Shown: positions 1 to 64,000, numbered from the stretch's first letter. The stretch: 64,000 nucleotides of DNA from Dehalococcoidia bacterium (GCA_965197645.1 OZ240219.1:3136001-3200000), one strand, 5' to 3'. The notes: generated by a model not told the origin, from the sequence alone. Made by a program: numbers and translations.

Positions 1-270
1 GATATCTTTCGAGACGGAATGATCTATTACTACTGAGTCGGAGAAGCGGAGTAAAATGACCCCCCTGACTACCTCCTTGAATTGGAGGAGAGCCCCTTGG
101 GCTCTTGTCATCAGGGGGGGAACCTTTGTACGAAGCTAACATGCTTCCGTGCTAGGTGTCAACCCCCAGGTTGACACAAACACCTGTGCTATTGACCCTC
201 ACGCTAGTGCTAATCAGTTTGTAGAATACCCATCCGAGCAAGGGGACGGGGAGCCTGCGGGTGGAATCCA

Positions 271-510
271 GGGAGTCCAGAGGGCTTCCCTCTGGCAAGG
301 GGTTTGGGGGATGTGCCCCCAAAATAAAAACGTCCCAGGGCGGGTGGGAGGGCAAAACAACCTGGGGCGGGATGTCGCCCTTTCTTCTCTCATGTTATGG
401 GTGCAGGGCTTCGCCCTGCCTCTGGCAGGGAGGTTGGGGGGTGTCCTCCCAATATACAAAACGTCCAAGGGTGGGTGGGACGGCAAACCAACCCTGGGGT
501 GGGGCGGGAC
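271..510 (+). repeat. Modular palindromic intergenic repeat cluster (modules A-B-C-A'-B)
   Basis: Module A (GGGAGTCCAGAGGGCTTCCCTCTGGC...GGGGGATGTGCCCCCAA, 271-322) recurs inverted at 15423-15474 and 13352-13403; the CTCATGTTATGGGTGCAGGGC and AACGTCCCAGGGCGG modules also recur at 15370-15725. Confidence 0.85.
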
Positions 511-512
511 GG

Positions 513-1292
513 CTAGGACAGCCTCGCAGTTAGATCGATGATCTTTTCCGGGTCCTCGTAGGGCATGGCCGACTTTACCGACCGTTGCCGGGCAATCGAC
601 TCCAACCTTTCTATGCCCCGCCTCGTATCGCTGGCAACCCGAGCCGGATCGTTCTTCAGCACCCGGTACTTGAACAGCCAGTAGGTGAACTCCTTCAGCT
701 GCATAGCGGAAAGGGTCCCGTTGTCTTCGTACTCCTTCTCGCTGAGGAACGCCTTGAGCAGGTCCGTCTTGGAGGCGCCGTACACCCTGCCGCAAGCCTC
801 GTTGCCCACGTCCTTGCGTTGGGGCATACCTCGGGCCAACCGCTCCTTGTGGATGCTCTCTTCAACTGCATCCAGCAAAGCGCCCTCCACGTCTATTCCG
901 TACCAGTAGTTCAGCAAGGCGGTGTACTTGGCGCTTCCCACCAGACGTTTAAACTCCTCGGGGGTCAGCTCCAGGGGCGCCCGGGTCTCGAAGAGGAGCC
1001 GCTCCTCTTCCTCCTGGGGAATCAGCCCATCGATGGAATCGCACAGCCGCTCGGCCAGCAGTAGCCAGTCGAACGCCTCGTCAGCTATGAGGTATTTGTA
1101 GTGCTGGCCCTTGTAGACCTCTTCCGGTGCGGTCCAAAGCTGAACGGCGCCGAGCAGGGCTACGTACCAGTGCTCGCCGTTGGTTATGGACTCTCCAAAA
1201 TGGCGGACAGCCTCGTCGGCCGCGGCCTGACCGCTGAAAGACATGCCGGAATCCAGCTGCTGCCCATTGTCTTTTGCATTGTTCTTCGCCAT
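513..1292 (-). CDS. Conserved hypothetical protein (259 aa)
   Basis: ATG directly abuts the polX stop; protein-like composition; no motif recognised. Confidence 0.75.
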   Translation of the reverse strand: MAKNNAKDNGQQLDSGMSFSGQAAADEAVRHFGESITNGEHWYVALLGAVQLWTAPEEVYKGQHYKYLIADEAFDWLLLAERLCDSIDGLIPQEEEERLLFETRAPLELTPEEFKRLVGSAKYTALLNYWYGIDVEGALLDAVEESIHKERLARGMPQRKDVGNEACGRVYGASKTDLLKAFLSEKEYEDNGTLSAMQLKEFTYWLFKYRVLKNDPARVASDTRRGIERLESIARQRSVKSAMPYEDPEKIIDLTARLS

Positions 1293-3044
1293 CTAGGTAG
1301 CCGCTGACACAGGCTCTCGGCGCCTGTTGAAATAGGCCAAAAGCTCGCCGGCGCTCTTGGTGTTCAATATGTGCTTCGCCTCGCACCATCCCCTTCGAGC
1401 TATGGAGACGCCAAGGTCAAGGTTATCGAACTGCTCGACGGCGTGGGAGTCGGAATCTATCACCATGGGCACACCCATCTCCCGAGACCTGTAGATGTAG
1501 CTGTCCTTCAGGTCCAAACGGGAGGGCTGGGCGTCGATCTCCAGGACCGTTCCCGTCTCCAACGCAGTCCTGAAGATGGCATCGATATCCAGCTCCACCG
1601 GCTCTCTACCCCCTATCAATCGACAGGTGGGATGCCCGATTACATCGACGTGAGGGTTGTGCATCGCCTTGATGATACGCTCGGTCATTACCTCGCTGCT
1701 CTGGCCCATGGCCGAGTGGACCGAACCCACCACGACGTCCAGTTTCTCCAGCAGGGCGTCCGGATAGTCCATGGTCCCATCTGCCCGTATGTCGACCTCG
1801 GAGCCGGTCAGCAGCTCGATGCCGTCCATCCGGCTGTTCAGCTCCCTAACCCGATTTATCTGCTCCAGCAGCCGCTCCTCGTTGAGCCCGTTGGCTATGC
1901 CCCTACCTACCGAGTGATCGGTGATGGCTACATACTCCAGGCCCGATTCTCGGGCCGATAGTGCCATCTCTTCCAGGGAGTGCCGGCCATCGCTGGCAGT
2001 AGTGTGGGCGTGTAGGTCGCCCTTGACGTCTCCTGTCTCCAGAAGCTTGGGCAGCGCCCCCTCGGCAGCCATCTCTATCTCACCCAATCCCTCTCGGAGC
2101 TCCGGGGGTATGTACTGGAGGCCCAATCGTTCGTAAAATTCCTCCTCCGTGGCGTATTTTTCGCTCTCGCCGGACTCCACGTCGGTGATGCCATACTCGT
2201 TGAGGCTGAGGCCCTGCCGCCGGGCCCGCTCCCGCAGCAGGACGTTGTGTTGCTGGCTGCCGGTAAAGTACTGGATTAGAGATCCGTATGCATCGTCCTC
2301 CACGATCCTGAGGTCGACCTGTATCCCCTTGTGCACCAGGACGCTGGCCTTCTTTGGCCCGTGCACCAGCACCTCGCTGACCACGGGCAGCGCGACCAAG
2401 GCGTCGATGACCGCTTCCGGGTCCTCGGCTGTGCCCATGATATCCACGTCGCCGATGGTCTCTCGGTATCTGCGCAGACTTCCCGCCGGCGCCAGCTGGT
2501 GTACCCCGGGACAGTTTCGCAGCTCTCCTATGATCTCGCGAACTACGGAGAGGGCCTGCCACAGGGGGATTCGTCGGTCCTTGGTGCCGAGGGTGCGGAC
2601 GTGGCGGAGGATGTTGGTCGCTGCCTTCTCGCCCAGGCCCGGCAACCCGGCTACCGCCCCCGACTCCAAGCCCTTCTCCAGCTCCTCCACGGTCGAGATG
2701 CCCAGCTCACCGCTGATCTTGAGCGCCGTCTTGGGCCCGATGCCGGGCACATCGATGAGGGTGATGACTCCTTCGGGGAACTGGGCCTTGAGCTTCTCGT
2801 AGAATTCCAGCTTGCCGGTGGTCAAGAGCTCCTGCAGCTTCTTGTTGATGGCCGCGCCCACACCCGGGACTTGGGATAAGCCCTTCTCGCCGTCTTGCTG
2901 GAATATCTGGGCCAGCTCCATGGGGTGATGGTCGATGGCCCGAGCAGCCTTCTGATAGGCGCGTATCTTGAAGACCACCTCTCCCTTCAGCTCGAGGAGA
3001 TCCCCTATGTTGTTGAATACGGCTGCCAGTTCAGCGTTGTTCAT
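1293..3044 (-). CDS. polX: DNA polymerase X / PHP 3'-5' exonuclease
   Basis: GSLRR..TIGDVD polymerase motif, YFTGS, PHP motifs DLHAHT, TDHS, DSDSH. Confidence 0.96.
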   Translation of the reverse strand: MNNAELAAVFNNIGDLLELKGEVVFKIRAYQKAARAIDHHPMELAQIFQQDGEKGLSQVPGVGAAINKKLQELLTTGKLEFYEKLKAQFPEGVITLIDVPGIGPKTALKISGELGISTVEELEKGLESGAVAGLPGLGEKAATNILRHVRTLGTKDRRIPLWQALSVVREIIGELRNCPGVHQLAPAGSLRRYRETIGDVDIMGTAEDPEAVIDALVALPVVSEVLVHGPKKASVLVHKGIQVDLRIVEDDAYGSLIQYFTGSQQHNVLLRERARRQGLSLNEYGITDVESGESEKYATEEEFYERLGLQYIPPELREGLGEIEMAAEGALPKLLETGDVKGDLHAHTTASDGRHSLEEMALSARESGLEYVAITDHSVGRGIANGLNEERLLEQINRVRELNSRMDGIELLTGSEVDIRADGTMDYPDALLEKLDVVVGSVHSAMGQSSEVMTERIIKAMHNPHVDVIGHPTCRLIGGREPVELDIDAIFRTALETGTVLEIDAQPSRLDLKDSYIYRSREMGVPMVIDSDSHAVEQFDNLDLGVSIARRGWCEAKHILNTKSAGELLAYFNRRREPVSAAT

Positions 3045-3117
3045 ACAGTTCTCATGCCCGGCTAGGGATAGGTGCGCATTTTTTCCCGGCAGCTGCCGCC
3101 CATTAGCTCAGCCCCCT

Positions 3118-5760
3118 CTACCCACCGTGGCACCGCTTGTACTTCTTGCCACTGCCGCAGGGACAGGGATCGTTGCGGCCGACCTTGCCGAGGGCCACAG
3201 AGCTCGTCCCCTGTTTGGCTTCTCCAGCCGGCTGGGCGGACACCGTGGCAGGCTTCATCCTTGTGCCCCCGTTTTGCATCTGCCCCGGCCCGGCCTGCTG
3301 GCCATTTGCCCCTTTCCTCACGTCGATATGGAAGATGGTCCTCACGATTCCCGTACGAATGCGAGCGGTCAACTCCTGGAACATCTCGTGGCCCTGGCGC
3401 TTGAAGGCGACCAGCGGGTCCCTCTGGCCGTAAGCCTGCAGGAAAATGCCCTGGCGCAGTTGCTCCATGGCCGTGAGGTGGTCGACCCAGTGGGTATCGA
3501 TACTTCGAAACATGACCGCCCGCTCGATAGCCCGCATTGCATCGGGCCCGGCCTTCTCCTCCAGGGCTTGATAGACGGACTCGGCTCGCTCCAGGAGCAG
3601 CTCCTCGATCTCGGTCCTGGATAGCTCGGCCAGCTTCTCGGCGTTTATCTCCGGAGGCAGAGGCAGCAGGCCCAGGACACTGGCGATCAGGCCCTCGACA
3701 TCCCAATCGTCGCCGTGCTCATCGCTGAGGTGGCCGTAGACGTTTTCAACGATCTCGGTTTCGATCATCTCCTTGATGTTGGCCTTCAGGTCGGCTTCTT
3801 GCAGGATCAGGCGGCGCTGGTTGTATATGACCTCCCTGTGGTTGTTGGCCACGTCATCGTACTCGACGAGCCGTTTTCTGATATCGAAGTTGTACCCTTC
3901 CACCTTGGTCTGCGCGCTCTCGACCGACTTGTTAATCCACCGGTGCTCTACGGGAGCGTCATCTTCGATGCCGGCCCAACCCATGATCGACTTGATCTTG
4001 TCGCCTCCAAACCGGCGCATCAATTCGTCTTCCAGGGAGATGTAGAACCGGGACCCACCCGGGTCCCCCTGGCGGCCGGACCTTCCCCGGAGCTGGTTAT
4101 CAATTCGCCGGGCCTCGTGGCGCTCCGTGCCGATGATATGCAGTCCGCCCAGCTCCACTACCTTATCGTGCTCATCCTGCCAGTCCTGGGGAACTCTTCC
4201 ATCGGGGCGGCCTCCAAGGATGATATCCGTGCCTCGGCCGGCCATGTTGGTGGCCACAGTAACGGCGCCGATCCGGCCTGCCTGGGACACTATCATCGCC
4301 TCCCGCTCATGGTGCTTGGCGTTGAGCACCTGGTGGACGATCCCGGCCTTGGTCATCATCTTGCTCAGGTGCTCGGACCTTTCGACGGAGGCTGTGCCTA
4401 TCAGAACGGGGGCGCCTTCATTGTGAAGCTCCTCTACGTCCCGCACCACGGCCTGGTATTTCCCCTCTTCCGACTTGAAGATCTGATCTGCCTGGTCCCC
4501 TCTTACCATCGGCATGTGGGTGGGGATAGTCACCACATCCAGAGTGTATATCTTGTAGAACTCCTCGGACTCTGTGACGGCGGTGCCCGTCATTCCGGCC
4601 AGCTTTTCGTACAGCCGGAAGTAGTTCTGCAGCGTGATGGTGGCCAGGGTTATGCTCTCCCGTTTGATCTGGAGGCCCTCCTTGGCCTCGATGGCCTGAT
4701 GAAGGCCGTCCGAATAGCGGCGCCCCTCCATAAGCCGGCCGGTAAACTCGTCGACGATGATCGCCTCGCGGTCCTTGACCATGTAATCGACGTCCCGCTG
4801 GTAGACCGCGTAAGCTCTCAGGGCGTTTTCCAGATAGTGGGTCAGGGCGTAGTTCTGGGGGTCGTACAGGTTGGAGAGCTTGAGCATCGCCTCCACCCTG
4901 GTGATCCCGTCCTGGGTCAGGGATACCGAGCGGGACTTTTCGTCGATGGTGTAGTCCTTCTCCCGTTCGAGCTGAGGCACGAGGCGGGCCATCGTCTGGT
5001 AGGCCTGGGGGGACTTAGCCGCCTCGCCGCTGATGATCAGGGGGGTCCGGGCCTCGTCGATCAGGATGTTGTCGACCTCGTCCACGATGGCGAAGTGGAG
5101 CTCTTGCTGCACCATTTGCGCCTTGGTCTGGACCATGTTGTCGCGAAGGTAGTCGAACCCGAACTCATTGTTGGTGCCGTAGGTGATGTCGGCCTCGTAG
5201 GCCTCCTGGCGGGACACGGGGGTCAAGTTGTTCAGGGACGGGTCTTCCGTCTCGGATGCGGGATTGAAGAGATAGGCCGTATCGTGCTGGAGGCAGGCCA
5301 CGGTCAGACCCAGCAGATGATAGATCGGCCCCATCCACTGGGTATCCCTTTTCGCCAGGTAATCGTTGACCGTTACCAGGTGTGCCCCGCGACCGGTCAA
5401 CGCGTTGAGGTACATGGGCAGGGTGGCCACCAGGGTCTTGCCTTCGCCGGTCTTCATCTCGGCCACCCGGCCGCTGTGGAGCACCATACCGCCCATGAGC
5501 TGGACATCATAGTGACGCTGGCCGAGGGTGCGCTTGGCAGCCTCCCTTACCGCGGCAAAGGCATCGGGGATAAGGTAGTCCAGCGACTCGCCTTCGTCCA
5601 GGCGGGCGCGGAACTCGTTGGTCTTATTGCGGAGATCCGTATCGGACAGGGCTTCGAATTCGGGCTCGAGACCATTTATGGCGTCGACGACCGGCTCCAG
5701 GCGCGACAGCTCCCGCTCATTGCTATCGCCGGCCAACTTCGAAAGAATTTTGAAAACCAT
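3118..5760 (-). CDS. secA: Preprotein translocase ATPase SecA
   Basis: MKTGEGKT, DEVD, TNMAGRGTDI, GRSGRQGDPG, C-terminal SEC-C motif CPCGSGKKYKRCHG. Confidence 0.99.
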   Translation of the reverse strand: MVFKILSKLAGDSNERELSRLEPVVDAINGLEPEFEALSDTDLRNKTNEFRARLDEGESLDYLIPDAFAAVREAAKRTLGQRHYDVQLMGGMVLHSGRVAEMKTGEGKTLVATLPMYLNALTGRGAHLVTVNDYLAKRDTQWMGPIYHLLGLTVACLQHDTAYLFNPASETEDPSLNNLTPVSRQEAYEADITYGTNNEFGFDYLRDNMVQTKAQMVQQELHFAIVDEVDNILIDEARTPLIISGEAAKSPQAYQTMARLVPQLEREKDYTIDEKSRSVSLTQDGITRVEAMLKLSNLYDPQNYALTHYLENALRAYAVYQRDVDYMVKDREAIIVDEFTGRLMEGRRYSDGLHQAIEAKEGLQIKRESITLATITLQNYFRLYEKLAGMTGTAVTESEEFYKIYTLDVVTIPTHMPMVRGDQADQIFKSEEGKYQAVVRDVEELHNEGAPVLIGTASVERSEHLSKMMTKAGIVHQVLNAKHHEREAMIVSQAGRIGAVTVATNMAGRGTDIILGGRPDGRVPQDWQDEHDKVVELGGLHIIGTERHEARRIDNQLRGRSGRQGDPGGSRFYISLEDELMRRFGGDKIKSIMGWAGIEDDAPVEHRWINKSVESAQTKVEGYNFDIRKRLVEYDDVANNHREVIYNQRRLILQEADLKANIKEMIETEIVENVYGHLSDEHGDDWDVEGLIASVLGLLPLPPEINAEKLAELSRTEIEELLLERAESVYQALEEKAGPDAMRAIERAVMFRSIDTHWVDHLTAMEQLRQGIFLQAYGQRDPLVAFKRQGHEMFQELTARIRTGIVRTIFHIDVRKGANGQQAGPGQMQNGGTRMKPATVSAQPAGEAKQGTSSVALGKVGRNDPCPCGSGKKYKRCHGG

Positions 5761-5766
5761 GTGCCG

Positions 5767-6708
5767 TTACTCGAACAGGGCCCCAACCGACTCGCCTCCG
5801 TGGATTCGGCGAATAGCCTCACCCAACAGGGGTGCCATGGAGAGCACTGTTACCTTTCCGTTTGTTTGTCCGTCCTGTATCGGGACCGTATCGGAAACCA
5901 CCAGCTCCTTGATGTTGGCGCCGGACAATCGCTCTGAGGCCCGTCCGGCGAACACGGGGTGGGTACAGCTGGAATAGACGGCCCTGGCACCCATGGCTTC
6001 CAGGGCCTCTACAGCCGATACCAAAGAGCCGCCGGTCACTATCTCGTCGTCGAGGGTTATAGCCGTCTTGCCGGCGACGTCACCGATGACGTTCATACTC
6101 TCGGCCTCGGACTGGTTGTCCACCCGCCTCTTTTCCACTATGGCCAGGGGCACGTTCATGCGTTCGGCCATCTTTCTGGCATTCTTGGCAGCCCCGACAT
6201 CCGTAGCGACTACGACGACATCTTCCAGCCCCTTCTCCTCGAAATAAGTGCTCAGAATGGGCAGGGCCGTTAGCTCATCCACCGGTATGTTGAAGAACCC
6301 CTGAATCTGACCGGCGTGGAGGTCAACCGTGAGCAGTCTATTGGCTCCGGCGGTGGTAATGATGTCGGCGACGAGCCTAGCGGTGATGGGGACTCGAGGC
6401 TGGTCCTTCTTATCGGTGCGGCCGTAGCCGTAGTAGGGGACCACGGCGGTGATCCGTTTCGCCGAAGCCCTCTTGGCCGCATCGATCATTATGAGCAGCT
6501 CCATGATGCTCTTGTTCACCGGCGAACAGATTGGCTGGACCAGAAACACGTCCCGCTCGCGTATGTTTTCCAGGATCTTTACGAAGATGTTTTCGTTGGG
6601 GAACTCGAACACCTCGGCGTTACCCAGTGGTGTGCTTAGGTACTTGCAGATGTCGTCGGCCAGCTTGGGATGTGCATTACCGGTGAACACCTTGAGCTCG
6701 TCTCTCAC
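5767..6708 (-). CDS. prs: Ribose-phosphate pyrophosphokinase
   Basis: PYYGYGRTDKK, DLHAGQIQGFF, DDEIVTGGS; GTG start at 6708 behind an AAAGGGGG SD (ORF track extends to 6825). Confidence 0.95.
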   Translation of the reverse strand: MRDELKVFTGNAHPKLADDICKYLSTPLGNAEVFEFPNENIFVKILENIRERDVFLVQPICSPVNKSIMELLIMIDAAKRASAKRITAVVPYYGYGRTDKKDQPRVPITARLVADIITTAGANRLLTVDLHAGQIQGFFNIPVDELTALPILSTYFEEKGLEDVVVVATDVGAAKNARKMAERMNVPLAIVEKRRVDNQSEAESMNVIGDVAGKTAITLDDEIVTGGSLVSAVEALEAMGARAVYSSCTHPVFAGRASERLSGANIKELVVSDTVPIQDGQTNGKVTVLSMAPLLGEAIRRIHGGESVGALFE

Positions 6709-6920
6709 ACTGCTACCCCCTTTGAATTTCGAGTGCCGCTCACCGTCCCGCCGGCCTGTCCGGTGTAGTTCCGACGGTCGATCAGGGTTACAAACACTAT
6801 CAGAAGCAAGCCCGCCCGAAAACAACGTGGCTGGGCATGGACGTTAGCAATTATATCATAGCTCTCGCCCCACTCGACTTGGGAGACGTGGTGTCAAACC
6901 TTATTTTACAGGCAACGCAA

Positions 6921-6956
6921 AGCGGCCCCGTCCTTCCCGAGAAGGACGGGGCCGCT
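6921..6956 (-). terminator. Intrinsic terminator after the clp ATPase gene
   Basis: Perfect 16-bp stem AGCGGCCCCGTCCTTC/GAAGGACGGGGCCGCT with a 4-nt loop, 20 nt past the stop codon; short T-run on the minus strand. Confidence 0.8.
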
Positions 6957-6976
6957 GCCTGATATTCTCACCGCGG

Positions 6977-9424
6977 CTAATGAACTGCCGCCCCCACCTT
7001 TTCAGCGACATTGAAGACCAGTTCATCGTCGCCGGCGTCCACGATTACCTCGGTCCCGTCCATGTATTCATCAGCCAATATCTTCCTGGCCATGGGAGTC
7101 TCTACGTACCTCTGGATAGTCCTCTTTAGCGGCCTCGCCCCGAAGGCGGGGTCGTAACCCTTTTGGGAGAGCCAGGACCTGGCCGCATCCGTCAGCTGTA
7201 CCGTTATCCCGTTCTCAAGAAGCCGCCCCTGCACCTCTATCATCAGCAGGTCTACGATCTTCCCGAGCTGCTCCTGGGTGAGCCGGTGGAAAACGATTAT
7301 CTCGTCGATCCGGTTCAGGAACTCGGGGCGGAAGGCCTGTTTCAACGCCTTCTGAACGTTTGCCCTGAGCCGCTCCTCGTCGGCTACCGTGGTTTCGGTC
7401 TGGCGGAACCCGAAGCTTTCTTGCTGGAACTCGATGGTGCCGATGTTGCTGGTCATTATGACCACGGTGTTGGAGAAGTCCACCGTTCGACCGTGACCAT
7501 CGGTCAGCCGGCCGTCCTCCAGTATCTGCAACAGGACGCCGAAGACATCCGGGTGCGCCTTCTCGATTTCATCGAACAACACCACCCGGTACGGGTGCCT
7601 CCTGACCGCCTCGGTGAGCTGTCCCGCCTCATCGTACCCCACGTATCCGGGAGGGGCGCCGATCAACCTGGACACCGTATGCTTCTCCATGTACTCCGAC
7701 ATGTCGATGCGGACCATGTTGTCCTCGTCGTCGAAAAGGTATCCGGTGAGGGCCCGGGCCAGCTCGGTCTTGCCTACGCCGGTGGGGCCGAGGAAGATGA
7801 AGCTGCCGATGGGCCGCTTGTGGTCTTTGAGGCCGGCCCTCGCCCTCCGGATCGCTTCGGACACGCCTGCGATGGCTTCCGTCTGACCGATGACCCTTTC
7901 CTGCAGCCGCTCCTCCATCTGGAGCAGCTTCTCCGCCTCGCCCTCGAGGATCTGGGTCAAGGGTATCCCGGTCCACTTGGATATGATTTCTCCGATGTCT
8001 CCTTCATCCACCACTTCATCCAGCTTCTCGCTGAGGAGCCAGGCCTGGCGGGCCTCGGAGCATCTGCTCTCCAGGGCCAGGCGTTGAGCCTTTAGCTCCG
8101 CCCCCTTCTGAAAGTCATTCAGCTGGGCCGCGCTCTCCTCCTGGTTGGCGAGGGCCTCTATCCCTCGCTCCATCCCCTTGACCTCATCGGGAGCGCTCTC
8201 CATATCGATGCGAAGCTTGCTGGAGGCCTCGTCTATCAGATCGATGGCCTTGTCGGGCAGGAACCTGTCCGAAATGTAGCGATCGCCAAGCTTGGCCGCC
8301 GCCGTCAGCGCCGAATCATCGATCTCGATCTTGTGATGGGCCTCATACCGCGGCTTCAGTCCCCTGAGCATTTCGATGGTGTCTTCAATGCTGGGCTCCT
8401 CAACCTGCACCGGCTGGAAACGCCGCTCCAGGGCAGCGTCCTTCTCTATGTACTTCCGGTACTCCTCCAGGGTTGTAGCGCCGACGCACTGGAGCTCACC
8501 CCGGGCCAGTGCCGGTTTCAGCATGGAGCTGGCATCGATGGAGCCTTCGGCGGCGCCCGCTCCCACCACGGTGTGAATCTCATCGATGAACAGGACTATT
8601 TCGCCGTGGGCGCGCTTAATTTCATCCATGACGGCCTTCAACCGCTCCTCGAACTCGCCCCGGAACTTGCTGCCGGCCACCAGGGAGGCCATATCCAGCG
8701 ATATCACCTTCCTGCCCTTCAGCGAGTCGGGCACATCGTCAGCCACGATTCTCTGGGCGAGACCCTCGGCGATGGCCGTCTTGCCGACGCCCGCCTCCCC
8801 AACTATCACCGGGTTGTTCTTGGTACGACGGGTAAGCACCTGCATGACCCGCCTGATCTCCTCGTCCCGCCCGATAACCGGGTCCACCTTGCCCTCTCTC
8901 GCCTGCTCCGTCAGGTCTATGCTGTATTTCTCCAAGGCCCGGTACTTGCTCTCCGCCCTCTGATCGGTTACCCGCTGTGACCCTCTGATATCCTGCAAAG
9001 CCTGGTACACCTTCTCCTGGTCCACCGCGAAGGCCCTCAGTATCTCTGCAGCATCGCCGGTGCGTTCAGCTACAACCGCTATCAGAAGGTGCTCCACGCC
9101 AATGTACTCATCAGTGAGCCGCTGGGCCTCGGCCTCGGCCTGCTTCATCAGCTGCTGGACCCTGGGAGTGATGTATATCTGGCCGGTCTGCTCGTCCAAC
9201 TTGGGGGCTTTCTCTAGCGCCTCGTTGACCTTGCTCCGCACGAGGTCCGCATCTACCCCTAGCTTTGCCAGTATCTCCAAGGTCAGGCCACCCTGCTGCT
9301 GCAATAGGGCCAGCAGAATATGCTCCACGTCCCACTGGGTATGGCCCATCTCTCTCACCATCTCCTGGGAGGCGGCCAACACCTCCTGGGCCTGTTCCGT
9401 GAATCTGTCCTGTTTGAAAACCAT
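6977..9424 (-). CDS. clpC: Clp/Hsp100 AAA+ ATPase, ClpC-like
   Basis: Clp N-domain, two Walker A motifs ([16 protein letters not shown]), short UVR-type middle domain, FGF ClpP-docking-like loop. Confidence 0.85.
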
Positions 9425-9439
9425 TGCTTACCCCCTTCC

Positions 9440-9796
9440 CTATCCTTCAACGTCTCCGGTTGACTCTGCATCAACTACCTGGCGATCGCGACCCGCGACC
9501 CGAGCCAGTTCGGCCTCCAGGTCCCGAATCTTCTCTTCCATATCCCTGATCCTGTTGGCCATGTGGAGTATCACCTCCACTCCTGCAAGGTTGACTCCCA
9601 GATCGTCCACCAACGATTTGATGCGCCGTAGCTGCTCAACGTCCCGGGGCGAATAGAAACGTGTGTTACCTTGAGAGCGGGACGGCTTGATCAGCCCGGC
9701 CCTCTCGTAATATCTGAGGGTCTGCACGTGCACGCCCACCATTTGTGCGGCAATGCTGATTACGTAGCGCGGTGCTCTCCAGTCGTCAAAGGCCAT
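9440..9796 (-). CDS. hspR: MerR-family heat-shock repressor HspR
   Basis: YVISIAAQMVGVHVQTLRYYER and LGVNLAGV motifs; lies between dnaJ and clp. Confidence 0.9.
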   Translation of the reverse strand: MAFDDWRAPRYVISIAAQMVGVHVQTLRYYERAGLIKPSRSQGNTRFYSPRDVEQLRRIKSLVDDLGVNLAGVEVILHMANRIRDMEEKIRDLEAELARVAGRDRQVVDAESTGDVEG

Positions 9797-9798
9797 GT

Positions 9799-10779
9799 CT
9801 ATTCACCTTTGCCTTCCCTGATCTTCTTGAGCTGCCTGAACAGGTCCAGCTCTTCTTCGCTCATTTCATTGGGAAGCACTACTTTCACTTTTGCGAGCAG
9901 GTCACCCTTGCCGTCTTTGTTGAGGGCCGGCATACCCTTGCCCCTCAACCTGAAGGTACGTCCGCTCTGGGTCCCCTGAGGAATCTTCAGCGAGACCTTT
10001 CCGTTCATGGTCTCCACCTGGACCTCGCCTCCCAGCACTACATCGACGAGGGGCACCGGCACCTCGACGTGGAGGTCCACGCCCTTCCTGACGAACTTAC
10101 CGTGCGGCTTAACCTCGACTACCAGGTAGATTGCGGAGACCCGGCCTTCCTGGCCGCTGGGGCTGATCCTGACCCTGGTGCCGGTATCGACGCCGGCCGG
10201 GACCTTGACTTCCAGCCTCCTGGGATCGCGGACTCCCCCGGCTCCTCCGCATTTGGGGCAGATGTTCTGTCCCCTTGCACCGGAGCCGGCACACGCGGGA
10301 CAGGGCCGTTGATCGACATACTCGATGATCCGACTGGTTCCCCTATACGCCTCCTCCAACGTCACCTCTATCGGGTGCTCTACCGAAGGAGCAGGACGGG
10401 TCTCGAACGTTTCGCCAAAAGGGCTCCTGCCGCGGTTTCTCATCACCGATGAGAGAATGTCATCGAAAGCACCGTGGCCTACCCTCGTTTGGGGGCCTCC
10501 CTGCGATTCGAAGGTCCAGCTGAAGGACTGGGGGCCCCTGCCAAAGAACTCCTCGAAGTTCCAACCGCGCCCTCGCTGGTCGTACTGTTGACGAGCCTCC
10601 TGGTTGGAGAGTACCTGATAGGCCTCGTTGACCTCCTTGAACTTCTCGGAGGCCTGGTTGTCCCCCGGGTTCACATCCGGATGATGCTTGCGAGCCAGCC
10701 GCCTGAAGGCTTTCTGGATCTCTTTTTCGGAGGCGTCTTTGGGAACGCCCAATATGTCGTAGTAGCTCTTGTCAGCCAT
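9799..10779 (-). CDS. DnaJ/CbpA-family co-chaperone
   Basis: J-domain with HPD, two CxxCxGxG repeats, DnaJ C-terminal domain; ATG at 10779. Confidence 0.93.
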   Translation of the reverse strand: MADKSYYDILGVPKDASEKEIQKAFRRLARKHHPDVNPGDNQASEKFKEVNEAYQVLSNQEARQQYDQRGRGWNFEEFFGRGPQSFSWTFESQGGPQTRVGHGAFDDILSSVMRNRGRSPFGETFETRPAPSVEHPIEVTLEEAYRGTSRIIEYVDQRPCPACAGSGARGQNICPKCGGAGGVRDPRRLEVKVPAGVDTGTRVRISPSGQEGRVSAIYLVVEVKPHGKFVRKGVDLHVEVPVPLVDVVLGGEVQVETMNGKVSLKIPQGTQSGRTFRLRGKGMPALNKDGKGDLLAKVKVVLPNEMSEEELDLFRQLKKIREGKGE

Positions 10780-10806
10780 TGGAGTACACCGGCTATCAGT
10801 GTGACT

Positions 10807-10835
10807 ATCATACAACCTTCTAGTAAATCTGTCAA
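10807..10835 (-). promoter_or_regulatory. Sigma70-type promoter of dnaJ-hspR-clpC
   Basis: TTGACA-17 nt-TATGAT on the minus strand. Confidence 0.8.
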
Positions 10836-10863
10836 TGGTTTTATTAGATTAGTGCCTTAGTTA

Positions 10864-10893
10864 GTTGACAATCTCATTATCAAGTATTATACT
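10864..10893 (+). promoter_or_regulatory. Sigma70-type promoter of hsp20 with overlapping HAIR-like inverted repeat
   Basis: TTGACA(10865)-17 nt-TATACT(10888); gTTGAca-N7-taTCAAG at 10864-10884 resembles the HspR operator CTTGAGT-N7-ACTCAAG. Confidence 0.75.
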
Positions 10894-11016
10894 GTTACCA
10901 CCAGAGGAATGAAGCAGCAGTTGCAAAAGGAGGTGGCCGCCAAAGCGATAGAAACTCCATAGCTTCATCGACCAGCTCGAAACTACAAGCACACAGTTCA
11001 GAAAGGATAACGTAAC

Positions 11017-11490
11017 ATGAAAGCACTAACTCGGAGGCATCCCTTCGGCCACGTAGATCACGGCAAGAGGTTTTTCGACAGGTTCTTCGATGACTCCCTG
11101 TTCCGACCTTACCGGGTCCGCACATTGACTCTCGAAGACAACCGGGTAACCCTGGACATGTACCAGACGGAGGACGAGATGGTCGTCAAGGCTTCTCTCC
11201 CCGGCCTGACGACCGAGGACGTGGACATCTCCATCGAGAACAACGTCCTGACCATTAGGGGCGAAGCCGATGAGTCCACCGAAGAGAAGCAGGGAGACTA
11301 CATCCTCCGAGAGCGGCACTCGGGCTCCTACAGCCGCAGCGTCCGGCTGCCCAAGAACCTCACAACCGCCAAGACGGAGGCTACCTTCGAGGACGGCGTC
11401 CTGACCGTTACTATTCCCAAGTCGGAAGACGCCAAACCGGAGACGATCAAGGTCAAGGCTGTCAAGAAGAACGGTGGCGAAGAGGCCTAA
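11017..11490 (+). CDS. Hsp20/alpha-crystallin small heat shock protein
   Basis: LPG, ER..GSYSRSVRLP and ATFEDGVLTVTIPK motifs. Confidence 0.95.
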   Translation: MKALTRRHPFGHVDHGKRFFDRFFDDSLFRPYRVRTLTLEDNRVTLDMYQTEDEMVVKASLPGLTTEDVDISIENNVLTIRGEADESTEEKQGDYILRERHSGSYSRSVRLPKNLTTAKTEATFEDGVLTVTIPKSEDAKPETIKVKAVKKNGGEEA

Positions 11491-11535
11491 GGTAGACGAC
11501 TCTATCCGCTGGAGCCGACACAGGGCAAACCTCAG

Positions 11536-11575
11536 GAGGGGCTTTCCGAAGTATCGGAAGGCTCCTCTTCCATTT
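11536..11575 (+). terminator. Terminator-like hairpin after hsp20
   Basis: GAGGGGCTTTCCGA-AGTA-TCGGAAGGCTCCTC followed by TTCCATTT. Confidence 0.6.
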
Positions 11576-11640
11576 GTCGACGGATAGGGTCGATTCTCGA
11601 CCGAAATCTGAGATAATACACGCAAGGCTCGATAAGAAAG

Positions 11641-12852
11641 GTGGAAGCCATGGACCAATGGCAGGCTCTAGCAGAGGGCGTAAACGAGGACCGACTTCTG
11701 AACACGCTGATGGAGATGGTCGCTATACCCTCGCCCTCGGGAGAAGAGGGTAAGATAGGCAGGTTCATCGCCGAGAAATCCCGGGGATGGGGCCTGGACG
11801 TCCAGGTCAAGCCCGTGATCGATGACCGGGTAAACGTGCACGTCGTCCTATCTGCTGAAGAACCCGGGCCCACGTTCCTCTTCAACGGCCACCTGGACAC
11901 GGAGCCACTGGCGCCTGGCTGGACCCTCTCTCCCTTCGAACCCTTCGTGAAAGATGGATACCTATACGGCTCCGACGCCTCCAACATGAAAGCCGCCAAC
12001 TCCGCCATGCTGGAAGCTCTTCTCGTGCTTCGGGAGAAGGGCGCCGTGAAAAAGGGCAAGGTGATAATCACCTTCGTGGCCGGCGAGTGCGACAAGCTGG
12101 GCATAGGGACCCAGCACACCATCAAAGACGGTGTGAAAGCCGATGCCGCGCTGGTGGGAGAGCCCAAAGACCTGCAGGTGCTTACGGCCCACTCGTCCGT
12201 CCTGCAAGCCAAGGTCACCACCCACGGTGTACCGGTGCACGTGAGGAACAGGGAGTTGGGCGTATGCGCCATCCAGAAGATGATGAAAATCATCGGCGCC
12301 CTGAACGATGACATCCTTACGTACACGCCCCAGCCCGACGTGCCGGTGCCTCCCAGGCTGAACGTGGGCTGGATAAAGGGGGGAGCGTTGCCCAGCAGTA
12401 CGGCCCCCTTCTGCGAAGCCATCGTGGAGGTCCGGGGTATCCCCGGCATGTCGGTGGAGGGAGTCATCGAAGACGTGGAGCGGGTCATAGAGAAGCTGCG
12501 GCAAGACGATCCCGAGATCGAAGCGTCGGTTACAGAGCACTCTCCGCTGCCCTTTGGACCGCGCGTTCCCCTATCGACATCACGGGATGAACGAGTTGTG
12601 CGGGTTACGAGCGAGGCCAGCCAGATGGTCACTGGCGAAGAGCCGCGGGCTACTGCACCATCTTCGTACTACGGCTGGTCGGATGCTCCAATCCTTCAGC
12701 AGGCAGGCATACCAACCGTGGTCTGCGGTCCGTTGACCGGCGACCAGGTCAACAAGCCTGACCAGAGGATCGAGTTCGAAAAGATAGTCCAAGCAGCGAA
12801 AGCCTACGCCATAGTAGCCGCCGAGATGACCCAAGGAGGAGACCATGATTAA
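11641..12852 (+). CDS. M20 family metallopeptidase/deacylase (ArgE/DapE-like)
   Basis: NGHLDT, GSDASNMKA and GEP motifs; several canonical metal ligands are substituted. Confidence 0.85.
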   Translation: MEAMDQWQALAEGVNEDRLLNTLMEMVAIPSPSGEEGKIGRFIAEKSRGWGLDVQVKPVIDDRVNVHVVLSAEEPGPTFLFNGHLDTEPLAPGWTLSPFEPFVKDGYLYGSDASNMKAANSAMLEALLVLREKGAVKKGKVIITFVAGECDKLGIGTQHTIKDGVKADAALVGEPKDLQVLTAHSSVLQAKVTTHGVPVHVRNRELGVCAIQKMMKIIGALNDDILTYTPQPDVPVPPRLNVGWIKGGALPSSTAPFCEAIVEVRGIPGMSVEGVIEDVERVIEKLRQDDPEIEASVTEHSPLPFGPRVPLSTSRDERVVRVTSEASQMVTGEEPRATAPSSYYGWSDAPILQQAGIPTVVCGPLTGDQVNKPDQRIEFEKIVQAAKAYAIVAAEMTQGGDHD

Positions 12853-13276
12853 CGACCTGAGCTTTGTGTGTGTTGCAGTCAAAGATATACAGGAGGCCAC
12901 CGGTCGATACCGGGACCTGTTCGGCCTCGAGGTGATGGTGCCGCCCACCGACAATGCCGAGCTGGGATTTCGCAGCACCTACCTGGGCAATGGTGTCAAA
13001 GTGATAATCGAGCTCATCGAACCCCTCGGCGAAAACAGCGCCGTCGGCAGGTTCCTGGAGGCCCGAGGTGAGGGCGTTTATCTGATAACCTTCGAGGTAG
13101 ATAGCCTCCAAGGGGCGGTGAACGGTGTTCGGGCGGAAGGTGGCCGTGTGACCGGCATCCCGGAGGCCCAGGAGGCCGGTGCCGACGACATGGTCTGGGT
13201 GCATCCCAAGAGCACCCACGGGGTGTTCGTCGAGCTCCTGCAGAAGGGCCACGGGCCGATGGACGGTAACCCCTGA
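12845..13276 (+). CDS. VOC-family protein (methylmalonyl-CoA epimerase-like)
   Basis: IELIEP, FLEARGEG, HPKSTHGVFVEL. Confidence 0.85.
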   Translation: MINDLSFVCVAVKDIQEATGRYRDLFGLEVMVPPTDNAELGFRSTYLGNGVKVIIELIEPLGENSAVGRFLEARGEGVYLITFEVDSLQGAVNGVRAEGGRVTGIPEAQEAGADDMVWVHPKSTHGVFVELLQKGHGPMDGNP

Positions 13277-13286
13277 GCCCCCTATT

Positions 13287-13429
13287 GAGCTTGTTTCAAA
13301 AGTACGGTCGTCTTAGTCCCAACCGCCCGCCCTCGGAAGGTTTTGTAGCTGGGGGAACATCCCCCAGACCCCCTGCCAGAGGGAAGTTTCCCTCTGGACT
13401 CCCTCAAAGCAGGGTTCTGAGACAGGCCC
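13287..13429. mobile_element. MITE-like 143-bp element carrying repeat modules A and B
   Basis: Imperfect 15-bp TIRs GAGCTTGTTTCAAAA / reverse complement GGGCCTGTCTCAGAA (11/15), flanked on both sides by TATT. Confidence 0.6.
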
Positions 13430-13435
13430 TATTGC

Positions 13436-13464
13436 TTGACAATATATTGGCCCTCTGCTAGCAT
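13436..13464 (+). promoter_or_regulatory. Sigma70-type promoter of the thrC operon
   Basis: TTGACA-17 nt-TAGCAT. Confidence 0.7.
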
Positions 13465-13533
13465 CTAGGCCGTTTTTGACCCGACAGGAGGTGGGTCTCC
13501 TCCCCGGATGTCACACTCCTAGAACGCTCCGAA

Positions 13534-14760
13534 ATGTCATACGCAACCGCGCTGAAATGTAAAGAGTGCACCAGGGAATACGCCCTGGAGCCGACTAACG
13601 TATGTGAGTTCTGCTTCGGGCCCCTTGAAGTGGTCTACGACTACCCGGCCATTGCGCGCAAGGTGAACAGGGAGAGCATCGAGGCCGGCCCCCACACCAT
13701 GTGGCGCTACCGGGACTTCCTTCCCGTGAACGGGGGCAAGGTAGTGGACCTGGGCACGGGTTTCACGCCCCTGCTCAAGGCCGACAACCTGGGGCGAGAG
13801 CTGGGCCTGGACAACCTTTACCTCAAGAACGACTGTGGTAACCCCTCCCACTCCTTCAAGGACCGGGTGGTGGGAGTCGCCAGCACGAAGGCCCGAGAGT
13901 TCGGGTTCGATACCATCGCCTGCGCCTCCACGGGCAACCTCGCCGGCTCCGTAGCCGCCCACGCGGCGAAAGCAGGCCTCAAGGCCTACGTCTTCATTCC
14001 CGCCGACCTGGAGCTGGGCAAAGTGGTCTCCGCGGCCATATACGGACCCACCTTGGTGGCGGTCAAGGGCAGCTACGACGAGGTCAACCGGCTTTGCAGC
14101 GAGCTGGCCGACAAGTACCGGTGGGCCTTCGCCAATATCAACGTGCGGCCCTACTACTCGGAGGGTAGCAAGACCCTGGGATTCGAGGTGGCGGAGCAGC
14201 TTGGGTGGCGTACCCCCGACTGGGCCGTAGTACCCGCAGCATCTGGATCTCTGCACACCAAGATATGGAAGGGCTACGAAGAGCTGGCCGAGGTGGGTAT
14301 CATCGATCCTCCCAAGACCCGCATGGCACTGGCCCAGGCCCGGGGCTGCTCGCCCATCGTTACTGCCTTCGAAGAGAACCGGATGGAAGTCAAGCCGGTG
14401 AAGCCGGACACCCTGGCCAAGTCTCTGGCCATCGGCAACCCGGCGGACGGATACTACGCGCTGAAGACCATCGAGGAGACCGATGGCTACGCGGCCGCGG
14501 CCACGGACCCCGAGATCGTAGAAGGGATGGCCATGCTGGCCCGCACCGAGGGCATCTTCGCCGAAACGGCGTCGGGAGTGGTCATATCATCCCTGAAGCA
14601 GATGGCGAAAAAGGGCGTCATCAAGCGGAACGACCTTACGGTAGCCTACATCACCGGCTCAGGGCTCAAGACCCAAGAGCCGGTGCAGAGCCTGGTCAAG
14701 CAGGTGACCGTAGAGCCTACGCTGGCTTCCTTCGAAGAGCAGATGAACGGCAACCTGTAG
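13534..14760 (+). CDS. thrC: Threonine synthase family PLP enzyme with N-terminal Zn-ribbon
   Basis: CxxC...CxxC, NPSHSFKDR (PLP lysine), CASTGN, SLAIGNP, ITGSGLK. Confidence 0.85.
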   Translation: MSYATALKCKECTREYALEPTNVCEFCFGPLEVVYDYPAIARKVNRESIEAGPHTMWRYRDFLPVNGGKVVDLGTGFTPLLKADNLGRELGLDNLYLKNDCGNPSHSFKDRVVGVASTKAREFGFDTIACASTGNLAGSVAAHAAKAGLKAYVFIPADLELGKVVSAAIYGPTLVAVKGSYDEVNRLCSELADKYRWAFANINVRPYYSEGSKTLGFEVAEQLGWRTPDWAVVPAASGSLHTKIWKGYEELAEVGIIDPPKTRMALAQARGCSPIVTAFEENRMEVKPVKPDTLAKSLAIGNPADGYYALKTIEETDGYAAAATDPEIVEGMAMLARTEGIFAETASGVVISSLKQMAKKGVIKRNDLTVAYITGSGLKTQEPVQSLVKQVTVEPTLASFEEQMNGNL

Positions 14761-14787
14761 CAACGATTTCGATGGGAGCAGCATCAA

Positions 14788-15030
14788 ATGGCTAAGATGC
14801 GGTCCAAGTTCACCTTCCCGCCCAATCTCGTTACCCAACCTATCATCTACGGCCTGGGGAAAAACTTCGACGTGATCACCAATATCCGCCGGGCGGACGT
14901 AACCGAAAACCAGGGCTGGGTGATACTGGAGCTCGAGGGCGAGGAAGCCGAGATCCAGCGAGGCCTGGACTGGGTCAGCGAAAGCGGGGTACGCGTCGAT
15001 CCCGTAGTCGGCGATATCGTCGAAGGATGA
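14788..15030 (+). CDS. NIL domain protein
   Basis: FP..LVTQPIIY, TNIRRADV, GWVILELEG pattern; 80 aa. Confidence 0.8.
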   Translation: MAKMRSKFTFPPNLVTQPIIYGLGKNFDVITNIRRADVTENQGWVILELEGEEAEIQRGLDWVSESGVRVDPVVGDIVEG

Positions 15031-15080
15031 CAGATACTTTATACTGATATTGGCGGTAAGGAATCCAGGAGGTTTACTAG

Positions 15081-15356
15081 ATGAGCGTTACCCTCAAGAT
15101 CCCGACTCCTCTGCGCAAGATGACCAACGGTGTGAGCGACGTTCAGGTCGCTGGGGCAAATCTGTCCGAGTGTATAGGTGACCTCGAGGGTCAGTTCCCC
15201 GGGATCAAAGAGAGGCTTATCAACGACGCCGGCGAACTCCACCGGTTCGTCAACATCTACGTCAACGGCGAGGATATCCGCTTCCTGGAGGGGCTCAAGA
15301 CCTCGATCAAGGAGAACGACGAGGTCAGCATCGTTCCCGCCGTAGCCGGCGGCTAG
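15081..15356 (+). CDS. MoaD/ThiS/CysO-like ubiquitin-fold sulfur carrier
   Basis: IPTPLR, FVNIYVNGEDIR, C-terminal PAVAGG di-glycine. Confidence 0.92.
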   Translation: MSVTLKIPTPLRKMTNGVSDVQVAGANLSECIGDLEGQFPGIKERLINDAGELHRFVNIYVNGEDIRFLEGLKTSIKENDEVSIVPAVAGG

Positions 15357-15369
15357 CTACGAACCCACC

Positions 15370-15725
15370 CCAACCCGTGTTACTTTTCCCTCCCAACCGC
15401 CCTGGGACGTTTACCTTGTATATTGGGGGCACATCCCCCTAACCCCCTGCCAGAGGGAAGCCCTCTGGACTCCCCGGGTACGCCCCTTCGTCATTGCGAG
15501 CCCCGACTCTGTCGGGGCGTGGCAATCTAGCTGGGTTTGGTCGTTGATCCGGTAGAGACCATCCCCACCCCAGGTGGTTCTTCCCACCCGCCCTCCCTGA
15601 GACGTTTCGTGTATAGGGGCACATCCCGCAGCCCCTGCTAGAGTCAGGGCGCGGCCCTGCACCCATAACATGAGATAAGAAGAGGGCGAAGTCCCTTTGC
15701 CGGGAGTCTGAGGGTGTCCCTCAGG
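15370..15725 (-). repeat. Modular palindromic repeat cluster (C-A'-B-REP-A-B) between convergent genes
   Basis: Same modules as 271-510 in a different order, plus a GTCATTGCGAG...GGCAATC element at 15490-15540. Confidence 0.85.
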
Positions 15726-15735
15726 AATTATCTAC

Positions 15736-17466
15736 TTACAGTCCCCGGGCTTCCGCTCTGCGGAGGACGTCTGCGCCGCCGTGCAGCCTGCCCGTCTCCG
15801 GGTTGACTGATACGCCTACCGGCCGGGAGAAGGCGTGCTGCAGGTAGTTGTTCTCCCCCTCTACCATCCGGTGTCCCAAGGAGCTCAACGCCTCGATAGT
15901 CGGTCCGTCCAGGCGGTCGTCGAACAGGGTGTCCATGGCGCTGCAATCTACCCTGGGCGCGGCGATGGCGGCCTGGACTCCCATGCCATGGTCCACCACG
16001 TTCATCACTATCTGGGCCAGCGCGCTTATGATCTTTCGCCCGCCCGGCGCACCTATGCTCAGGAACGGCTTGCCGTCTCGCAGCACTATGAGCGGCCCCA
16101 TGTTCACCAGCGGCCGTTTGAACCCGTCTATCGAGTTGGCTCTACCGGGCGCAGGGTTGAACCACACCATGCCGCTGGCGAACTGGATGCCGGTGCCCGG
16201 ACACACCACCGCCGAGCTGCTGGCCACGGTGTGAGTGCAGGAGACCATATTCCGGTCCCTGTCCACCACGCCCAGGTGGGTCGTGCTGGTCGATGGCGTC
16301 AGGCCCGAAGGTTCGAAGGCACTTTTCGGCCTGGGAGAATCATCGAACTGCCAGGGATCGTGGATGGGGTCTTGCGCATAGGCGAGCCAGGGTTGAAGGT
16401 CACCAGAGTCTTCCAGCGAAGCGCTCCGTCTATCGATACCTGCCGCTATCGACGCTCCATACGCCGGGGCGAGCAGCCCCTTCATCGGCACCGGCACATA
16501 GTCCGGGTCGCCAAGGTGGGAATACCGGTCGGCGAAGGCGTGTCTAGCCGCCTCGATGAACAGATGCAGGTACTGTACGTCGTTGTGCTCCAGGGAACCC
16601 ATGTCGAAGCTGTTCAGGATGGAAAGGGTCTCCAGCTCGGTGATGCCGCCGTTGGGAGCCGTGGCCGAGAGCACCTCGTAACCCCGGTAGTCGAGCTTCA
16701 GCGGTTCAACGATGCGAGCCTCGTAGCGCTGCATGTCCTCCTTGCTGAGCAGCCCATCGTTGGCGCGCATGTCCTCGTCTATAGCCGAGGCTATCTCTCC
16801 CTTGTAGAAGGCGTCCCTGCCTTCCCTGGCGACTCGCCGCAGGATCTGGGCCAGGTCCCTTTGCACAAGTCTGTCGCCGATCTTGGGAGGGAACCCTTTG
16901 TTCAGCATGATCGAGGAGAACTCCCGGAACCTGACTATCCGGTCGATCTCCGAGGCGATCTGGTAAAAGGTATGCCAGTCGATCTCGAAGCCCTCTTCAG
17001 CGTGGTGGATGGCCGGTTCCAAGACCTGCTCCAGCGGTAGGGAACCGTATCTTTCGTGGGCCAAGCAGAACCCGGCCACCGAGCCGGGCACCGACGCCGA
17101 CCTGTACCCGAAGATGTTCTCCGCCCCACGCACGTTCTGGATGCCTATCTCCTCGATGGCGGAGTCCTCCAGCTGGTACACGTCGGCGGTGGCGACCATG
17201 GGAGCTCGGGGCGGAAACTCTACCACTACGCTCTTTCCCTCTGCGGCCATGTGGACCAACATGAAGCCGCAGCCGCCGATGCAGGTCATCATCGGTTCCA
17301 CCACCATGCTGACGAAGGCCGTAGCGACGGCTGCGTCCACTGCATTGCCACCCTGTTTCAGCATTTCCAGCCCGGCCTCGGTTGCCAGCGGGTGGTTGGC
17401 CGCGACCATGCCATGGTCGGATACTGCTTCGTCCTTGGTGACGTGGAGTCTGCTGCGAAGGGTCAT
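15736..17466 (-). CDS. ggt: Gamma-glutamyltransferase family protein
   Basis: GGNAVDAAVA, VPG, TTH nucleophile, GAPGG oxyanion motif. Confidence 0.93.
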   Translation of the reverse strand: MTLRSRLHVTKDEAVSDHGMVAANHPLATEAGLEMLKQGGNAVDAAVATAFVSMVVEPMMTCIGGCGFMLVHMAAEGKSVVVEFPPRAPMVATADVYQLEDSAIEEIGIQNVRGAENIFGYRSASVPGSVAGFCLAHERYGSLPLEQVLEPAIHHAEEGFEIDWHTFYQIASEIDRIVRFREFSSIMLNKGFPPKIGDRLVQRDLAQILRRVAREGRDAFYKGEIASAIDEDMRANDGLLSKEDMQRYEARIVEPLKLDYRGYEVLSATAPNGGITELETLSILNSFDMGSLEHNDVQYLHLFIEAARHAFADRYSHLGDPDYVPVPMKGLLAPAYGASIAAGIDRRSASLEDSGDLQPWLAYAQDPIHDPWQFDDSPRPKSAFEPSGLTPSTSTTHLGVVDRDRNMVSCTHTVASSSAVVCPGTGIQFASGMVWFNPAPGRANSIDGFKRPLVNMGPLIVLRDGKPFLSIGAPGGRKIISALAQIVMNVVDHGMGVQAAIAAPRVDCSAMDTLFDDRLDGPTIEALSSLGHRMVEGENNYLQHAFSRPVGVSVNPETGRLHGGADVLRRAEARGL

Positions 17467-17494
17467 CTGCTCCTCCTGTGCCGGTGAATCGATT

Positions 17495-17710
17495 CTAATC
17501 TACCGTCTCGGGCTCCACTTTGGGCCTTTCGTCCGGGGGGAATATGCCGACAGCATCGGGTTCGAGGCCGTACCGGGCCTTGAAACCTTCCAGCACCGCA
17601 GACTTGATGGTCGAGTGCAACAGGGCCGGTGGCAAGGTCCATTGGTCCTTGAACTTTCCCCAGCTTTCGTCACTGAAATCTATACTGGCCTTGAAGGACA
17701 CTCTTATCAT
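17495..17710 (-). CDS. Small hypothetical protein (71 aa)
   Basis: Fills the gap in a co-directional operon; plausible composition. Confidence 0.6.
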   Translation of the reverse strand: MIRVSFKASIDFSDESWGKFKDQWTLPPALLHSTIKSAVLEGFKARYGLEPDAVGIFPPDERPKVEPETVD

Positions 17711-17735
17711 CGGGCGGCCCCCTATCGGCGGACTC

Positions 17736-18281
17736 TTACGTGCTTAGCTCCATCTTGCCGTTGGCGAAGTGGCGGGTCTTGAGATAGGAAAACCTGGCCA
17801 TGGGCACCGAAATGTCGTCTGGGCAGTGCAGGGCCAGCTCCTCGAAGAAACGGCTGAAGAACACGAAGGCTTCGTGGGCCCCCAGATCGGACTCGGAATA
17901 CAGAAGGATAGGCTTGGAGCCCACGACTGTTTTCAGCTCCTCTTCGATCCGTGGAGCGGGACTGCCGCAGGTCCACAGGGCCAACAGCTGGACTGACCGA
18001 TTATCCAGGACGGTATCCAGGTAGGCATGCAGCAAAGCGGAGTCTTCAACGTCCGGCCCCGGGCCTTGGCCACCGATGAGCAGGCAGTTGAAGGTATGGG
18101 ACTCGAGTAGTGGGGCTAGGGTCTCGGGTGAGGTGGGCTTCAACACACCGTCCCCCTCGACTCGGACCTTTCGCAGCTTCATCGAGCGGAATATCCGCGC
18201 CGACGTCTTGTGCTCCCATCCCCCCAGGTTCTGGGTCGCGTCCACCACCAGCACCCGGGGAGCTCCACTACTAGATGTCAT
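17736..18281 (-). CDS. Hypothetical protein (181 aa, alpha/beta pattern)
   Basis: Starts 15 nt after the aroKB stop on the same strand. Confidence 0.7.
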   Translation of the reverse strand: MTSSSGAPRVLVVDATQNLGGWEHKTSARIFRSMKLRKVRVEGDGVLKPTSPETLAPLLESHTFNCLLIGGQGPGPDVEDSALLHAYLDTVLDNRSVQLLALWTCGSPAPRIEEELKTVVGSKPILLYSESDLGAHEAFVFFSRFFEELALHCPDDISVPMARFSYLKTRHFANGKMELST

Positions 18282-18296
18282 TGGACAGCTCGCCTA

Positions 18297-20012
18297 CTAC
18301 GCCGCCCGCCTCAGCTTGGCGAGGACGTCTCGGACCAGCTCCAACGGCACGTCATCCCGTATGACAGTCTCTCCTATTCCCTGGACAAGCACCCACCTTA
18401 GCGTTTTTCCTCTCACCTTCTTGTCCAGGGTCATCCCTTGGAGTAGCCGGTCTACGCTTACGTCGGGCAGTGAGGTGGGAAGCCGGTACTTCTTCAGCAG
18501 GTTTTCCAGCCGCTCAACCTGCTGGTGGGGCAGGCCCGCAACCCTGTGACTGATGATAGCCGCCCCCATCATGCCGACGGCGACGGCTTCTCCGTGAAGG
18601 TACTGACCGTACCCGGTGGCCGCTTCCAGGCTGTGACCGATGGTATGGCCAAAGTTAAGGATCATCCTCAGGTCGGACTCTCGCTCGTCCTTGCTGACTA
18701 CCTTTCCTTTGAGGGCCGCGCTCCGCATGACCACCTCGGTGGTCCTTTCCCGCTCCAGCCCGCTGATCCGCTGGTGGTCCTGCTCCAACAGGTGCAACAG
18801 CTCCGGGTCCATAATCACGCCGTGCTTGATGGTCTCAGCCCAACCGGAGGTCAGCTCTCGGGCCGGGAGGCTGGAGAGAAGCCCCACGTCGGCGAGCATC
18901 ATCTTGGGCTGATAGAAAGCGCCGATCAGGTTCTTGCCCTGGGGGTGATTGATGGCAACCTTGCCGCCGATGGCCGAGTCGGTCATGGCGACCAGTGTTG
19001 TAGGCACCTGGACAAGATTGATCCCTCGGAGATAGGTGGCGGCGGCGTACCCAGCGAGATCGCCCACTACGCCGCCTCCCATGGCGACGATGGTGCTGCC
19101 CCTCTCAATCCGGTGCTCGACCAGCCAGTCATAGATCTTCCACAGCTCGTCATGGGACTTGCTGCCCTCGCCTGAGGGAACGGAAAGGGAGAGCGCCTGG
19201 AAGCCGGCTTCTCTCAGCGACTCTTGCACTCCATCGTTGTGCAGCGCCATTACCTTCTCGTCACCGATGATTGCCGCCGTGCCTTTCATGCCCAACTCTC
19301 GCATGCGGCGTCCCAACTGGTCCAGAATCCCCCAACCGACGAACACCGGGTACTTGGCGGACGCGGTATCGACCGCGAAGGCCGCTCCCATCTCATCGCC
19401 GTACGGGGCATCGGACTGACAACCCTTCAGCGATGGAGGGGGGAACACGGGCCACTTTTCGGAGGGCCGTTCAAACCTCCGATTGGCGTACCCAACCCCC
19501 TTGACAACCTCATCGATAATCTCCTCAGTGGTGAGGTCGTCCGTGTGGACTGTCCAGTCGGCCATGCCATAGAAGGGATGGCGATACTCTTTCAGGGCCT
19601 CGATGCGTTTGAGAGGGTCCTCGCCCGCCAGTAGCGGTCGCTCTCTGGCTGAGCCGCCGTTGGTGATGTGCCGGCGGAGCCGACCGAACACGGTGGCGGG
19701 CTTGGCTTCCAGGCAGATCACAGCGCCGCTGCCCATCATCAGGTTTCGATTATGGGGGTCCAGTACCACTCCTCCACCCGTGGAAACCACCAGATTGCCC
19801 CTCTGGCAAACATCCTCCAGAACGGCCCGTTCCCAGGCGCGAAACCGTCCTTCGCCTTCGTTGGCGAAGATCTCGGGAATGGGGCGGCCCGCCCGGGAAA
19901 CGATCTCGTCGTCCGTGTCAACGAACTGGCGTTTCATGAGACGGGCCAGCCGTCGTCCCACAACCGACTTGCCGGTGCCCGAAAACCCTATGAGGAAAAC
20001 GTTATGCGACAT
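18297..20012 (-). CDS. aroB: Fused shikimate kinase / 3-dehydroquinate synthase
   Basis: N-terminal GFSGTGKS, STGGG, RPLL; C-terminal GGGVVGD, DSAIGGK, KNLIGAF, LNFGHT. Confidence 0.95.
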   Translation of the reverse strand: MSHNVFLIGFSGTGKSVVGRRLARLMKRQFVDTDDEIVSRAGRPIPEIFANEGEGRFRAWERAVLEDVCQRGNLVVSTGGGVVLDPHNRNLMMGSGAVICLEAKPATVFGRLRRHITNGGSARERPLLAGEDPLKRIEALKEYRHPFYGMADWTVHTDDLTTEEIIDEVVKGVGYANRRFERPSEKWPVFPPPSLKGCQSDAPYGDEMGAAFAVDTASAKYPVFVGWGILDQLGRRMRELGMKGTAAIIGDEKVMALHNDGVQESLREAGFQALSLSVPSGEGSKSHDELWKIYDWLVEHRIERGSTIVAMGGGVVGDLAGYAAATYLRGINLVQVPTTLVAMTDSAIGGKVAINHPQGKNLIGAFYQPKMMLADVGLLSSLPARELTSGWAETIKHGVIMDPELLHLLEQDHQRISGLERERTTEVVMRSAALKGKVVSKDERESDLRMILNFGHTIGHSLEAATGYGQYLHGEAVAVGMMGAAIISHRVAGLPHQQVERLENLLKKYRLPTSLPDVSVDRLLQGMTLDKKVRGKTLRWVLVQGIGETVIRDDVPLELVRDVLAKLRRAA

Positions 20013-20106
20013 CCCTTTCAGTCTACCCGTCCTCCACCGACTCAAGCCACCCTAGTCCACTGTTCGCACGCGAACCCGGCTCTCGACAGGGGCCCAGATA
20101 CGTCAG

Positions 20107-21273
20107 CTAGGGGCGCTGAAAGACCGTTTTCAAAAAGCCCTGGTAGTTGCGCCGTGTCTCCTCCAGGTGATCGCCCCCGAACTTCTCCAGGAAGGCATCG
20201 GCCAGAACGATGGCCAGCATAGCCTCGCCGATGATGCCGGCTGGCGGAACCTGGCACACGTCGCTGCGCTCGTAATGGGCCTGTATCTTCTCACCGGTGT
20301 CCAGATCGACGGACGGTAGGGGATTGGCCAGAGTCGAGATCGGTTTTACCGCCACGCTAACCACCACATCCTCGCCGTTGGTCATGCCGCCCTCCATCCC
20401 TCCAGCGTGGTTGCTTGCCCGCTTCCACGCCCTCTCCTTGGAGCCGTCGAAAGGCTCGATAACGTCGTGGACCTGGGAGCCCGATAGGGTGGTGGAATGA
20501 AATCCGGCGCCAATCTCGACACCCTTCATGGCGTTGATGCTCATCATCGCCTGGGCTATCCGTCCGTCCAACTTTCGGTCCCAGTGGACGTGGCTGCCCA
20601 GACCCACTGGAACGCCGGTGGCGACTACTTGAAATACACCCCCTGCCGTGTCTCCCGCCTCCTTCGCCGCGTCGATGGCCGCCATCATCTTTTGCTCCGC
20701 CTCAGGGTCGGCGCACCTCACCGGCGATTCCTCCACCTTCTCCCAGTCGATGGGGCCGCATTGCCTGGCAACGTGCTCGCCGATGGATACCGTAGAGCTG
20801 TGTATGTTGATCCCGAACTCCTCGAGGAGCCGGCGGCACACTGAGCCTGCCGCGACCCGCGCCGCGGTCTCACGGGCGCTGGCACGCTCCAGGATGTTTC
20901 GCACGTCTCTCTGGCCGTACTTGAGCACGCCCGGCATGTCCGCATGCCCGGGGCGGAGGCGGGTTACACGTTTGGCCTCCTGCTCTACGGCCTCTATGCT
21001 CATCACCTCGGTCCAGTTTTCCCAGTCCCTGTTCTGAATCCAGAGGCTGATGGGGCTGCCGAGGGTTGTGCCGTGACGAACGCCCCCGAATATCTGGGCC
21101 CGGTCCCTTTCGATCTTCATCCTGCCGCCCCGCCCGTAGCCCTTCTGACGGCGCGAGAGATCCCGGGCGATGTAGTCTTCGGCCAGGCGTAAGCCCGCAG
21201 GCACGCCCTCCACTATCACGGTCAAGCCTGGGCCGTGGGATTCGCCCGCGGTGAGGTACCTCAGGTTTCCCAT
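20107..21273 (-). CDS. aroC: Chorismate synthase
   Basis: TAGESHG, RPGHAD, ERASARET, ERSDVC. Confidence 0.97.
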   Translation of the reverse strand: MGNLRYLTAGESHGPGLTVIVEGVPAGLRLAEDYIARDLSRRQKGYGRGGRMKIERDRAQIFGGVRHGTTLGSPISLWIQNRDWENWTEVMSIEAVEQEAKRVTRLRPGHADMPGVLKYGQRDVRNILERASARETAARVAAGSVCRRLLEEFGINIHSSTVSIGEHVARQCGPIDWEKVEESPVRCADPEAEQKMMAAIDAAKEAGDTAGGVFQVVATGVPVGLGSHVHWDRKLDGRIAQAMMSINAMKGVEIGAGFHSTTLSGSQVHDVIEPFDGSKERAWKRASNHAGGMEGGMTNGEDVVVSVAVKPISTLANPLPSVDLDTGEKIQAHYERSDVCQVPPAGIIGEAMLAIVLADAFLEKFGGDHLEETRRNYQGFLKTVFQRP

Positions 21274-22109
21274 CAGGCCAGCGCCTCTTTGGCAGCCTCG
21301 AACATCACTTGGACCGGGGCATCCACGCCGGTCCACAGACGAAACGCCTCAGCGCCCTGGTAGACCAGCATTGGGAGTCCGCCCACAGTCCTGGCGCCCC
21401 TCTCTCTAGCGGCTTCGATGAGCCGGGTCTCCGAAGGATTATATACCAAGTCATATACCAAGGCCCCCGCACGAATCAGGTCGTCAGCGATGGGCAGCAT
21501 CCCCTCCGTTTCGCTGTGCCTGGTCCCGATGGAAGTGCAATTGACCAGCAGGTCGTAGCGGGTGTCTTGTTCAAGCCGCCCCGAGGCCTCCAGAGAGACG
21601 TCTTTGAAGGCTGCCCGAAGATCCCTCGCCAAGCTCCGGGCCCTCTCCGGTGTCCTGTTGACAATGGCCAGGAACGATACTTCCGCCGCCGCCAGCGAGT
21701 AGGCCACAGCCCTGGCGGCGCCTCCGGCGCCGATCACCACCACCCTTGTTCCTCTCGGCTCGAAGGCGCCGTCCTCGCACAGGCCCCGCATGAAGCCGGG
21801 AGCATCGGTATTGAAGCCTTTGAGCCGTCCCCTTTGATTCACTATCGTGTTGACCCCTCCGATCGCGCTGGCAACCTGATCCAGCTCATCGAGGAGCGGG
21901 ATGATCGACTCCTTGTGGGGGATGGTCACATTGGCGCCCATCACCTCATCGCTGCGAAGCTGCTCCACCCTATTCGGGAGGTCCTGGGGGGTGGTGGGCC
22001 AGGAGTCGTATCGAGCGTCTATGCCCAGGTGGTCCAGGGCTGCCTGCTGAAAAGCCGGGGATATGGAGTGGGCCAAAGGGTAGCCCAATATGCCGAGTTG
22101 TTTGGTCAA
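21273..22109 (-). CDS. aroE: Shikimate dehydrogenase
   Basis: HSISP, NVTIPHK, NTD, GAGGAARA, DLVYNP. Confidence 0.96.
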   Translation of the reverse strand: MTKQLGILGYPLAHSISPAFQQAALDHLGIDARYDSWPTTPQDLPNRVEQLRSDEVMGANVTIPHKESIIPLLDELDQVASAIGGVNTIVNQRGRLKGFNTDAPGFMRGLCEDGAFEPRGTRVVVIGAGGAARAVAYSLAAAEVSFLAIVNRTPERARSLARDLRAAFKDVSLEASGRLEQDTRYDLLVNCTSIGTRHSETEGMLPIADDLIRAGALVYDLVYNPSETRLIEAARERGARTVGGLPMLVYQGAEAFRLWTGVDAPVQVMFEAAKEALA

Positions 22110-22127
22110 GAGAGAACGCTCGCCCCG

Positions 22128-22601
22128 TTACTCCCTCGGCGTCAAAGGAAGGGGGGCCTGTCGGTTCCTGCCGTCCAGGTACTGTTGCAGTATCACAGCA
22201 GCCGCAGCGGCATCTCTCAGGTCTTTACGGCGAGTTTTTGGGACGCCGGCTTGACGCATCATCTCGCCGGCCTCGAAGGTGGAATAGCTCTCGTCCCAGG
22301 TGACGACGGGAACGGTGAGCATAGCCTCTAGCTCGGATAGGAAATCTCGGACTTTTTGCGCCTGGGGCCCGATGTGACCGTCGAGGGATACCGGCAGTCC
22401 CACCACCATCTGTCCCACCCGGTGTTCTCCAACGAGCTCGACGATACGCCGGATAGCCCGGTCTCGGGTCTTGACTCTGATGGTGTCCAATGGGGAGGCT
22501 AAGGTGCCTGTTGCATCGCTCAGGGCGACGCCAATGCGGGCGTCTCCCACGTCCAGCGACAGCGTTCTTCCTACCCCGCTCTCCATGCCCGCCTTTAGCA
22601 C
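22128..22601 (-). CDS. ruvX: YqgF/RuvX family nuclease
   Basis: LDVGDARIGVALSD, VVGLP, WDE..ST, DAAAAAVILQQYL; directly downstream of alaS; start may be 22586. Confidence 0.93.
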   Translation of the reverse strand: MLKAGMESGVGRTLSLDVGDARIGVALSDATGTLASPLDTIRVKTRDRAIRRIVELVGEHRVGQMVVGLPVSLDGHIGPQAQKVRDFLSELEAMLTVPVVTWDESYSTFEAGEMMRQAGVPKTRRKDLRDAAAAAVILQQYLDGRNRQAPLPLTPRE

Positions 22602-25228
22602 TTTCCGCCCCTGATGGCCGGCAGTACGGCTTCCAGGGCCTGGCCTATCTTCGATGGGTCCTTGCCCCCAGCCTGGGCCAACTCCGGCCGTCCACCCCCA
22701 CCGCCGCCCGTAGCAGCCGCCACCTGCTTGGCGATGTTGCCGGCGTGAATGCCCCTGTCCACCAGGTCCGGCGTAACCATGGTCACGAACATTGGACGCT
22801 GATTGATTATCGATGCAAGCACTATCACCACGCTGTTCAACCGGTCCTTCAGAAGGTCGCCCATCTCTCGCATAGATTCCACGTTTGGTGCCTTGACGCG
22901 GGCCGCCACCAGGCTGACTCCATCGACCTGCTGCACCTGCCCGACAAGCTCTTCGGCCTCTTGGCGTGCCAGGCCGCGCTCCAGGTTGCCGGCCCGTTTT
23001 CTCTCGGATTCCAGGTCCTCAGATAGGGCGGCGATTCTTTCCGGCAGCTCGGCGGGTGTGGTGTTCAGGTCTCGAGCTAGTGAGTCTACGATGTCGAACC
23101 TTTCGGCCACCATCTCCTGGGCCACTACCCCGGTTACCGCCTCGATCCTTCTTAAGCCCGAGCCTATGCTGCCCTCGTCGACGACCTGCAAGTACCATAC
23201 CTCGCCGGTGTAAGCGACGTGAGTGCCGCCGCACACCTCGTAGCTAAACGGATCCTCGTTACCCATCTCGACCACCCGCACTGTTTCCCCGTACTTGTCA
23301 CCGAAGAAGGCCAGCGCTCCGGAGGCGACAGCGTCGGCGTAGCGCATCTCGTCGATGCTCACCGCCAGGTCCGCCCGTACCTGCTCATTGGTCAGCTTCT
23401 TGACATCGGTTAGCTCGGCGCTGCTCAGACCGACGGGATGGGTAAAGTCGAACCGGAGCCGGTTTGGGGTCACCAGCGAGCCGCCCTGTCGCACGTGCTC
23501 ACCCAGCACTTTTCGGAGCGCGGCGTGAAGAAGATGGGTGCCGGTGTGGTTCCGGGTCGCATCCCTGCGATGGGTTGGGTCCACTCGCATCGACACCGGA
23601 TCGCCGATGGCGATGATACCGTTCTTGACCGATCCCTTGTGGGTGATCAGGCCCGGCATAGTCAGCTGGGTATCCTCCACCCCAAGCAGTCCCTGGGGGC
23701 CGTTTACGTCGCCCCTGTCTCCGACCTGTCCCCCGCCCTCCGAATAGAAAGGCGTTTCCACGGTTATGACCTCGGCCTCGTCCCCCTCCGATGCCCTCTC
23801 AACCGATCGGCCTTCCACCAGCAGCCCGACTACTACCGATTCGCCTTGGATGGCCTCGTAGCCGGTGAAGCGGGTAGCGCCGAGACCGAGAGACCCGTAG
23901 GTCTCTCCCTCGGTCAGGTGGGCCTTGAAGGTCTGGGCGGCGCGGCCTCGTTGCCGCTGGCTCTCCATCTCTTGTCGGAAGCCGTCAGCGTCCACCGAGA
24001 ATCCCTGCTCCTTCGCCACCTCTTCAGTCAACTCGGCGGGAAAACCGTAGGTATCGTACAGCCGGAACGCGTCGGCGCCCGAGACCACCGAGACCTTGTT
24101 CCTGGCGGCCTCAGCTGTAATATCGTCCAGGAGACTCAAACCGGCTTCCAGGGTGTGGTGAAATCGGGACTCTTCGTTTTCGATGACTTTCAGAATGAAC
24201 TGCCGGTTCTGCACCAGCTCCGGATAGACGGCGCCCATCTTCTGCATAACCGTTTGGGCGATCTCAGGCAGGACAGGCTCCTCGACTCCGAGCTTGCGGG
24301 CGAAGGTCACAGCCCTGCGTAGAATGCGGCGCAGCACGTATCCCCGCCCCTCGTTGCTGGGCACCACTCCGTCGGCGATGAGGAATGTGATGCTGCGTCC
24401 GTGCTCGGCGAGTACCCTCATGGCCGGATCGGTCTCGTCAGATTCGCCGTAGGTCTTCCCCGTGAGCCGGGAGACGGACTCCATGATCTCCTTGAAGGGG
24501 TCGGCCTCGTAGACGTTGGTAACACCCTGGAGAATTGCGGCCGTCCGCTCGACTCCCATCCCGGTATCTATGTTCCCGTTCGGGAGCAGGGTGCGGTTCC
24601 CCTCTCTGTCCTGGTAGTACTCAGTGAGCACCAGGTTCCAGTACTCGGTGAAGCGGTTGCAGTCGCACGCCGGTCCACAATCGGGCTTGTCGCAGGCGTA
24701 CTCCTCTCCGAAGTCGTAGTAGAGCTCGGTGCAAGGGCCGCAGGGGCCTTCGTCTCCGGGCGGGCCCCACCAATTCTCCGCTTCGTCGTACCGGACTATC
24801 CGCTCAGCGGGCACGCCCATGTCCAGCCAGTATTGATGGGACTCGTCGTCGTCCAGGAATACCGACGCCCATATCCGTTCCGGGGGTATCTTCAGCCTTT
24901 CGATGGAGAACTCCCAGGCCCACTCGATGGCCTCTTTCTTGAAGTAGTCCGCTACGCTGAAGTTCCCCAGCATCTCGAAGAAGGTGAGGTGATCGGCATC
25001 GCCTACACTATCGATGTCCGTGGCGCGGAAGCATTTCTGGCAGGAGGCGAGGCGGGGTGCGGGTGGAACGGCATCCCCGGTGAAGAAGGGCTTGATCTGG
25101 ACCACACCGGCGCTGGTCAGGAGCAGGGTTGGGTCGCCGATGGGAATCAGCGATGAGCTGGGCAGCACCACGTGCTTCTTGGACTCGAAGAATCTGAGGT
25201 ATTCGTTTCGCAGCTCGTCGCTGTTCAA
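22595..25228 (-). CDS. alaS: Alanine--tRNA ligase
   Basis: HLTFFEMLGNFS, IDTGMGVER, HTGTH, CGGTHV, GGGGG.P..AQAGG. Confidence 0.98.
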   Translation of the reverse strand: MNSDELRNEYLRFFESKKHVVLPSSSLIPIGDPTLLLTSAGVVQIKPFFTGDAVPPAPRLASCQKCFRATDIDSVGDADHLTFFEMLGNFSVADYFKKEAIEWAWEFSIERLKIPPERIWASVFLDDDESHQYWLDMGVPAERIVRYDEAENWWGPPGDEGPCGPCTELYYDFGEEYACDKPDCGPACDCNRFTEYWNLVLTEYYQDREGNRTLLPNGNIDTGMGVERTAAILQGVTNVYEADPFKEIMESVSRLTGKTYGESDETDPAMRVLAEHGRSITFLIADGVVPSNEGRGYVLRRILRRAVTFARKLGVEEPVLPEIAQTVMQKMGAVYPELVQNRQFILKVIENEESRFHHTLEAGLSLLDDITAEAARNKVSVVSGADAFRLYDTYGFPAELTEEVAKEQGFSVDADGFRQEMESQRQRGRAAQTFKAHLTEGETYGSLGLGATRFTGYEAIQGESVVVGLLVEGRSVERASEGDEAEVITVETPFYSEGGGQVGDRGDVNGPQGLLGVEDTQLTMPGLITHKGSVKNGIIAIGDPVSMRVDPTHRRDATRNHTGTHLLHAALRKVLGEHVRQGGSLVTPNRLRFDFTHPVGLSSAELTDVKKLTNEQVRADLAVSIDEMRYADAVASGALAFFGDKYGETVRVVEMGNEDPFSYEVCGGTHVAYTGEVWYLQVVDEGSIGSGLRRIEAVTGVVAQEMVAERFDIVDSLARDLNTTPAELPERIAALSEDLESERKRAGNLERGLARQEAEELVGQVQQVDGVSLVAARVKAPNVESMREMGDLLKDRLNSVVIVLASIINQRPMFVTMVTPDLVDRGIHAGNIAKQVAAATGGGGGGRPELAQAGGKDPSKIGQALEAVLPAIRGGKC

Positions 25229-25291
25229 TGGGGCACCCGGTTGAAAATTGTAACAATATAGGGCTTACCCGTACGGTAGCCCTTCATGTCG

Positions 25292-25320
25292 ATTTTATGG
25301 AAACTTACGCACACTGTCAA
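25292..25320 (-). promoter_or_regulatory. Sigma70-type promoter of alaS
   Basis: TTGACA-17 nt-TAAAAT on the minus strand; hairpin at 25260-25283 in the leader. Confidence 0.75.
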
Positions 25321-25341
25321 CGCAGGGGAACCCGTCTCACG

Positions 25342-25371
25342 TTGACACTTTCGAAGGGTGTCTGGTAGTCT
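25342..25371 (+). promoter_or_regulatory. Promoter of the otsA-like operon
   Basis: TTGACA-18 nt-TAGTCT with TG extension; GACAC...GTGTC inverted repeat across the -35 and spacer. Confidence 0.55.
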
Positions 25372-25572
25372 GGATTTATCGGGCCATTCCTCCTCTAGAA
25401 CCGATGCCCGACAGGAGCGGCGCCGGGACGTGGTGGTGCAGCCAGACCACCGGGCCGAGAGCTTGAACACCAGTTTCGAGACCTACCGAAACTCCCCATG
25501 TTCATGTTCCCCGGCTTCGCCGTGAACCAGTCCCGCGGAACGAGGACCAAAGTAGGTGGGAGCGTTAGCCAA

Positions 25573-27099
25573 GTGCCAGTTTCATACTCCGACAAAGCGG
25601 TACGGCAGGACTCTCTTTCAGCTGTCTGCGAGCGGCTCCTGGACCTGCGCAACTTGGTCCTGGTGAGCAACCGGGGACCAGTCGAGTACTATCTGGACGC
25701 CGATGGCGAACCCCTGGCGAGGCGCGGCGCGGGCGGGTTGGTGACGGCGCTGGACCTCCTGTGCCGGTACGAAGGCCTCACCTGGATAGCCAGCGCCATT
25801 GGGGAGGGAGACCGGCGCGTGGGCGAGGAGGCGACGTGGGGAAGAATAAAGTCTCCTCTGTCTGGTCACAAGCTCAGTATCCGGTTCATAAACTCCTCCC
25901 GCCAGACGTATCACCAGTACTACAACGTGATCTGCAATCCACTGCTCTGGTTCCTCCAGCATTACATGTGGAACACTCCCTACGCGCCCAACGTTGACCT
26001 CGCGGTGCAGGAAGCCTGGGACAATGGATACGTCGCCATGAACCGGGCATTTTCAGACGCGGTGGTCGAAGAGGCCAAGGGCTCGGAGCGAGCGCCCGTG
26101 GTGATGCTGCAGGACTATCATCTGTACCTGGCAGGGCGGTTCATCCGTGAGGAGCTGCCCGACGTGGTCCTCCAGCACTTCACCCACATCCCCTGGCCCA
26201 ACGCCGACTACTGGCCGCTGCTCCCCGCCAAGATGAGACGGGAGATATGCGAAGGCATGTGCGCCGTCGATTTTGTTGGTCTGCAGACGCCCCGGGACGT
26301 GCGCAACTTCCTGGAGACCTGTGAGGACTTCCTGCCGGGCACCACCGTCGACTACACAGGCCAGACGGTACAGTACGACGGACGGACCACCAGCGTCAGA
26401 GCCTATCCCGCTTCGATCAGCGTCAAGGACTTGAGGAATACAGCGGAGTCGGTCCGAGTACGGGACTACGAGCAGCAGCTAAGGCCCCACTTCGGAGAGA
26501 AGACCATCGTACGGGTGGACAGGATTGATCCCAGCAAGAACATCCTGCGAGGCTTCCAGGCTTTCGAAACCTTGCTGGAACGCCACCCTCAGTTCAGAGG
26601 TGTAGTGAATTTTGTCGCCTTCCTGGTGCCCTCTCGGTCCGACATAGCGCAGTACGAACGGTACACAGACGAGGTCCACGCCCTGGCAGGGCGAATCAAC
26701 GGGAAGTACAGCACCGAAAAGTGGCAACCGATCACCATCTACTACGAAAACAACTATACTCAGGCCATCGCCGCCATGCGGCTCTACGACGTCCTCATGG
26801 TCAACTCGGTTATCGATGGCATGAATCTGGTGGCCAAAGAGGGTCCGATTGTTAACCGGAAGGACGGGGTACTGGTGTTGTCCGAGGGCGCGGGCGCACA
26901 TCAACAGCTCTCGGAGGGAGCGCTCTCCGTGGCCCCGGCCGATCTGGAAGGCACGGCCCAGGCGTTGCATACCGCTCTCACCATGTCACCGGAAAAGAGG
27001 AGAGAACGAGCGGAGACGTTGGTTTCGTCCATAGAGAAGGCAGACGCGGACGACTGGCTCTACCAGCAGCTCCGCGACGTATATGAGGTTCTTGAATAA
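25573..27099 (+). CDS. otsA: GT20 trehalose-6-phosphate / glucosylglycerol-phosphate synthase
   Basis: VSNRGP, GGLV, QDYHL, HIPWP, VDRIDPSKN, DGMNLVAKE; start uncertain (frame is open from 25498). Confidence 0.85.
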   Translation: MPVSYSDKAVRQDSLSAVCERLLDLRNLVLVSNRGPVEYYLDADGEPLARRGAGGLVTALDLLCRYEGLTWIASAIGEGDRRVGEEATWGRIKSPLSGHKLSIRFINSSRQTYHQYYNVICNPLLWFLQHYMWNTPYAPNVDLAVQEAWDNGYVAMNRAFSDAVVEEAKGSERAPVVMLQDYHLYLAGRFIREELPDVVLQHFTHIPWPNADYWPLLPAKMRREICEGMCAVDFVGLQTPRDVRNFLETCEDFLPGTTVDYTGQTVQYDGRTTSVRAYPASISVKDLRNTAESVRVRDYEQQLRPHFGEKTIVRVDRIDPSKNILRGFQAFETLLERHPQFRGVVNFVAFLVPSRSDIAQYERYTDEVHALAGRINGKYSTEKWQPITIYYENNYTQAIAAMRLYDVLMVNSVIDGMNLVAKEGPIVNRKDGVLVLSEGAGAHQQLSEGALSVAPADLEGTAQALHTALTMSPEKRRERAETLVSSIEKADADDWLYQQLRDVYEVLE

Positions 27100-27849
27100 A
27101 TGAAACTGAAAGACCACGTGACGGTAGTCACGGGAAGCAGCCGGGGTATAGGCAAAGCCATAGCGTTGGGGTACGCCCAGGAGGGAGCCAAGGTGGTGGT
27201 AACGGCCAGGACTGAGGCTTCCGACCAGAGCAAGCTGCCCGGCACTATCCACCACACCGCCGAGGAGATCAAAGCGGCGGGCGGCGACTGCCTCGCAATC
27301 CGCTGCGACCTCAGCAACGAAGATGATGTCGACCAGCTCGTCGATCGGGTGGTGGAGCATTACGGCCGCCTTGACGTTATCGTCAACAATGCCGCAATCA
27401 TCCTCCACACGCCGGTCGTCGACACGAAAATCAAGCACTGGAGGCTGATGGTAAAGATCAACCTGGAATCTCCGGTTATCCTGTGCCAGAAGGCGATCCC
27501 CCACATGATCGAGCAGGGGGGCGGCAGCATTATCAACATCAGCTCCGAGTCGGCCACCGATTACGAAGGGGGCACCCACCTCTACGGGGCCGCGGATGCA
27601 GCCATCGACAGGTTCTCCCGGGGTCTGGCCCACGAGCTGAAAGAGCACAACATCGCCGTGAACTCGCTGGACCCGGGAAGGGTGAAGACAGAAGGCGCTC
27701 TCTACACCTTCCCTCCCGACACCGATTGGACGGGATGGAAAGAGCCCGCAGAGGTGGCGCCGTCGGCCGTATACCTCGCCGATCCTGCCAACAGGTCCTA
27801 TACCGGCCAAGTGGTCTGCGCCGACGACTTTGGCACGGCGTGGCCCTAA
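27100..27849 (+). CDS. SDR family oxidoreductase
   Basis: TGSSRGIG, NNAA, NISS; catalytic YxxxK appears as YGAAD. Confidence 0.9.
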   Translation: MKLKDHVTVVTGSSRGIGKAIALGYAQEGAKVVVTARTEASDQSKLPGTIHHTAEEIKAAGGDCLAIRCDLSNEDDVDQLVDRVVEHYGRLDVIVNNAAIILHTPVVDTKIKHWRLMVKINLESPVILCQKAIPHMIEQGGGSIINISSESATDYEGGTHLYGAADAAIDRFSRGLAHELKEHNIAVNSLDPGRVKTEGALYTFPPDTDWTGWKEPAEVAPSAVYLADPANRSYTGQVVCADDFGTAWP

Positions 27850-27855
27850 GAACGA

Positions 27856-28737
27856 GTGGTGGTCAACCCTAACAACAGCCCCCAGGCTTTCAAAGCGGAA
27901 GTTGGAAACACAACCATCCACTACGTGACGGCGGGCTCCGGCGAACCCGTGGTCCTACTCCACGGCCTGGGCACCTCGGTCTATTCCTGGCACAGGAACA
28001 TCGGCCCTCTTTCTCAACGGTATCGGGTCATAGCTCCGGACCTGCCGGGCCACGGCTATTCGGTCAACCACGATGGCCGATACGAGCTGCCCTCCGCGCT
28101 GGAGTTCCTGGACGGTTTCCTGGACCACCTCGATATCTCCCGGGTCAATCTAGTCGGCAGCTCGATGGGCGGATGCATCGCTCTCAGGGCATCGTTGGAC
28201 CTGCCCCGTCGGGTGCGGAGGTTGGTGCTGGTGAGCAGCGCGGGACTAGGTCGAGAGGTAGCTTATTTCCTCCGCCTGACCGGTCTTCCGGGAGTGGGAA
28301 AGCGGTTGTCAAAGCCGAGCCGGAAGAAGACTTTGTGGTCCTTGAAACGCCTTGTCTACGATCACTCGTTGATTACCGATGAATTGATCGACGAGTGTCA
28401 CCGGTATCGAGCGATGTCCGGCGCTAACCACACCACCGCCAAGGTCCTTCGCTACGGCGTCGACGTGCTGGGCCAGAAGGACCGGGTTATCATGTTGGAC
28501 CGCCTGGGGGAGCTCGACATTCCGGTGCAGATCGTCTGGGGAGCGCAGGACCGGTTCATTCCGCTGAGGCACGGCTACGCCGCCCTTGAACGTATCCGAA
28601 ATGCCAAGCTCCACATTTTCGACCGGTGCGGTCACTGGCCCCACATGGAGAAGGCCGATGCCTTCAACCTCACGGTCTCGCAGTTTCTGGACGAGAGCGG
28701 GGCGGAAGAGGACGCCGTATCCACGACGGCGGCGTAG
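27856..28737 (+). CDS. Alpha/beta fold hydrolase
   Basis: LHG, DLPGHG, GSSMGG nucleophile elbow, WG..D, GHWP. Confidence 0.92.
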   Translation: MVVNPNNSPQAFKAEVGNTTIHYVTAGSGEPVVLLHGLGTSVYSWHRNIGPLSQRYRVIAPDLPGHGYSVNHDGRYELPSALEFLDGFLDHLDISRVNLVGSSMGGCIALRASLDLPRRVRRLVLVSSAGLGREVAYFLRLTGLPGVGKRLSKPSRKKTLWSLKRLVYDHSLITDELIDECHRYRAMSGANHTTAKVLRYGVDVLGQKDRVIMLDRLGELDIPVQIVWGAQDRFIPLRHGYAALERIRNAKLHIFDRCGHWPHMEKADAFNLTVSQFLDESGAEEDAVSTTAA

Positions 28738-28793
28738 TCCCTCCATTCGTCTCCGGTCCAATTTCAACGAGAGGCCCGGTATATAGTGACGGT

Positions 28794-29660
28794 ATGGGCC
28801 TCATCAACAAAGTCGTAATCCCAGCGGCGGGTCGGGGGACCCGGTTCCTACCAACGACCAAGGCCGTGCCCAAGGAGCTGATTCCCCTCTTGGACAAACC
28901 AGTGATCCACTACGGGGTCGAAGAGGCGGGAAACTCCGGTATCACTCAAGCCATCGTGGTCACGTCTACCGGTAAGGGGGCTATCGAAGAGTATTTCAGG
29001 TCCAACCCGGACCTGGAAGAGCTGCTCAGGGACAAAGGCCGCATTGAGCTGCTGCAAGATGTCCAAGAGGCATCGAGTCTGGCCGAGATGCAGTACGTGA
29101 TACAGGAGGAGCAGCTGGGTCTCGGCCACGCTATCCTGGTCGCCGCCGATGCCGTTGGCAAAGAGCCTTTCGCCGTCCTTCTTCCCGATGATGTCATTCC
29201 CGGTGAGGTGCCTGTCCTCAAGCAGATGCTGGACCTGTACCGGCGTTACGAGGCCAGCATCGTCGCTGTTGAGAAGGTCACTCCCGAGCAGGTGTCGGGA
29301 TACGGCATCGTGAGTCCAGAAGAGGAAGTAGCGCCCGGCTTCTACAAGCTGAACGGGCTGGTCGAGAAGCCAAGTCTGCAAGATGCACCATCGGACCTGG
29401 GTATCGTCGGCCGGTATGTCTTCACCCCCGCCATATTCGATGCACTAAGGGAAACGAGACCCGGTGCCCTGGGCGAGCTCCAGCTAACCGATGGCATGGC
29501 CAACCTTCTGAAATCAGAGCCGCTCTACGCCTACCAGCTCCAAACCGTCCGCCACGATGCCGGCACTCCCCTGGGCCTCATCAAGGCCTCGATACAGATG
29601 GGGCTGAGAGACGAAGCCATCGGCGGAGGACTGCGGGAATTTCTGGATAGCATGCACTGA
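28794..29660 (+). CDS. galU: UTP--glucose-1-phosphate uridylyltransferase
   Basis: PAAGRGTRFLP.TKA.PKE, GLGHA, VEKP, GELQLTD. Confidence 0.95.
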   Translation: MGLINKVVIPAAGRGTRFLPTTKAVPKELIPLLDKPVIHYGVEEAGNSGITQAIVVTSTGKGAIEEYFRSNPDLEELLRDKGRIELLQDVQEASSLAEMQYVIQEEQLGLGHAILVAADAVGKEPFAVLLPDDVIPGEVPVLKQMLDLYRRYEASIVAVEKVTPEQVSGYGIVSPEEEVAPGFYKLNGLVEKPSLQDAPSDLGIVGRYVFTPAIFDALRETRPGALGELQLTDGMANLLKSEPLYAYQLQTVRHDAGTPLGLIKASIQMGLRDEAIGGGLREFLDSMH

Positions 29661-29755
29661 GTTGGCCCCATCCCGGCGCAGAACACCCAACGGTCCCTCG
29701 GCTTCATGACGGCGGTCTGCGCCCTCGATCTTGATCAACGGACACGTAAGTCTCG

Positions 29756-31048
29756 ATGACTGATAAATCCGAAAAAGCTTCCCTCTGGAAACTGATCAGG
29801 TCGCGCAACTTCAGCCTGCTGTGGGGGGCCGGAGGTCTATCTGCCATCGGCGACCAGTTCGATCTGATTGCGTTCCCTTGGCTGGTGCTGGTTGTCACCG
29901 GAGACCCCCTGGCGATTGGCCTTGTCATAGCGGTGGGCAACATTCCCACTTTCTTCTTCTTGCTCTTGGGCGGGTCGCTCGTCGATCGGTTCTCACCGCG
30001 CATCATGATGCTGACCAGCGACGGCATACGGGTTGTGCTGTGTGCATCTCTGGCCGCTCTGATCCTGACCGATATCACCTACCTGTGGCTTATATACCTG
30101 TTCGCGTTACTCAAGGGAATCACGGACTCCTTCTACTATCCCGCACATTTTGCGATACTGCCGCGCATAGTGCCTATGGGCCTGTTGCGACAGTCCAACG
30201 CCGTTGTGCTTACAACGACCGAGCTTAGCAGCTTCATAGGCCCTGCGCTGGCCGGCGGCCTCATAGCGTTGTTCAGCGGCGGCCCGGCCTCCGCGTCCAG
30301 CGCGGACAAGACCGGCATAGGGCTGGCGTTCGCCGTGGCGGTAGTCCCCTTCGCGGTCTCGGCGCTGATGCTTCTGCTGATGCGAATGAATGACTCCGGC
30401 CCCGAAGTATCCAGCAAAGACGTAGAGGGGACTGGGGTGCTGGCGTCCATTGGGCAGGGGCTTCGGTACGTGGGCGCAGACGGAGCTATGCTCGCTGCTT
30501 TCCTGCTCATCGCCGGGGTGGACCTTCTCATAGAAGGGCCGCTGATAGTGGGACTGCCGATTCTGGCGGATACTAGGCTTGCGGAAGGCGCGTTGGCATT
30601 GGGAGTCATCACTTCCGCATTTGCCGGAGGATCGGTACTCGGCGCTGTCCTGGCGGGTACACTACCCGCACCGGGTCGTGGACTGGGGCCCATCTTCGTT
30701 ATACTCACCGCTCTATCCGGCTTGCTCATGATGCCTGTCGGGTTTCTGGGAGCGATGTGGGCGGCGGCGGGCATCGCGTTGGGGATTGGGTTGACGGCAG
30801 GACACGTGGACATCTTGTTCACGTCGTGGCTTCAGGGCCGCGTGCAGCGGGCGATGCTGGGCCGGGTGATGAGCCTGCTGATGGTCGTAACGGTTGGACT
30901 ATCGCCTATCTCTATCGCGGCTTCGGGTGCGCTGATAAGGCTGAGCCTGGAATGGGTAATCTTCGGCGCGGGCGCCCTGATGGCGATGTTCACCCTCGCC
31001 CTGGGCCTGCGGCGTGAAATACGCACGATAAGAATGACCGAGAAATAG
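29756..31048 (+). CDS. MFS transporter (DHA3/macrolide-efflux-like)
   Basis: About 12 hydrophobic segments, GGSLVDRFSPR motif A, MLGRVMS. Confidence 0.9.
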   Translation: MTDKSEKASLWKLIRSRNFSLLWGAGGLSAIGDQFDLIAFPWLVLVVTGDPLAIGLVIAVGNIPTFFFLLLGGSLVDRFSPRIMMLTSDGIRVVLCASLAALILTDITYLWLIYLFALLKGITDSFYYPAHFAILPRIVPMGLLRQSNAVVLTTTELSSFIGPALAGGLIALFSGGPASASSADKTGIGLAFAVAVVPFAVSALMLLLMRMNDSGPEVSSKDVEGTGVLASIGQGLRYVGADGAMLAAFLLIAGVDLLIEGPLIVGLPILADTRLAEGALALGVITSAFAGGSVLGAVLAGTLPAPGRGLGPIFVILTALSGLLMMPVGFLGAMWAAAGIALGIGLTAGHVDILFTSWLQGRVQRAMLGRVMSLLMVVTVGLSPISIAASGALIRLSLEWVIFGAGALMAMFTLALGLRREIRTIRMTEK

Positions 31049-31063
31049 ACCAACTGCCCCGTC

Positions 31064-31132
31064 GCTCGCAACGACGGCGTTGTCATTGCGAGCTCCGACT
31101 TTGTCGGGGCGTGGCAATCTAGCCAGGTTTGG
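31064..31132 (+). repeat. REP-like GTCATTGCGAG...GGCAATC element with partial inverted copy
   Basis: 31082-31132 matches 15490-15540 at 47/51 nt; preceded by the inverted half GCTCGCAACGAC. Confidence 0.85.
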
Positions 31133-31220
31133 CCGAACGGGGTTTTCGGCACTCAGTTAGTACTGAGAGACGGGCTCGGGGAGTGATTACTGGTACCGGG
31201 GCACCCGATACGGCTACCGG

Positions 31221-33050
31221 CTACTTCCCCACCTTCAGTATGGACATGAAGGCCTCCTGGGGAATCTCCACGTTGCCCACCCGCTTCATCCGCTTCTTGC
31301 CCTCGGCCTGTTTCTCCAACAGCTTCCGCTTGCGGGTAACGTCGCCGCCGTAGCACTTGGCCAGAACGTTCTTCCGAAGCTGCTTTATCGTCTCCCGGGC
31401 GATTATCTTGTTGCCGATGGCAGCCTGGAGGGGCACGTCGAAAAGCTGGCGAGGAATCAGGCTGCGAAGGGATTGGACCAGCGCCCGGCCCCGGTGGTAG
31501 GCCTGCTCCGAATGCACGATGAGCGATAGTGCGTCCACCGGCTGTTCGTTTACCAGGACGTCCAGCTTGACCATCTGTGCTTTCCTGTACTCCAGGAAGG
31601 TGTAGTCCAAGGTGGCGTACCCCCGGGTGCTGGACTTGAGGTGGTCGTAGAAATCGACCAGCATCTCCGATAGAGGCATCTCGAACTCCAGCACAACCCG
31701 TCGTTGGCCCTGCGCTACTGAGTCCGTATGGCCTGCCCCCAGGTAGTCCATCTTGGCGTAAACGCCTCGCCTGGCTTTCACCAGCTCCATGACCGGACCG
31801 ATGTACCTGTCCGGCGTGACGATGCTTAGCTCCAGCCACGGCTCCTCTATCGATTCGATCTCCTGGTGGGGCGGCATATCGGCAGGGGACTCTATGATCC
31901 GCTCACCGCCCGTGTCCAGGTTCAGCTTGTAGGCTACGCTGGGAGAGGTGGTGATAAGGTCCAGCCGGTACTCTCTTTCCAACCGCTCCTGTACTATCTC
32001 CATGTGGAGCAGCCCCAGAAACCCACAGCGGAATCCGGGACCCAGCGCCCCGCTCTCTTCGGGTTCGTAGACCAGCGAGGCATCGTTGAGGGTCAGCTTG
32101 TCCAGCGCCTCTCGCAGCATCGGGTAGTCGTGGGTATCGACGGGATACAGACCGGCGAACACCATGGGTTTCATGGGCCTGTATCCGGGCAATGGCTCCA
32201 AGGCGGGGGTGTCATCGCTGGTAATGGTATCTCCAACGCGACAGCGGGCCACGTCTTTCAGTCCTGTAGCTACACCACCCACTTCCCCCTGCCCCAGGGC
32301 GTCGACTTCCTCGGTCCGGGGGCTGAACACCGAGACCTCCAGCCCCTCGAAGCGGACCCCATTGGACATGACCCTCAACGCCTCTCCCTTGGAGATCCTA
32401 CCGTCGAACAGACGGACGTGTGCAACGACGCCTTTGTAGGGATCGTACTTGGAATCAAAGATCAGCGCTCTCAGGGGAGCCACGCCATCGGTCTCGGGGG
32501 GAGGTATACGCTCCACTATGGCATCCAAAATCTCCTCGGTGCCGAGGCCATCCTTCGCCGAGGCGAGAATCACCTCGTCTCGGGAGTACCCCAGCGCCTC
32601 CCCGATCTCGTCTATCACCCGGTCCGGGTCGGCATTGGGCAGGTCTATCTTGTTGACCACGGGGACGAGGTACAGGTCCTGGTCCAAGGCCATGTAGACG
32701 TTAGCCAAGGTCTGGGCCTGAATGCCCTGGGAGGCGTCCACCACGAGGATGGCGCCTTCGCAGGCGCTCAGACTGCGGGATACCTCGTAGCTGAAGTCCA
32801 CGTGGCCCGGCGTATCGATGAGGTTGAGCTCGTAGGACTGGCCGCCGTTGCTGCGATAGTTCAGCCGTACCGCCTTGGCCTTGATGGTGATGCCCCGCTC
32901 CCGCTCCAGGTCCATATCGTCCAGGAGCTGCTCCCGCATCTCTCGCGGGGCAATGGCCCCGGTGTATTCCAGAAGCCTATCCGCCAGGGTGGACTTGCCG
33001 TGGTCTATGTGGGCAATTATGCAGAAGTTTCGGATGTACTTCGGGTCCAT
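31221..33050 (-). CDS. lepA: Translation elongation factor 4
   Basis: [40 protein letters not shown]. Confidence 0.99.
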
Positions 33051-33070
33051 ATTGGACAAGGCGTTAGTCT

Positions 33071-34261
33071 TTAGCTTCCCGGCGTCGCAGCCGTTTTCAC
33101 CTGGCTCTTGAACGCGGGCATGACCTCTTCACCGAACCGCTGCAGCTGCTCCACAATCACCGCTTGGGGAGTGCCGATGCCGTGGCCCACGTGAATCTCT
33201 TCCAGGCCGGGGTACTGCTCCTGCACCCGCATGAGCTTTTCGATGATCATCTCCGGAGTGCCACAGAGCCACTCGCCGGCCTTGGCCGCTCCCTCTATAC
33301 CCGGCAGACCGGCTGCCGGGGCTGCTTTAGGGTCGCCCAGCTGCACGATCTGCTCGTCGGACAGACCCCGCACCATGTTCAGGGGGGCGAACATCTTCAT
33401 GTCCTCGAAGTAGTACTTCTCCGCTTCCCGTATCGCCTTCTCTTCCGTCTCGGCGATGTGGAAGGAGAAGCCGAACACGCTATCACCTCCCAGCTCCGTC
33501 TCCCGACCATGCTGGGCCAGGGTCTCCTGCCAGGATCGGGCCACGTTCTCGCTGGCGCCGCCGGGGGCTACACCGCCGCCGATGATCGCCTTGATACCGT
33601 GCTTGGCCATGAAGTTCAAGCCCCTGGGACTGGCGCTGACCACGGGCTGATAGCAATCGACGGGCAGGGTGCGCGGCCTAGGCACCAGGGTGATCTCTTC
33701 CAACTCGTAACCCCGGTAGGGGACCTTGGGCGGGATCTCATAGTGCTTGCCGTGGTGGGAGAAGCTCTGCTCGTTGAAGGACTTGAATATCAGGTCCACC
33801 TGCTCTTCGAACAGCTCACGGTTCGCATCCTGGTCCAGCAGGGGGTTGCCGAAGACCTCGACTTCCCGCGTATGATAGCCCCGTCCCACGCCGAAGATCA
33901 CACGTCCCTTCGTGAGGTGGTCCACTATGGCGAAGTCCTCGGCCAACCGCAGCGGATGCCACATGGTTGTGATGTTGAAACCGCTCCCCACCTTGATGTT
34001 CTTGGTGCGGTGGCATATCTCCATGGCGAACAGCATTATGTTGGGGATGCACTCGTAGCCCTCCCGTTGGAAGTGGTGCTCCGCCAGCCAGATAACGTCG
34101 AACCCCATATCGTCCATGCACTTTGCCATGGCGAGGGTCTTATCGAAGATCGTCGCCAGGTGATCATCGGAGAACCACCTATCGTTGACCGCGGTGCCTT
34201 CGAGACCGACGTTGTCCATGTCCACGTGCCCTGCGAATAGACTGCCAAACCTGGTAATCAT
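33071..34261 (-). CDS. LLM class flavin-dependent oxidoreductase
   Basis: [21 protein letters not shown]. Confidence 0.92.
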
Positions 34262-34277
34262 CTCTTACCTCCCTTTC

Positions 34278-35039
34278 TTAGGCCCAGCCGCCGAATACTG
34301 CGTGACCGGCCCTCATCCAGAAACAATCGGCGTCTTTGAACCCGGCCTCTCTCATCCAGACCAGCTGGTCCGCCAACCTGGAAGGCTGGTCGAACTCGTC
34401 GGGTACTTCGACGTCATAGAAGTTCCATCCGTCGTCTCGGAAGAAGTCGAAAGCCTTCAGCTCGCCCGTCTTCTCCATGCTTTGAGCCCGAACGGCCCGG
34501 TACCACTGCGCGGCGAAGACGCCCTTGGCTTCTTCCGACATCGGCTCCGCCAGGTCCATCACGATGAACGCTCCGCCCGGCTCCAGCCGGGACGCTATGT
34601 CCCGAAACAGCTTGCGCTTTCCCTCGGCGTCCAGGTGGTGCACGATCAAAGAGGCCAGGACGCATCGCAACGCGCCGGGCAGCTCCTCTCGCCAGTCGTC
34701 GTCAACCAGCTCAAAGTGGGTTACCTGGAACCGCTCCCCGAAGGGAGCAAGCATCTCGTTCAGCCTTCGGCGCATCATCGGCGAGCCGTCCTTCGCCAGG
34801 TACCGGCAGTTGGGGTAGGCCTGCAGAACGGCCCGGGCCAGCGTTCCGTCCCCGGCGCCCAACTCAACGACGGTGAAGGCCTCGTCGTGCCGGGCTGGTA
34901 TCAGGCCCGTTATCGTATCGATCAACTCCGGCCGGGAGGGCACGAAGATGTCCGCCTGATCGACGAACACCTCGGAGGCGTCTTCGTCCCAGCCCTGGAC
35001 CTGCACTGTATTTGTCTCTTCGCTCAACCTGTTTACCAA
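34278..35039 (-). CDS. Class I SAM-dependent methyltransferase
   Basis: VVELGAGDG motif I, HHL, LEPGG. Confidence 0.88.
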   Translation of the reverse strand: MVNRLSEETNTVQVQGWDEDASEVFVDQADIFVPSRPELIDTITGLIPARHDEAFTVVELGAGDGTLARAVLQAYPNCRYLAKDGSPMMRRRLNEMLAPFGERFQVTHFELVDDDWREELPGALRCVLASLIVHHLDAEGKRKLFRDIASRLEPGGAFIVMDLAEPMSEEAKGVFAAQWYRAVRAQSMEKTGELKAFDFFRDDGWNFYDVEVPDEFDQPSRLADQLVWMREAGFKDADCFWMRAGHAVFGGWA

Positions 35040-35086
35040 TTTCTAACTTAGGCGTAAGAACGATATTGCCATTGACCCGACCTCTT

Positions 35087-35701
35087 CTAGTGGGCCGGCG
35101 AGAAGGAGGATGGGACCATGATCTTGTTCTGCATCACGTTGATGAACTCGCCCGTATTCGGGGGCCATGCGCCCGCGTCGATCGCCGCTTGCCGGATTCG
35201 CGCCCTCTCCTCCAAGCTCTCGTAGGGCCAGATGTGGATCAGCTTGGAAAGGGTTCCCAGGTCGGTGTATCCGCAGGCGAAGCACTTGGAGTACTCCTCC
35301 CGCCCGGGGATCTTCTCGCCCCACCGTTTCATGATCTCCGGCATGGTCCCCGGTGCACAGTTGTACATCCGCATTTCGTATACATGTCCATAGTGACCCG
35401 GCTCGATGGGGCTCATGAACGGCGCCGGCACCATTATCTCCGATTCCTGCTGTACTATCAGGTGCCCATCGTTGGGCGGCCAATGGGGGTCCTTCATGGC
35501 CGCCTCGCGCACCTCGGTCCGGTGTTTCAGGTCGTCGTAGCCCCACATGTGAATGATCTGGTTCAACGGGCCGATCTCCGTGTGCCAGCACCCCGCCAGC
35601 TTGGAGTATTTCTCCCGATGGGGCAACGCCTCGGCGAACTCCTTCTCGAACTGGGGCATCGCTCCCGGTTGCAGAATATATGACCTGATTTCGTATAGCA
35701 T
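35087..35701 (-). CDS. NIPSNAP family protein (two domains)
   Basis: Duplicated YE.R.Y...PG and HxWxY...R motifs. Confidence 0.9.
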   Translation of the reverse strand: MLYEIRSYILQPGAMPQFEKEFAEALPHREKYSKLAGCWHTEIGPLNQIIHMWGYDDLKHRTEVREAAMKDPHWPPNDGHLIVQQESEIMVPAPFMSPIEPGHYGHVYEMRMYNCAPGTMPEIMKRWGEKIPGREEYSKCFACGYTDLGTLSKLIHIWPYESLEERARIRQAAIDAGAWPPNTGEFINVMQNKIMVPSSFSPAH

Positions 35702-35719
35702 TTCTTCCCTCCAGCTGCG

Positions 35720-36673
35720 CTAGTTTGAGGCCAAGGGCATGATCTTCGTGGCGAAGAGTTCCATCTCCGAGAGTTGGGCGTCTACCGTTTCTCCGAAGAA
35801 GGGGAACATCATAGTCTGCACGCCCACCTCGTCGAAGGATTTGATGTCGTCCGCCACCTGTTGAGGGGTGCCTGTGAACAGGCTTCGTTCGCCTTCGGGG
35901 CCCTTCTCAACTTCATGCGGATTGTAGGTGGCGGGATAGTAGGCTATGCCAATCTCGTCCGGGTCTCTGCCGATCTTTTCAGCGTTGGCCCGTATGCGAG
36001 ACCTGTATTCTACCAGCCGCTCCTTCGTGTCCACCGGAAATCTGGGGTTGTTGCCGATGGGGAACCAAGCATCTCCCAGCCGGGCGGTCCGCCGCAGCGC
36101 CGGCGGACTCTCGCCGCCGACCCACAGAGGAGGGTGCGGCTTCTGCACCGGTTTGGGCTCGAAGTTTATGTCCGAGAAACTGCAGTACTTCCCATCGAAG
36201 GTGGGGTTGTCGCTGGTCCAAAGCTCCTTGAACGCGGCGAGATACTCGTCGCTTATGGCACCCCTCTCCTCGAAGGGAGGTGATCCCAGGGCTTGGAACT
36301 CCTCCTCCATCCATCCCACGCCGCAACCCAGTATCAGGCGGCCGTTGCAAAGCACGTCAATCGTCGCCAGAATCTTGGCGGTGAAGATGGGGTCTCGATA
36401 GGGAAGGACCATGACCGCCGAGACCAGCTTTGCCTTGGACGTCTGCCCTGCCAGAAAGCTCATCGTCGAGAGCATCTCCAGGCAATCGGTGCCGCCGGGC
36501 CACGCGCCCGAGTCGTTATAGGGATAGATAGAGTCGATCGTTTTCGGCATCACAAGGTGGTCGCTGACGCTGATCAGCCCGAAGCCCATCTCCTCGCCGC
36601 CCCTGGCGACGGCCGCTATGTTATCGGGAGTCGCTACTGGGCCGCTGTCCGGGACGCCGAATCCGAATTCCAT
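35720..36673 (-). CDS. LLM class F420-dependent oxidoreductase
   Basis: SDHLV, GCGVGWMEEEF, PKPVQKPHPPLWVGG. Confidence 0.92.
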   Translation of the reverse strand: MEFGFGVPDSGPVATPDNIAAVARGGEEMGFGLISVSDHLVMPKTIDSIYPYNDSGAWPGGTDCLEMLSTMSFLAGQTSKAKLVSAVMVLPYRDPIFTAKILATIDVLCNGRLILGCGVGWMEEEFQALGSPPFEERGAISDEYLAAFKELWTSDNPTFDGKYCSFSDINFEPKPVQKPHPPLWVGGESPPALRRTARLGDAWFPIGNNPRFPVDTKERLVEYRSRIRANAEKIGRDPDEIGIAYYPATYNPHEVEKGPEGERSLFTGTPQQVADDIKSFDEVGVQTMMFPFFGETVDAQLSEMELFATKIMPLASN

Positions 36674-36767
36674 TTTCTTATCCCTTCTGGTCGGCTACAT
36701 ATACCGGGATGTACCCAAGCTTCCTACGCTGCACCGGTTTTCTGGAGGGTTCTTGATGAATGTTAGC

Positions 36768-36852
36768 TGGTGCGGAAGGTGGGACTCGAACCCACACGCC
36801 CGAAGGCACATGATCCTAAGTCATGCTCGTCTGCCAATTCCGACACTTCCGC
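36768..36852 (-). tRNA. tRNA-Leu(TAG)
   Basis: GCGGAAG acceptor stem, D-loop TGG, anticodon arm CATGA-CTTAGGA-TCATG, long variable arm, GGTTCGAGTCC, encoded CCA. Confidence 0.97.
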
Positions 36853-36940
36853 CGGCGGATGATGGCCGGTAGACGTAATCCTACCATACCGAGCCTGTTT
36901 TAGAATGCCCCATCGAGATAGTGCAGAGGAATCCTTTCCT

Positions 36941-38260
36941 CTACTCTTCATACCACCCCGATCCAAATATCAGCCCATCATAGAGCACTGCCCAAGTGTG
37001 CTTCTGCCGGTCATCCCCCGTTTCAGGATTCAACAGCACGTAGTCAACCCAACGTCCCGACTCGGTGGCGCCCAGCAGGTCGTCACCGTAGAAGTAACCG
37101 GTGGCATCGACGCGAAGGGCAGGGTCCCGGCCTCTAAACATCGGGTTATGGTGGGATATGGTGTAGCCGTTCTCGTCTACGATGAAGACGTACCACTGGC
37201 CGTCCACGCTCTCCCTTGTGTTGTAGTAAGCGACTGTGGCATCGCGGCCGATGGCAGTGTAGAGGTTGATGGCCCTCGTCACGAAGTCCTGCGTGTATGA
37301 GGGTGCGTCGTGCTTACCGGCCGCCTGCTCATACCAGCCTGATCCAAAGGTTATACCGTCATGTTCAACCATCCAGGAGTGCTTGGCCTCGAAGCCCCCG
37401 GTGGCGGGGTTAGCGAAGGTGTAGCTGAACCACTCACCATCCTCATCGGCCACTGCAATTACCGCTTCTCCGGCGGGATAGTCGTTAGGTCCGATGGCCT
37501 CCGAGGCGGGCCGGCCGACTAGGTCCGGGTTGGCGGCGTGGGCCAGCATCGTGTCATCGTCGAGGATGAACATGTACCACTGGCCATCAATGCTCTCATC
37601 GGTGTTGTAGTAGGCGACGGTATCTTCCAGGCCCAGGGCGTTGTAGAGGTTTATGGAGTTCGCCACGAAGTCCTGCGTGTATGCTGGAGCGTCGTGCTTG
37701 CTGGTTAACGTCTCATACCAACCCGATCCAAAGGTCAAGCCGTCATGTTTGACCATCCAGGAGTGTTTGGTCCCGGCGGTGCCCGAGACCCTGTACTCGA
37801 AGGGGTAGCTGAACCATTCACCATCCTCATCGGCCACTGCAATTACCGCTTCTCCGGCGGGATAGTCGTTAGGTCCGACGGCCTCCGAGGCGGGCCGGCC
37901 GACTAGGTCCGGGTTGGCGGCGTGGGCCAGCATCGTGTCATCGTCGAGGATGAACATGTACCACTGGCCATCAATGCTCTCATCGGTGTTGTAGTAGGCG
38001 AGAGTGGCATCGAGACCTTCCGAGTTGTACTTGTTGATGGCCGCTTTAACAAAGTACTTGGTGTACTCGTCGGGCTCCCACTTGGGAGGTACGGTCGCCT
38101 GCGCCTGCTGCTGCTCGATGATGTCTGCGATGGCAGCCTCATCTATGGAGGCGGATTCTCCCGGAGGCCCCGCAGGTCCAGCGGGTCCGGCTTTTCCCTG
38201 GCAGGCGGCAACCAGCAGGACAAGAACGAGGATCGGGACTATCACGAAAGGTGCTCGCAT
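36941..38260 (-). CDS. Lipoprotein with three tandem Cache-like sensory domains
   Basis: Lipobox LVAAC, collagen-like GPAGPAGPPG, three repeats of YYNT.ES.DGQWY.FI.D...KH.W....DG..FGSGWYE. Confidence 0.85.
   Translation of the reverse strand: MRAPFVIVPILVLVLLVAACQGKAGPAGPAGPPGESASIDEAAIADIIEQQQAQATVPPKWEPDEYTKYFVKAAINKYNSEGLDATLAYYNTDESIDGQWYMFILDDDTMLAHAANPDLVGRPASEAVGPNDYPAGEAVIAVADEDGEWFSYPFEYRVSGTAGTKHSWMVKHDGLTFGSGWYETLTSKHDAPAYTQDFVANSINLYNALGLEDTVAYYNTDESIDGQWYMFILDDDTMLAHAANPDLVGRPASEAIGPNDYPAGEAVIAVADEDGEWFSYTFANPATGGFEAKHSWMVEHDGITFGSGWYEQAAGKHDAPSYTQDFVTRAINLYTAIGRDATVAYYNTRESVDGQWYVFIVDENGYTISHHNPMFRGRDPALRVDATGYFYGDDLLGATESGRWVDYVLLNPETGDDRQKHTWAVLYDGLIFGSGWYEE
37421..38001. repeat. 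Near-identical intragenic direct repeat (197 bp x2, period 384 nt)
   Basis: 37421-37617 vs 37805-38001; two mismatches seen by eye. Confidence 0.9.
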
Positions 38261-38359
38261 TATCGCTCGTTGAGTTTGGGCGGTCTTTGTCTAGGCCTTG
38301 AGCGGCCCCACATGATCGGGAGCAATTGGGGGAGTATCTCCCGCATAACCAACGCAAGA

Positions 38360-41002
38360 CTAGCCCTCTTGGCTGATAAACGGGCCCCCATGCAGCCGTT
38401 TGAAAACACCCTTGACTTCTTCGACTAATACGGGTGGCGTATGTTCCAAAACCAGGTGATAGATATCCTCATCTTCGGGACTATCAGATGTCGTAACGTA
38501 TAAGCCCTCCGGGACGTATTCCAGAAAGTACGCTCTTAACGCCGATAACCACGCTTCTTCACCCATGACATCTCGCAGCCTCAACAAGAAATGCTGGCCC
38601 ATCGCATACTTACACGTGTCCCATAATGGGCCACCTCCCAAATCGTTCAAGTCTTGAAGAGTTTGGAGTCCATTTTCTGCACAATAGTCCGGAAACTCTG
38701 TGGTCGGGATATTCCCATCGTTGTTAATGAAGTCCCTGATTACATGAGCGCAGCCCTCATTAAACCACGCTGGGCCTGCATTACAATAGTAGTGGGCTGT
38801 TTCATGGAACATGGTCGATGCCTCCACGTTCCCACGAAACGAATCAAGAAACATTATGATACCTATATGTCGACCCCGGGTTCCTGGCTCTAAGACGTAG
38901 AGGATCACGTTCTCTACGGGAAATGGAATCGACCAGAACTCCTCGGATCCTCTCACGGCTCGTTCCATCGTAGCAAGGGTGTTCTGGGGACTAAACTGGT
39001 GGTAACCCACCACCCATAGATTCACAGGGCCTGCCAGGGGCAGTTCTATAGCCTTAGTCTCAATGGTGTAGGGGTCGCCGAGTCGGTCTTCCTCTGAGGT
39101 AATTGCGGCGATCAGATATACCCGCTCTTTTCGATCCAAGCCGTCAGCGATCCACGGTTCCATAAACAAGCGATTAAGTCGGTCTGGGTTGTGTGTTTCC
39201 AAACCGGTCTGCACACTGAATGAGGGGTGCTCACGAAGATTGCCCAGAGATTGGATGAGGCTGAGGTCAAGGACGCCGGGAGGATACTTGATTAGCCCCA
39301 AAATCTTCCTAGCCATCTGAGGATCGGCTGAATCGGTATCAGGTGAAATCGCTATATCCTTCAAAGTGTTAATGCCAAACAAGACCTCCAAGAATGTCAC
39401 GCCGTCCGTCACCCAAGGTGATGCAGCCAGCTCCATGGCAAAATCGGGCTGGTTCCAATAAACCAATTCGTAGAGGCGGCCAACCGCGCTGGTCTCCCAT
39501 CTGTCTATGTTGTCGGCCAACCACGGAAAGCGGAGTAGGAGTCTCGCCAATTCAGGCGCATTCTCGTCTAGAAATCGCATATACTCGAGAATACTGGTTT
39601 CATTGATAACAAGCTGCTCGTCAAATATCCAAGACCATGCCAGTATCGTTTTAGCCAATTCCGAATTGTTATTGTCAATTCTCTGTAATGCTTCGAGCGC
39701 TCTCCACTCTGTGTAGGATGGATCTGCAGTGAAGTCAGTGATGCCATCCCGGTACCAACTGGTTGCCTCAACCAGTTCCATTAGCGGAGGGGTTTGTATG
39801 AAAGCTTCTGAGAACGCATAGAGCGTAACGATGTACATAGATTCGTCTTCCGTAATGTCGGCATAGGAAAAATCGGTAACGGCCAGGAGGACCTCGGCAT
39901 GGTCGATAGTGCCGCTTTCATCGATATCGTATTGATCTAAAAGATTGTCCTCAATGAAGGGGTTCGACCCCTGGGGAGCAGCGAAGGTGGCGATCCAGAA
40001 GTCGGGTGATCGATTCTGGTCTGCGATAGCTCCGAGCTTCTGCAACAGTAGAGTCTCAGCTTCGTCCAAGCCATCGTCTAACCACGTCCTTCCCACCACG
40101 GCGTTGAACACGTCACTATCACGAGACGCTAGAGCACCCAGAGCGCCCACCTGTGGCACATCGACGTCTTCCACAGTTTCCAGGAAGGGCATGGAAAGAA
40201 TCAGCAGAGCCGCCTCTTCGCTACTCTCTGTAAGTGCTAGAAGCCCCTCTACTACCAAGATTTCATGTTCGCCGAGGCCATCCGCCACCCAGGGCTTGTC
40301 GACGGTGGTTCGGAAGAGGTCCGGCTGGTCCGCCGCTATACCCGCTAGAAGCTCCACGGCACCGGCGTCGACCTGTCCATGTGTATCCAAGAATGCCAGT
40401 CCTACAAGGAGTTGCCCGTCAGATTCGTTGCGGACTACGAGCTCTCGAATTCGCAGAATGACGGAGGACTCCAATTCATCCACGCCATCCCTGACCCACG
40501 GCTTGTCCGTGAGGGCAGGATAGGAGTCCAAACCAACCGAGGCTTCGATGTCCACCAAGCCCTGGACGGCTTGTTGTTCGGCATCGTCTATGCCATCGGC
40601 GACCCAGACCAGGGACGTGATGGCTGACGCCAATGTGGGCCTGTTCTGTTCCAGCCAGCGGCCGTTCGTGAAGGCTCGGAGAGAGAACGAAGCAACCGTT
40701 GGGATAGCCGAGGGTGTAGCTGTAGACGTCTTAGTCAGCGTAGGAGTTGGCGTAGCGGAGAGTGTAGGCGTGCGCGTGGGGAAGGGCGTTTCGGTTGGAG
40801 TGGATGAGGGCAGCGGTGTTGGAGTGCTGGCTGGCGTCGGAGATGGAGTTGGGGACGCTACAGATACTGGCGCTGGGGTCTGAGCAGGACTCGACGTAGT
40901 CCCAAGGTCACACGAAAGTAGCGACGCGGCTGCTAGGGCCGTAAGCAGGCCAGCCCATACTGCCCGATGGATTCTCTCCTGCGAACCAAGAAAGCGAGGC
41001 AT
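38360..41002 (-). CDS. Large lipoprotein with WxxDG repeats and C-terminal gluzincin-type metallopeptidase
   Basis: Lipobox LLSC, Thr/Pro linker, EF-hand-like DIDESGTIDHAE, HETAH followed by WFNEG. Confidence 0.8.
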   Translation of the reverse strand: MPRFLGSQERIHRAVWAGLLTALAAASLLSCDLGTTSSPAQTPAPVSVASPTPSPTPASTPTPLPSSTPTETPFPTRTPTLSATPTPTLTKTSTATPSAIPTVASFSLRAFTNGRWLEQNRPTLASAITSLVWVADGIDDAEQQAVQGLVDIEASVGLDSYPALTDKPWVRDGVDELESSVILRIRELVVRNESDGQLLVGLAFLDTHGQVDAGAVELLAGIAADQPDLFRTTVDKPWVADGLGEHEILVVEGLLALTESSEEAALLILSMPFLETVEDVDVPQVGALGALASRDSDVFNAVVGRTWLDDGLDEAETLLLQKLGAIADQNRSPDFWIATFAAPQGSNPFIEDNLLDQYDIDESGTIDHAEVLLAVTDFSYADITEDESMYIVTLYAFSEAFIQTPPLMELVEATSWYRDGITDFTADPSYTEWRALEALQRIDNNNSELAKTILAWSWIFDEQLVINETSILEYMRFLDENAPELARLLLRFPWLADNIDRWETSAVGRLYELVYWNQPDFAMELAASPWVTDGVTFLEVLFGINTLKDIAISPDTDSADPQMARKILGLIKYPPGVLDLSLIQSLGNLREHPSFSVQTGLETHNPDRLNRLFMEPWIADGLDRKERVYLIAAITSEEDRLGDPYTIETKAIELPLAGPVNLWVVGYHQFSPQNTLATMERAVRGSEEFWSIPFPVENVILYVLEPGTRGRHIGIIMFLDSFRGNVEASTMFHETAHYYCNAGPAWFNEGCAHVIRDFINNDGNIPTTEFPDYCAENGLQTLQDLNDLGGGPLWDTCKYAMGQHFLLRLRDVMGEEAWLSALRAYFLEYVPEGLYVTTSDSPEDEDIYHLVLEHTPPVLVEEVKGVFKRLHGGPFISQEG

Positions 41003-41053
41003 GTGAGGGGTAGCCCTCCTGTAGAGACATCTTTCAACATTCCAGCTTGAACT

Positions 41054-42685
41054 TCAAGGTGAAGATTCTTGTGATCCAATTGACACGCACTCAGGCTGAG
41101 GGGACTCAGGGTCAGGAGAATCAGGGTCTGAGGAATCATCGTCGATGGGTATAGCCAGCGTGATGTCCACGTTGTTGTCCTTGTCGATGATGACCTGTTC
41201 CACGAGCATCTGGAGATAATCGTGACGTTCCTCGGAGGTCAACTCGTCCAGGCCCTGGCCGAACTCTCTCGCCCAGGCTAGGACCTCCTCCATCAGTCGC
41301 CGCTTCTCAGTTCCACTCGCCTCCTGAGCACGGTAATCGTCCAGCTTCGCCCTGGCGCTCTCAAGCCGCTCGGTGATGAACCTGCGCTGGAGGTCGAGTT
41401 GGGCCTCGGTGATCTTCCCCGACACGAACAGCCTGATGGCGCGGTCCTCTTCCATCTGGATGCTTCGCAGGTCTCGCTCGGCCTGGGCGATCTCCTCCTC
41501 CATTCCGCCGCCCTCCTGAGAATCGAGGGTGGCGATACCGGCGACGATCAGGTCGGGGTTCTGGAGTACCCGCTTCACCTCGCTCCATATCGGCTCCTCC
41601 AACTGCTCCGCCCGGATGTAGGGCTTCTCCCGGCAGCGCAGGCGCATACCCTGCATCCCGTTGCACATGTAGTAGCGGCGGGGGGTGGTCAGGTCGTAGG
41701 TGTAAGCCTTGCCCTTGCGAACGCTGGTGGTTGTCCAGGAGGACCTCGTATGGAAGTTGCGGCCGCACTCGCCGCATTTCAGCAGATGCTGCAACTGGTA
41801 GAGCACCTTAGTGTTCCTCCTGGCCTTCGTGCTCCGCTGCTTCTTCAGCTTCTGCGCCCGTTCCCAGGTCTTATCGTCGATCACCTGCGGGACCGGAATC
41901 TCAATCCAGGTGTCCTTGGGCTGGTCGTATACCTTCATGCCGTCCTCAGTGGCGACGTGGCGGTACTTGCCGTAGACCCAGGAGCCCGTGTAGGTGGCAT
42001 TCCCCAGAATGTGGTGCACGCGGGACTGAAGCCACGTCAGCTTGCCGGTCTGTGTGGGAACCTCCTCGTCGGTCAGCCGCACGGCAATGGAGTAGGCCCT
42101 CATTCCCTCATGGACGTACATGTGGAAGATGCGGCGGACGACCTCCGCCTGCTCCTCAACCACCTCGGGCCTGCCGCCTTCCCCGATACGGTAACCGTAG
42201 GGGAGGCCGCCGGTGGGCACCCGTCCCTGCTTGGCAGTCCCCCGCTTGCCCATAGTGGACCGCTCCCGGAAGTTGTCCAGTTCAATCTTGCCGATGGCCG
42301 CCATGAGTCCGAAGGTCTTCATGTCGATGGCGTCCAAGACGGCTTCGAGCCGAATCTGATGGGCCTCGACGACCTCCATGAGTGCGGCGGCGGGGTACAT
42401 GCCCCTGCTGAGGCGGTCGGACTTCCAGCACACGATGGTGTCGAAGCGTCCCTGCCTGGCGTCGGCCAGCATTCTTTGGAACTCGGGGCGCTTCTTCGAC
42501 CAGCCCCTGCCGACCTCCTGGTAGCGCGCGGCGATGGTCAGCCCCTTGCTCTCGCAGTAGGCTTCCATGTCGCCTGTCTGCTCGGCGATGGAAGTCTTGT
42601 CCTCCCCATCCTGGCTCTTGTCTGAGACGCGGGCGTAGATGGCCGCCCGGTTCGCCTCCGTCCTCCTCTTGGTGGTTCTCGCCAT
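41054..42685 (-). CDS. Large serine recombinase (integrase)
   Basis: YARVS catalytic motif, DRLSR, PYGY, Zn-ribbon CGECG...C, coiled coil; GAGGAG SD before ATG 42685. Confidence 0.95.
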   Translation of the reverse strand: MARTTKRRTEANRAAIYARVSDKSQDGEDKTSIAEQTGDMEAYCESKGLTIAARYQEVGRGWSKKRPEFQRMLADARQGRFDTIVCWKSDRLSRGMYPAAALMEVVEAHQIRLEAVLDAIDMKTFGLMAAIGKIELDNFRERSTMGKRGTAKQGRVPTGGLPYGYRIGEGGRPEVVEEQAEVVRRIFHMYVHEGMRAYSIAVRLTDEEVPTQTGKLTWLQSRVHHILGNATYTGSWVYGKYRHVATEDGMKVYDQPKDTWIEIPVPQVIDDKTWERAQKLKKQRSTKARRNTKVLYQLQHLLKCGECGRNFHTRSSWTTTSVRKGKAYTYDLTTPRRYYMCNGMQGMRLRCREKPYIRAEQLEEPIWSEVKRVLQNPDLIVAGIATLDSQEGGGMEEEIAQAERDLRSIQMEEDRAIRLFVSGKITEAQLDLQRRFITERLESARAKLDDYRAQEASGTEKRRLMEEVLAWAREFGQGLDELTSEERHDYLQMLVEQVIIDKDNNVDITLAIPIDDDSSDPDSPDPESPQPECVSIGSQESSP

Positions 42686-42710
42686 GACTCCTCCTCTCTC
42701 GAATCCTCTG

Positions 42711-42833
42711 AAAGCAAAAAGGCCCGCCTCCTGTCGGGAGCGGGTCTGCGAGTAGTACAATCTATTCGCATCACCTGTTACCGCAGGTGGCGCCACGACC
42801 CGGGGTGTTAGCGCACCGCCGGGTCAACTTCTG
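42711..42833 (-). ncRNA. Candidate structured leader / small RNA upstream of the recombinase
   Basis: Two hairpins with related loops (42772-42789, 42797-42825), then a GC hairpin plus T-tract (42746-42711) before the SD. Confidence 0.5.
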
Positions 42834-42839
42834 CTTCGC

Positions 42840-42869
42840 ATTATACCCTCCAGGCCAAAGTCCGGTCAA
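42840..42869 (-). promoter_or_regulatory. Sigma70-type promoter of the recombinase leader
   Basis: TTGACC-18 nt-TATAAT on the minus strand. Confidence 0.7.
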
Positions 42870-42996
42870 AGCGATGTGCGGTAACAGAGTCAGTGACAGG
42901 GGAGGACACATAGGTCTGAAATGAACGGAGTCAACAGCCCTCGCTCACATGGCCACTGGCCCACAACAATGTCACAGTCATCGGACAACCTGCCAG

Positions 42997-45900
42997 TTAT
43001 AGCAAGCCTTCCTCTGCGGCTTTGGCCAACCAATAGTCTGCGTGCTCTCTAGTGAAAAACAATGACACTGGGGTCTGACGCTGAGGAGGTCGGATAGTGA
43101 CGACCTTGCCTTGAATAGAATTGGACACGCCATTGTCTGAGTTGAACATCAGCCTGCGGTTGCTCGCCTGGCCCAAGACTCTAGTGACCTCAGTCCGAGT
43201 AACGGCATCGCCAAGTGCGCCATGGTGGTAATGACATAGCAGGAGGATATTACCTGCATGGCGTGCTCCACCAGCGTTAACGTGATCGCAATGTTGCGCT
43301 TCCATAATCCGGCGTCGGTTTTCGGAGTCCTCTACATAGCTCGATAGCGGTGCCAGCGTTTTGGGTTCGGCCCAGGCAAGACAGGCTTGGCAATGCCACG
43401 CATATTGCTTCTCTTTGAGGTCGGCTATTTGAGCATTCTCATCTGCCGACTGGGGCCGACTACTCTCTCTTCTAGGCTTGCTGACATTTCTGATGACTCC
43501 ATCACCTTGAGGAATGGGACCGGGGTTAGGAATGTTTTTCGACGGGTCAGGCTTAGGCACTGAATGAATAGCTGATGTCGCCGAAGGACTTGAATCCAAA
43601 CTATGTTGACTAGTGGTATCGTCAATCTCGCCATCCTCTTGAGGTTGTACCCCGTCTAAATGCTCCAGAGGATAGCGCTCTCTCATCTCCATCTTGTACG
43701 CCTGATCAAGCACGGAGCCATAGTACTTCTTGGGCAGTTCGAAGACGTGTTCAGCGACTACGTCGAAGAAGACCCCCCGTAGGTCGGTATCTGATCTGAT
43801 CCAGAGCGTACCGGACTCTTTGTCGAGCTTCCCATATACTGGTACGGAGAACCTGTACCGCCCTAGCTTATAGATAGCAGTGACAGAATCCGCAGTCCTT
43901 ATGCCTTGAACACTTGCTAGGCGTTCACGCCAGTTGCTCCTGAGCGCGCTCTCGGAAGTGTCAAGGTCAAGTTTGGCAAGCCGCTTTTGTAGCTGCCTTC
44001 CCTTCAGACCAGATTGGAGAGAATCAAGAATCCCCTTAAAATCGAAGTTTGAAGGGAGTAGGTTTTGTCTCCCCGTGCCAACTGCCCCTACTGGGTCCCC
44101 CACATAGTCGCTCAGAGTGCGCAGTCCGAGCTCTCGTAGGTGGGCAGTGACCGGCTCCCTTACTCGGCGACTCTCTACGATCGCCATCTCCACGGGGCGC
44201 CTCGTTGGATGCCGTCTTATCGCCTCTTCAAGCTCTTCGAAGTCAGGGATTACAACCTTGCTCCTTGTCTTGGTAGCATCCGACTTCGTCACAAGCCGTA
44301 CTCTGGCTCCGTCGGACTCGATCATAATGAACGGAACCTGAGGAAACTCATCGCTCCATGCACGTGGTCCAGATTGATGATTGATATGACGTAGGATTTG
44401 ATCAGCATGCCTAGCGACGACGTCAGTATCCTGAGATGCTAGCCACTGGAAGAATCTTCTAGAACTATTGAAGTTGGGTGTCCCACCAACGACACCAACA
44501 AGTCCGTACAGCCTTTGCGTTTCAGCATTGATGTCAGTCACTGGCACACGTATCTTCCAGTCGCCCCAGAAATCGCGACTTCCTCGCAACGCAATTTCAT
44601 TTGGAGAGCGCAGTTTCCCTTCTACCGGAATGCAGGGGACATCAATCAATCCGACGGGTTCTATGCTTTCGCGTTTGGATTGCCTCACGTACTCTTGAAG
44701 CCTCGGTACATGTGCATCAAAGCGGGCACCATCCCCTTGAAGGGTGTCAACGATCTGATCCGCAGAGGGAGCAGTCCGCGGTTTCCAGCCATCGATTCGA
44801 TCCAAAATGCTAATGGGCCGGTCAATGACGTGCTCATCTAGCAAATTAAGACGCTGCAACCCCCCTGCATCTCTTACCAATTCACCAGGATCTCTCAGGC
44901 TTCCGCCTTTATCTAAGGCACAGCGGTAATCTTTATCTAGCTCACCGAGGTATTCCTTTAGCCGTGGTGTAGAAGAGGCAAGGACGGCAAGATCTTTCTC
45001 AACCTTGTGAAATTCACGTCGTTCATTAGCGGTCAGTTTCCTATCACGGGCAAATCGGTCAATATGCTCTATCAGGAATTCCTCAAACTCCTGAAATGAA
45101 GGCGTATGCCTGAAAGTCAGGCGGCCCCTGCCAGCCCTGCTTACAAGGCCAACTTTCAGGAGCTCGCGAGAGGGTCGCACTATTGCGTTTCCCATGACTG
45201 ACGCGACGCGAGGACTGCGAGGCTCACAAAGACTATCCAATGGCAGTAGGCTACCGTTGGCACTCGGCCACACTGGGAAGTTGGCGGTCCGTATAAGCGT
45301 TTGTCGCCGCTTAACGGTTCTCCAGTTGTCGCGGAGCCAAGTCCAAAACGACTTACGCTCCAAAAGTGAAGCCGTCTCAAGCTGGGCTTTATCGAGGTAG
45401 TCCTCTAACCTGAATGGTTTGGGCTTCCATGCTCTCTTCCTCAGAAGGCGATGGCCTTGCAATTCTGGATGGAGGAGGGGCACATACTCTTGCTGACCGA
45501 GATTCGGCGGCAGGTTTACAGCGCTGAACATCCCTACTAGCGGTCGTGCCCTAGACCTTTCGTCGGGTAGGTAGGTGTTCTGTATGACTTCCGATTCAGA
45601 TTCCAGTTTATCTCTTTGAATAGTCTCGTATAGGACATCCAAGTAGACCTTGGCGACTGATGGGTTACCGAGAGCTGCCTGCCATTCAAACTTGTCCTGC
45701 CAAGGAAAGTAATTGGCTTCCAGTTTAGGCTGTAGTCGTTCGGCAACATCGTTTTCGTCAAAAGTGATCACATCCGTCTTGTTGACCAGACAACTCAAAA
45801 TAGGGCCAGGAACGGTCCTGTTGATTTGGTCTTCTTCCCCTGGGCAAATCTCCGAGAGCAGAGGGGCAATTCGCTCTTGATCCCATGTGAACATCGGCAA

Positions 45901-47202
45901 GACGACTCTACGAAGAGTGCCAGCCGATATCTTCCTGGGGCCTAAGGCAATCCGCCTAATGCGCTTTGATACTTTTGACACCCTGTCTGCAAGTGGTAAC
46001 GCTCGTCTGTCGATTGTGCGCTCTACAAGGTCATTGAGCGTTTCATCTTCTGCATCACCAGGACTGGCCATGTAGAGCTCCATCGCCCTTCCACCATGAC
46101 GTTGGAGCAGGTAGCTAGACATGATATCCACAAGCGCGTCTTTGCACGCATCGTCAATATAGGCGTTCAGGGAATTCATATGGCTGGTGCCGTGTCTCCC
46201 AGCATCAGAAATGTACGGACCTGAGAAGTGGATGCCCACGCCGGTAAGTGAGGCGTCCGAAGTGCCGTCATATCCTATCGGGTACCTCCGAACTCCTTTG
46301 GCTGACTTAGGCATGCCTCTCTTGTCTGTGAGCCACGCTATCTCCGCTAAAAAGGATTTCCTGTCCCTAAAGAAGAAGTCTGGTATCTCTGGCCGCTTTC
46401 CCGCAGGGAACGGTAGCCTGAATACACAGGCCCGTTCGTGGATTACAGTTGAAGGAACGCGGGGTGCCTTCGAGGAAGTGTCACATTCCCTACTGAATAC
46501 GCCAAACCGTCTCTGGCCTCTGCCAGTGACGGTCCGTCCTCTCTTGGCTCGCCAATGAATCTCGACGGACCCCAGAGCATGGTGGCTCAGAGAAAGTGTG
46601 TACTGATCACGAAGTCCAGGACGAACTACGCCCAACAGTCTGTCTGGCAAAAGCTCGCATGCATTCCTGAAGAGTCCTTCTAGGGAACTCTCTTCAGGAA
46701 TCCCAATTGTCAATTCTTCACCCTTCGTAATTACTAGCTCTTGCTTCCGATAAGGAACTTCAATCGAGCACCCGATAGGCGGAGCGCTACCGTCCGGGAC
46801 CGGCTCCCGAAGTGTTCCTGGCGATGGCTGCTTGTCATAGCCGTCCTTGTACAGGGTCTGGATCATTCTGAGGCCATCTGATCGCACAATGATTTCATCG
46901 CCGAGCCAGAAACACGCCTTTAGGCCGTGGTTCTTGATTCCTATTTGGAACCGTTTGCTTTCAACCTCGACACCCGCACCCATGACAAAGGATAGTCGTC
47001 GCCAGCCGTTCTCAGTCACGGGTTCACCGTCTCCACGACAGATTAGTCGGTCAGCAGTGAAGGTGATGGACGTACGCGATGCATTGGCGTCCAAATCATT
47101 CTGAATAAGCTCAACTATCAGGTCATCAGAGTGCAAGCCCCTAAGGAACTGCCAAAACTGTGGCTCCGCGTCAAACCTCTGGACGAATTCCGAAACGTAC
47201 AA
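42997..47202 (-). CDS. Sacsin-like GHKL ATPase fused to C-terminal HNH nuclease (1401 aa)
   Basis: ELIQNDLDANA, IGIKNHGLKACF, HFSGPY..D.GR; C-terminal CQAC...HCDH...NILLLCHYHH; GGAGGA SD. Confidence 0.8.
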   Translation of the reverse strand: MYVSEFVQRFDAEPQFWQFLRGLHSDDLIVELIQNDLDANASRTSITFTADRLICRGDGEPVTENGWRRLSFVMGAGVEVESKRFQIGIKNHGLKACFWLGDEIIVRSDGLRMIQTLYKDGYDKQPSPGTLREPVPDGSAPPIGCSIEVPYRKQELVITKGEELTIGIPEESSLEGLFRNACELLPDRLLGVVRPGLRDQYTLSLSHHALGSVEIHWRAKRGRTVTGRGQRRFGVFSRECDTSSKAPRVPSTVIHERACVFRLPFPAGKRPEIPDFFFRDRKSFLAEIAWLTDKRGMPKSAKGVRRYPIGYDGTSDASLTGVGIHFSGPYISDAGRHGTSHMNSLNAYIDDACKDALVDIMSSYLLQRHGGRAMELYMASPGDAEDETLNDLVERTIDRRALPLADRVSKVSKRIRRIALGPRKISAGTLRRVVLPMFTWDQERIAPLLSEICPGEEDQINRTVPGPILSCLVNKTDVITFDENDVAERLQPKLEANYFPWQDKFEWQAALGNPSVAKVYLDVLYETIQRDKLESESEVIQNTYLPDERSRARPLVGMFSAVNLPPNLGQQEYVPLLHPELQGHRLLRKRAWKPKPFRLEDYLDKAQLETASLLERKSFWTWLRDNWRTVKRRQTLIRTANFPVWPSANGSLLPLDSLCEPRSPRVASVMGNAIVRPSRELLKVGLVSRAGRGRLTFRHTPSFQEFEEFLIEHIDRFARDRKLTANERREFHKVEKDLAVLASSTPRLKEYLGELDKDYRCALDKGGSLRDPGELVRDAGGLQRLNLLDEHVIDRPISILDRIDGWKPRTAPSADQIVDTLQGDGARFDAHVPRLQEYVRQSKRESIEPVGLIDVPCIPVEGKLRSPNEIALRGSRDFWGDWKIRVPVTDINAETQRLYGLVGVVGGTPNFNSSRRFFQWLASQDTDVVARHADQILRHINHQSGPRAWSDEFPQVPFIMIESDGARVRLVTKSDATKTRSKVVIPDFEELEEAIRRHPTRRPVEMAIVESRRVREPVTAHLRELGLRTLSDYVGDPVGAVGTGRQNLLPSNFDFKGILDSLQSGLKGRQLQKRLAKLDLDTSESALRSNWRERLASVQGIRTADSVTAIYKLGRYRFSVPVYGKLDKESGTLWIRSDTDLRGVFFDVVAEHVFELPKKYYGSVLDQAYKMEMRERYPLEHLDGVQPQEDGEIDDTTSQHSLDSSPSATSAIHSVPKPDPSKNIPNPGPIPQGDGVIRNVSKPRRESSRPQSADENAQIADLKEKQYAWHCQACLAWAEPKTLAPLSSYVEDSENRRRIMEAQHCDHVNAGGARHAGNILLLCHYHHGALGDAVTRTEVTRVLGQASNRRLMFNSDNGVSNSIQGKVVTIRPPQRQTPVSLFFTREHADYWLAKAAEEGLL

Positions 47203-47204
47203 TG

Positions 47205-48056
47205 TCAGTTCTCCTCCAACTGTCGCTGTCGAAGAAGTTCGATATTGATACTTTTGATAAGTTTCAGCCGGGCCTCAGTAGAAAGGTTAGACACGTGCGC
47301 CAATGCCACAGAGTCGAGGTTTAAGCCTTCCGCAACCGACACGACCCCGTTCTCACAGAGCCGGAACACTCCCCCATCAAATGCCCTATGGCAATATGCA
47401 CACAGACCAATCCCATTGGCGGGATTTGCTCGATTCTTCACGTCAGTTGAATACCTGCTGATGTGCGCCACATCTAGCACTTCTCTGAGTGTCGTTCCGC
47501 AGATTGCACAGGCAAAGCCTTGGCGCAGCAGCACTGTCTGCTTGAAGCGCTCTACGCTGTGCCTCCTCTTGACGAATGACCAAGCATCAGGCACAGAGTA
47601 GTCTGGAGCGTCCGGCGGTGCAATCGCTATGCAATGCCGCCGGTATGCCAACTCGATGATACTTGTAAACAAGTCAGGGCTGACTTGTGCTATGGAGCGT
47701 GACCAGCCCAACTTGTTCACATCCGTGATCCCCAGTGACGCTCGATTCCTCTTACCCTCAACATTAAATGGGCGAATATCCAGCGAACGAGCGTACTGAA
47801 CAAAGTCGCCAAGTGTAGCAGTAAAGACACGACTAACTCTGAATTGGCCTTGTTCTGTGGTTTCGGCGGTTCTAGTTGACACCTGGGTAACAATGCCGTG
47901 TCCCGCGAAACCGTAACCACCGCCCCGCTTGTCAAGGTACACAAAGGAGTCACCGGGCTTCACCCTAACGGAGTGTCTATTGTCGTAAACATAGGTCTGC
48001 CCCGGTTCGTCAGGGTACTGCTCTTGCTCAGATTGCTTGAAAATCCAGAAGGTCAC
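47205..48056 (-). CDS. HNH endonuclease with N-terminal EVE/PUA-like domain
   Basis: N-terminal WIF...KPGDSFVY...FAGHGIV; C-terminal CAICG...AHI...NGIGLCAYCHRAFD. Confidence 0.8.
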   Translation of the reverse strand: MTFWIFKQSEQEQYPDEPGQTYVYDNRHSVRVKPGDSFVYLDKRGGGYGFAGHGIVTQVSTRTAETTEQGQFRVSRVFTATLGDFVQYARSLDIRPFNVEGKRNRASLGITDVNKLGWSRSIAQVSPDLFTSIIELAYRRHCIAIAPPDAPDYSVPDAWSFVKRRHSVERFKQTVLLRQGFACAICGTTLREVLDVAHISRYSTDVKNRANPANGIGLCAYCHRAFDGGVFRLCENGVVSVAEGLNLDSVALAHVSNLSTEARLKLIKSINIELLRQRQLEEN

Positions 48057-48066
48057 TGTGAGTCCC

Positions 48067-49002
48067 TCATTTGTTCATGATCCAAGCTATTCTTCCATCA
48101 AGCCAATTAATCAACTCAAGCTTTAAGGGGCCAGGAATCCATACAAGCTCGGGGTCAGCTTGTGCCAGAAGCCTATACCTATCGACCAACAGACCGCCGG
48201 CTCGATTGCTTTGGCGACGCAACTCTCGCTCATCAAGTGCAAAAGGAAGGGAGAAGGCTTTGTTGGGAGGAGCTGCAAAGTCCACGATCTTCGCCCACTC
48301 CTTGATGTTCGGCTCGTTAACCTTCTCTGCCCAGTTCTTTCCGCTTGCGCATTGGGCAAGGTAAACTGGCGTACCGCCACGGGAATCGGGGAAGCGTAGA
48401 TGCCACACGAGGTCGACCCCCGCATCCTTGGCGTTCAAATCGAGGTAGTCATCGGGATTGCCTTTCCGTTCATCGATGGCCACTGTCAGTTCATCGATGA
48501 CTGAAGCCAACTTGGTGGTGTTATCCGTGCTCCATCCTGTCTGGAGGAACCTCCAACCACTAAAGCGGGCCTCCATGGCTGCCCTCGTGATGGACTCAAA
48601 TAGCCTGCCTTGCTCAACATAGTTGGGTCCAAATGTGGTATGCCAGTCCTCGTATCTGGACCCGAGCGATACGACCAAGCAGTAGCTATGGGCAGGAATA
48701 TCTTGCCAATTCACCCTTCTGGCCATCCACCTGTCTTTGAAGACAATGGGAGCGTGTGATCCCATCCAGGACATGCGTCTCTGGAGAGCCGTCCACGCGG
48801 ACAACACAAACTCGGATGCGCTGTCTTGATCCTCAAAGACTTGCTCCTGGACCAGATGGTCGACGACGTCGGTTTGGGAGAGTTCTTCCTCCAAGAACAG
48901 GTTGGTTGCCTCCAGCCAGTCAAGAAACACGGAGTTTTCCAGGTCTGGATCACGAGCAACCTTCAGGAAATCGCTTGGGTGGCTAAGCATTGTCACCGTC
49001 AC
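48067..49002 (-). CDS. Putative PD-(D/E/Q)XK restriction-endonuclease-fold protein
   Basis: KDAGVDLVW...YLAQCASGKNW pattern; overlaps the upstream ParB-like gene. Confidence 0.65.
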   Translation of the reverse strand: MTVTMLSHPSDFLKVARDPDLENSVFLDWLEATNLFLEEELSQTDVVDHLVQEQVFEDQDSASEFVLSAWTALQRRMSWMGSHAPIVFKDRWMARRVNWQDIPAHSYCLVVSLGSRYEDWHTTFGPNYVEQGRLFESITRAAMEARFSGWRFLQTGWSTDNTTKLASVIDELTVAIDERKGNPDDYLDLNAKDAGVDLVWHLRFPDSRGGTPVYLAQCASGKNWAEKVNEPNIKEWAKIVDFAAPPNKAFSLPFALDERELRRQSNRAGGLLVDRYRLLAQADPELVWIPGPLKLELINWLDGRIAWIMNK

Positions 49003-50110
49003 CCTTCCCTAGTCCGATCTGCTCAGCAATCGATGGGAACTTGGATACAAGCTCCTTTGCGTTTAGAGCCAGCCGCAGCATAGCCGTCTGAATCGGCTCA
49101 GAATGCACGTACAAATGCACTTTGCTCAAAGCCAACTCCATTTGAATGCTGGCCTCTTTGAGTTGCGTCTCAATTTCCTCATTCTCGACTCCGGCCTTTT
49201 GCAGAGCCACGTCAAAGCTGGGCACAGGCGAAGACCTGAGATACTCGACAGCCTCAGGATTCGACAGAATCTTGGCAAAGCTGCTAATGTACCTGGAATC
49301 AGCGAAGAGCGGCCGCTGCTTGTCCGTACCAAACAACCACCTCGCAAAGTCTGACAGATTGTGCTCCATTGCATGTGATACTGGGACCTTGGCTTCAATG
49401 GGCTCAACTCCTAGGTCAATACCTAGAAAGGATCGAACACCCCCTTCCCGAAGGGAAAGGAAGAGCACACTAAATCTGCTCTCAAGACCCTGCTCAGATA
49501 CTTCAATGTCGAGAGACTCAATCTGTTTCACAACGCGGTAGGCGATATAGTTTCTTCGTACTGTATCGGTCTGCATTCCAATCTGTTTACGGACAGTGTC
49601 ATAGGACATCTCCATATCATCTACCATGCTGGCGATGAACTCTGCCTTTTGTGTTGGGTCCCATTGCTTGATTCCCGTTACGTGCCTAAAGCCAAGGTAA
49701 GCTATGACATCTGCGCGCGAGTCAGCAAGGATGTAGGGTATTTGGATGAATAGCTCACTGCTGGGCGTAACGCCTTCTACCAGCGTGCGCCAAGTCCTCG
49801 AAGGATGATTGCCGTCAAACGCGCGTTGAAGATACCTCAACGCAGCGATTCGGCGATTGCCCTCCACCACTACTAGTGTGTCAGGCTGGTTATACAGCCC
49901 TTCTTTGACGACAATTACAGCTTCTTGTGGCCAGAATCCGTTCTCCAAGAATGAGACGGCCAACTCTTCCAAGTTCCAACCTCGCATTAGCTCCAGGACG
50001 CGCTCCTGAGTAGCCAACGGTTCAGCAGCACCGAGGCCCAATCGAGGGTTACGGGGGTCAAGTGAGAGTTGCTCTAAGGAAACAAACTCAATTGTGTGAG
50101 AAAGAGGCAT
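48983..50110 (-). CDS. ParB/Srx N-terminal domain protein (defence-associated type)
   Basis: LDPRNPR, VVVEGNRRIAAL, RHVTGIKQW; no parA nearby. Confidence 0.8.
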   Translation of the reverse strand: MPLSHTIEFVSLEQLSLDPRNPRLGLGAAEPLATQERVLELMRGWNLEELAVSFLENGFWPQEAVIVVKEGLYNQPDTLVVVEGNRRIAALRYLQRAFDGNHPSRTWRTLVEGVTPSSELFIQIPYILADSRADVIAYLGFRHVTGIKQWDPTQKAEFIASMVDDMEMSYDTVRKQIGMQTDTVRRNYIAYRVVKQIESLDIEVSEQGLESRFSVLFLSLREGGVRSFLGIDLGVEPIEAKVPVSHAMEHNLSDFARWLFGTDKQRPLFADSRYISSFAKILSNPEAVEYLRSSPVPSFDVALQKAGVENEEIETQLKEASIQMELALSKVHLYVHSEPIQTAMLRLALNAKELVSKFPSIAEQIGLGKGDGDNA

Positions 50111-50212
50111 GATCTGCACCTCGCTTATGGGTGTTCAATTGCTTCTGTGACATGGTTGCAGTCCGTCCCGGATTTGGGCGACCAGCTTGAACTATGTTAG
50201 TTGCATGCCACA

Positions 50213-50917
50213 TTAGACTACTCGCTTTTGCATTCTGGCCTCACGAGAGCCGACGGAGCAGTCCCGTAACAGAGGACAGCTGGGGCAGTCGGGCTTATTG
50301 GGGCGGCAGTAGGCCGACCCTATGTCGATGAGGCCCAAGTTGAACTCGCGTGCATGGCGGCGGGGGAGAAGTCCATTGGCGAACTCCGCAAGGCGAGTGT
50401 CGGAATATGCCGGACCGGCGCTAGGAAAGCCCAGTACACGCCGCAGAACACGCCCCGATCCTTCGTCAATCATCGGTAGGGGATGATTGAAAGCCATGCA
50501 CAAAGTCGCTCGGGCACTGTACCTCCCGATACCCGGGAGCGATTGCAGTTCCCCTAGGTCTTCTGGCACTTGTCCCCCGTAGTCTCGCAGCAAGCGGCGC
50601 GCGCACTCGACCAGTCTGTCAGCACGTAGGACGAGACCGAGAGGTCTAAACCACCAACGCAGAGCTTCGACATCGGTCGCTGCCAGTGAGGCAGGGTCAG
50701 GGTATGTGGTAACGAGATGGGTGTAAGGGCTGACCACCCTGGCTGCCTGGGTCTGCCGAAGCAAGACCTCTGCTATCAAAATGTGGAACGGGTTCCTAGT
50801 GTCCCGCCAAGGGAACTCTCGCCCATTGCTACGGAACCAACTCACGACAGAGGCTGCGAGCTCTTTGCTGCTCCCCAGAGCTCTGTCTCTGTTCGGCTGT
50901 CGTTCTGCTTGAATCAC
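50213..50917 (-). CDS. HhH-GPD [4Fe-4S] DNA glycosylase, MIG-type (T/G mismatch)
   Basis: FPWR, EVLLRQTQA, LPGIGRY, FNLGLID, C-x6-C-x2-C-x5-C; no MutY C-terminal NUDIX domain. Confidence 0.85.
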   Translation of the reverse strand: MIQAERQPNRDRALGSSKELAASVVSWFRSNGREFPWRDTRNPFHILIAEVLLRQTQAARVVSPYTHLVTTYPDPASLAATDVEALRWWFRPLGLVLRADRLVECARRLLRDYGGQVPEDLGELQSLPGIGRYSARATLCMAFNHPLPMIDEGSGRVLRRVLGFPSAGPAYSDTRLAEFANGLLPRRHAREFNLGLIDIGSAYCRPNKPDCPSCPLLRDCSVGSREARMQKRVV

Positions 50918-50920
50918 CGC

Positions 50921-51907
50921 TCACCTACTCACTGAAATGGGGACAGCGCACCATGGACGCAACCACGCATCTAGCTCCGTCGCCGTGACTCTCGGCGCTG
51001 TTGAGAGGTCCACCTTGTAACGGGTCTCTGTTACTCCTGGAGGCTCTGGTACCCGAAAGTGCGGGATATCCATCGAACGGAACCAGGCGAGGTTCTGCTC
51101 TGCTTCAGCAGCATCGATTACTGGACCAGGCTCTGCTGATGACTCCATGCCAGCCTGGCGCACTGCTTTCTCAAGCTTCAGGTAGTCAGGCGTTCCGAGC
51201 AGAGCATTCCTACATTCGTCGATCAACTGCCGTAAGCTGAGGCCAGAGTCATCCTCGGTCGCAACTATCGATGCAACAACTATCTCTTCGCCTTCAGTGG
51301 CAAATATCTGCCTGTGGGAGAAGTGGTGCATGCGCTCTGGTCGCGTCGTGACCTTGACCTCGACTCGATTGCGGCCACAAGAGAAGTCGAATCGCCTCTC
51401 AACTTCGCTGTGCCAGAAGGGGGCCCAGAATCGAAAACCCTGCACACGGCTCATCATGAACAGCTCACCCCATAGGCCGCGTCTCTCCGCCTGGAGGTCT
51501 TTGGCTGGCGTGACAGCGAATAGGCGGACCATAGAGCGGAAGAACGAAGTTAGAGCATGCCGGTCTACCCTTCCCGCCTCATGGCGCGCCAAGAATGCCT
51601 CCGCGAGCAAGAGAAAGGTCTCCACATCCGCCGAGTCCGATGTCTCACAGCGTAGAGCGTGCAGCAGCTCAACCCTCGGGGAGTCGTACATGCCGGCCAG
51701 GCTGTAGCTCTGCCCAATGTGGAGAGAGAGCTTGTTAGTGCGCAGCGGGGGCTCTTGAGCTCCCGCTTCAGCCACAACAAAGAGGACGGGGTAACCGGTA
51801 ATATCAATCCCAAGGAGGACTCCGTAGCTTCCCGGTACGGGAGCAACAGTAAATGCGTGGCCAGATGGCCTGTCCCTAAGCTCTGATAGAAGGGCGGCGA
51901 GCCTCAT
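50921..51907 (-). CDS. PD-(D/E)XK motif protein (DUF4420-like)
   Basis: GLWGEL, W......FDF....VEVKVT, HHFS; ATGA-coupled to the Z1 gene. Confidence 0.85.
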   Translation of the reverse strand: MRLAALLSELRDRPSGHAFTVAPVPGSYGVLLGIDITGYPVLFVVAEAGAQEPPLRTNKLSLHIGQSYSLAGMYDSPRVELLHALRCETSDSADVETFLLLAEAFLARHEAGRVDRHALTSFFRSMVRLFAVTPAKDLQAERRGLWGELFMMSRVQGFRFWAPFWHSEVERRFDFSCGRNRVEVKVTTRPERMHHFSHRQIFATEGEEIVVASIVATEDDSGLSLRQLIDECRNALLGTPDYLKLEKAVRQAGMESSAEPGPVIDAAEAEQNLAWFRSMDIPHFRVPEPPGVTETRYKVDLSTAPRVTATELDAWLRPWCAVPISVSR

Positions 51908-54054
51908 AGGTTGTCATCCCGGACTACATATCTGAGGTCGAAGCGCGGATCCTCGCTCGGCACAAAAAGGCCGAGCGCTGTGGTCTCTACCGGATCGGAT
52001 AGTCCATCCCCGCTAACTCGAATCACGTGCACCTGGAGCTGGACACGACCCTCGTGGATGTTCTCGTCGCCGGGATAGAACCTGGGATCGGGGGGATCCC
52101 TGCCCGGGGTGCGACCCTGCATGGGGTTCACGCGACCTTGCCGCTTGGTTCTCTCTCGTGTTCGACCTCCCGTCATATATACAAGGTCCATAGATGGGAG
52201 CACCCCTGCAAGCAGCAATCGTGCCAGGTACTCACTTGTATAGGATGCGTCCCAGTCGGTCCCCTCTGCTTCGATTTTGGCTAGCAGCCCTGCTATGACC
52301 TCTTCAGTCGAACAGTCCTCAGCAACAAGGTGCTCGACGTTCCCAAAGCGCTTGAGAGACGTCTCCTCTCGCTGGGCAAAGAAAGTCCTCACTGATTGGA
52401 GATTGCGTGCAGCGACGACCTCATCCTCTACGAGGCGGTTCTGTATGTCCCAGCCTCCGCCTCTGAATCGCCGATAGCTAGCTACATTCGACCTGGTTGG
52501 CTTTAGGCCCATGTTCATATCCAGCGAGAGCATGCGAGGCCACTCCCGAATGGATAGTCGTTGCCGCTGGTTTCGGCGAAGCGCCTCCCAAAAGTCGTCC
52601 TCATGCCTCAAGAGCTCTGTGTAGTCGTCTCGAAGCTGCGAGGTTACGAATATGCGACAGACATCAAGGTAGTCATTCTTGTAGCCGAACCATCGAGCTC
52701 GCTGCTCCATGGTGTCGGCATTTGTCTCGTTCTTCGCCCGGCGAGTGATGTACGTGACCGCTAATCCCTCAATTGTGACTCCTCGGCCAAGCATGTTGCC
52801 GCCGACGAGGATGTTGTTCTTTAGCCTGAAGGGTGTCCCAATGGGGTCGCGGCCCAAGGGTAGGCTATTGACCATCCACACCTCGACGAGCCAAACCTCG
52901 TCACGCAACTGCTCGAGCACCTCTTCCCAAGCAGGGGGATCTTGTACCGTGGAGCACAGATCGTCATAGGCCGCCCGCATGAGAGATATCAGCTCATGTC
53001 TAGCGGGATCGTCGTCCGAAAGGCTGAGACTCTCACGCCAAAGCCCAATGAGATTGCGGACAGCTGTCTGGAGTCTCTCGTGGTCGGCACGTAGGTTGCT
53101 GTTGTGAATGAGCATCGAATGCCATGCATTGGACTCGCGTCGGTGTCGAATAGCGCCGCCGACAAGGAAGGTCGCGATGGCCTGCCTGAGGCCATCGGGG
53201 ATTCCCCAGACGTGCTCGTCTTCAGCCTCTGCCAAGGGCACGGGCCTCACATATCGATCGCGATCTGACCCGAAGAAAGTGGCTCCGCCACAGTATCCGT
53301 GTCCCGGCTCAACGAGAACCCCAAAATCAGGTGAGAGGCCATCGATCCCAGATATGAGAAGGTTCGCTTGAGGAGTTGCTGTGTACGCCACATAGGCGTG
53401 GACGCGAAGAGCAGCCCTTAGCCTAAGGATGCTCTCATAGATAGCAGATCGTCTCCCGCGGCGGAACTGGGTGTTGAGGGACGCTTCGTCCCCCTCATCA
53501 TCGATGATGAGGGTTGGGAAGCCACTGAGCTCGGAGGTGGCTAGGACCCGCCTTGCATCTTCAAGCCGCTTGCGGTTTTTCAGCACTACGATCAATGCGT
53601 GCCCACCACCATGAAGCACGCTTCTAATGACCTCAGCGTCTTGGGGGATTGGGTTCCTGAAGGGCGTTAGATTCGGGCGCCTAGCTTCCAGGTCGTTGTA
53701 CAGCCGGGTGTAGTTCTGCTCCAAGAGGGGGTTCTTCGTACCAGCCAGCACTACCGTTATACGGTACCCGTTGTCTATGGCCAGGGCGATTAGAGATGTG
53801 TAGGAGAGGGTTTTGCCACTCTGGACCTTGCCAAGCGCAAGTCCAGTGACTCTCCTATCGTTGTCCGCTGGAGTTGGGCACCGACCAAGAATTGATGCGG
53901 CAGTCTCTACAACATCGTCCCACTCGTCGTCGCCGACACGCTCCTGATACCTGCTCCTCAGGCGTTGAATCTCTTCACCATCGATAGATGGCCCCCAAAG
54001 ATCCGTTGCCGTCGACAAGGGATCAATACCGATAGTCATGCTAGGCTCGACCAT
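51904..54054 (-). CDS. Z1 domain-containing SF2 helicase-like protein
   Basis: GKVQSGKT, IIDDEGDEAS, YTATPQAN, GGNMLGRGVTIEGL, DTMEQRARWFGY. Confidence 0.92.
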   Translation of the reverse strand: MVEPSMTIGIDPLSTATDLWGPSIDGEEIQRLRSRYQERVGDDEWDDVVETAASILGRCPTPADNDRRVTGLALGKVQSGKTLSYTSLIALAIDNGYRITVVLAGTKNPLLEQNYTRLYNDLEARRPNLTPFRNPIPQDAEVIRSVLHGGGHALIVVLKNRKRLEDARRVLATSELSGFPTLIIDDEGDEASLNTQFRRGRRSAIYESILRLRAALRVHAYVAYTATPQANLLISGIDGLSPDFGVLVEPGHGYCGGATFFGSDRDRYVRPVPLAEAEDEHVWGIPDGLRQAIATFLVGGAIRHRRESNAWHSMLIHNSNLRADHERLQTAVRNLIGLWRESLSLSDDDPARHELISLMRAAYDDLCSTVQDPPAWEEVLEQLRDEVWLVEVWMVNSLPLGRDPIGTPFRLKNNILVGGNMLGRGVTIEGLAVTYITRRAKNETNADTMEQRARWFGYKNDYLDVCRIFVTSQLRDDYTELLRHEDDFWEALRRNQRQRLSIREWPRMLSLDMNMGLKPTRSNVASYRRFRGGGWDIQNRLVEDEVVAARNLQSVRTFFAQREETSLKRFGNVEHLVAEDCSTEEVIAGLLAKIEAEGTDWDASYTSEYLARLLLAGVLPSMDLVYMTGGRTRERTKRQGRVNPMQGRTPGRDPPDPRFYPGDENIHEGRVQLQVHVIRVSGDGLSDPVETTALGLFVPSEDPRFDLRYVVRDDNL

Positions 54055-55612
54055 ACTCGACCTCGATCTCGCCAGCCCGCCTGAGTACCTTGTTCATGTA
54101 CATGCGAAAGTCGCTTGGGCTTACAAGTCCATTGGAAGAGATCTGAAGAGCCATGCGCTCGGCCAAGGCTAAGGACAGGACAAACTTCTGAAGCAAGGCA
54201 AGTGAGTCCCTGTTTTCTAGGTAGGGTGCTAGAAAGGGATGGGCAGTGTTTAGGAAGACATCAATCTCGTTCTCACGCGGGACGCTTAGCTGCATCCAGT
54301 GGGCGTCACTTAGCTGGTCTTGCCAGTGAAGCCTGAATAGCCAGACCTCCGCGCCGACCTCAAGACGATACGAGACAGGACCACTGCTGGCAGCTCGAAT
54401 CAGCTCGGTGTCGGCGCGCTCCGTCTCCGCGGACTTCGGAGGATCAGGCAGTCTGATCTCCTCGTGAACTGCGTTGCCGAACCTCTGGTCGGAGAAGACC
54501 TGCCTAAGGGGCTCCGACACAACCTCCATGACCGGCTGGGTGATGGGCTTGCCGCGCTCTCGGTAGCCCTCGGCTTTGTCCATGTAGTCTTGGCAGACTC
54601 GCTTCAGTTGCTCAATGAAATCATCCTCCAGCCCACCGGACCAGTCGAAGGCATCCTTCGCTTGCGTTACCGGCCAAGCATCCATCTTGATCTCACCGAC
54701 AAGACGCTGAGAGCGAAAGGTATTGCCCTGGCCGAAAATCTCGGCCGGCTTGTAGCCTTCCCCCGGCCCCCCCACGATGACCCGTCCGCGCCTTAGCAAG
54801 GCGAACCCCGCATCCCGCTGGCTTCCAGGCGTTCGCACTCCAACCCAGCCGTTGGCGCGAAGTGTCGTTCCTTCAGACTCCCACGGCACATCAATGGTGA
54901 AGCTCTTTCTCCAAACGTTATTGACCCCGCCTGGCAAGTCCTCTTCAAGGAAGCTGGGCTCCTGAAATGTGATGGGCTCGCCATTCCAGAGAATCTGGAT
55001 CTCTCCTGAGCGAAGGTCCTCTCGGTACATGCTGCCAAGCTGGTCCTTCACTCGGCCTTGCGTTCTTCCCCGGATTGGCTTGTAGAGTCCCTCGATCGTG
55101 ATAGACGTGTAGTGGGTCTCCGGCGCGGAATGTCCCACCTCGACGGCAATGCTGTCCATATGACTGTCCACAAGCTCTGGTACGTGTACACGGGCCGTGT
55201 ACTCACTGGCAGAGCCGAGCTTACTGCTTCGAATCGTCCAGGTTGTACCGAACCAGCAAGCTGCCGTCTTGAGCCCCATGCCGAACTCGCAGCGCCCTGT
55301 GGGATCTGGGGGTGGCCTATCAAGCACAACCGCCCTGGTGAGCTCCTCCATCTCCATTCCATGCGCGTTGTCGACTATCGTCAGCGCATTTCTATCGCTG
55401 TCATAGGCGACCTCGACTCGTAAGCTGCCGGGGCCTCCTTCGAGCTTGTATCCTCCAATCAGCTCCGCTCGATGGTCGTAGTAGCTCTGCGTAGAGTTGT
55501 CTACGAACTCGGCAATGGCGTACCACGGCTGATAGCTCAGTCGCCTGTAGGTAGCGTAAACGCTTACGGCTGGTCGAATGTCTATTGTTAGCTGGCCCTC
55601 AGAAGCAACCAT
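54041..55612 (-). CDS. MORC/MutL-like GHKL ATPase
   Basis: AIAEFVDNS, DNAHGM, FGMGLKTA; GAGGAGG SD before ATG 55612. Confidence 0.9.
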   Translation of the reverse strand: MVASEGQLTIDIRPAVSVYATYRRLSYQPWYAIAEFVDNSTQSYYDHRAELIGGYKLEGGPGSLRVEVAYDSDRNALTIVDNAHGMEMEELTRAVVLDRPPPDPTGRCEFGMGLKTAACWFGTTWTIRSSKLGSASEYTARVHVPELVDSHMDSIAVEVGHSAPETHYTSITIEGLYKPIRGRTQGRVKDQLGSMYREDLRSGEIQILWNGEPITFQEPSFLEEDLPGGVNNVWRKSFTIDVPWESEGTTLRANGWVGVRTPGSQRDAGFALLRRGRVIVGGPGEGYKPAEIFGQGNTFRSQRLVGEIKMDAWPVTQAKDAFDWSGGLEDDFIEQLKRVCQDYMDKAEGYRERGKPITQPVMEVVSEPLRQVFSDQRFGNAVHEEIRLPDPPKSAETERADTELIRAASSGPVSYRLEVGAEVWLFRLHWQDQLSDAHWMQLSVPRENEIDVFLNTAHPFLAPYLENRDSLALLQKFVLSLALAERMALQISSNGLVSPSDFRMYMNKVLRRAGEIEVEYGRA

Positions 55613-55622
55613 CCGACCTCCT

Positions 55623-56981
55623 CTAGCCGGCGCTGACAGCGACAGGGCTTTGAGCGCTTCCCTTACTGGATTCTTCAACGCGCAGAAGTCTCCTGGTGAT
55701 CTCATACACAACGTCTACGTGTACCGCGTTCCCGAGTGCCTTGAACGTCGCCGTCCTGGATTCAGGAACACACAGGTCATCGTCGAAGCCCTGCAGCCGG
55801 AGCCCTTCGACCCTGGACAGATGTCGCTGCTCAGGTCCGAGGATTGGAATCTGTGTGCTTGTCATTGCGACGAGCGACGGGCAGCTTCGGTATCTCTTGA
55901 CGCGCAGTCCAGAGGGCCTGAACTGCAGAATGTGGTTCCACAGGTTCCTTTCCTCGCCCTGACAGTTCCACTCAAGCTTGCGGAGAGATGGAGGGAACGT
56001 ACGAAGGCTAGCCAGCCACTGTTGGGGGAGAGCATTCCGAATCGATGTATACCAGTCACGATTCGACCTGATGAAACGAACCTTCCAATCCGGGAACTCC
56101 ACAGCCTCAGTCCGTGCGTACCTCGGTAAGGCCTCGAAGCTTACTCGGGACGAGACCCTCCCATTCTTGCTATCCGTCTGGCCAACTGTCGCAGCGAGCA
56201 GTTGAGCCCAAGGAGTAGTCCCTTCGTAGGCGTAACGTGCACCAAACTCATCCGCCCATATGGGAAATGACGGCAGGTCAACCTTCTCCTCCGGGAGAGC
56301 ATTGAGGAAGGAGTTCCAGTGATCGATGCATCGCCGGTGCTGGTCTAAGATGAGTGTTTCGCTGTAGTCGGACTGGGACAGGTCGTCCTTATGCTGCACG
56401 ATGGCAGACATTGAGGTGAGTGCACTTCGGTTTCTCGGAGGGAAGGTCTCTTCGGGCAGGCCCTCACGAGAGGCTACTGCGAAGAAGCGCTCTCGGTGAT
56501 GTGGAAACCCGAGATGGTGTGGGGAGAGCAGCCCTTCACCACCACTGGCTATATGCTCTGTTCCCTTGACGTCATAGCCGAGCCTTCGCAGGCTGGTCTT
56601 GACGATGCGCCACGTTTGACCGTCGTCATGACGCTCGAAGTTTCCAACATTCTCTAGAATCACATACGTAGGCTTATGCGCCTCCAGGATCTCCAGAATC
56701 TCATGGAAGAGTGTCCCTGAAGTCTTGTCCTTCATTCCGACCTGAGTCCCTGACTTGGAGAATGGCTGACAAGGGAACCCGGCGCACAGTATGTCGTGAG
56801 GTGGTACATGGTCCTTGGCTTGTCTAATGTCTCCGAGGATCGCAGGTCCCTCGGGGAAGTTCCGGTTGTAGACTTGCTGAAGCTCGCTATCAACCTCAGA
56901 GGCAAAGACGCACTCGTGTCCGAGTTGCTCAAGTGCAAGACGGAATCCACCAAGACCTGCAAAGAGATCGACAAATCTCAT
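55623..56981 (-). CDS. dcm: DNA (cytosine-5)-methyltransferase
   Basis: FAGLGG, GFPCQPFS, ENV, RER, RLQGF, LGNAV; long variable region. Confidence 0.96.
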   Translation of the reverse strand: MRFVDLFAGLGGFRLALEQLGHECVFASEVDSELQQVYNRNFPEGPAILGDIRQAKDHVPPHDILCAGFPCQPFSKSGTQVGMKDKTSGTLFHEILEILEAHKPTYVILENVGNFERHDDGQTWRIVKTSLRRLGYDVKGTEHIASGGEGLLSPHHLGFPHHRERFFAVASREGLPEETFPPRNRSALTSMSAIVQHKDDLSQSDYSETLILDQHRRCIDHWNSFLNALPEEKVDLPSFPIWADEFGARYAYEGTTPWAQLLAATVGQTDSKNGRVSSRVSFEALPRYARTEAVEFPDWKVRFIRSNRDWYTSIRNALPQQWLASLRTFPPSLRKLEWNCQGEERNLWNHILQFRPSGLRVKRYRSCPSLVAMTSTQIPILGPEQRHLSRVEGLRLQGFDDDLCVPESRTATFKALGNAVHVDVVYEITRRLLRVEESSKGSAQSPVAVSAG

Positions 56982-57059
56982 TGCCAACGCCCTAGTGTGG
57001 AGTAGACGTCTGAAAGCAGCCCTTTCATATGGTCCTCTTCACTACTGCAACCGTATCGC

Positions 57060-57221
57060 TCAAGAAGTCTCGGCCTGGCCCTTGTAGAAGGCGAGAATCT
57101 CATTGAGCTTCTGACCGATTGTCTTTCCTTCAAGTGCGGCCTGGGCCTTGAGCCACCGCCAAAGATGTTGATCCACCCCGCGGATGTTGGTCGGTCCGGC
57201 GGAGGTACGCTGAGAGATCAC
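57060..57221 (-). CDS. Small ribbon-helix-helix-like regulator (53 aa; not in ORF track)
   Basis: GTG start after GAGGTG SD; translates to MISQRTSAGPTNIRGVDQHLWRWLKAQAALEGKTIGQKLNEILAFYKGQAETS. Confidence 0.75.
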   Translation of the reverse strand: MISQRTSAGPTNIRGVDQHLWRWLKAQAALEGKTIGQKLNEILAFYKGQAETS

Positions 57222-57266
57222 TGAGACACCTCGTTCCTTCTTGTCATGACAGGTGCGAGCTTATCA

Positions 57267-57295
57267 AATGTATTGTTTGTAGTGCACACTGTCAA
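57267..57295 (-). promoter_or_regulatory. Promoter of the RHH-dcm defence operon
   Basis: TTGACA-17 nt-TACATT on the minus strand in an AT-rich patch. Confidence 0.65.
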
Positions 57296-57471
57296 TAGAA
57301 GGAGAGCAGTAGAAAGTACACGTAGAGAGGTTCAGCATGAAGCGCCTAGGCGGTCTGCGCTGACAGTAGAGACATCTGCCCTGTCCCGCGCTGCCTTTGT
57401 CCAGGGGGTCGGGCTTCGAGTGCCTTAAATGGTGGGGGCAAACCTTAAGAGCTTGCGAGTCTGGAGGAGCC

Positions 57472-58083
57472 CTACTCTATCGGTGCAGCTTGACCTCCCA
57501 GCGAAAAGTTCGCAGTTCGGTATGCCCCTGCCCACCAGTCGGCGCAGTAACTGCGGGATATCCCAGCCTCGATTAGAGGGTAGCGGTTCGTCATCCACCG
57601 GTCGCGGGAGGTCCTCATGCGTATGGCCTCGTCGGTAGAGATGCCGAGCCACAGTTCGACGGTGGTTCCGGCGGGGACGCGCTGCCTCGGCCTGAGTCCC
57701 AGCATCTCCCGAATCCTGCGTCGTATGGGCCTGATCTTGTAGTTGTCGGTGCATTGGCGCCTGCCGATGCCGTCGCCCTCCCCGTCGCCTCCCTTCAGGT
57801 AGACGGGTATGTCCACGTAGTTTCGGGAGCCCGAGTGGTTGGTGAGGGCCTTCACGTCCTCGCGGAGACTGCGCCCGTTGTCCACGACGTGCAGGGGAAA
57901 GCTCAGCCGGTCTTTCAACCACGCCAGGTGCTCGTAGATGCTGGGGGGCTCCCACCGGGTGTCGGCGAAGATGGCGCAGTCGGGAACGCGGTCGAATGCC
58001 CCCTCGTTTGCCATGAGCGCCATGACCGAGGACGGGACGCCCCCGCCCAGGCTGATGACGGTGAGGGTAGGCTGGGGACGCAT
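57472..58083 (-). pseudogene. 3'-truncated PAPS-reductase-like (PP-loop) gene
   Basis: SLGGGVPSS, IFADT.WE, RQCT..YKI.PI, WLGISTDE, YPLIE; resemblance ends near 57535, before the expected Cys-rich C-terminal motif. Confidence 0.65.
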
Positions 58084-58301
58084 CAGCCCTGCTCCTCGGC
58101 GTGGCCTTCAGCCCGCGCGGCGGCGTCCCGCACCGGCTCGGACTGCCTGTCCCTGGCGGCGTGCTTGATCATCATGGTGATGATGCGGCGCAGGCGGTCC
58201 CGGGCGTCGGGTGCGGGCCTGGAAGAGACCGTGATGACGCCTATCTCAAAGGCGCCGCCGCGGGGCTTCCTCCGTCCGTTCTGTTTCTTCTCATTCTTCA
58301 T
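58083..58301 (-). CDS. Small hypothetical protein (72 aa)
   Basis: Stop overlaps the next ATG; co-oriented with the element backbone. Confidence 0.55.
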   Translation of the reverse strand: MKNEKKQNGRRKPRGGAFEIGVITVSSRPAPDARDRLRRIITMMIKHAARDRQSEPVRDAAARAEGHAEEQG

Positions 58302-58485
58302 ATAGGTCTATTCCATCGGCCATATCGCGGGGCGCACGAGGCCCCTGCGCTCACCCCATCGTCTTTGTCGGAAGCCGCCGGTCTATCGCGTTCTCCTGAT
58401 GTCGGTCGTGCTCCCTTCGCACCTCGGTGCGAGCGTTCTTGAAGCCTGGAGCTGTCCTGTCCGGGGGCCGCGTAGGCCCCCGCGT

Positions 58486-58788
58486 CTATCCGGCCCGGAC
58501 GCCTTCCGCCGGACCGCTGACGGGCACCTTTATGACCCTTATGGGTGGAAGCAGGTGTCCGAGTCCCCTGCTCTCGGCCAGGTCCTGAATGGCGAGGAGA
58601 TAGTCGGTGCTGGGTCTGATCCCCGCGTTTCGCCATCGCCACAGGGTGGCGGTGGTGGTGCCCAGCAGCCAGGCGATCTCGTCCCAGGTCATCCCTAAAG
58701 CCTCCTTGAAGCGCTCCAGGGCCTGGGGGAAGTCGTCGGGGAAGACATCGGGACGGACGCTCCCGTTATGTGTGCTCTGGCAGGTCAT
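58486..58788 (-). CDS. XRE-family HTH protein
   Basis: GMTWDEIAWLLGTTTATLWRWRNAGIRP. Confidence 0.8.
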   Translation of the reverse strand: MTCQSTHNGSVRPDVFPDDFPQALERFKEALGMTWDEIAWLLGTTTATLWRWRNAGIRPSTDYLLAIQDLAESRGLGHLLPPIRVIKVPVSGPAEGVRAG

Positions 58789-58795
58789 GAGGGTG

Positions 58796-59143
58796 TCAGT
58801 CCTGCTGGTCGTCCTGGTCGTGCCGGTCGTGCCGGTCCTCCCAGTCCTGCCAGAGGTACATCTGGAACCCGTCCCCCATGAGGATGTCGAGGCCCCCCGG
58901 TATGAGGGCCGCGAGCTTCACGAGGGCGTGGTAGCCGTCGCCGTCGGGCTTGACGCCCCTGCGCCACCTGTGGACGCGCTTCTTGTCGACGCCGAGGGCG
59001 TCGGCGAAGGCGTTCCAGGTGAGGCCGCTGGCCTCCCAGAGCCGTTCGAGGCGCTTGGGGAAGTCCTTGGGCAGGACGCCGCTCAGGTAGGGTGCGATGT
59101 GGCCGGCGATGACGATGCCGGCCACCTGTTTAAGGGTCTCCAT
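58796..59143 (-). CDS. XRE-family HTH protein
   Basis: GLTWNAFADALGVDKKRVHRWRRGVKP; GAGGAGG SD before ATG 59143. Confidence 0.8.
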   Translation of the reverse strand: METLKQVAGIVIAGHIAPYLSGVLPKDFPKRLERLWEASGLTWNAFADALGVDKKRVHRWRRGVKPDGDGYHALVKLAALIPGGLDILMGDGFQMYLWQDWEDRHDRHDQDDQQD

Positions 59144-59417
59144 CTTGCTCCTCCTCATCGAGCTTGAAGAGCTCGTGAAAGTCCTCGAATCCGAGGGCCT
59201 TGAGCATCCTTCTGCGGATGCGTCCGGAGGGTGCGCGGCCTGCCGTGACCAGCTTGGACATATAGCCGGAGCTGATCCCTATCTCCTGGGCGAGCCAGTT
59301 CTGGGAGCGGTTCAGCAGCGCCAACCGCGCCCAGAGCGACCGGGCGTTGAGGCGCACTGTTGAGCGAGCGCCCCGCCTCCGGCGGCCTCTCGGTTCTTCG
59401 TTCCGTTCCGGTTCCAT
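59130..59417 (-). CDS. XRE-family HTH protein
   Basis: SQNWLAQEIGISSGYMSKLVTAGRAPS; GGAGG SD. Confidence 0.82.
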   Translation of the reverse strand: MEPERNEEPRGRRRRGARSTVRLNARSLWARLALLNRSQNWLAQEIGISSGYMSKLVTAGRAPSGRIRRRMLKALGFEDFHELFKLDEEEQDGDP

Positions 59418-59483
59418 GTGTTGAAGACCTCCTTTCGGTACTGGGCGGGAGCCGCCGCTGCACTCCCGTCCCGTACGGCGTGT

Positions 59484-61115
59484 TCAGCGGGCCAGCAGGA
59501 CGTGGGCGGGCTCCCAGTCGCCTGGAGACCGCCACGCCCTTCCCAGCGGGCCCAGCGCGTCGATGACGGCGCTGTGGGAGACCCACAGGGGCACGCTGAC
59601 CCCGGCGCGGTCCATCTCGTCCCTCGCCACTCTCAGGAAGTTGGTGGCGGCGATGTCGTCGTCGAAGACGATCAGGACGGAGGGCCTGGCGCCGTGGTCG
59701 TCGATGGGACCGTGAGATAAGTAGTAGCGCAGATAGGGGGCGATCCGCGTCGCCATTGTCGAGGGGCGCACCGCTCGCCTCTCCCACTCCAGGAAGAAGG
59801 GCGAGGCGGCCGGGCCTCTTCGGAGGACGCCGAAGGCGTCGGGGTTGACGGAGCGGTTCCGTCCCTCGTGCTTGAAGTGCCTCGACGCGCTCCTGGGCGG
59901 GTCGATCTGGGCCAGCTCCCACCCCAGGGCGTGGGCCTGCCGCGCCAGGGCGGCGACGAAGGCGTGAACGGCCCCGGTGTGCTCGATGTTCCTGAGCAGC
60001 TGGCGGCTCCTGCCGCCGGAGACGTTGCGCCAGTCGCATGGGGCTTCGGCGTCCACGGGAGCGACGCTCCATCGCCTCCTCGCGACGGCGACGGAGGTGC
60101 GGTCCCTACGGGCCAGGAGCGCCACGCCCCGGTCGGTGAGGGCGAGTCGTCCGCTCCCGTCGATGGGCCGGGTCACGAGGCCGAACCCTTCCAGGGGGTT
60201 GACGAGCTGGGAAGCGCGGCGCTCGGAGACGGCCATCAGGCTCGCCAGCTCGGTGCGGAGCAGCCAGGGCCAGTCATAGATAAGGTCGAGGGCGCGCTTC
60301 TCGGCGGGTTTGAGAAGGACGGGCAGAGCGCGGTCTGCGTCCGGGGCGCCGTCGCCGGGCAGGTCCGCCTGCGAGGGGTTAGCCTCCACGGGCAGCTCTC
60401 CTCCGGGAGCCAGTTGCCCCAGGGCGTTCCGCAGATTGGCGGGCGGGCCGGAGGCGGCGGGACGCCACACCTCGTCCTCGGGTCCGGCGAGGGCCGCGTC
60501 CCGTTCCAGGGCCAGCAGCGCCTCCACGGTGCGGGGCAGCATCTTGCGGGCGTGTCTGAGCCGCACCTCGTCGGTGACCAGGACGAGGACCGTTCCGGGG
60601 CGCGGCCCGTCCCGCAGCTTCCAGAGCCGCCGTGAGAAGCCCGTCCTGTCGGCGGCGTGTCCCTGCCTTGCGATCCCCACGGTCCGCCCGCCAGGAAGGG
60701 TCATGGCGGCGTCGAGGGGACCGGCCCGGTACAGGCGGAGGCCGACCGGGTGGGCGACGCCGGCTACGGTCGAGGCCAGGCGGTATACGACGGCCAGGGC
60801 GTCGAGCCGGTCCATCAGGATGCGCAGCCACTGGACGGAGACGGGGCGGGAGCGCAGCAGGTCGTCGGGGGTGGAGCCCTCGCTCTCGGCCAGCGCGCCC
60901 AGTCCCCTGGCGGTGAGGTGGTAGCGGCGGGTCGGCGGTATCAGGTCCGCCGCGTGGGGCACGTGGGCGACGAGGCCCGCGTCCTCCAGCCCGCCGACCG
61001 CCTCGTAGACCGCGCTCCTCGACGCGCCGGACATGGCGGCCAGCTCCAGCCGGTCGGCGAAGGGGCACGACGCGATGACGCCGAGCGTCTCCCGTTCACT
61101 GCCGTTGATCTTCAT
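59484..61115 (-). CDS. Replication-relaxation family (Replic_Relax) relaxase-like protein
   Basis: wHTH-like LT.RG, H, PDAFG, FFLEWER, YLRYY; directly downstream of the T4CP. Confidence 0.78.
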   Translation of the reverse strand: MKINGSERETLGVIASCPFADRLELAAMSGASRSAVYEAVGGLEDAGLVAHVPHAADLIPPTRRYHLTARGLGALAESEGSTPDDLLRSRPVSVQWLRILMDRLDALAVVYRLASTVAGVAHPVGLRLYRAGPLDAAMTLPGGRTVGIARQGHAADRTGFSRRLWKLRDGPRPGTVLVLVTDEVRLRHARKMLPRTVEALLALERDAALAGPEDEVWRPAASGPPANLRNALGQLAPGGELPVEANPSQADLPGDGAPDADRALPVLLKPAEKRALDLIYDWPWLLRTELASLMAVSERRASQLVNPLEGFGLVTRPIDGSGRLALTDRGVALLARRDRTSVAVARRRWSVAPVDAEAPCDWRNVSGGRSRQLLRNIEHTGAVHAFVAALARQAHALGWELAQIDPPRSASRHFKHEGRNRSVNPDAFGVLRRGPAASPFFLEWERRAVRPSTMATRIAPYLRYYLSHGPIDDHGARPSVLIVFDDDIAATNFLRVARDEMDRAGVSVPLWVSHSAVIDALGPLGRAWRSPGDWEPAHVLLAR

Positions 61116-63678
61116 CGGGACGCTCCTTCCTCTGCGCCTTGCGCCTGCTGGTCCGCTTCCACCTATCGGGGCCGTGGGGAGTCTTCTTCTCTTCTGTCTG
61201 CGGGCCGGTCTCGTTCAGGGTCTCGACTCCCCTGCGGAACTCCTCCACCTTCCCGTGGCCCTGGGCCTCGGCGAAGGCGAGCTGCTGGGCCGAGACGGTG
61301 TATGCGGAGCTGGCCCTACGGATGCGGTCCGCCCCGTCCCGGTCTCCCCTCTCCGGCTTTCTCACCTCCATCGAGAAGGAGTCCATCCGCTCCGTGCCGA
61401 CGGTGGCTCGGACGTAGCAGTGGTGGACGGGCAGCGACACGATGTCCTCCTCGGTCACCCTGTCCTTGCCCAGCTCCCAGACCAGGTGGCGGGCGTCGGA
61501 GCCGGCCACCTGGAAGACGGCGAGGCACCCGACGTTGGCGAGCAGGGTGTCCCGCATGGTGCGGGAGAGGTCGTCGAGCTTGGCGAGGCTCTGGGTGGCG
61601 AGGATGAAGGAGGCGCCGAACTTGCCCAGCTCGCTGAGCATCGACTCGTAGTCGACGCCGGGCATGGTCTGCATCTCGTCCACGACCACCAGCGCGCCCC
61701 GCCGCTCCCGCAGGGACACGCTTCCCTGTTCCCGTATCACGGCGTCCACGAGGTTGAGCAGGGACGCGCCCACCAGGGCGGCCACGTCCCTGCCGACGGT
61801 CCCCTGGGAGGTGGAGACCAGCAGGACGCCGCCGTTGAGGATGGTCTCGCGAATGTCGATGGTGGAGCGGCGCTGGCCGAGGATGGCCCGCGCCCGCTTG
61901 GAGGAGGCGTAGTAGGACAGCCGGGTCTGGACGGGGGCGAGGGCCTCGGCGCGGTACTGGCGGTGCCAGCTGCCGAAGTCCCTGGCCCACCATTCGAGGA
62001 GGTAGGGGTCGGAGACCTTCGCCAGGACGGCGTTCCGGTACGGGTCGTTGGACAGGAGGCGCAGCCCGTCCAGAATGGTGTGCTGCTCGTTCTCGTCGGT
62101 CTCGGGGTGCTCGTTGGCCTCGTGGAGGGTCTTGACCGTCTGTTCGAGGATGGACTGCATCCTCGGCCCCCACTGCTCCCACAGGCCCTTGGCGACGCGC
62201 ACCACCGAGTCGGCGGTGCGGTCGCGGTCGGCGAAGACGCGGGTGTCGAGGAGGTTGATGCCGGGGGAGCGGGAGGGGTCCGACAGGTCTATCAGGCGCA
62301 CCCTGTCGGTGAGGGAGTCGGGGACGTGTTCGAGGATGCCGTCGACGAGATCGGTGTGGGGGTCTATGACGACGATGGCGTCGTGGTCCCTTCCCTCGGC
62401 CTTCTCCCGCATCTTGTGGACGGCTATGTGGTGCATGAGGGTGGACTTGCCCATGCGGGTGCGCGCCACATAGAGGTGGTGGCGGCGAAGCAGGTCCTCG
62501 GGGAAGTGGACGGGCATGGGCTTGCCCGCGGTGGTGTCTCCCACCAGCGCGCCTCCCCTGATCCCCCTGGCCGAGGGGATGAGCCCCTTAGCGCCGGAGC
62601 GCTCCACCAGGGGCGTCTCGTCGCCCGCTCCGGGCGGGTGCCAGAGGGCGGCCGCCTCGCGGACTCCCAGGACGCTGCGCCCCCCGAACAGCCCTGGGCC
62701 TGCCGGGTGGAGCAGCGACGGGTCGGGCGCGACGGGTTTCACCTTGTCCACCTTGAACCGGGCTCCTGCGGGGTTGTCGAAGTGGCGGTAGGCCGCGCCC
62801 ACCGGCCCCAGGAGCTCGGCGGCGCGCTGCTGCCCCGTCGCGGCGGGCAGGACCGCCGTGACCTGTATCTCGGCGTCGAAGGCGATGCGGGAGACCTTCT
62901 CCTTGATGAGCAGAGGGTCTTCCACCCGCTTGCTGGCCTTCTTCCAGCGGTGCCACGCCCACCCGCCCACGGCCAGCCCCAGGGCCGTGACCGTGCCCAA
63001 CAGCGCCGCCTTCCATACCTCGCCGTCCTGCACCCACAGGTAACCCTTGAGGGCGGCCAGCGCCCCGATGCCGAGGACGGCCATCGTGATGCCGTCCATC
63101 TGGAGGGGCTTGGTCTGGTAGGTGTAGGCGGGCTCCCTCGGCTCCATGCCGGGCCGCTTGTGGGCCTTGTCCATGTGGACCTGGGACCAGTCGGGTCCCA
63201 GGGAGCGCAGCATCAGCCGCGCCACCACTCGCTCCCCCTCGTTGAGGGCCGAGAGCGCCCCCATGAGGGCGATGAGGGGGTCGGAGCCGGGGTCAAGCAG
63301 GTCGTCGTCCCTGAAGGTGCGCAGGGGGACGTACTCGGGGCCGTCGGCCCGCAACGTGGTCGACCACGCCTGCTCGCCCTCGCCCAGGCGCAGGGGGTCG
63401 TCGCCGGGGTCCACCTTACGGATGCGGGCCTGGGGGTAGTGGGCGGAGAGCTGGCCGCGCACCACCTGGTCGTCGAGGCAGCGGGCCATGAGGGTCACGC
63501 CGTCCATGTCCCCGGCCAGCTCCAGGGAGAAGGGCTCGGGGACGGCGATGGACTGGAGCAGGTTCTCAACGCCCAGGAGCGTGCGCTCCCCCGTCCTGGG
63601 CGGCGTCACCGCCAGCAGGACGGGGTCCTTCCTGTCGCTGCCGTCTCCAAAGAGGATTTCCTTCGGGTTCAGCTTCAT
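61096..63678 (-). CDS. Type IV coupling protein (VirD4/TraD-like)
   Basis: Two TM helices, Walker A ARTRMGKS, VIDPH.DL, Walker B VVDEMQ, ILATQ. Confidence 0.88.
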   Translation of the reverse strand: MKLNPKEILFGDGSDRKDPVLLAVTPPRTGERTLLGVENLLQSIAVPEPFSLELAGDMDGVTLMARCLDDQVVRGQLSAHYPQARIRKVDPGDDPLRLGEGEQAWSTTLRADGPEYVPLRTFRDDDLLDPGSDPLIALMGALSALNEGERVVARLMLRSLGPDWSQVHMDKAHKRPGMEPREPAYTYQTKPLQMDGITMAVLGIGALAALKGYLWVQDGEVWKAALLGTVTALGLAVGGWAWHRWKKASKRVEDPLLIKEKVSRIAFDAEIQVTAVLPAATGQQRAAELLGPVGAAYRHFDNPAGARFKVDKVKPVAPDPSLLHPAGPGLFGGRSVLGVREAAALWHPPGAGDETPLVERSGAKGLIPSARGIRGGALVGDTTAGKPMPVHFPEDLLRRHHLYVARTRMGKSTLMHHIAVHKMREKAEGRDHDAIVVIDPHTDLVDGILEHVPDSLTDRVRLIDLSDPSRSPGINLLDTRVFADRDRTADSVVRVAKGLWEQWGPRMQSILEQTVKTLHEANEHPETDENEQHTILDGLRLLSNDPYRNAVLAKVSDPYLLEWWARDFGSWHRQYRAEALAPVQTRLSYYASSKRARAILGQRRSTIDIRETILNGGVLLVSTSQGTVGRDVAALVGASLLNLVDAVIREQGSVSLRERRGALVVVDEMQTMPGVDYESMLSELGKFGASFILATQSLAKLDDLSRTMRDTLLANVGCLAVFQVAGSDARHLVWELGKDRVTEEDIVSLPVHHCYVRATVGTERMDSFSMEVRKPERGDRDGADRIRRASSAYTVSAQQLAFAEAQGHGKVEEFRRGVETLNETGPQTEEKKTPHGPDRWKRTSRRKAQRKERPDEDQRQ

Positions 63679-63694
63679 GGTGTTATTCCTTTCT

Positions 63695-64000
63695 CTAATG
63701 GCGTCCGGGCCGCCACTCGATGACCTCCGCCTCCTCCGGGGTGGCCTCGATGCGGACGGGGAAGCGGTGTCCCTTCGCCAGCAACAGGCCGTCTCCACGG
63801 GGGCAGGACAGGAGCCAGCGCTGGAGGTCCTCGGGCAGATCGAAGGCGTCGCCGACCGCGCCTACGGCGGCGGCGTCCTGCTGGAGAAGCAGCTTGAAGG
63901 CGGCGTTCTGGAGGAGCGCCCTGCCGGAGTGTCCGGTGATGGTCCTCGACGTGTCCTCGGAGAGCAGGTCCTGGACGTCCTGGGTGATGAACTGGAGGCC
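63695..64000 (-). CDS. VirB4-like conjugation ATPase, C-terminal part (runs off the window)
   Basis: Translates to GLQFITQDVQDLL...GRALLQNAAFKLLLQQD...RGDGLL...IEATPEE. Confidence 0.8.
   Translation of the reverse strand, partial: GLQFITQDVQDLLSEDTSRTITGHSGRALLQNAAFKLLLQQDAAAVGAVGDAFDLPEDLQRWLLSCPRGDGLLLAKGHRFPVRIEATPEEAEVIEWRPGRH

What the first reader, a model, noticed from the sequence alone, without database searches (positions are those of the whole stretch)
42997..50110. Four-gene ParB-like / PD-(D/E/Q)XK / EVE-HNH / giant GHKL-HNH module
Seen: tightly packed four-gene block, separated from the upstream module by the one sizeable internal gap. The ParB-like protein has no ParA partner, so partitioning is unlikely. 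I do not recognise this combination as a named system. Inference: a nucleotide-sensing or DNA-clamping ParB/Srx domain controls the nucleases.
Basis: partly seen in the sequence, partly recalled or inferred. Interest (0 to 1): 0.78.

Follow-up and report, generated by a model that had tools for sequence, protein, structure and literature searches.

The report
ParB-type restriction pair plus add-ons
The four genes are real but are not one machine: the first two look like the DNA-cutting half of a widespread, undescribed restriction-modification cassette whose methylase sits in the neighbouring module, and the other two are separate, swappable defence nucleases.

Summary
Four tightly packed minus-strand genes exist at 42997-50110. 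Comparative genomics splits them.

(1) The ParB-like gene and the 'QCASG' gene overlap by 8 nt. They were adjacent in 18 of the 19 related genome loci. In 21 of 22 loci with enough flank, a DNA methyltransferase lay within 6 kb. Vsr, or the HhH-GPD protein that sits at the Vsr position, often accompanied it. The pair is therefore best read as the restriction half of an R-M-like cassette. Its methylase (55623-56987) and HhH-GPD gene (50213-50917) lie in the 'upstream module'.

(2) The HNH gene (VcaM4I-type HNH; N-terminal domain unassigned) is an optional add-on.

(3) The giant is a sacsin/Tiamat-clade GHKL ATPase with a conserved HNH. It was found in 1 of 19 loci. A bona fide Tiamat sits beyond QCASG in another locus.

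The ParB fold is confirmed. PD-(D/E)XK and EVE are not. The closest validated relative is PD-lambda-5, which shares the ParB-like domain and has a methylase but lacks a QCASG partner. The QCASG family has 2,257 clusters at 50% identity and no model in Pfam, NCBIfam or PADLOC.

The parts
48983..50110 (-). ParB/Srx-fold protein (375 aa): N-terminal ParB-type NTP-binding domain, HTH-like middle domain and helical C-terminal domain. Proposed NTP-gated DNA-binding subunit of the restriction pair.
   Evidence: AF2 pLDDT 83.7. Foldseek hits ParB-CDP 6sdk (E 2.3e-5), KorB and Noc at probability 1.0. Invariant LDPxNPRLG and EGNRRxA motifs. PADLOC PD-Lambda-5_A 2.7e-16 and PDC-M38A 1.8e-19. No Pfam hit.
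48067..48990 (-). 'QCASG' protein (307 aa), an uncharacterised family: confidently modelled helical N-terminal half and a C-terminal half with invariant D197, Q217-C-A-S-G, W224 and K227. Proposed nuclease subunit.
   Evidence: 89 clusters. 2,257 representatives at E<=1e-3. Invariant columns. No Pfam, NCBIfam, PADLOC or PDB match. AF2 pLDDT 65 and no Foldseek hit with E<0.6. 8-nt overlap with the ParB-like gene.
47205..48056 (-). 283-aa protein: unassigned N-terminal ~150-residue domain (PUA/EVE-like by analogy only) plus a VcaM4I-type HNH nuclease. Probably a stand-alone modification-dependent (type IV-like) endonuclease and an optional add-on.
   Evidence: HNH_2 2.4e-8. NF045808 4.4e-10, below its cut-off. 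6yex 1.7e-3 as a single sequence and 1.1e-7 as a profile, over HNH and linker only. Present in 4 of 19 related loci plus one remnant.
42997..47202 (-). 1401-aa sacsin/Tiamat-clade GHKL ATPase with a long helical middle and a C-terminal zinc-finger HNH. Probably a stand-alone defence protein and an optional add-on.
   Evidence: NF047352 9.3e-8. Atlas SACS clusters 0.98-0.99. Family of 108 clusters, about 1400 aa each. Invariant E31/N35/D38 and H1304/N1318/H1326/H1327. No PADLOC TmtA hit. Present in 1 of 19 loci, IS-disrupted there.
55623..56987 (-). C5 cytosine DNA methyltransferase. Proposed protective partner of the ParB-like/QCASG pair, and probably of the Z1 module as well.
   Evidence: PF00145 4.3e-62. 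A methyltransferase accompanies the pair in 21 of 22 loci with adequate flank.
50213..50917 (-). HhH-GPD (MutY/Nth-like) protein that matches PADLOC's 'Type II nicking endonuclease' model. It occupies the position that Vsr holds in other loci, so it probably repairs T:G mismatches after m5C deamination.
   Evidence: PF00730 1.5e-9 and PADLOC REase_II nicking 1.9e-37. TIGR01084 mutY 1e-44, below its cut-off. Vsr is present in L008, L011, L013, L014 and L018.
50921..55711 (-). Three-gene GHKL (54041-55711), Z1 helicase-like (51904-54054) and DUF4420 PD-(D/E)XK (50921-51907) module. A second, separable restriction-type module next to the same methylase.
   Evidence: Pfam HATPase_c_3, Z1 and DUF4420. 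PADLOC Helicase_II 3.9e-56 and MzaC 3.8e-34. Present in 9 of 22 pair-bearing loci and absent from 13.
41054..42796 (-). Large serine recombinase directly downstream of the giant. Marks the block as cargo of an integrated mobile element.
   Evidence: Resolvase, Recombinase and Zn_ribbon_recom. Serine recombinases also flank L001 and L007. Relaxase-like and TrwB-like genes lie at 59484-63798.

Best explanation
The block is a composite of three independent defence units carried as cargo on an integrated mobile element.

Unit 1 is the ParB-like protein (48983-50110) with the QCASG protein (48067-48990). They form the restriction half of an R-M-like cassette. The cassette's modification enzyme is the C5 methyltransferase at 55623-56987. 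Its m5C-deamination repair gene is the HhH-GPD protein at 50213-50917.

Proposed mechanism for Unit 1 (inferred, not shown):
- The ParB-like subunit binds DNA through its HTH-like domain.
- It uses its conserved ParB-type nucleotide pocket (LDPxNPR, EGNRR) as an NTP-gated switch or clamp.
- It thereby licenses the QCASG subunit, whose D197...Q217CASG...W224xxK227 core is the candidate active site, to cut DNA that lacks the cassette's methylation.

Unit 2 is the 283-aa HNH enzyme. It is read as a stand-alone modification-dependent nuclease aimed at DNA that escapes Unit 1 by hypermodification.

Unit 3 is the 1401-aa GHKL-HNH protein. It is a Tiamat-like ATPase-nuclease acting on its own.

Shown here: gene order, coupling, co-occurrence, the ParB fold and motif conservation. 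Inferred: nuclease activity, NTP dependence, methylation sensitivity and independence of the units.
For: Pair coupling:
- ParB-like lay directly upstream of QCASG in 18 of 19 genome-contig loci, spread over Chloroflexota, Latescibacterota, Planctomycetota, Acidobacteriota, Bacteroidota and Pseudomonadota.
- Stop and start codons overlap here and in most loci.

Methylase link:
- tblastn with the window's methylase hit 16 of the 19 loci. Two of the misses, L014 and L015, end at the contig edge just after QCASG.
- Over all loci with adequate flank, 21 of 22 have a methylase within 6 kb. These are the window, 16 genome loci, the Neorhizobium plasmid (dcm in two ORFs), a Vibrio prophage (Dam-type, PD-Lambda-5_B 6.6e-95), phage vB_EcoM-12474III (C5) and phage HQ103 (an unannotated C5 ORF, 76% identical).
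- Vsr sits in 5 loci and the HhH-GPD 'nicking' protein in 7, counting the window.
- L005 keeps methylase+ParB+QCASG, with only a 96-aa remnant of the GHKL gene between them.

Distant pairs keep the key residues D, Q-[CV]-[AG] and WxxK: hhalign 97.5%, 93.7%, 88.7% and 56.4%.

A relative gives experimentally shown anti-phage defence. PD-lambda-5 shares the ParB-like domain (hhalign 98%, 1.8e-13) and pairs it with a methylase. Its authors called it a compacted RM+Abi system that needs an mrr-deleted host (passages read).

Add-ons are variable:
- HNH gene in 4 of 19 loci, giant in 1 of 19.
- In L003 a 139-aa ORF and then a bona fide Tiamat (TmtA 1.5e-112) follow QCASG. Integrase, relaxase-like or recombinase genes follow in L001 and L004, and an HTH gene in L007.

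Against: - No nuclease fold is demonstrated for QCASG. The model has low confidence over the motif region, and no structural or profile match was found.
- The conserved glutamate E136 is not kept in the Vibrio homologue.
- The Persicobacter pair has no detectable methylase within 6 kb.
- Z1-DUF4420 followed by ParB-QCASG recurs in the same order in the 6 Chloroflexota (mostly Dehalococcoidia) loci that carry the module co-directionally and in an alphaproteobacterial plasmid. A functional link between the two modules therefore cannot be excluded.
- HNH, giant and QCASG clusters share contig lengths more often than unrelated genes would. Matching by eye gave 15, 7 and 7 coincidences, with 4 for all three. 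Within this clade the add-ons travel with the pair fairly often.
- An m5C-reading type IV enzyme next to a C5 methylase would be self-toxic unless its specificity differs. That specificity is untested.
Confidence: 0.62

Rival explanations
1. One larger system. Methylase, GHKL, Z1 helicase-like protein, DUF4420 nuclease, HhH-GPD, ParB-like and QCASG act together as a single multi-subunit, NTP-dependent R-M machine. ParB-like/QCASG would be accessory loader and nuclease subunits of the Z1 motor.
For: The genes are co-directional and tightly packed in the window. The same order occurs in L001-L004, L006 and L007. The order Z1-DUF4420-ParB-QCASG recurs in a Neorhizobium plasmid from another phylum. 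Only one methylase serves the whole array.
Against: 13 of 22 pair-bearing loci have no Z1 module at all: L005, L009-L013, L016-L018, L021-L024. In L008 the two modules are on opposite strands, and its Z1 module is only 27-33% identical while the pair is 54-57% identical. L005 has apparently lost the Z1 module but kept methylase+pair.
Confidence: 0.13
2. The four genes 42997-50110 form one system in which the ParB/Srx protein senses a nucleotide or clamps DNA and controls all three nucleases.
For: Spacing is tight (8-nt overlap, then 10-nt and 2-nt gaps) on one strand. The same four-gene order occurs in L002. Four contig-length coincidences involve all three families (matched by eye).
Against: The giant was in 1 of 19 loci and the HNH gene in 4 of 19. 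Other cargo occupies the stretch beyond QCASG in other loci. Both add-on families are large (108 and 140 clusters), and most of their clusters share no contig length with a QCASG cluster. In L002 the giant is IS-disrupted while the rest is intact.
Confidence: 0.07
3. The pair is not a restriction enzyme. Either the ParB-like protein is a DndB-like regulator or a loader that targets the methylase to the element's own DNA (anti-restriction or epigenetic control), or the pair with the methylase is an addiction module. In both cases QCASG would be a non-catalytic or repair-type partner.
For: ParB-superfamily proteins act as regulators or sensors in other systems, such as DndB, NsnA and SspE (passages of PMC12065111). 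ParB-methylase associations are common on mobile elements. No nuclease fold is shown for QCASG. The cassette sits on mobile elements and in phage hotspots.
Against: The related PD-lambda-5 gives broad anti-phage protection. Vsr or HhH-GPD and methylases of two classes accompany the pair as in classical R-M cassettes. The invariant polar D, Q and K residues in QCASG argue for catalysis.
Confidence: 0.12

Closest known systems
PD-lambda-5 (Vassallo et al. 2022, PMC9519451; PADLOC PD-Lambda-5_A/B)
   Same: The ParB-like subfamily is shared. The window protein hits PD-Lambda-5_A at 2.7e-16 over residues 13-221. A phage AS1 A-type protein aligns to the ParB-like profile at 98%, 1.8e-13. The system is coupled to a DNA methyltransferase; the Vibrio pair's methylase is PD-Lambda-5_B at 6.6e-95. 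Homologues sit in prophages and P2-like phage hotspots. Anti-phage activity is experimentally shown, and the authors read it as a compacted RM+Abi system.
   Different: PD-lambda-5 has two genes. Its A protein is about 430-590 aa, and its C-terminal ~300 residues show no similarity to QCASG (hhalign 0.09%). It has no QCASG partner. The window's methylase is C5-type, not D12/Dam-type. No QCASG protein hit any PADLOC model.
Canonical ParB / KorB / Noc CTP-dependent DNA clamps
   Same: The fold of the N-terminal domain plus HTH region matches (Foldseek probability 1.0). The arginine-rich GxxRR motif and the xPxNPR motif are conserved.
   Different: There is no ParA partner and no partition context. 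Sequence similarity is below Pfam and NCBIfam thresholds (TIGR00180 0.057). The protein has a different C-terminal helical domain and is coupled to a putative nuclease and a methylase. CTP binding is untested.
DUF262-type ParB-superfamily defence sensors (GmrSD, SspE, DndB, Menshen NsnA)
   Same: A ParB-superfamily NTPase domain followed by a DNA-binding domain is used as a sensor in defence systems, paired with or fused to nucleases (passages of PMC12065111).
   Different: The window protein carries the canonical ParB-type EGNRR motif, not DGQxR. It gives no GmrSD_N/DUF262 Pfam hit and no NsnA, SspE or DndB PADLOC hit. Those systems are modification-dependent or PT-linked, whereas this pair travels with its own methylase.
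VcaM4I-type EVE-HNH modification-dependent endonucleases (PMC7897488; PMC6765204)
   Same: The HNH subtype and the linker match (6yex 1.1e-7 over profile positions 138-252). The two-domain layout and the size are the same.
   Different: The N-terminal domain shows no detectable EVE or PUA match by Pfam or PDB profile. The modification read, if any, is unknown.
Tiamat (TmtA) and Tiamat-like type IV-A proteins (preprint 10.64898/2026.09.30.754977)
   Same: A sacsin-clade GHKL ATPase N-terminus, a long helical core and a C-terminal nuclease module. [quoted passage not shown] A true TmtA lies beyond QCASG in L003.
   Different: There is no NOV_C/DUF3883 domain, no PADLOC TmtA hit and no BLASTP similarity to the L003 TmtA beyond the N-box. 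The HNH here keeps its His/Asn/His and zinc ligands, whereas the preprint says the HNH-like folds typically lack catalytic residues.
CglI/NgoAVII-type and MZA-type Z1 modules (PMC5861437, PMC4267653; abstracts seen in the listing). Relevant to the upstream module only.
   Same: A Z1 helicase-like protein with a nuclease and a methylase (PADLOC Helicase_II 3.9e-56, MzaC 3.8e-34).
   Different: Here the partners are a GHKL ATPase and a DUF4420 nuclease. This module is not part of the four-gene finding.

Membership tests
ParB/Srx superfamily | ParB/Srx N-terminal fold | tested here: met
   AF2 pLDDT 83.7. Foldseek hits ParB-CDP 6sdk 2.3e-5, Myxococcus ParB, KorB, Noc and sulfiredoxin; 18 hits with E<=0.001.
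ParB/Srx superfamily | Conserved nucleotide-pocket motifs (xPxNPR box and GxxRR arginine patch) | tested here: met
   L17, D18, N21, P22, R23 and E83, G84, N85, R86, R87, A89 are invariant in 17 sequences.
ParB/Srx superfamily | NTP (CTP/ATP) binding and hydrolysis | not testable with these tools
   Needs biochemistry.
ParABS partition system | Adjacent ParA ATPase and partition context | tested here: not met
   No ParA-type hit among 12 neighbours. The neighbours are a putative nuclease and a methylase in 21 of 22 loci.
Restriction-modification system (for ParB-like+QCASG+methylase) | Dedicated DNA methyltransferase genetically linked to the putative nuclease genes | tested here: met
   21 of 22 loci with adequate flank; 20 C5-type and 1 Dam-type.
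Restriction-modification system (for ParB-like+QCASG+methylase) | Endonuclease that cuts unmethylated DNA, and methylation that protects | not testable with these tools
   No nuclease fold shown for QCASG. Needs cloning and cleavage assays.
PD-lambda-5 | PD-Lambda-5_A full-length architecture (ParB-like N-terminus plus its own ~300-aa C-terminal region) | tested here: not met
   PADLOC hits cover only profile positions ~5-220 of 428-592. The C-terminus of an A-type protein is unrelated to QCASG.
PD-lambda-5 | PD-Lambda-5_B D12-class methyltransferase partner | tested here: not met
   The window's methylase is C5-type (PF00145). The B-type methylase accompanies only the distant Vibrio pair.
PD-(D/E)XK nuclease superfamily (QCASG protein) | Alpha-beta-beta-beta-alpha-beta core fold | tested here: inconclusive
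   The AF2 secondary-structure order fits: H129-146, E150-154, E198-202, E213-216, H224-229. But pLDDT is below 50 over residues 175-257, and no Foldseek hit had E<0.6. The Atlas gave only low-score leads to HaeII (0.82) and BsoBI (0.80) endonuclease clusters.
PD-(D/E)XK nuclease superfamily (QCASG protein) | D ... (D/E/Q)xK catalytic motif | tested here: inconclusive
   D197 and Q217 are invariant, but position 219 is Ala. The only invariant Lys is K227, on the next helix. D, Q and WxxK are kept in distant homologues.
EVE-HNH modification-dependent endonucleases (VcaM4I type) | HNH nuclease domain of the VcaM4I subtype | tested here: met
   HNH_2 2.4e-8. 6yex 1.1e-7. C183, C186, H198, N214, C219, C222 and H223 are invariant.
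EVE-HNH modification-dependent endonucleases (VcaM4I type) | N-terminal EVE/PUA modification-reading domain | tested here: inconclusive
   No Pfam hit at E<=0.01. The profile match to 6yex stops before the EVE domain.
Tiamat (TmtA) | Sacsin-clade GHKL/Hsp90-like ATPase domain | tested here: met
   NF047352 9.3e-8. Atlas SACS clusters 0.98-0.99. E31, N35 and D38 are invariant.
Tiamat (TmtA) | C-terminal NOV_C/DUF3883 PD-(D/E)xK nuclease (required by the preprint's curation) | tested here: not met
   No Pfam NOV_C hit. There is an HNH instead. No PADLOC TmtA hit.

The most novel reading that the evidence does not exclude
ParB-like+QCASG+methylase is a new class of NTP-dependent restriction-modification system. 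In it a ParB-fold nucleotide switch does the job that helicase or translocase motors do in Type I, III and ISP enzymes. It would load at unmethylated sites, close into a sliding clamp and deliver or activate a nuclease of a previously unrecognised family. The class would be widespread: 2,257 clusters at 50% identity, from Chloroflexota mobile elements to P2-like coliphage hotspots. PD-lambda-5 would be its compacted two-gene derivative.
Probability: 0.3. Interest if true: 0.8.

Novelty: new variant of a known kind. Interest (0 to 1): 0.6.

Why it matters
If the reading holds, a large and so far unannotated protein family gains a function. The family has 2,257 clusters at 50% identity and no Pfam, NCBIfam or PADLOC model. 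R-M systems would gain a new type of restriction component built on the ParB CTPase-clamp fold.

This would link chromosome-segregation biochemistry to immunity. It would also explain the experimentally validated but mechanistically open PD-lambda-5. The cassette occurs in E. coli P2-like phages, so it can be tested directly in laboratory strains.

The analysis also shows that tight packing on one strand is a poor guide to system boundaries in defence islands. Here the true partner gene lies beyond a second module, and two of the four 'members' are swappable cargo.

Tried and rejected
- Complex prediction on ParB-like + QCASG, each with its alignment, returned 'no answer' (score 0.01). It counts neither way.
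- The AF2 model of QCASG (pLDDT 65) gave no Foldseek PDB hit with E<0.6.
- QCASG family members gave nothing by profile search of PDB at E<=10, by Pfam on all 18 members at E<=1, or by PADLOC on 12 family members at E<=0.1.
- The ParB-like profile against PDB sequences gave no meaningful hit. Only the fold comparison worked.
- The window ParB-like and QCASG proteins gave no Pfam hit even at E<=10.
- Giant versus the L003 Tiamat by BLASTP: only the N-box aligns. Membership of TmtA is rejected.
- The gene after QCASG in the Neorhizobium plasmid and in L003 is not a homologue of the window's HNH protein (hhalign 4.7% and 0.2%).
- L019 is an isolated 70-residue QCASG-like match with no ParB-like gene. 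It is treated as a remnant.
- tblastn of the giant and of the HNH protein against plasmids found no match. tblastn of the Vibrio QCASG-like protein against phages found no match; the phage partners were found only by position plus hhalign.
- Promoter and terminator scans gave fewer sites than shuffles did and were not used.
- Literature: no paper held 'ParB-like'+restriction+'cytosine methyltransferase'+Vsr. None held 'PDC-M38'. Searches on ParB+CTPase+anti-phage and on ParB+P2-like+hotspot+methyltransferase+defence gave no description of this cassette.
- The tRNA-Leu at 36768-36852 was considered as the attachment site. It was not pursued, because the island lies on the 5' side of the tRNA.

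Full report
**Observation.**
- The region 42997-50119 holds four long co-directional minus-strand ORFs of 378, 311, 283 and 1401 aa.
- Homologue N-termini and the sequence place the real starts at 50110 (ATG after a GAGG motif) and 48990. The second gene's ATG therefore overlaps the first gene's stop by 8 nt (ATGCTTAG).
- The next junctions are 10 nt and 2 nt. The gap to the upstream HhH-GPD gene is 102 nt.
- G+C is 0.52 across 44-50 kb, against about 0.60 in the housekeeping part of the window.
- All four are real genes with conserved families: 89, 140 and 108 clusters at 90% identity for genes 2, 3 and 4.

**What each gene is.**

*Gene 1 (ParB-like).*
- It has no Pfam hit even at E<=10.
- Its AF2 model (pLDDT 83.7) matches ParB-CDP (6sdk, E 2.3e-5), Myxococcus ParB, KorB and Noc at probability 1.0. 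There were 18 matches with E<=0.001.
- The ParB-type motifs LDPxNPRLG and VVEGNRRxAA are invariant in 17 sequences.
- It is therefore a ParB/Srx-fold protein with an HTH-like middle part and a helical tail.

*Gene 2 ('QCASG').*
- It has no match in Pfam, NCBIfam, PADLOC or PDB, as a single sequence or as a profile.
- Its invariant polar residues are E136, D197, Q217-C-A-S-G, W224 and K227.
- The AF2 model (pLDDT 65) is confident only for the helical N-terminal half.
- The secondary-structure order of the C-terminal half fits a PD-(D/E)XK core. The region has low confidence, however, and Foldseek found nothing with E<0.6.
- The Atlas gave only low-score leads to the HaeII and BsoBI endonuclease clusters (0.82 and 0.80).
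- 'Nuclease' is therefore an inference.

*Gene 3 (HNH protein).*
- It carries an HNH of the VcaM4I subtype: HNH_2 2.4e-8 and 6yex 1.1e-7 with a profile.
- Its N-terminal ~150 residues match nothing, so 'EVE' is unproven.

*Gene 4 (giant).*
- It has a sacsin-type GHKL N-terminus: NF047352 9.3e-8 and Atlas SACS clusters at 0.98-0.99.
- E31, N35 and D38 are invariant.
- It has a C-terminal zinc-finger HNH whose H1304, N1318, H1326 and H1327 and CxxC are invariant over 14 homologues down to 29% identity.

**Surroundings.**
- Upstream on the same strand lie an HhH-GPD/MutY-like protein (PADLOC 'Type II nicking endonuclease' 1.9e-37), DUF4420, a Z1 helicase-like protein, a GHKL ATPase and a C5 methyltransferase.
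- Downstream lies a large serine recombinase.
- Housekeeping genes fill 1-36.7 kb, ending near a tRNA-Leu.
- Relaxase-like and TrwB-like genes lie at 59-64 kb.
- The block is therefore cargo of an integrated mobile element.

**Comparative genomics: the decisive evidence.**
- A scan of one genome per species with the QCASG alignment returned 19 loci from at least six phyla.
- tblastn with 12 window proteins gave these counts:
  - ParB-like lay directly upstream of QCASG in 18 of 19 loci. L019 is a 70-residue remnant.
  - A C5 methylase was found in 16 of 19. L014 and L015 end at the contig edge right after QCASG.
  - The HNH gene was found in 4 of 19, one of them split, plus a 22-aa remnant.
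  - The giant was found in 1 of 19. There it is in two pieces around an IS integrase gene.
  - The Z1 module was found in 7 of 19.
- In the distant loci the cassette is simply ParB-like, QCASG and methylase. Vsr is present in L008, L011, L013, L014 and L018.
- L005 keeps methylase+ParB-like+QCASG, with only a 96-aa trace of the GHKL gene between them.
- Annotated records extend this picture:
  - A conjugative Neorhizobium plasmid has dcm (two ORFs), DUF262, Z1, DUF4420, ParB-like (46%) and QCASG (35%).
  - A Vibrio campbellii prophage has integrase, ParB-like, a QCASG-like protein (hhalign 97.5%, 6.8e-12) and a Dam-type methylase that matches PD-Lambda-5_B at 6.6e-95.
  - Coliphage vB_EcoM-12474III has, next to the portal gene, a ParB-domain protein, a 330-aa partner (hhalign 56%, 1.1e-4) and a C5 methylase.
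  - Phage HQ103 has the pair (hhalign 88.7%) and an unannotated C5 methylase ORF that is 76% identical.
  - A Persicobacter plasmid has the pair (hhalign 93.7%) but no detectable methylase.
- Overall, 21 of 22 loci with adequate flank have a methylase within 6 kb.
- The distant partners keep D, Q-[CV]-[AG] and WxxK.
- A profile search of 1.84 billion representatives found 2,257 family members at E<=1e-3 and 999 at E<=1e-10. Among the best 150, none is longer than 363 aa, so no fused form is seen.

**The variable stretch beyond QCASG.** In the close relatives, what follows QCASG differs from locus to locus:
- L001: the HNH gene, then relaxase-like, HTH and serine-recombinase genes.
- L002: the HNH gene, then the giant.
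- L003: a 139-aa ORF, then a bona fide Tiamat (PADLOC TmtA 1.5e-112).
- L004: a tyrosine integrase.
- L007: the HNH gene, then an HTH gene.

I matched 'longest contig' lengths between the three family tables by eye, which is only a proxy.
- QCASG and HNH clusters coincide 15 times, QCASG and giant 7 times, HNH and giant 7 times, and all three 4 times.
- One pair has adjacent NCBI locus tags (F4Y80_06165 and F4Y80_06160).
- The add-ons therefore travel with the pair fairly often within this clade, but most of their families' clusters do not.

**Explanation.** The four genes are three units.

- *Unit 1.* ParB-like+QCASG is the restriction half of an R-M-like cassette. I propose that the ParB-like subunit is an NTP-gated DNA-binding switch or clamp that licenses the QCASG subunit to cut unmethylated DNA. 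This mechanism is inferred from the fold, motif conservation, translational coupling and the constant methylase. No activity was shown.
- *Unit 2.* The HNH protein is probably a type IV-like enzyme. Its coexistence with a C5 methylase implies that it does not read the resident methylation.
- *Unit 3.* The giant is a Tiamat-like GHKL-HNH protein. Preprint 10.64898/2026.09.30.754977 (passages read) shows that Tiamat is an ATPase and DNase. [quoted passage not shown]

**Rivals.**
- One large M-GHKL-Z1-DUF4420-V-ParB-QCASG machine. Its support is the recurring order, including in a plasmid from another phylum. Against it, 13 of 22 loci lack the Z1 module.
- A non-restriction role (regulator, methylase loader or addiction module).

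**Comparison with known systems.**
- The nearest validated system is PD-lambda-5.
  - It shares the ParB-like domain and the methylase principle.
  - Its A protein has an unrelated C-terminus and no QCASG partner.
- DUF262-type sensors (GmrSD, SspE, DndB, NsnA; passages of PMC12065111) are the same superfamily used in defence. They have a different motif and a different logic.
- I found no paper describing the ParB-like+QCASG+methylase cassette.

**Verdict.**
- The system boundary and the interpretation are only partly right.
- What remains interesting is a widespread, unannotated R-M variant built on a ParB fold. It can be tested in E. coli with the P2-like phage version.
- Novelty: new variant of a known kind.
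- Interest: 0.6.

Noticed in passing
window 50213-56987 (-): A complete second module sits upstream: C5 methylase, GHKL ATPase (HATPase_c_3), Z1 helicase-like protein (PADLOC Helicase_II 3.9e-56, MzaC 3.8e-34), DUF4420 PD-(D/E)XK protein, and an HhH-GPD/MutY-like protein that matches PADLOC's 'Type II nicking endonuclease' model at the position Vsr holds elsewhere. The methylase ORF and the GHKL ORF overlap by 89 nt as called, so the TTG start of the GHKL ORF is probably over-extended.
   Followed up: partly
window 57472-58083 (-): A 203-aa ORF with a partial PAPS_reduct domain (6.7e-7, profile positions 3-99 of 175) lies just beyond the methylase. It may be a fragment of a PAPS-reductase-like gene.
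   Followed up: no
window 58001-64000: G+C jumps to 0.68-0.72, against 0.52-0.58 in the defence genes. The segment encodes a MarR/Replic_Relax protein (59484-61115) and a TrwB-like coupling-protein fragment match (61096-63798). It looks like a mosaic conjugative or mobilisable element.
   Followed up: partly
window 38360-41002 (-): An 880-aa ORF in a low-G+C patch (0.516), between the serine recombinase and a Cache-domain protein, has no significant match in Pfam, NCBIfam or PADLOC.
   Followed up: partly
window 36768-36852 (-): The only tRNA in the window is tRNA-Leu (anticodon TAG). It sits at the border between the housekeeping genes and the island, which lies on the tRNA's 5' side.
   Followed up: no
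L002 11801-17304: The giant's orthologue is split into 688-aa and 804-aa ORFs by an insertion that carries an rve-type integrase gene (14030-14893). An IS110-family transposase gene follows.
   Followed up: yes
L006 10915-11797: The HNH gene's orthologue is split into two ORFs (90 aa and 198 aa). It is probably frameshifted.
   Followed up: partly
L003 11889-15269 and 17891-19645: Two ORFs beyond QCASG lies a 1126-aa Tiamat (PADLOC TmtA 1.5e-112; NOV_C). Further on there is a 584-aa HATPase_c_3 protein with a MzaB-like hit.
   Followed up: yes
L016 7944-9926: An HsdR N-terminal nuclease domain (HSDR_N 4.4e-32; PADLOC REase_I 7.6e-91, covering profile positions 5-277 of 976) runs in the same frame, without a stop, into the ParB-like ORF. 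Either the cassette inserted into a type I hsdR gene or this is a fusion.
   Followed up: no
L024 2335-3279 (-) (Yersinia phage HQ103 record NC_070908.1): A 314-aa ORF that the record does not annotate encodes a C5 methyltransferase 76% identical to that of coliphage vB_EcoM-12474III.
   Followed up: yes
L008 versus the window: The ParB-like and QCASG proteins are 57% and 54% identical to the window's. The linked methylase and Z1 module are only 40% and 27-33% identical, and they lie on the opposite strand. The pair has apparently been recombined with a different methylase/Z1 lineage.
   Followed up: partly
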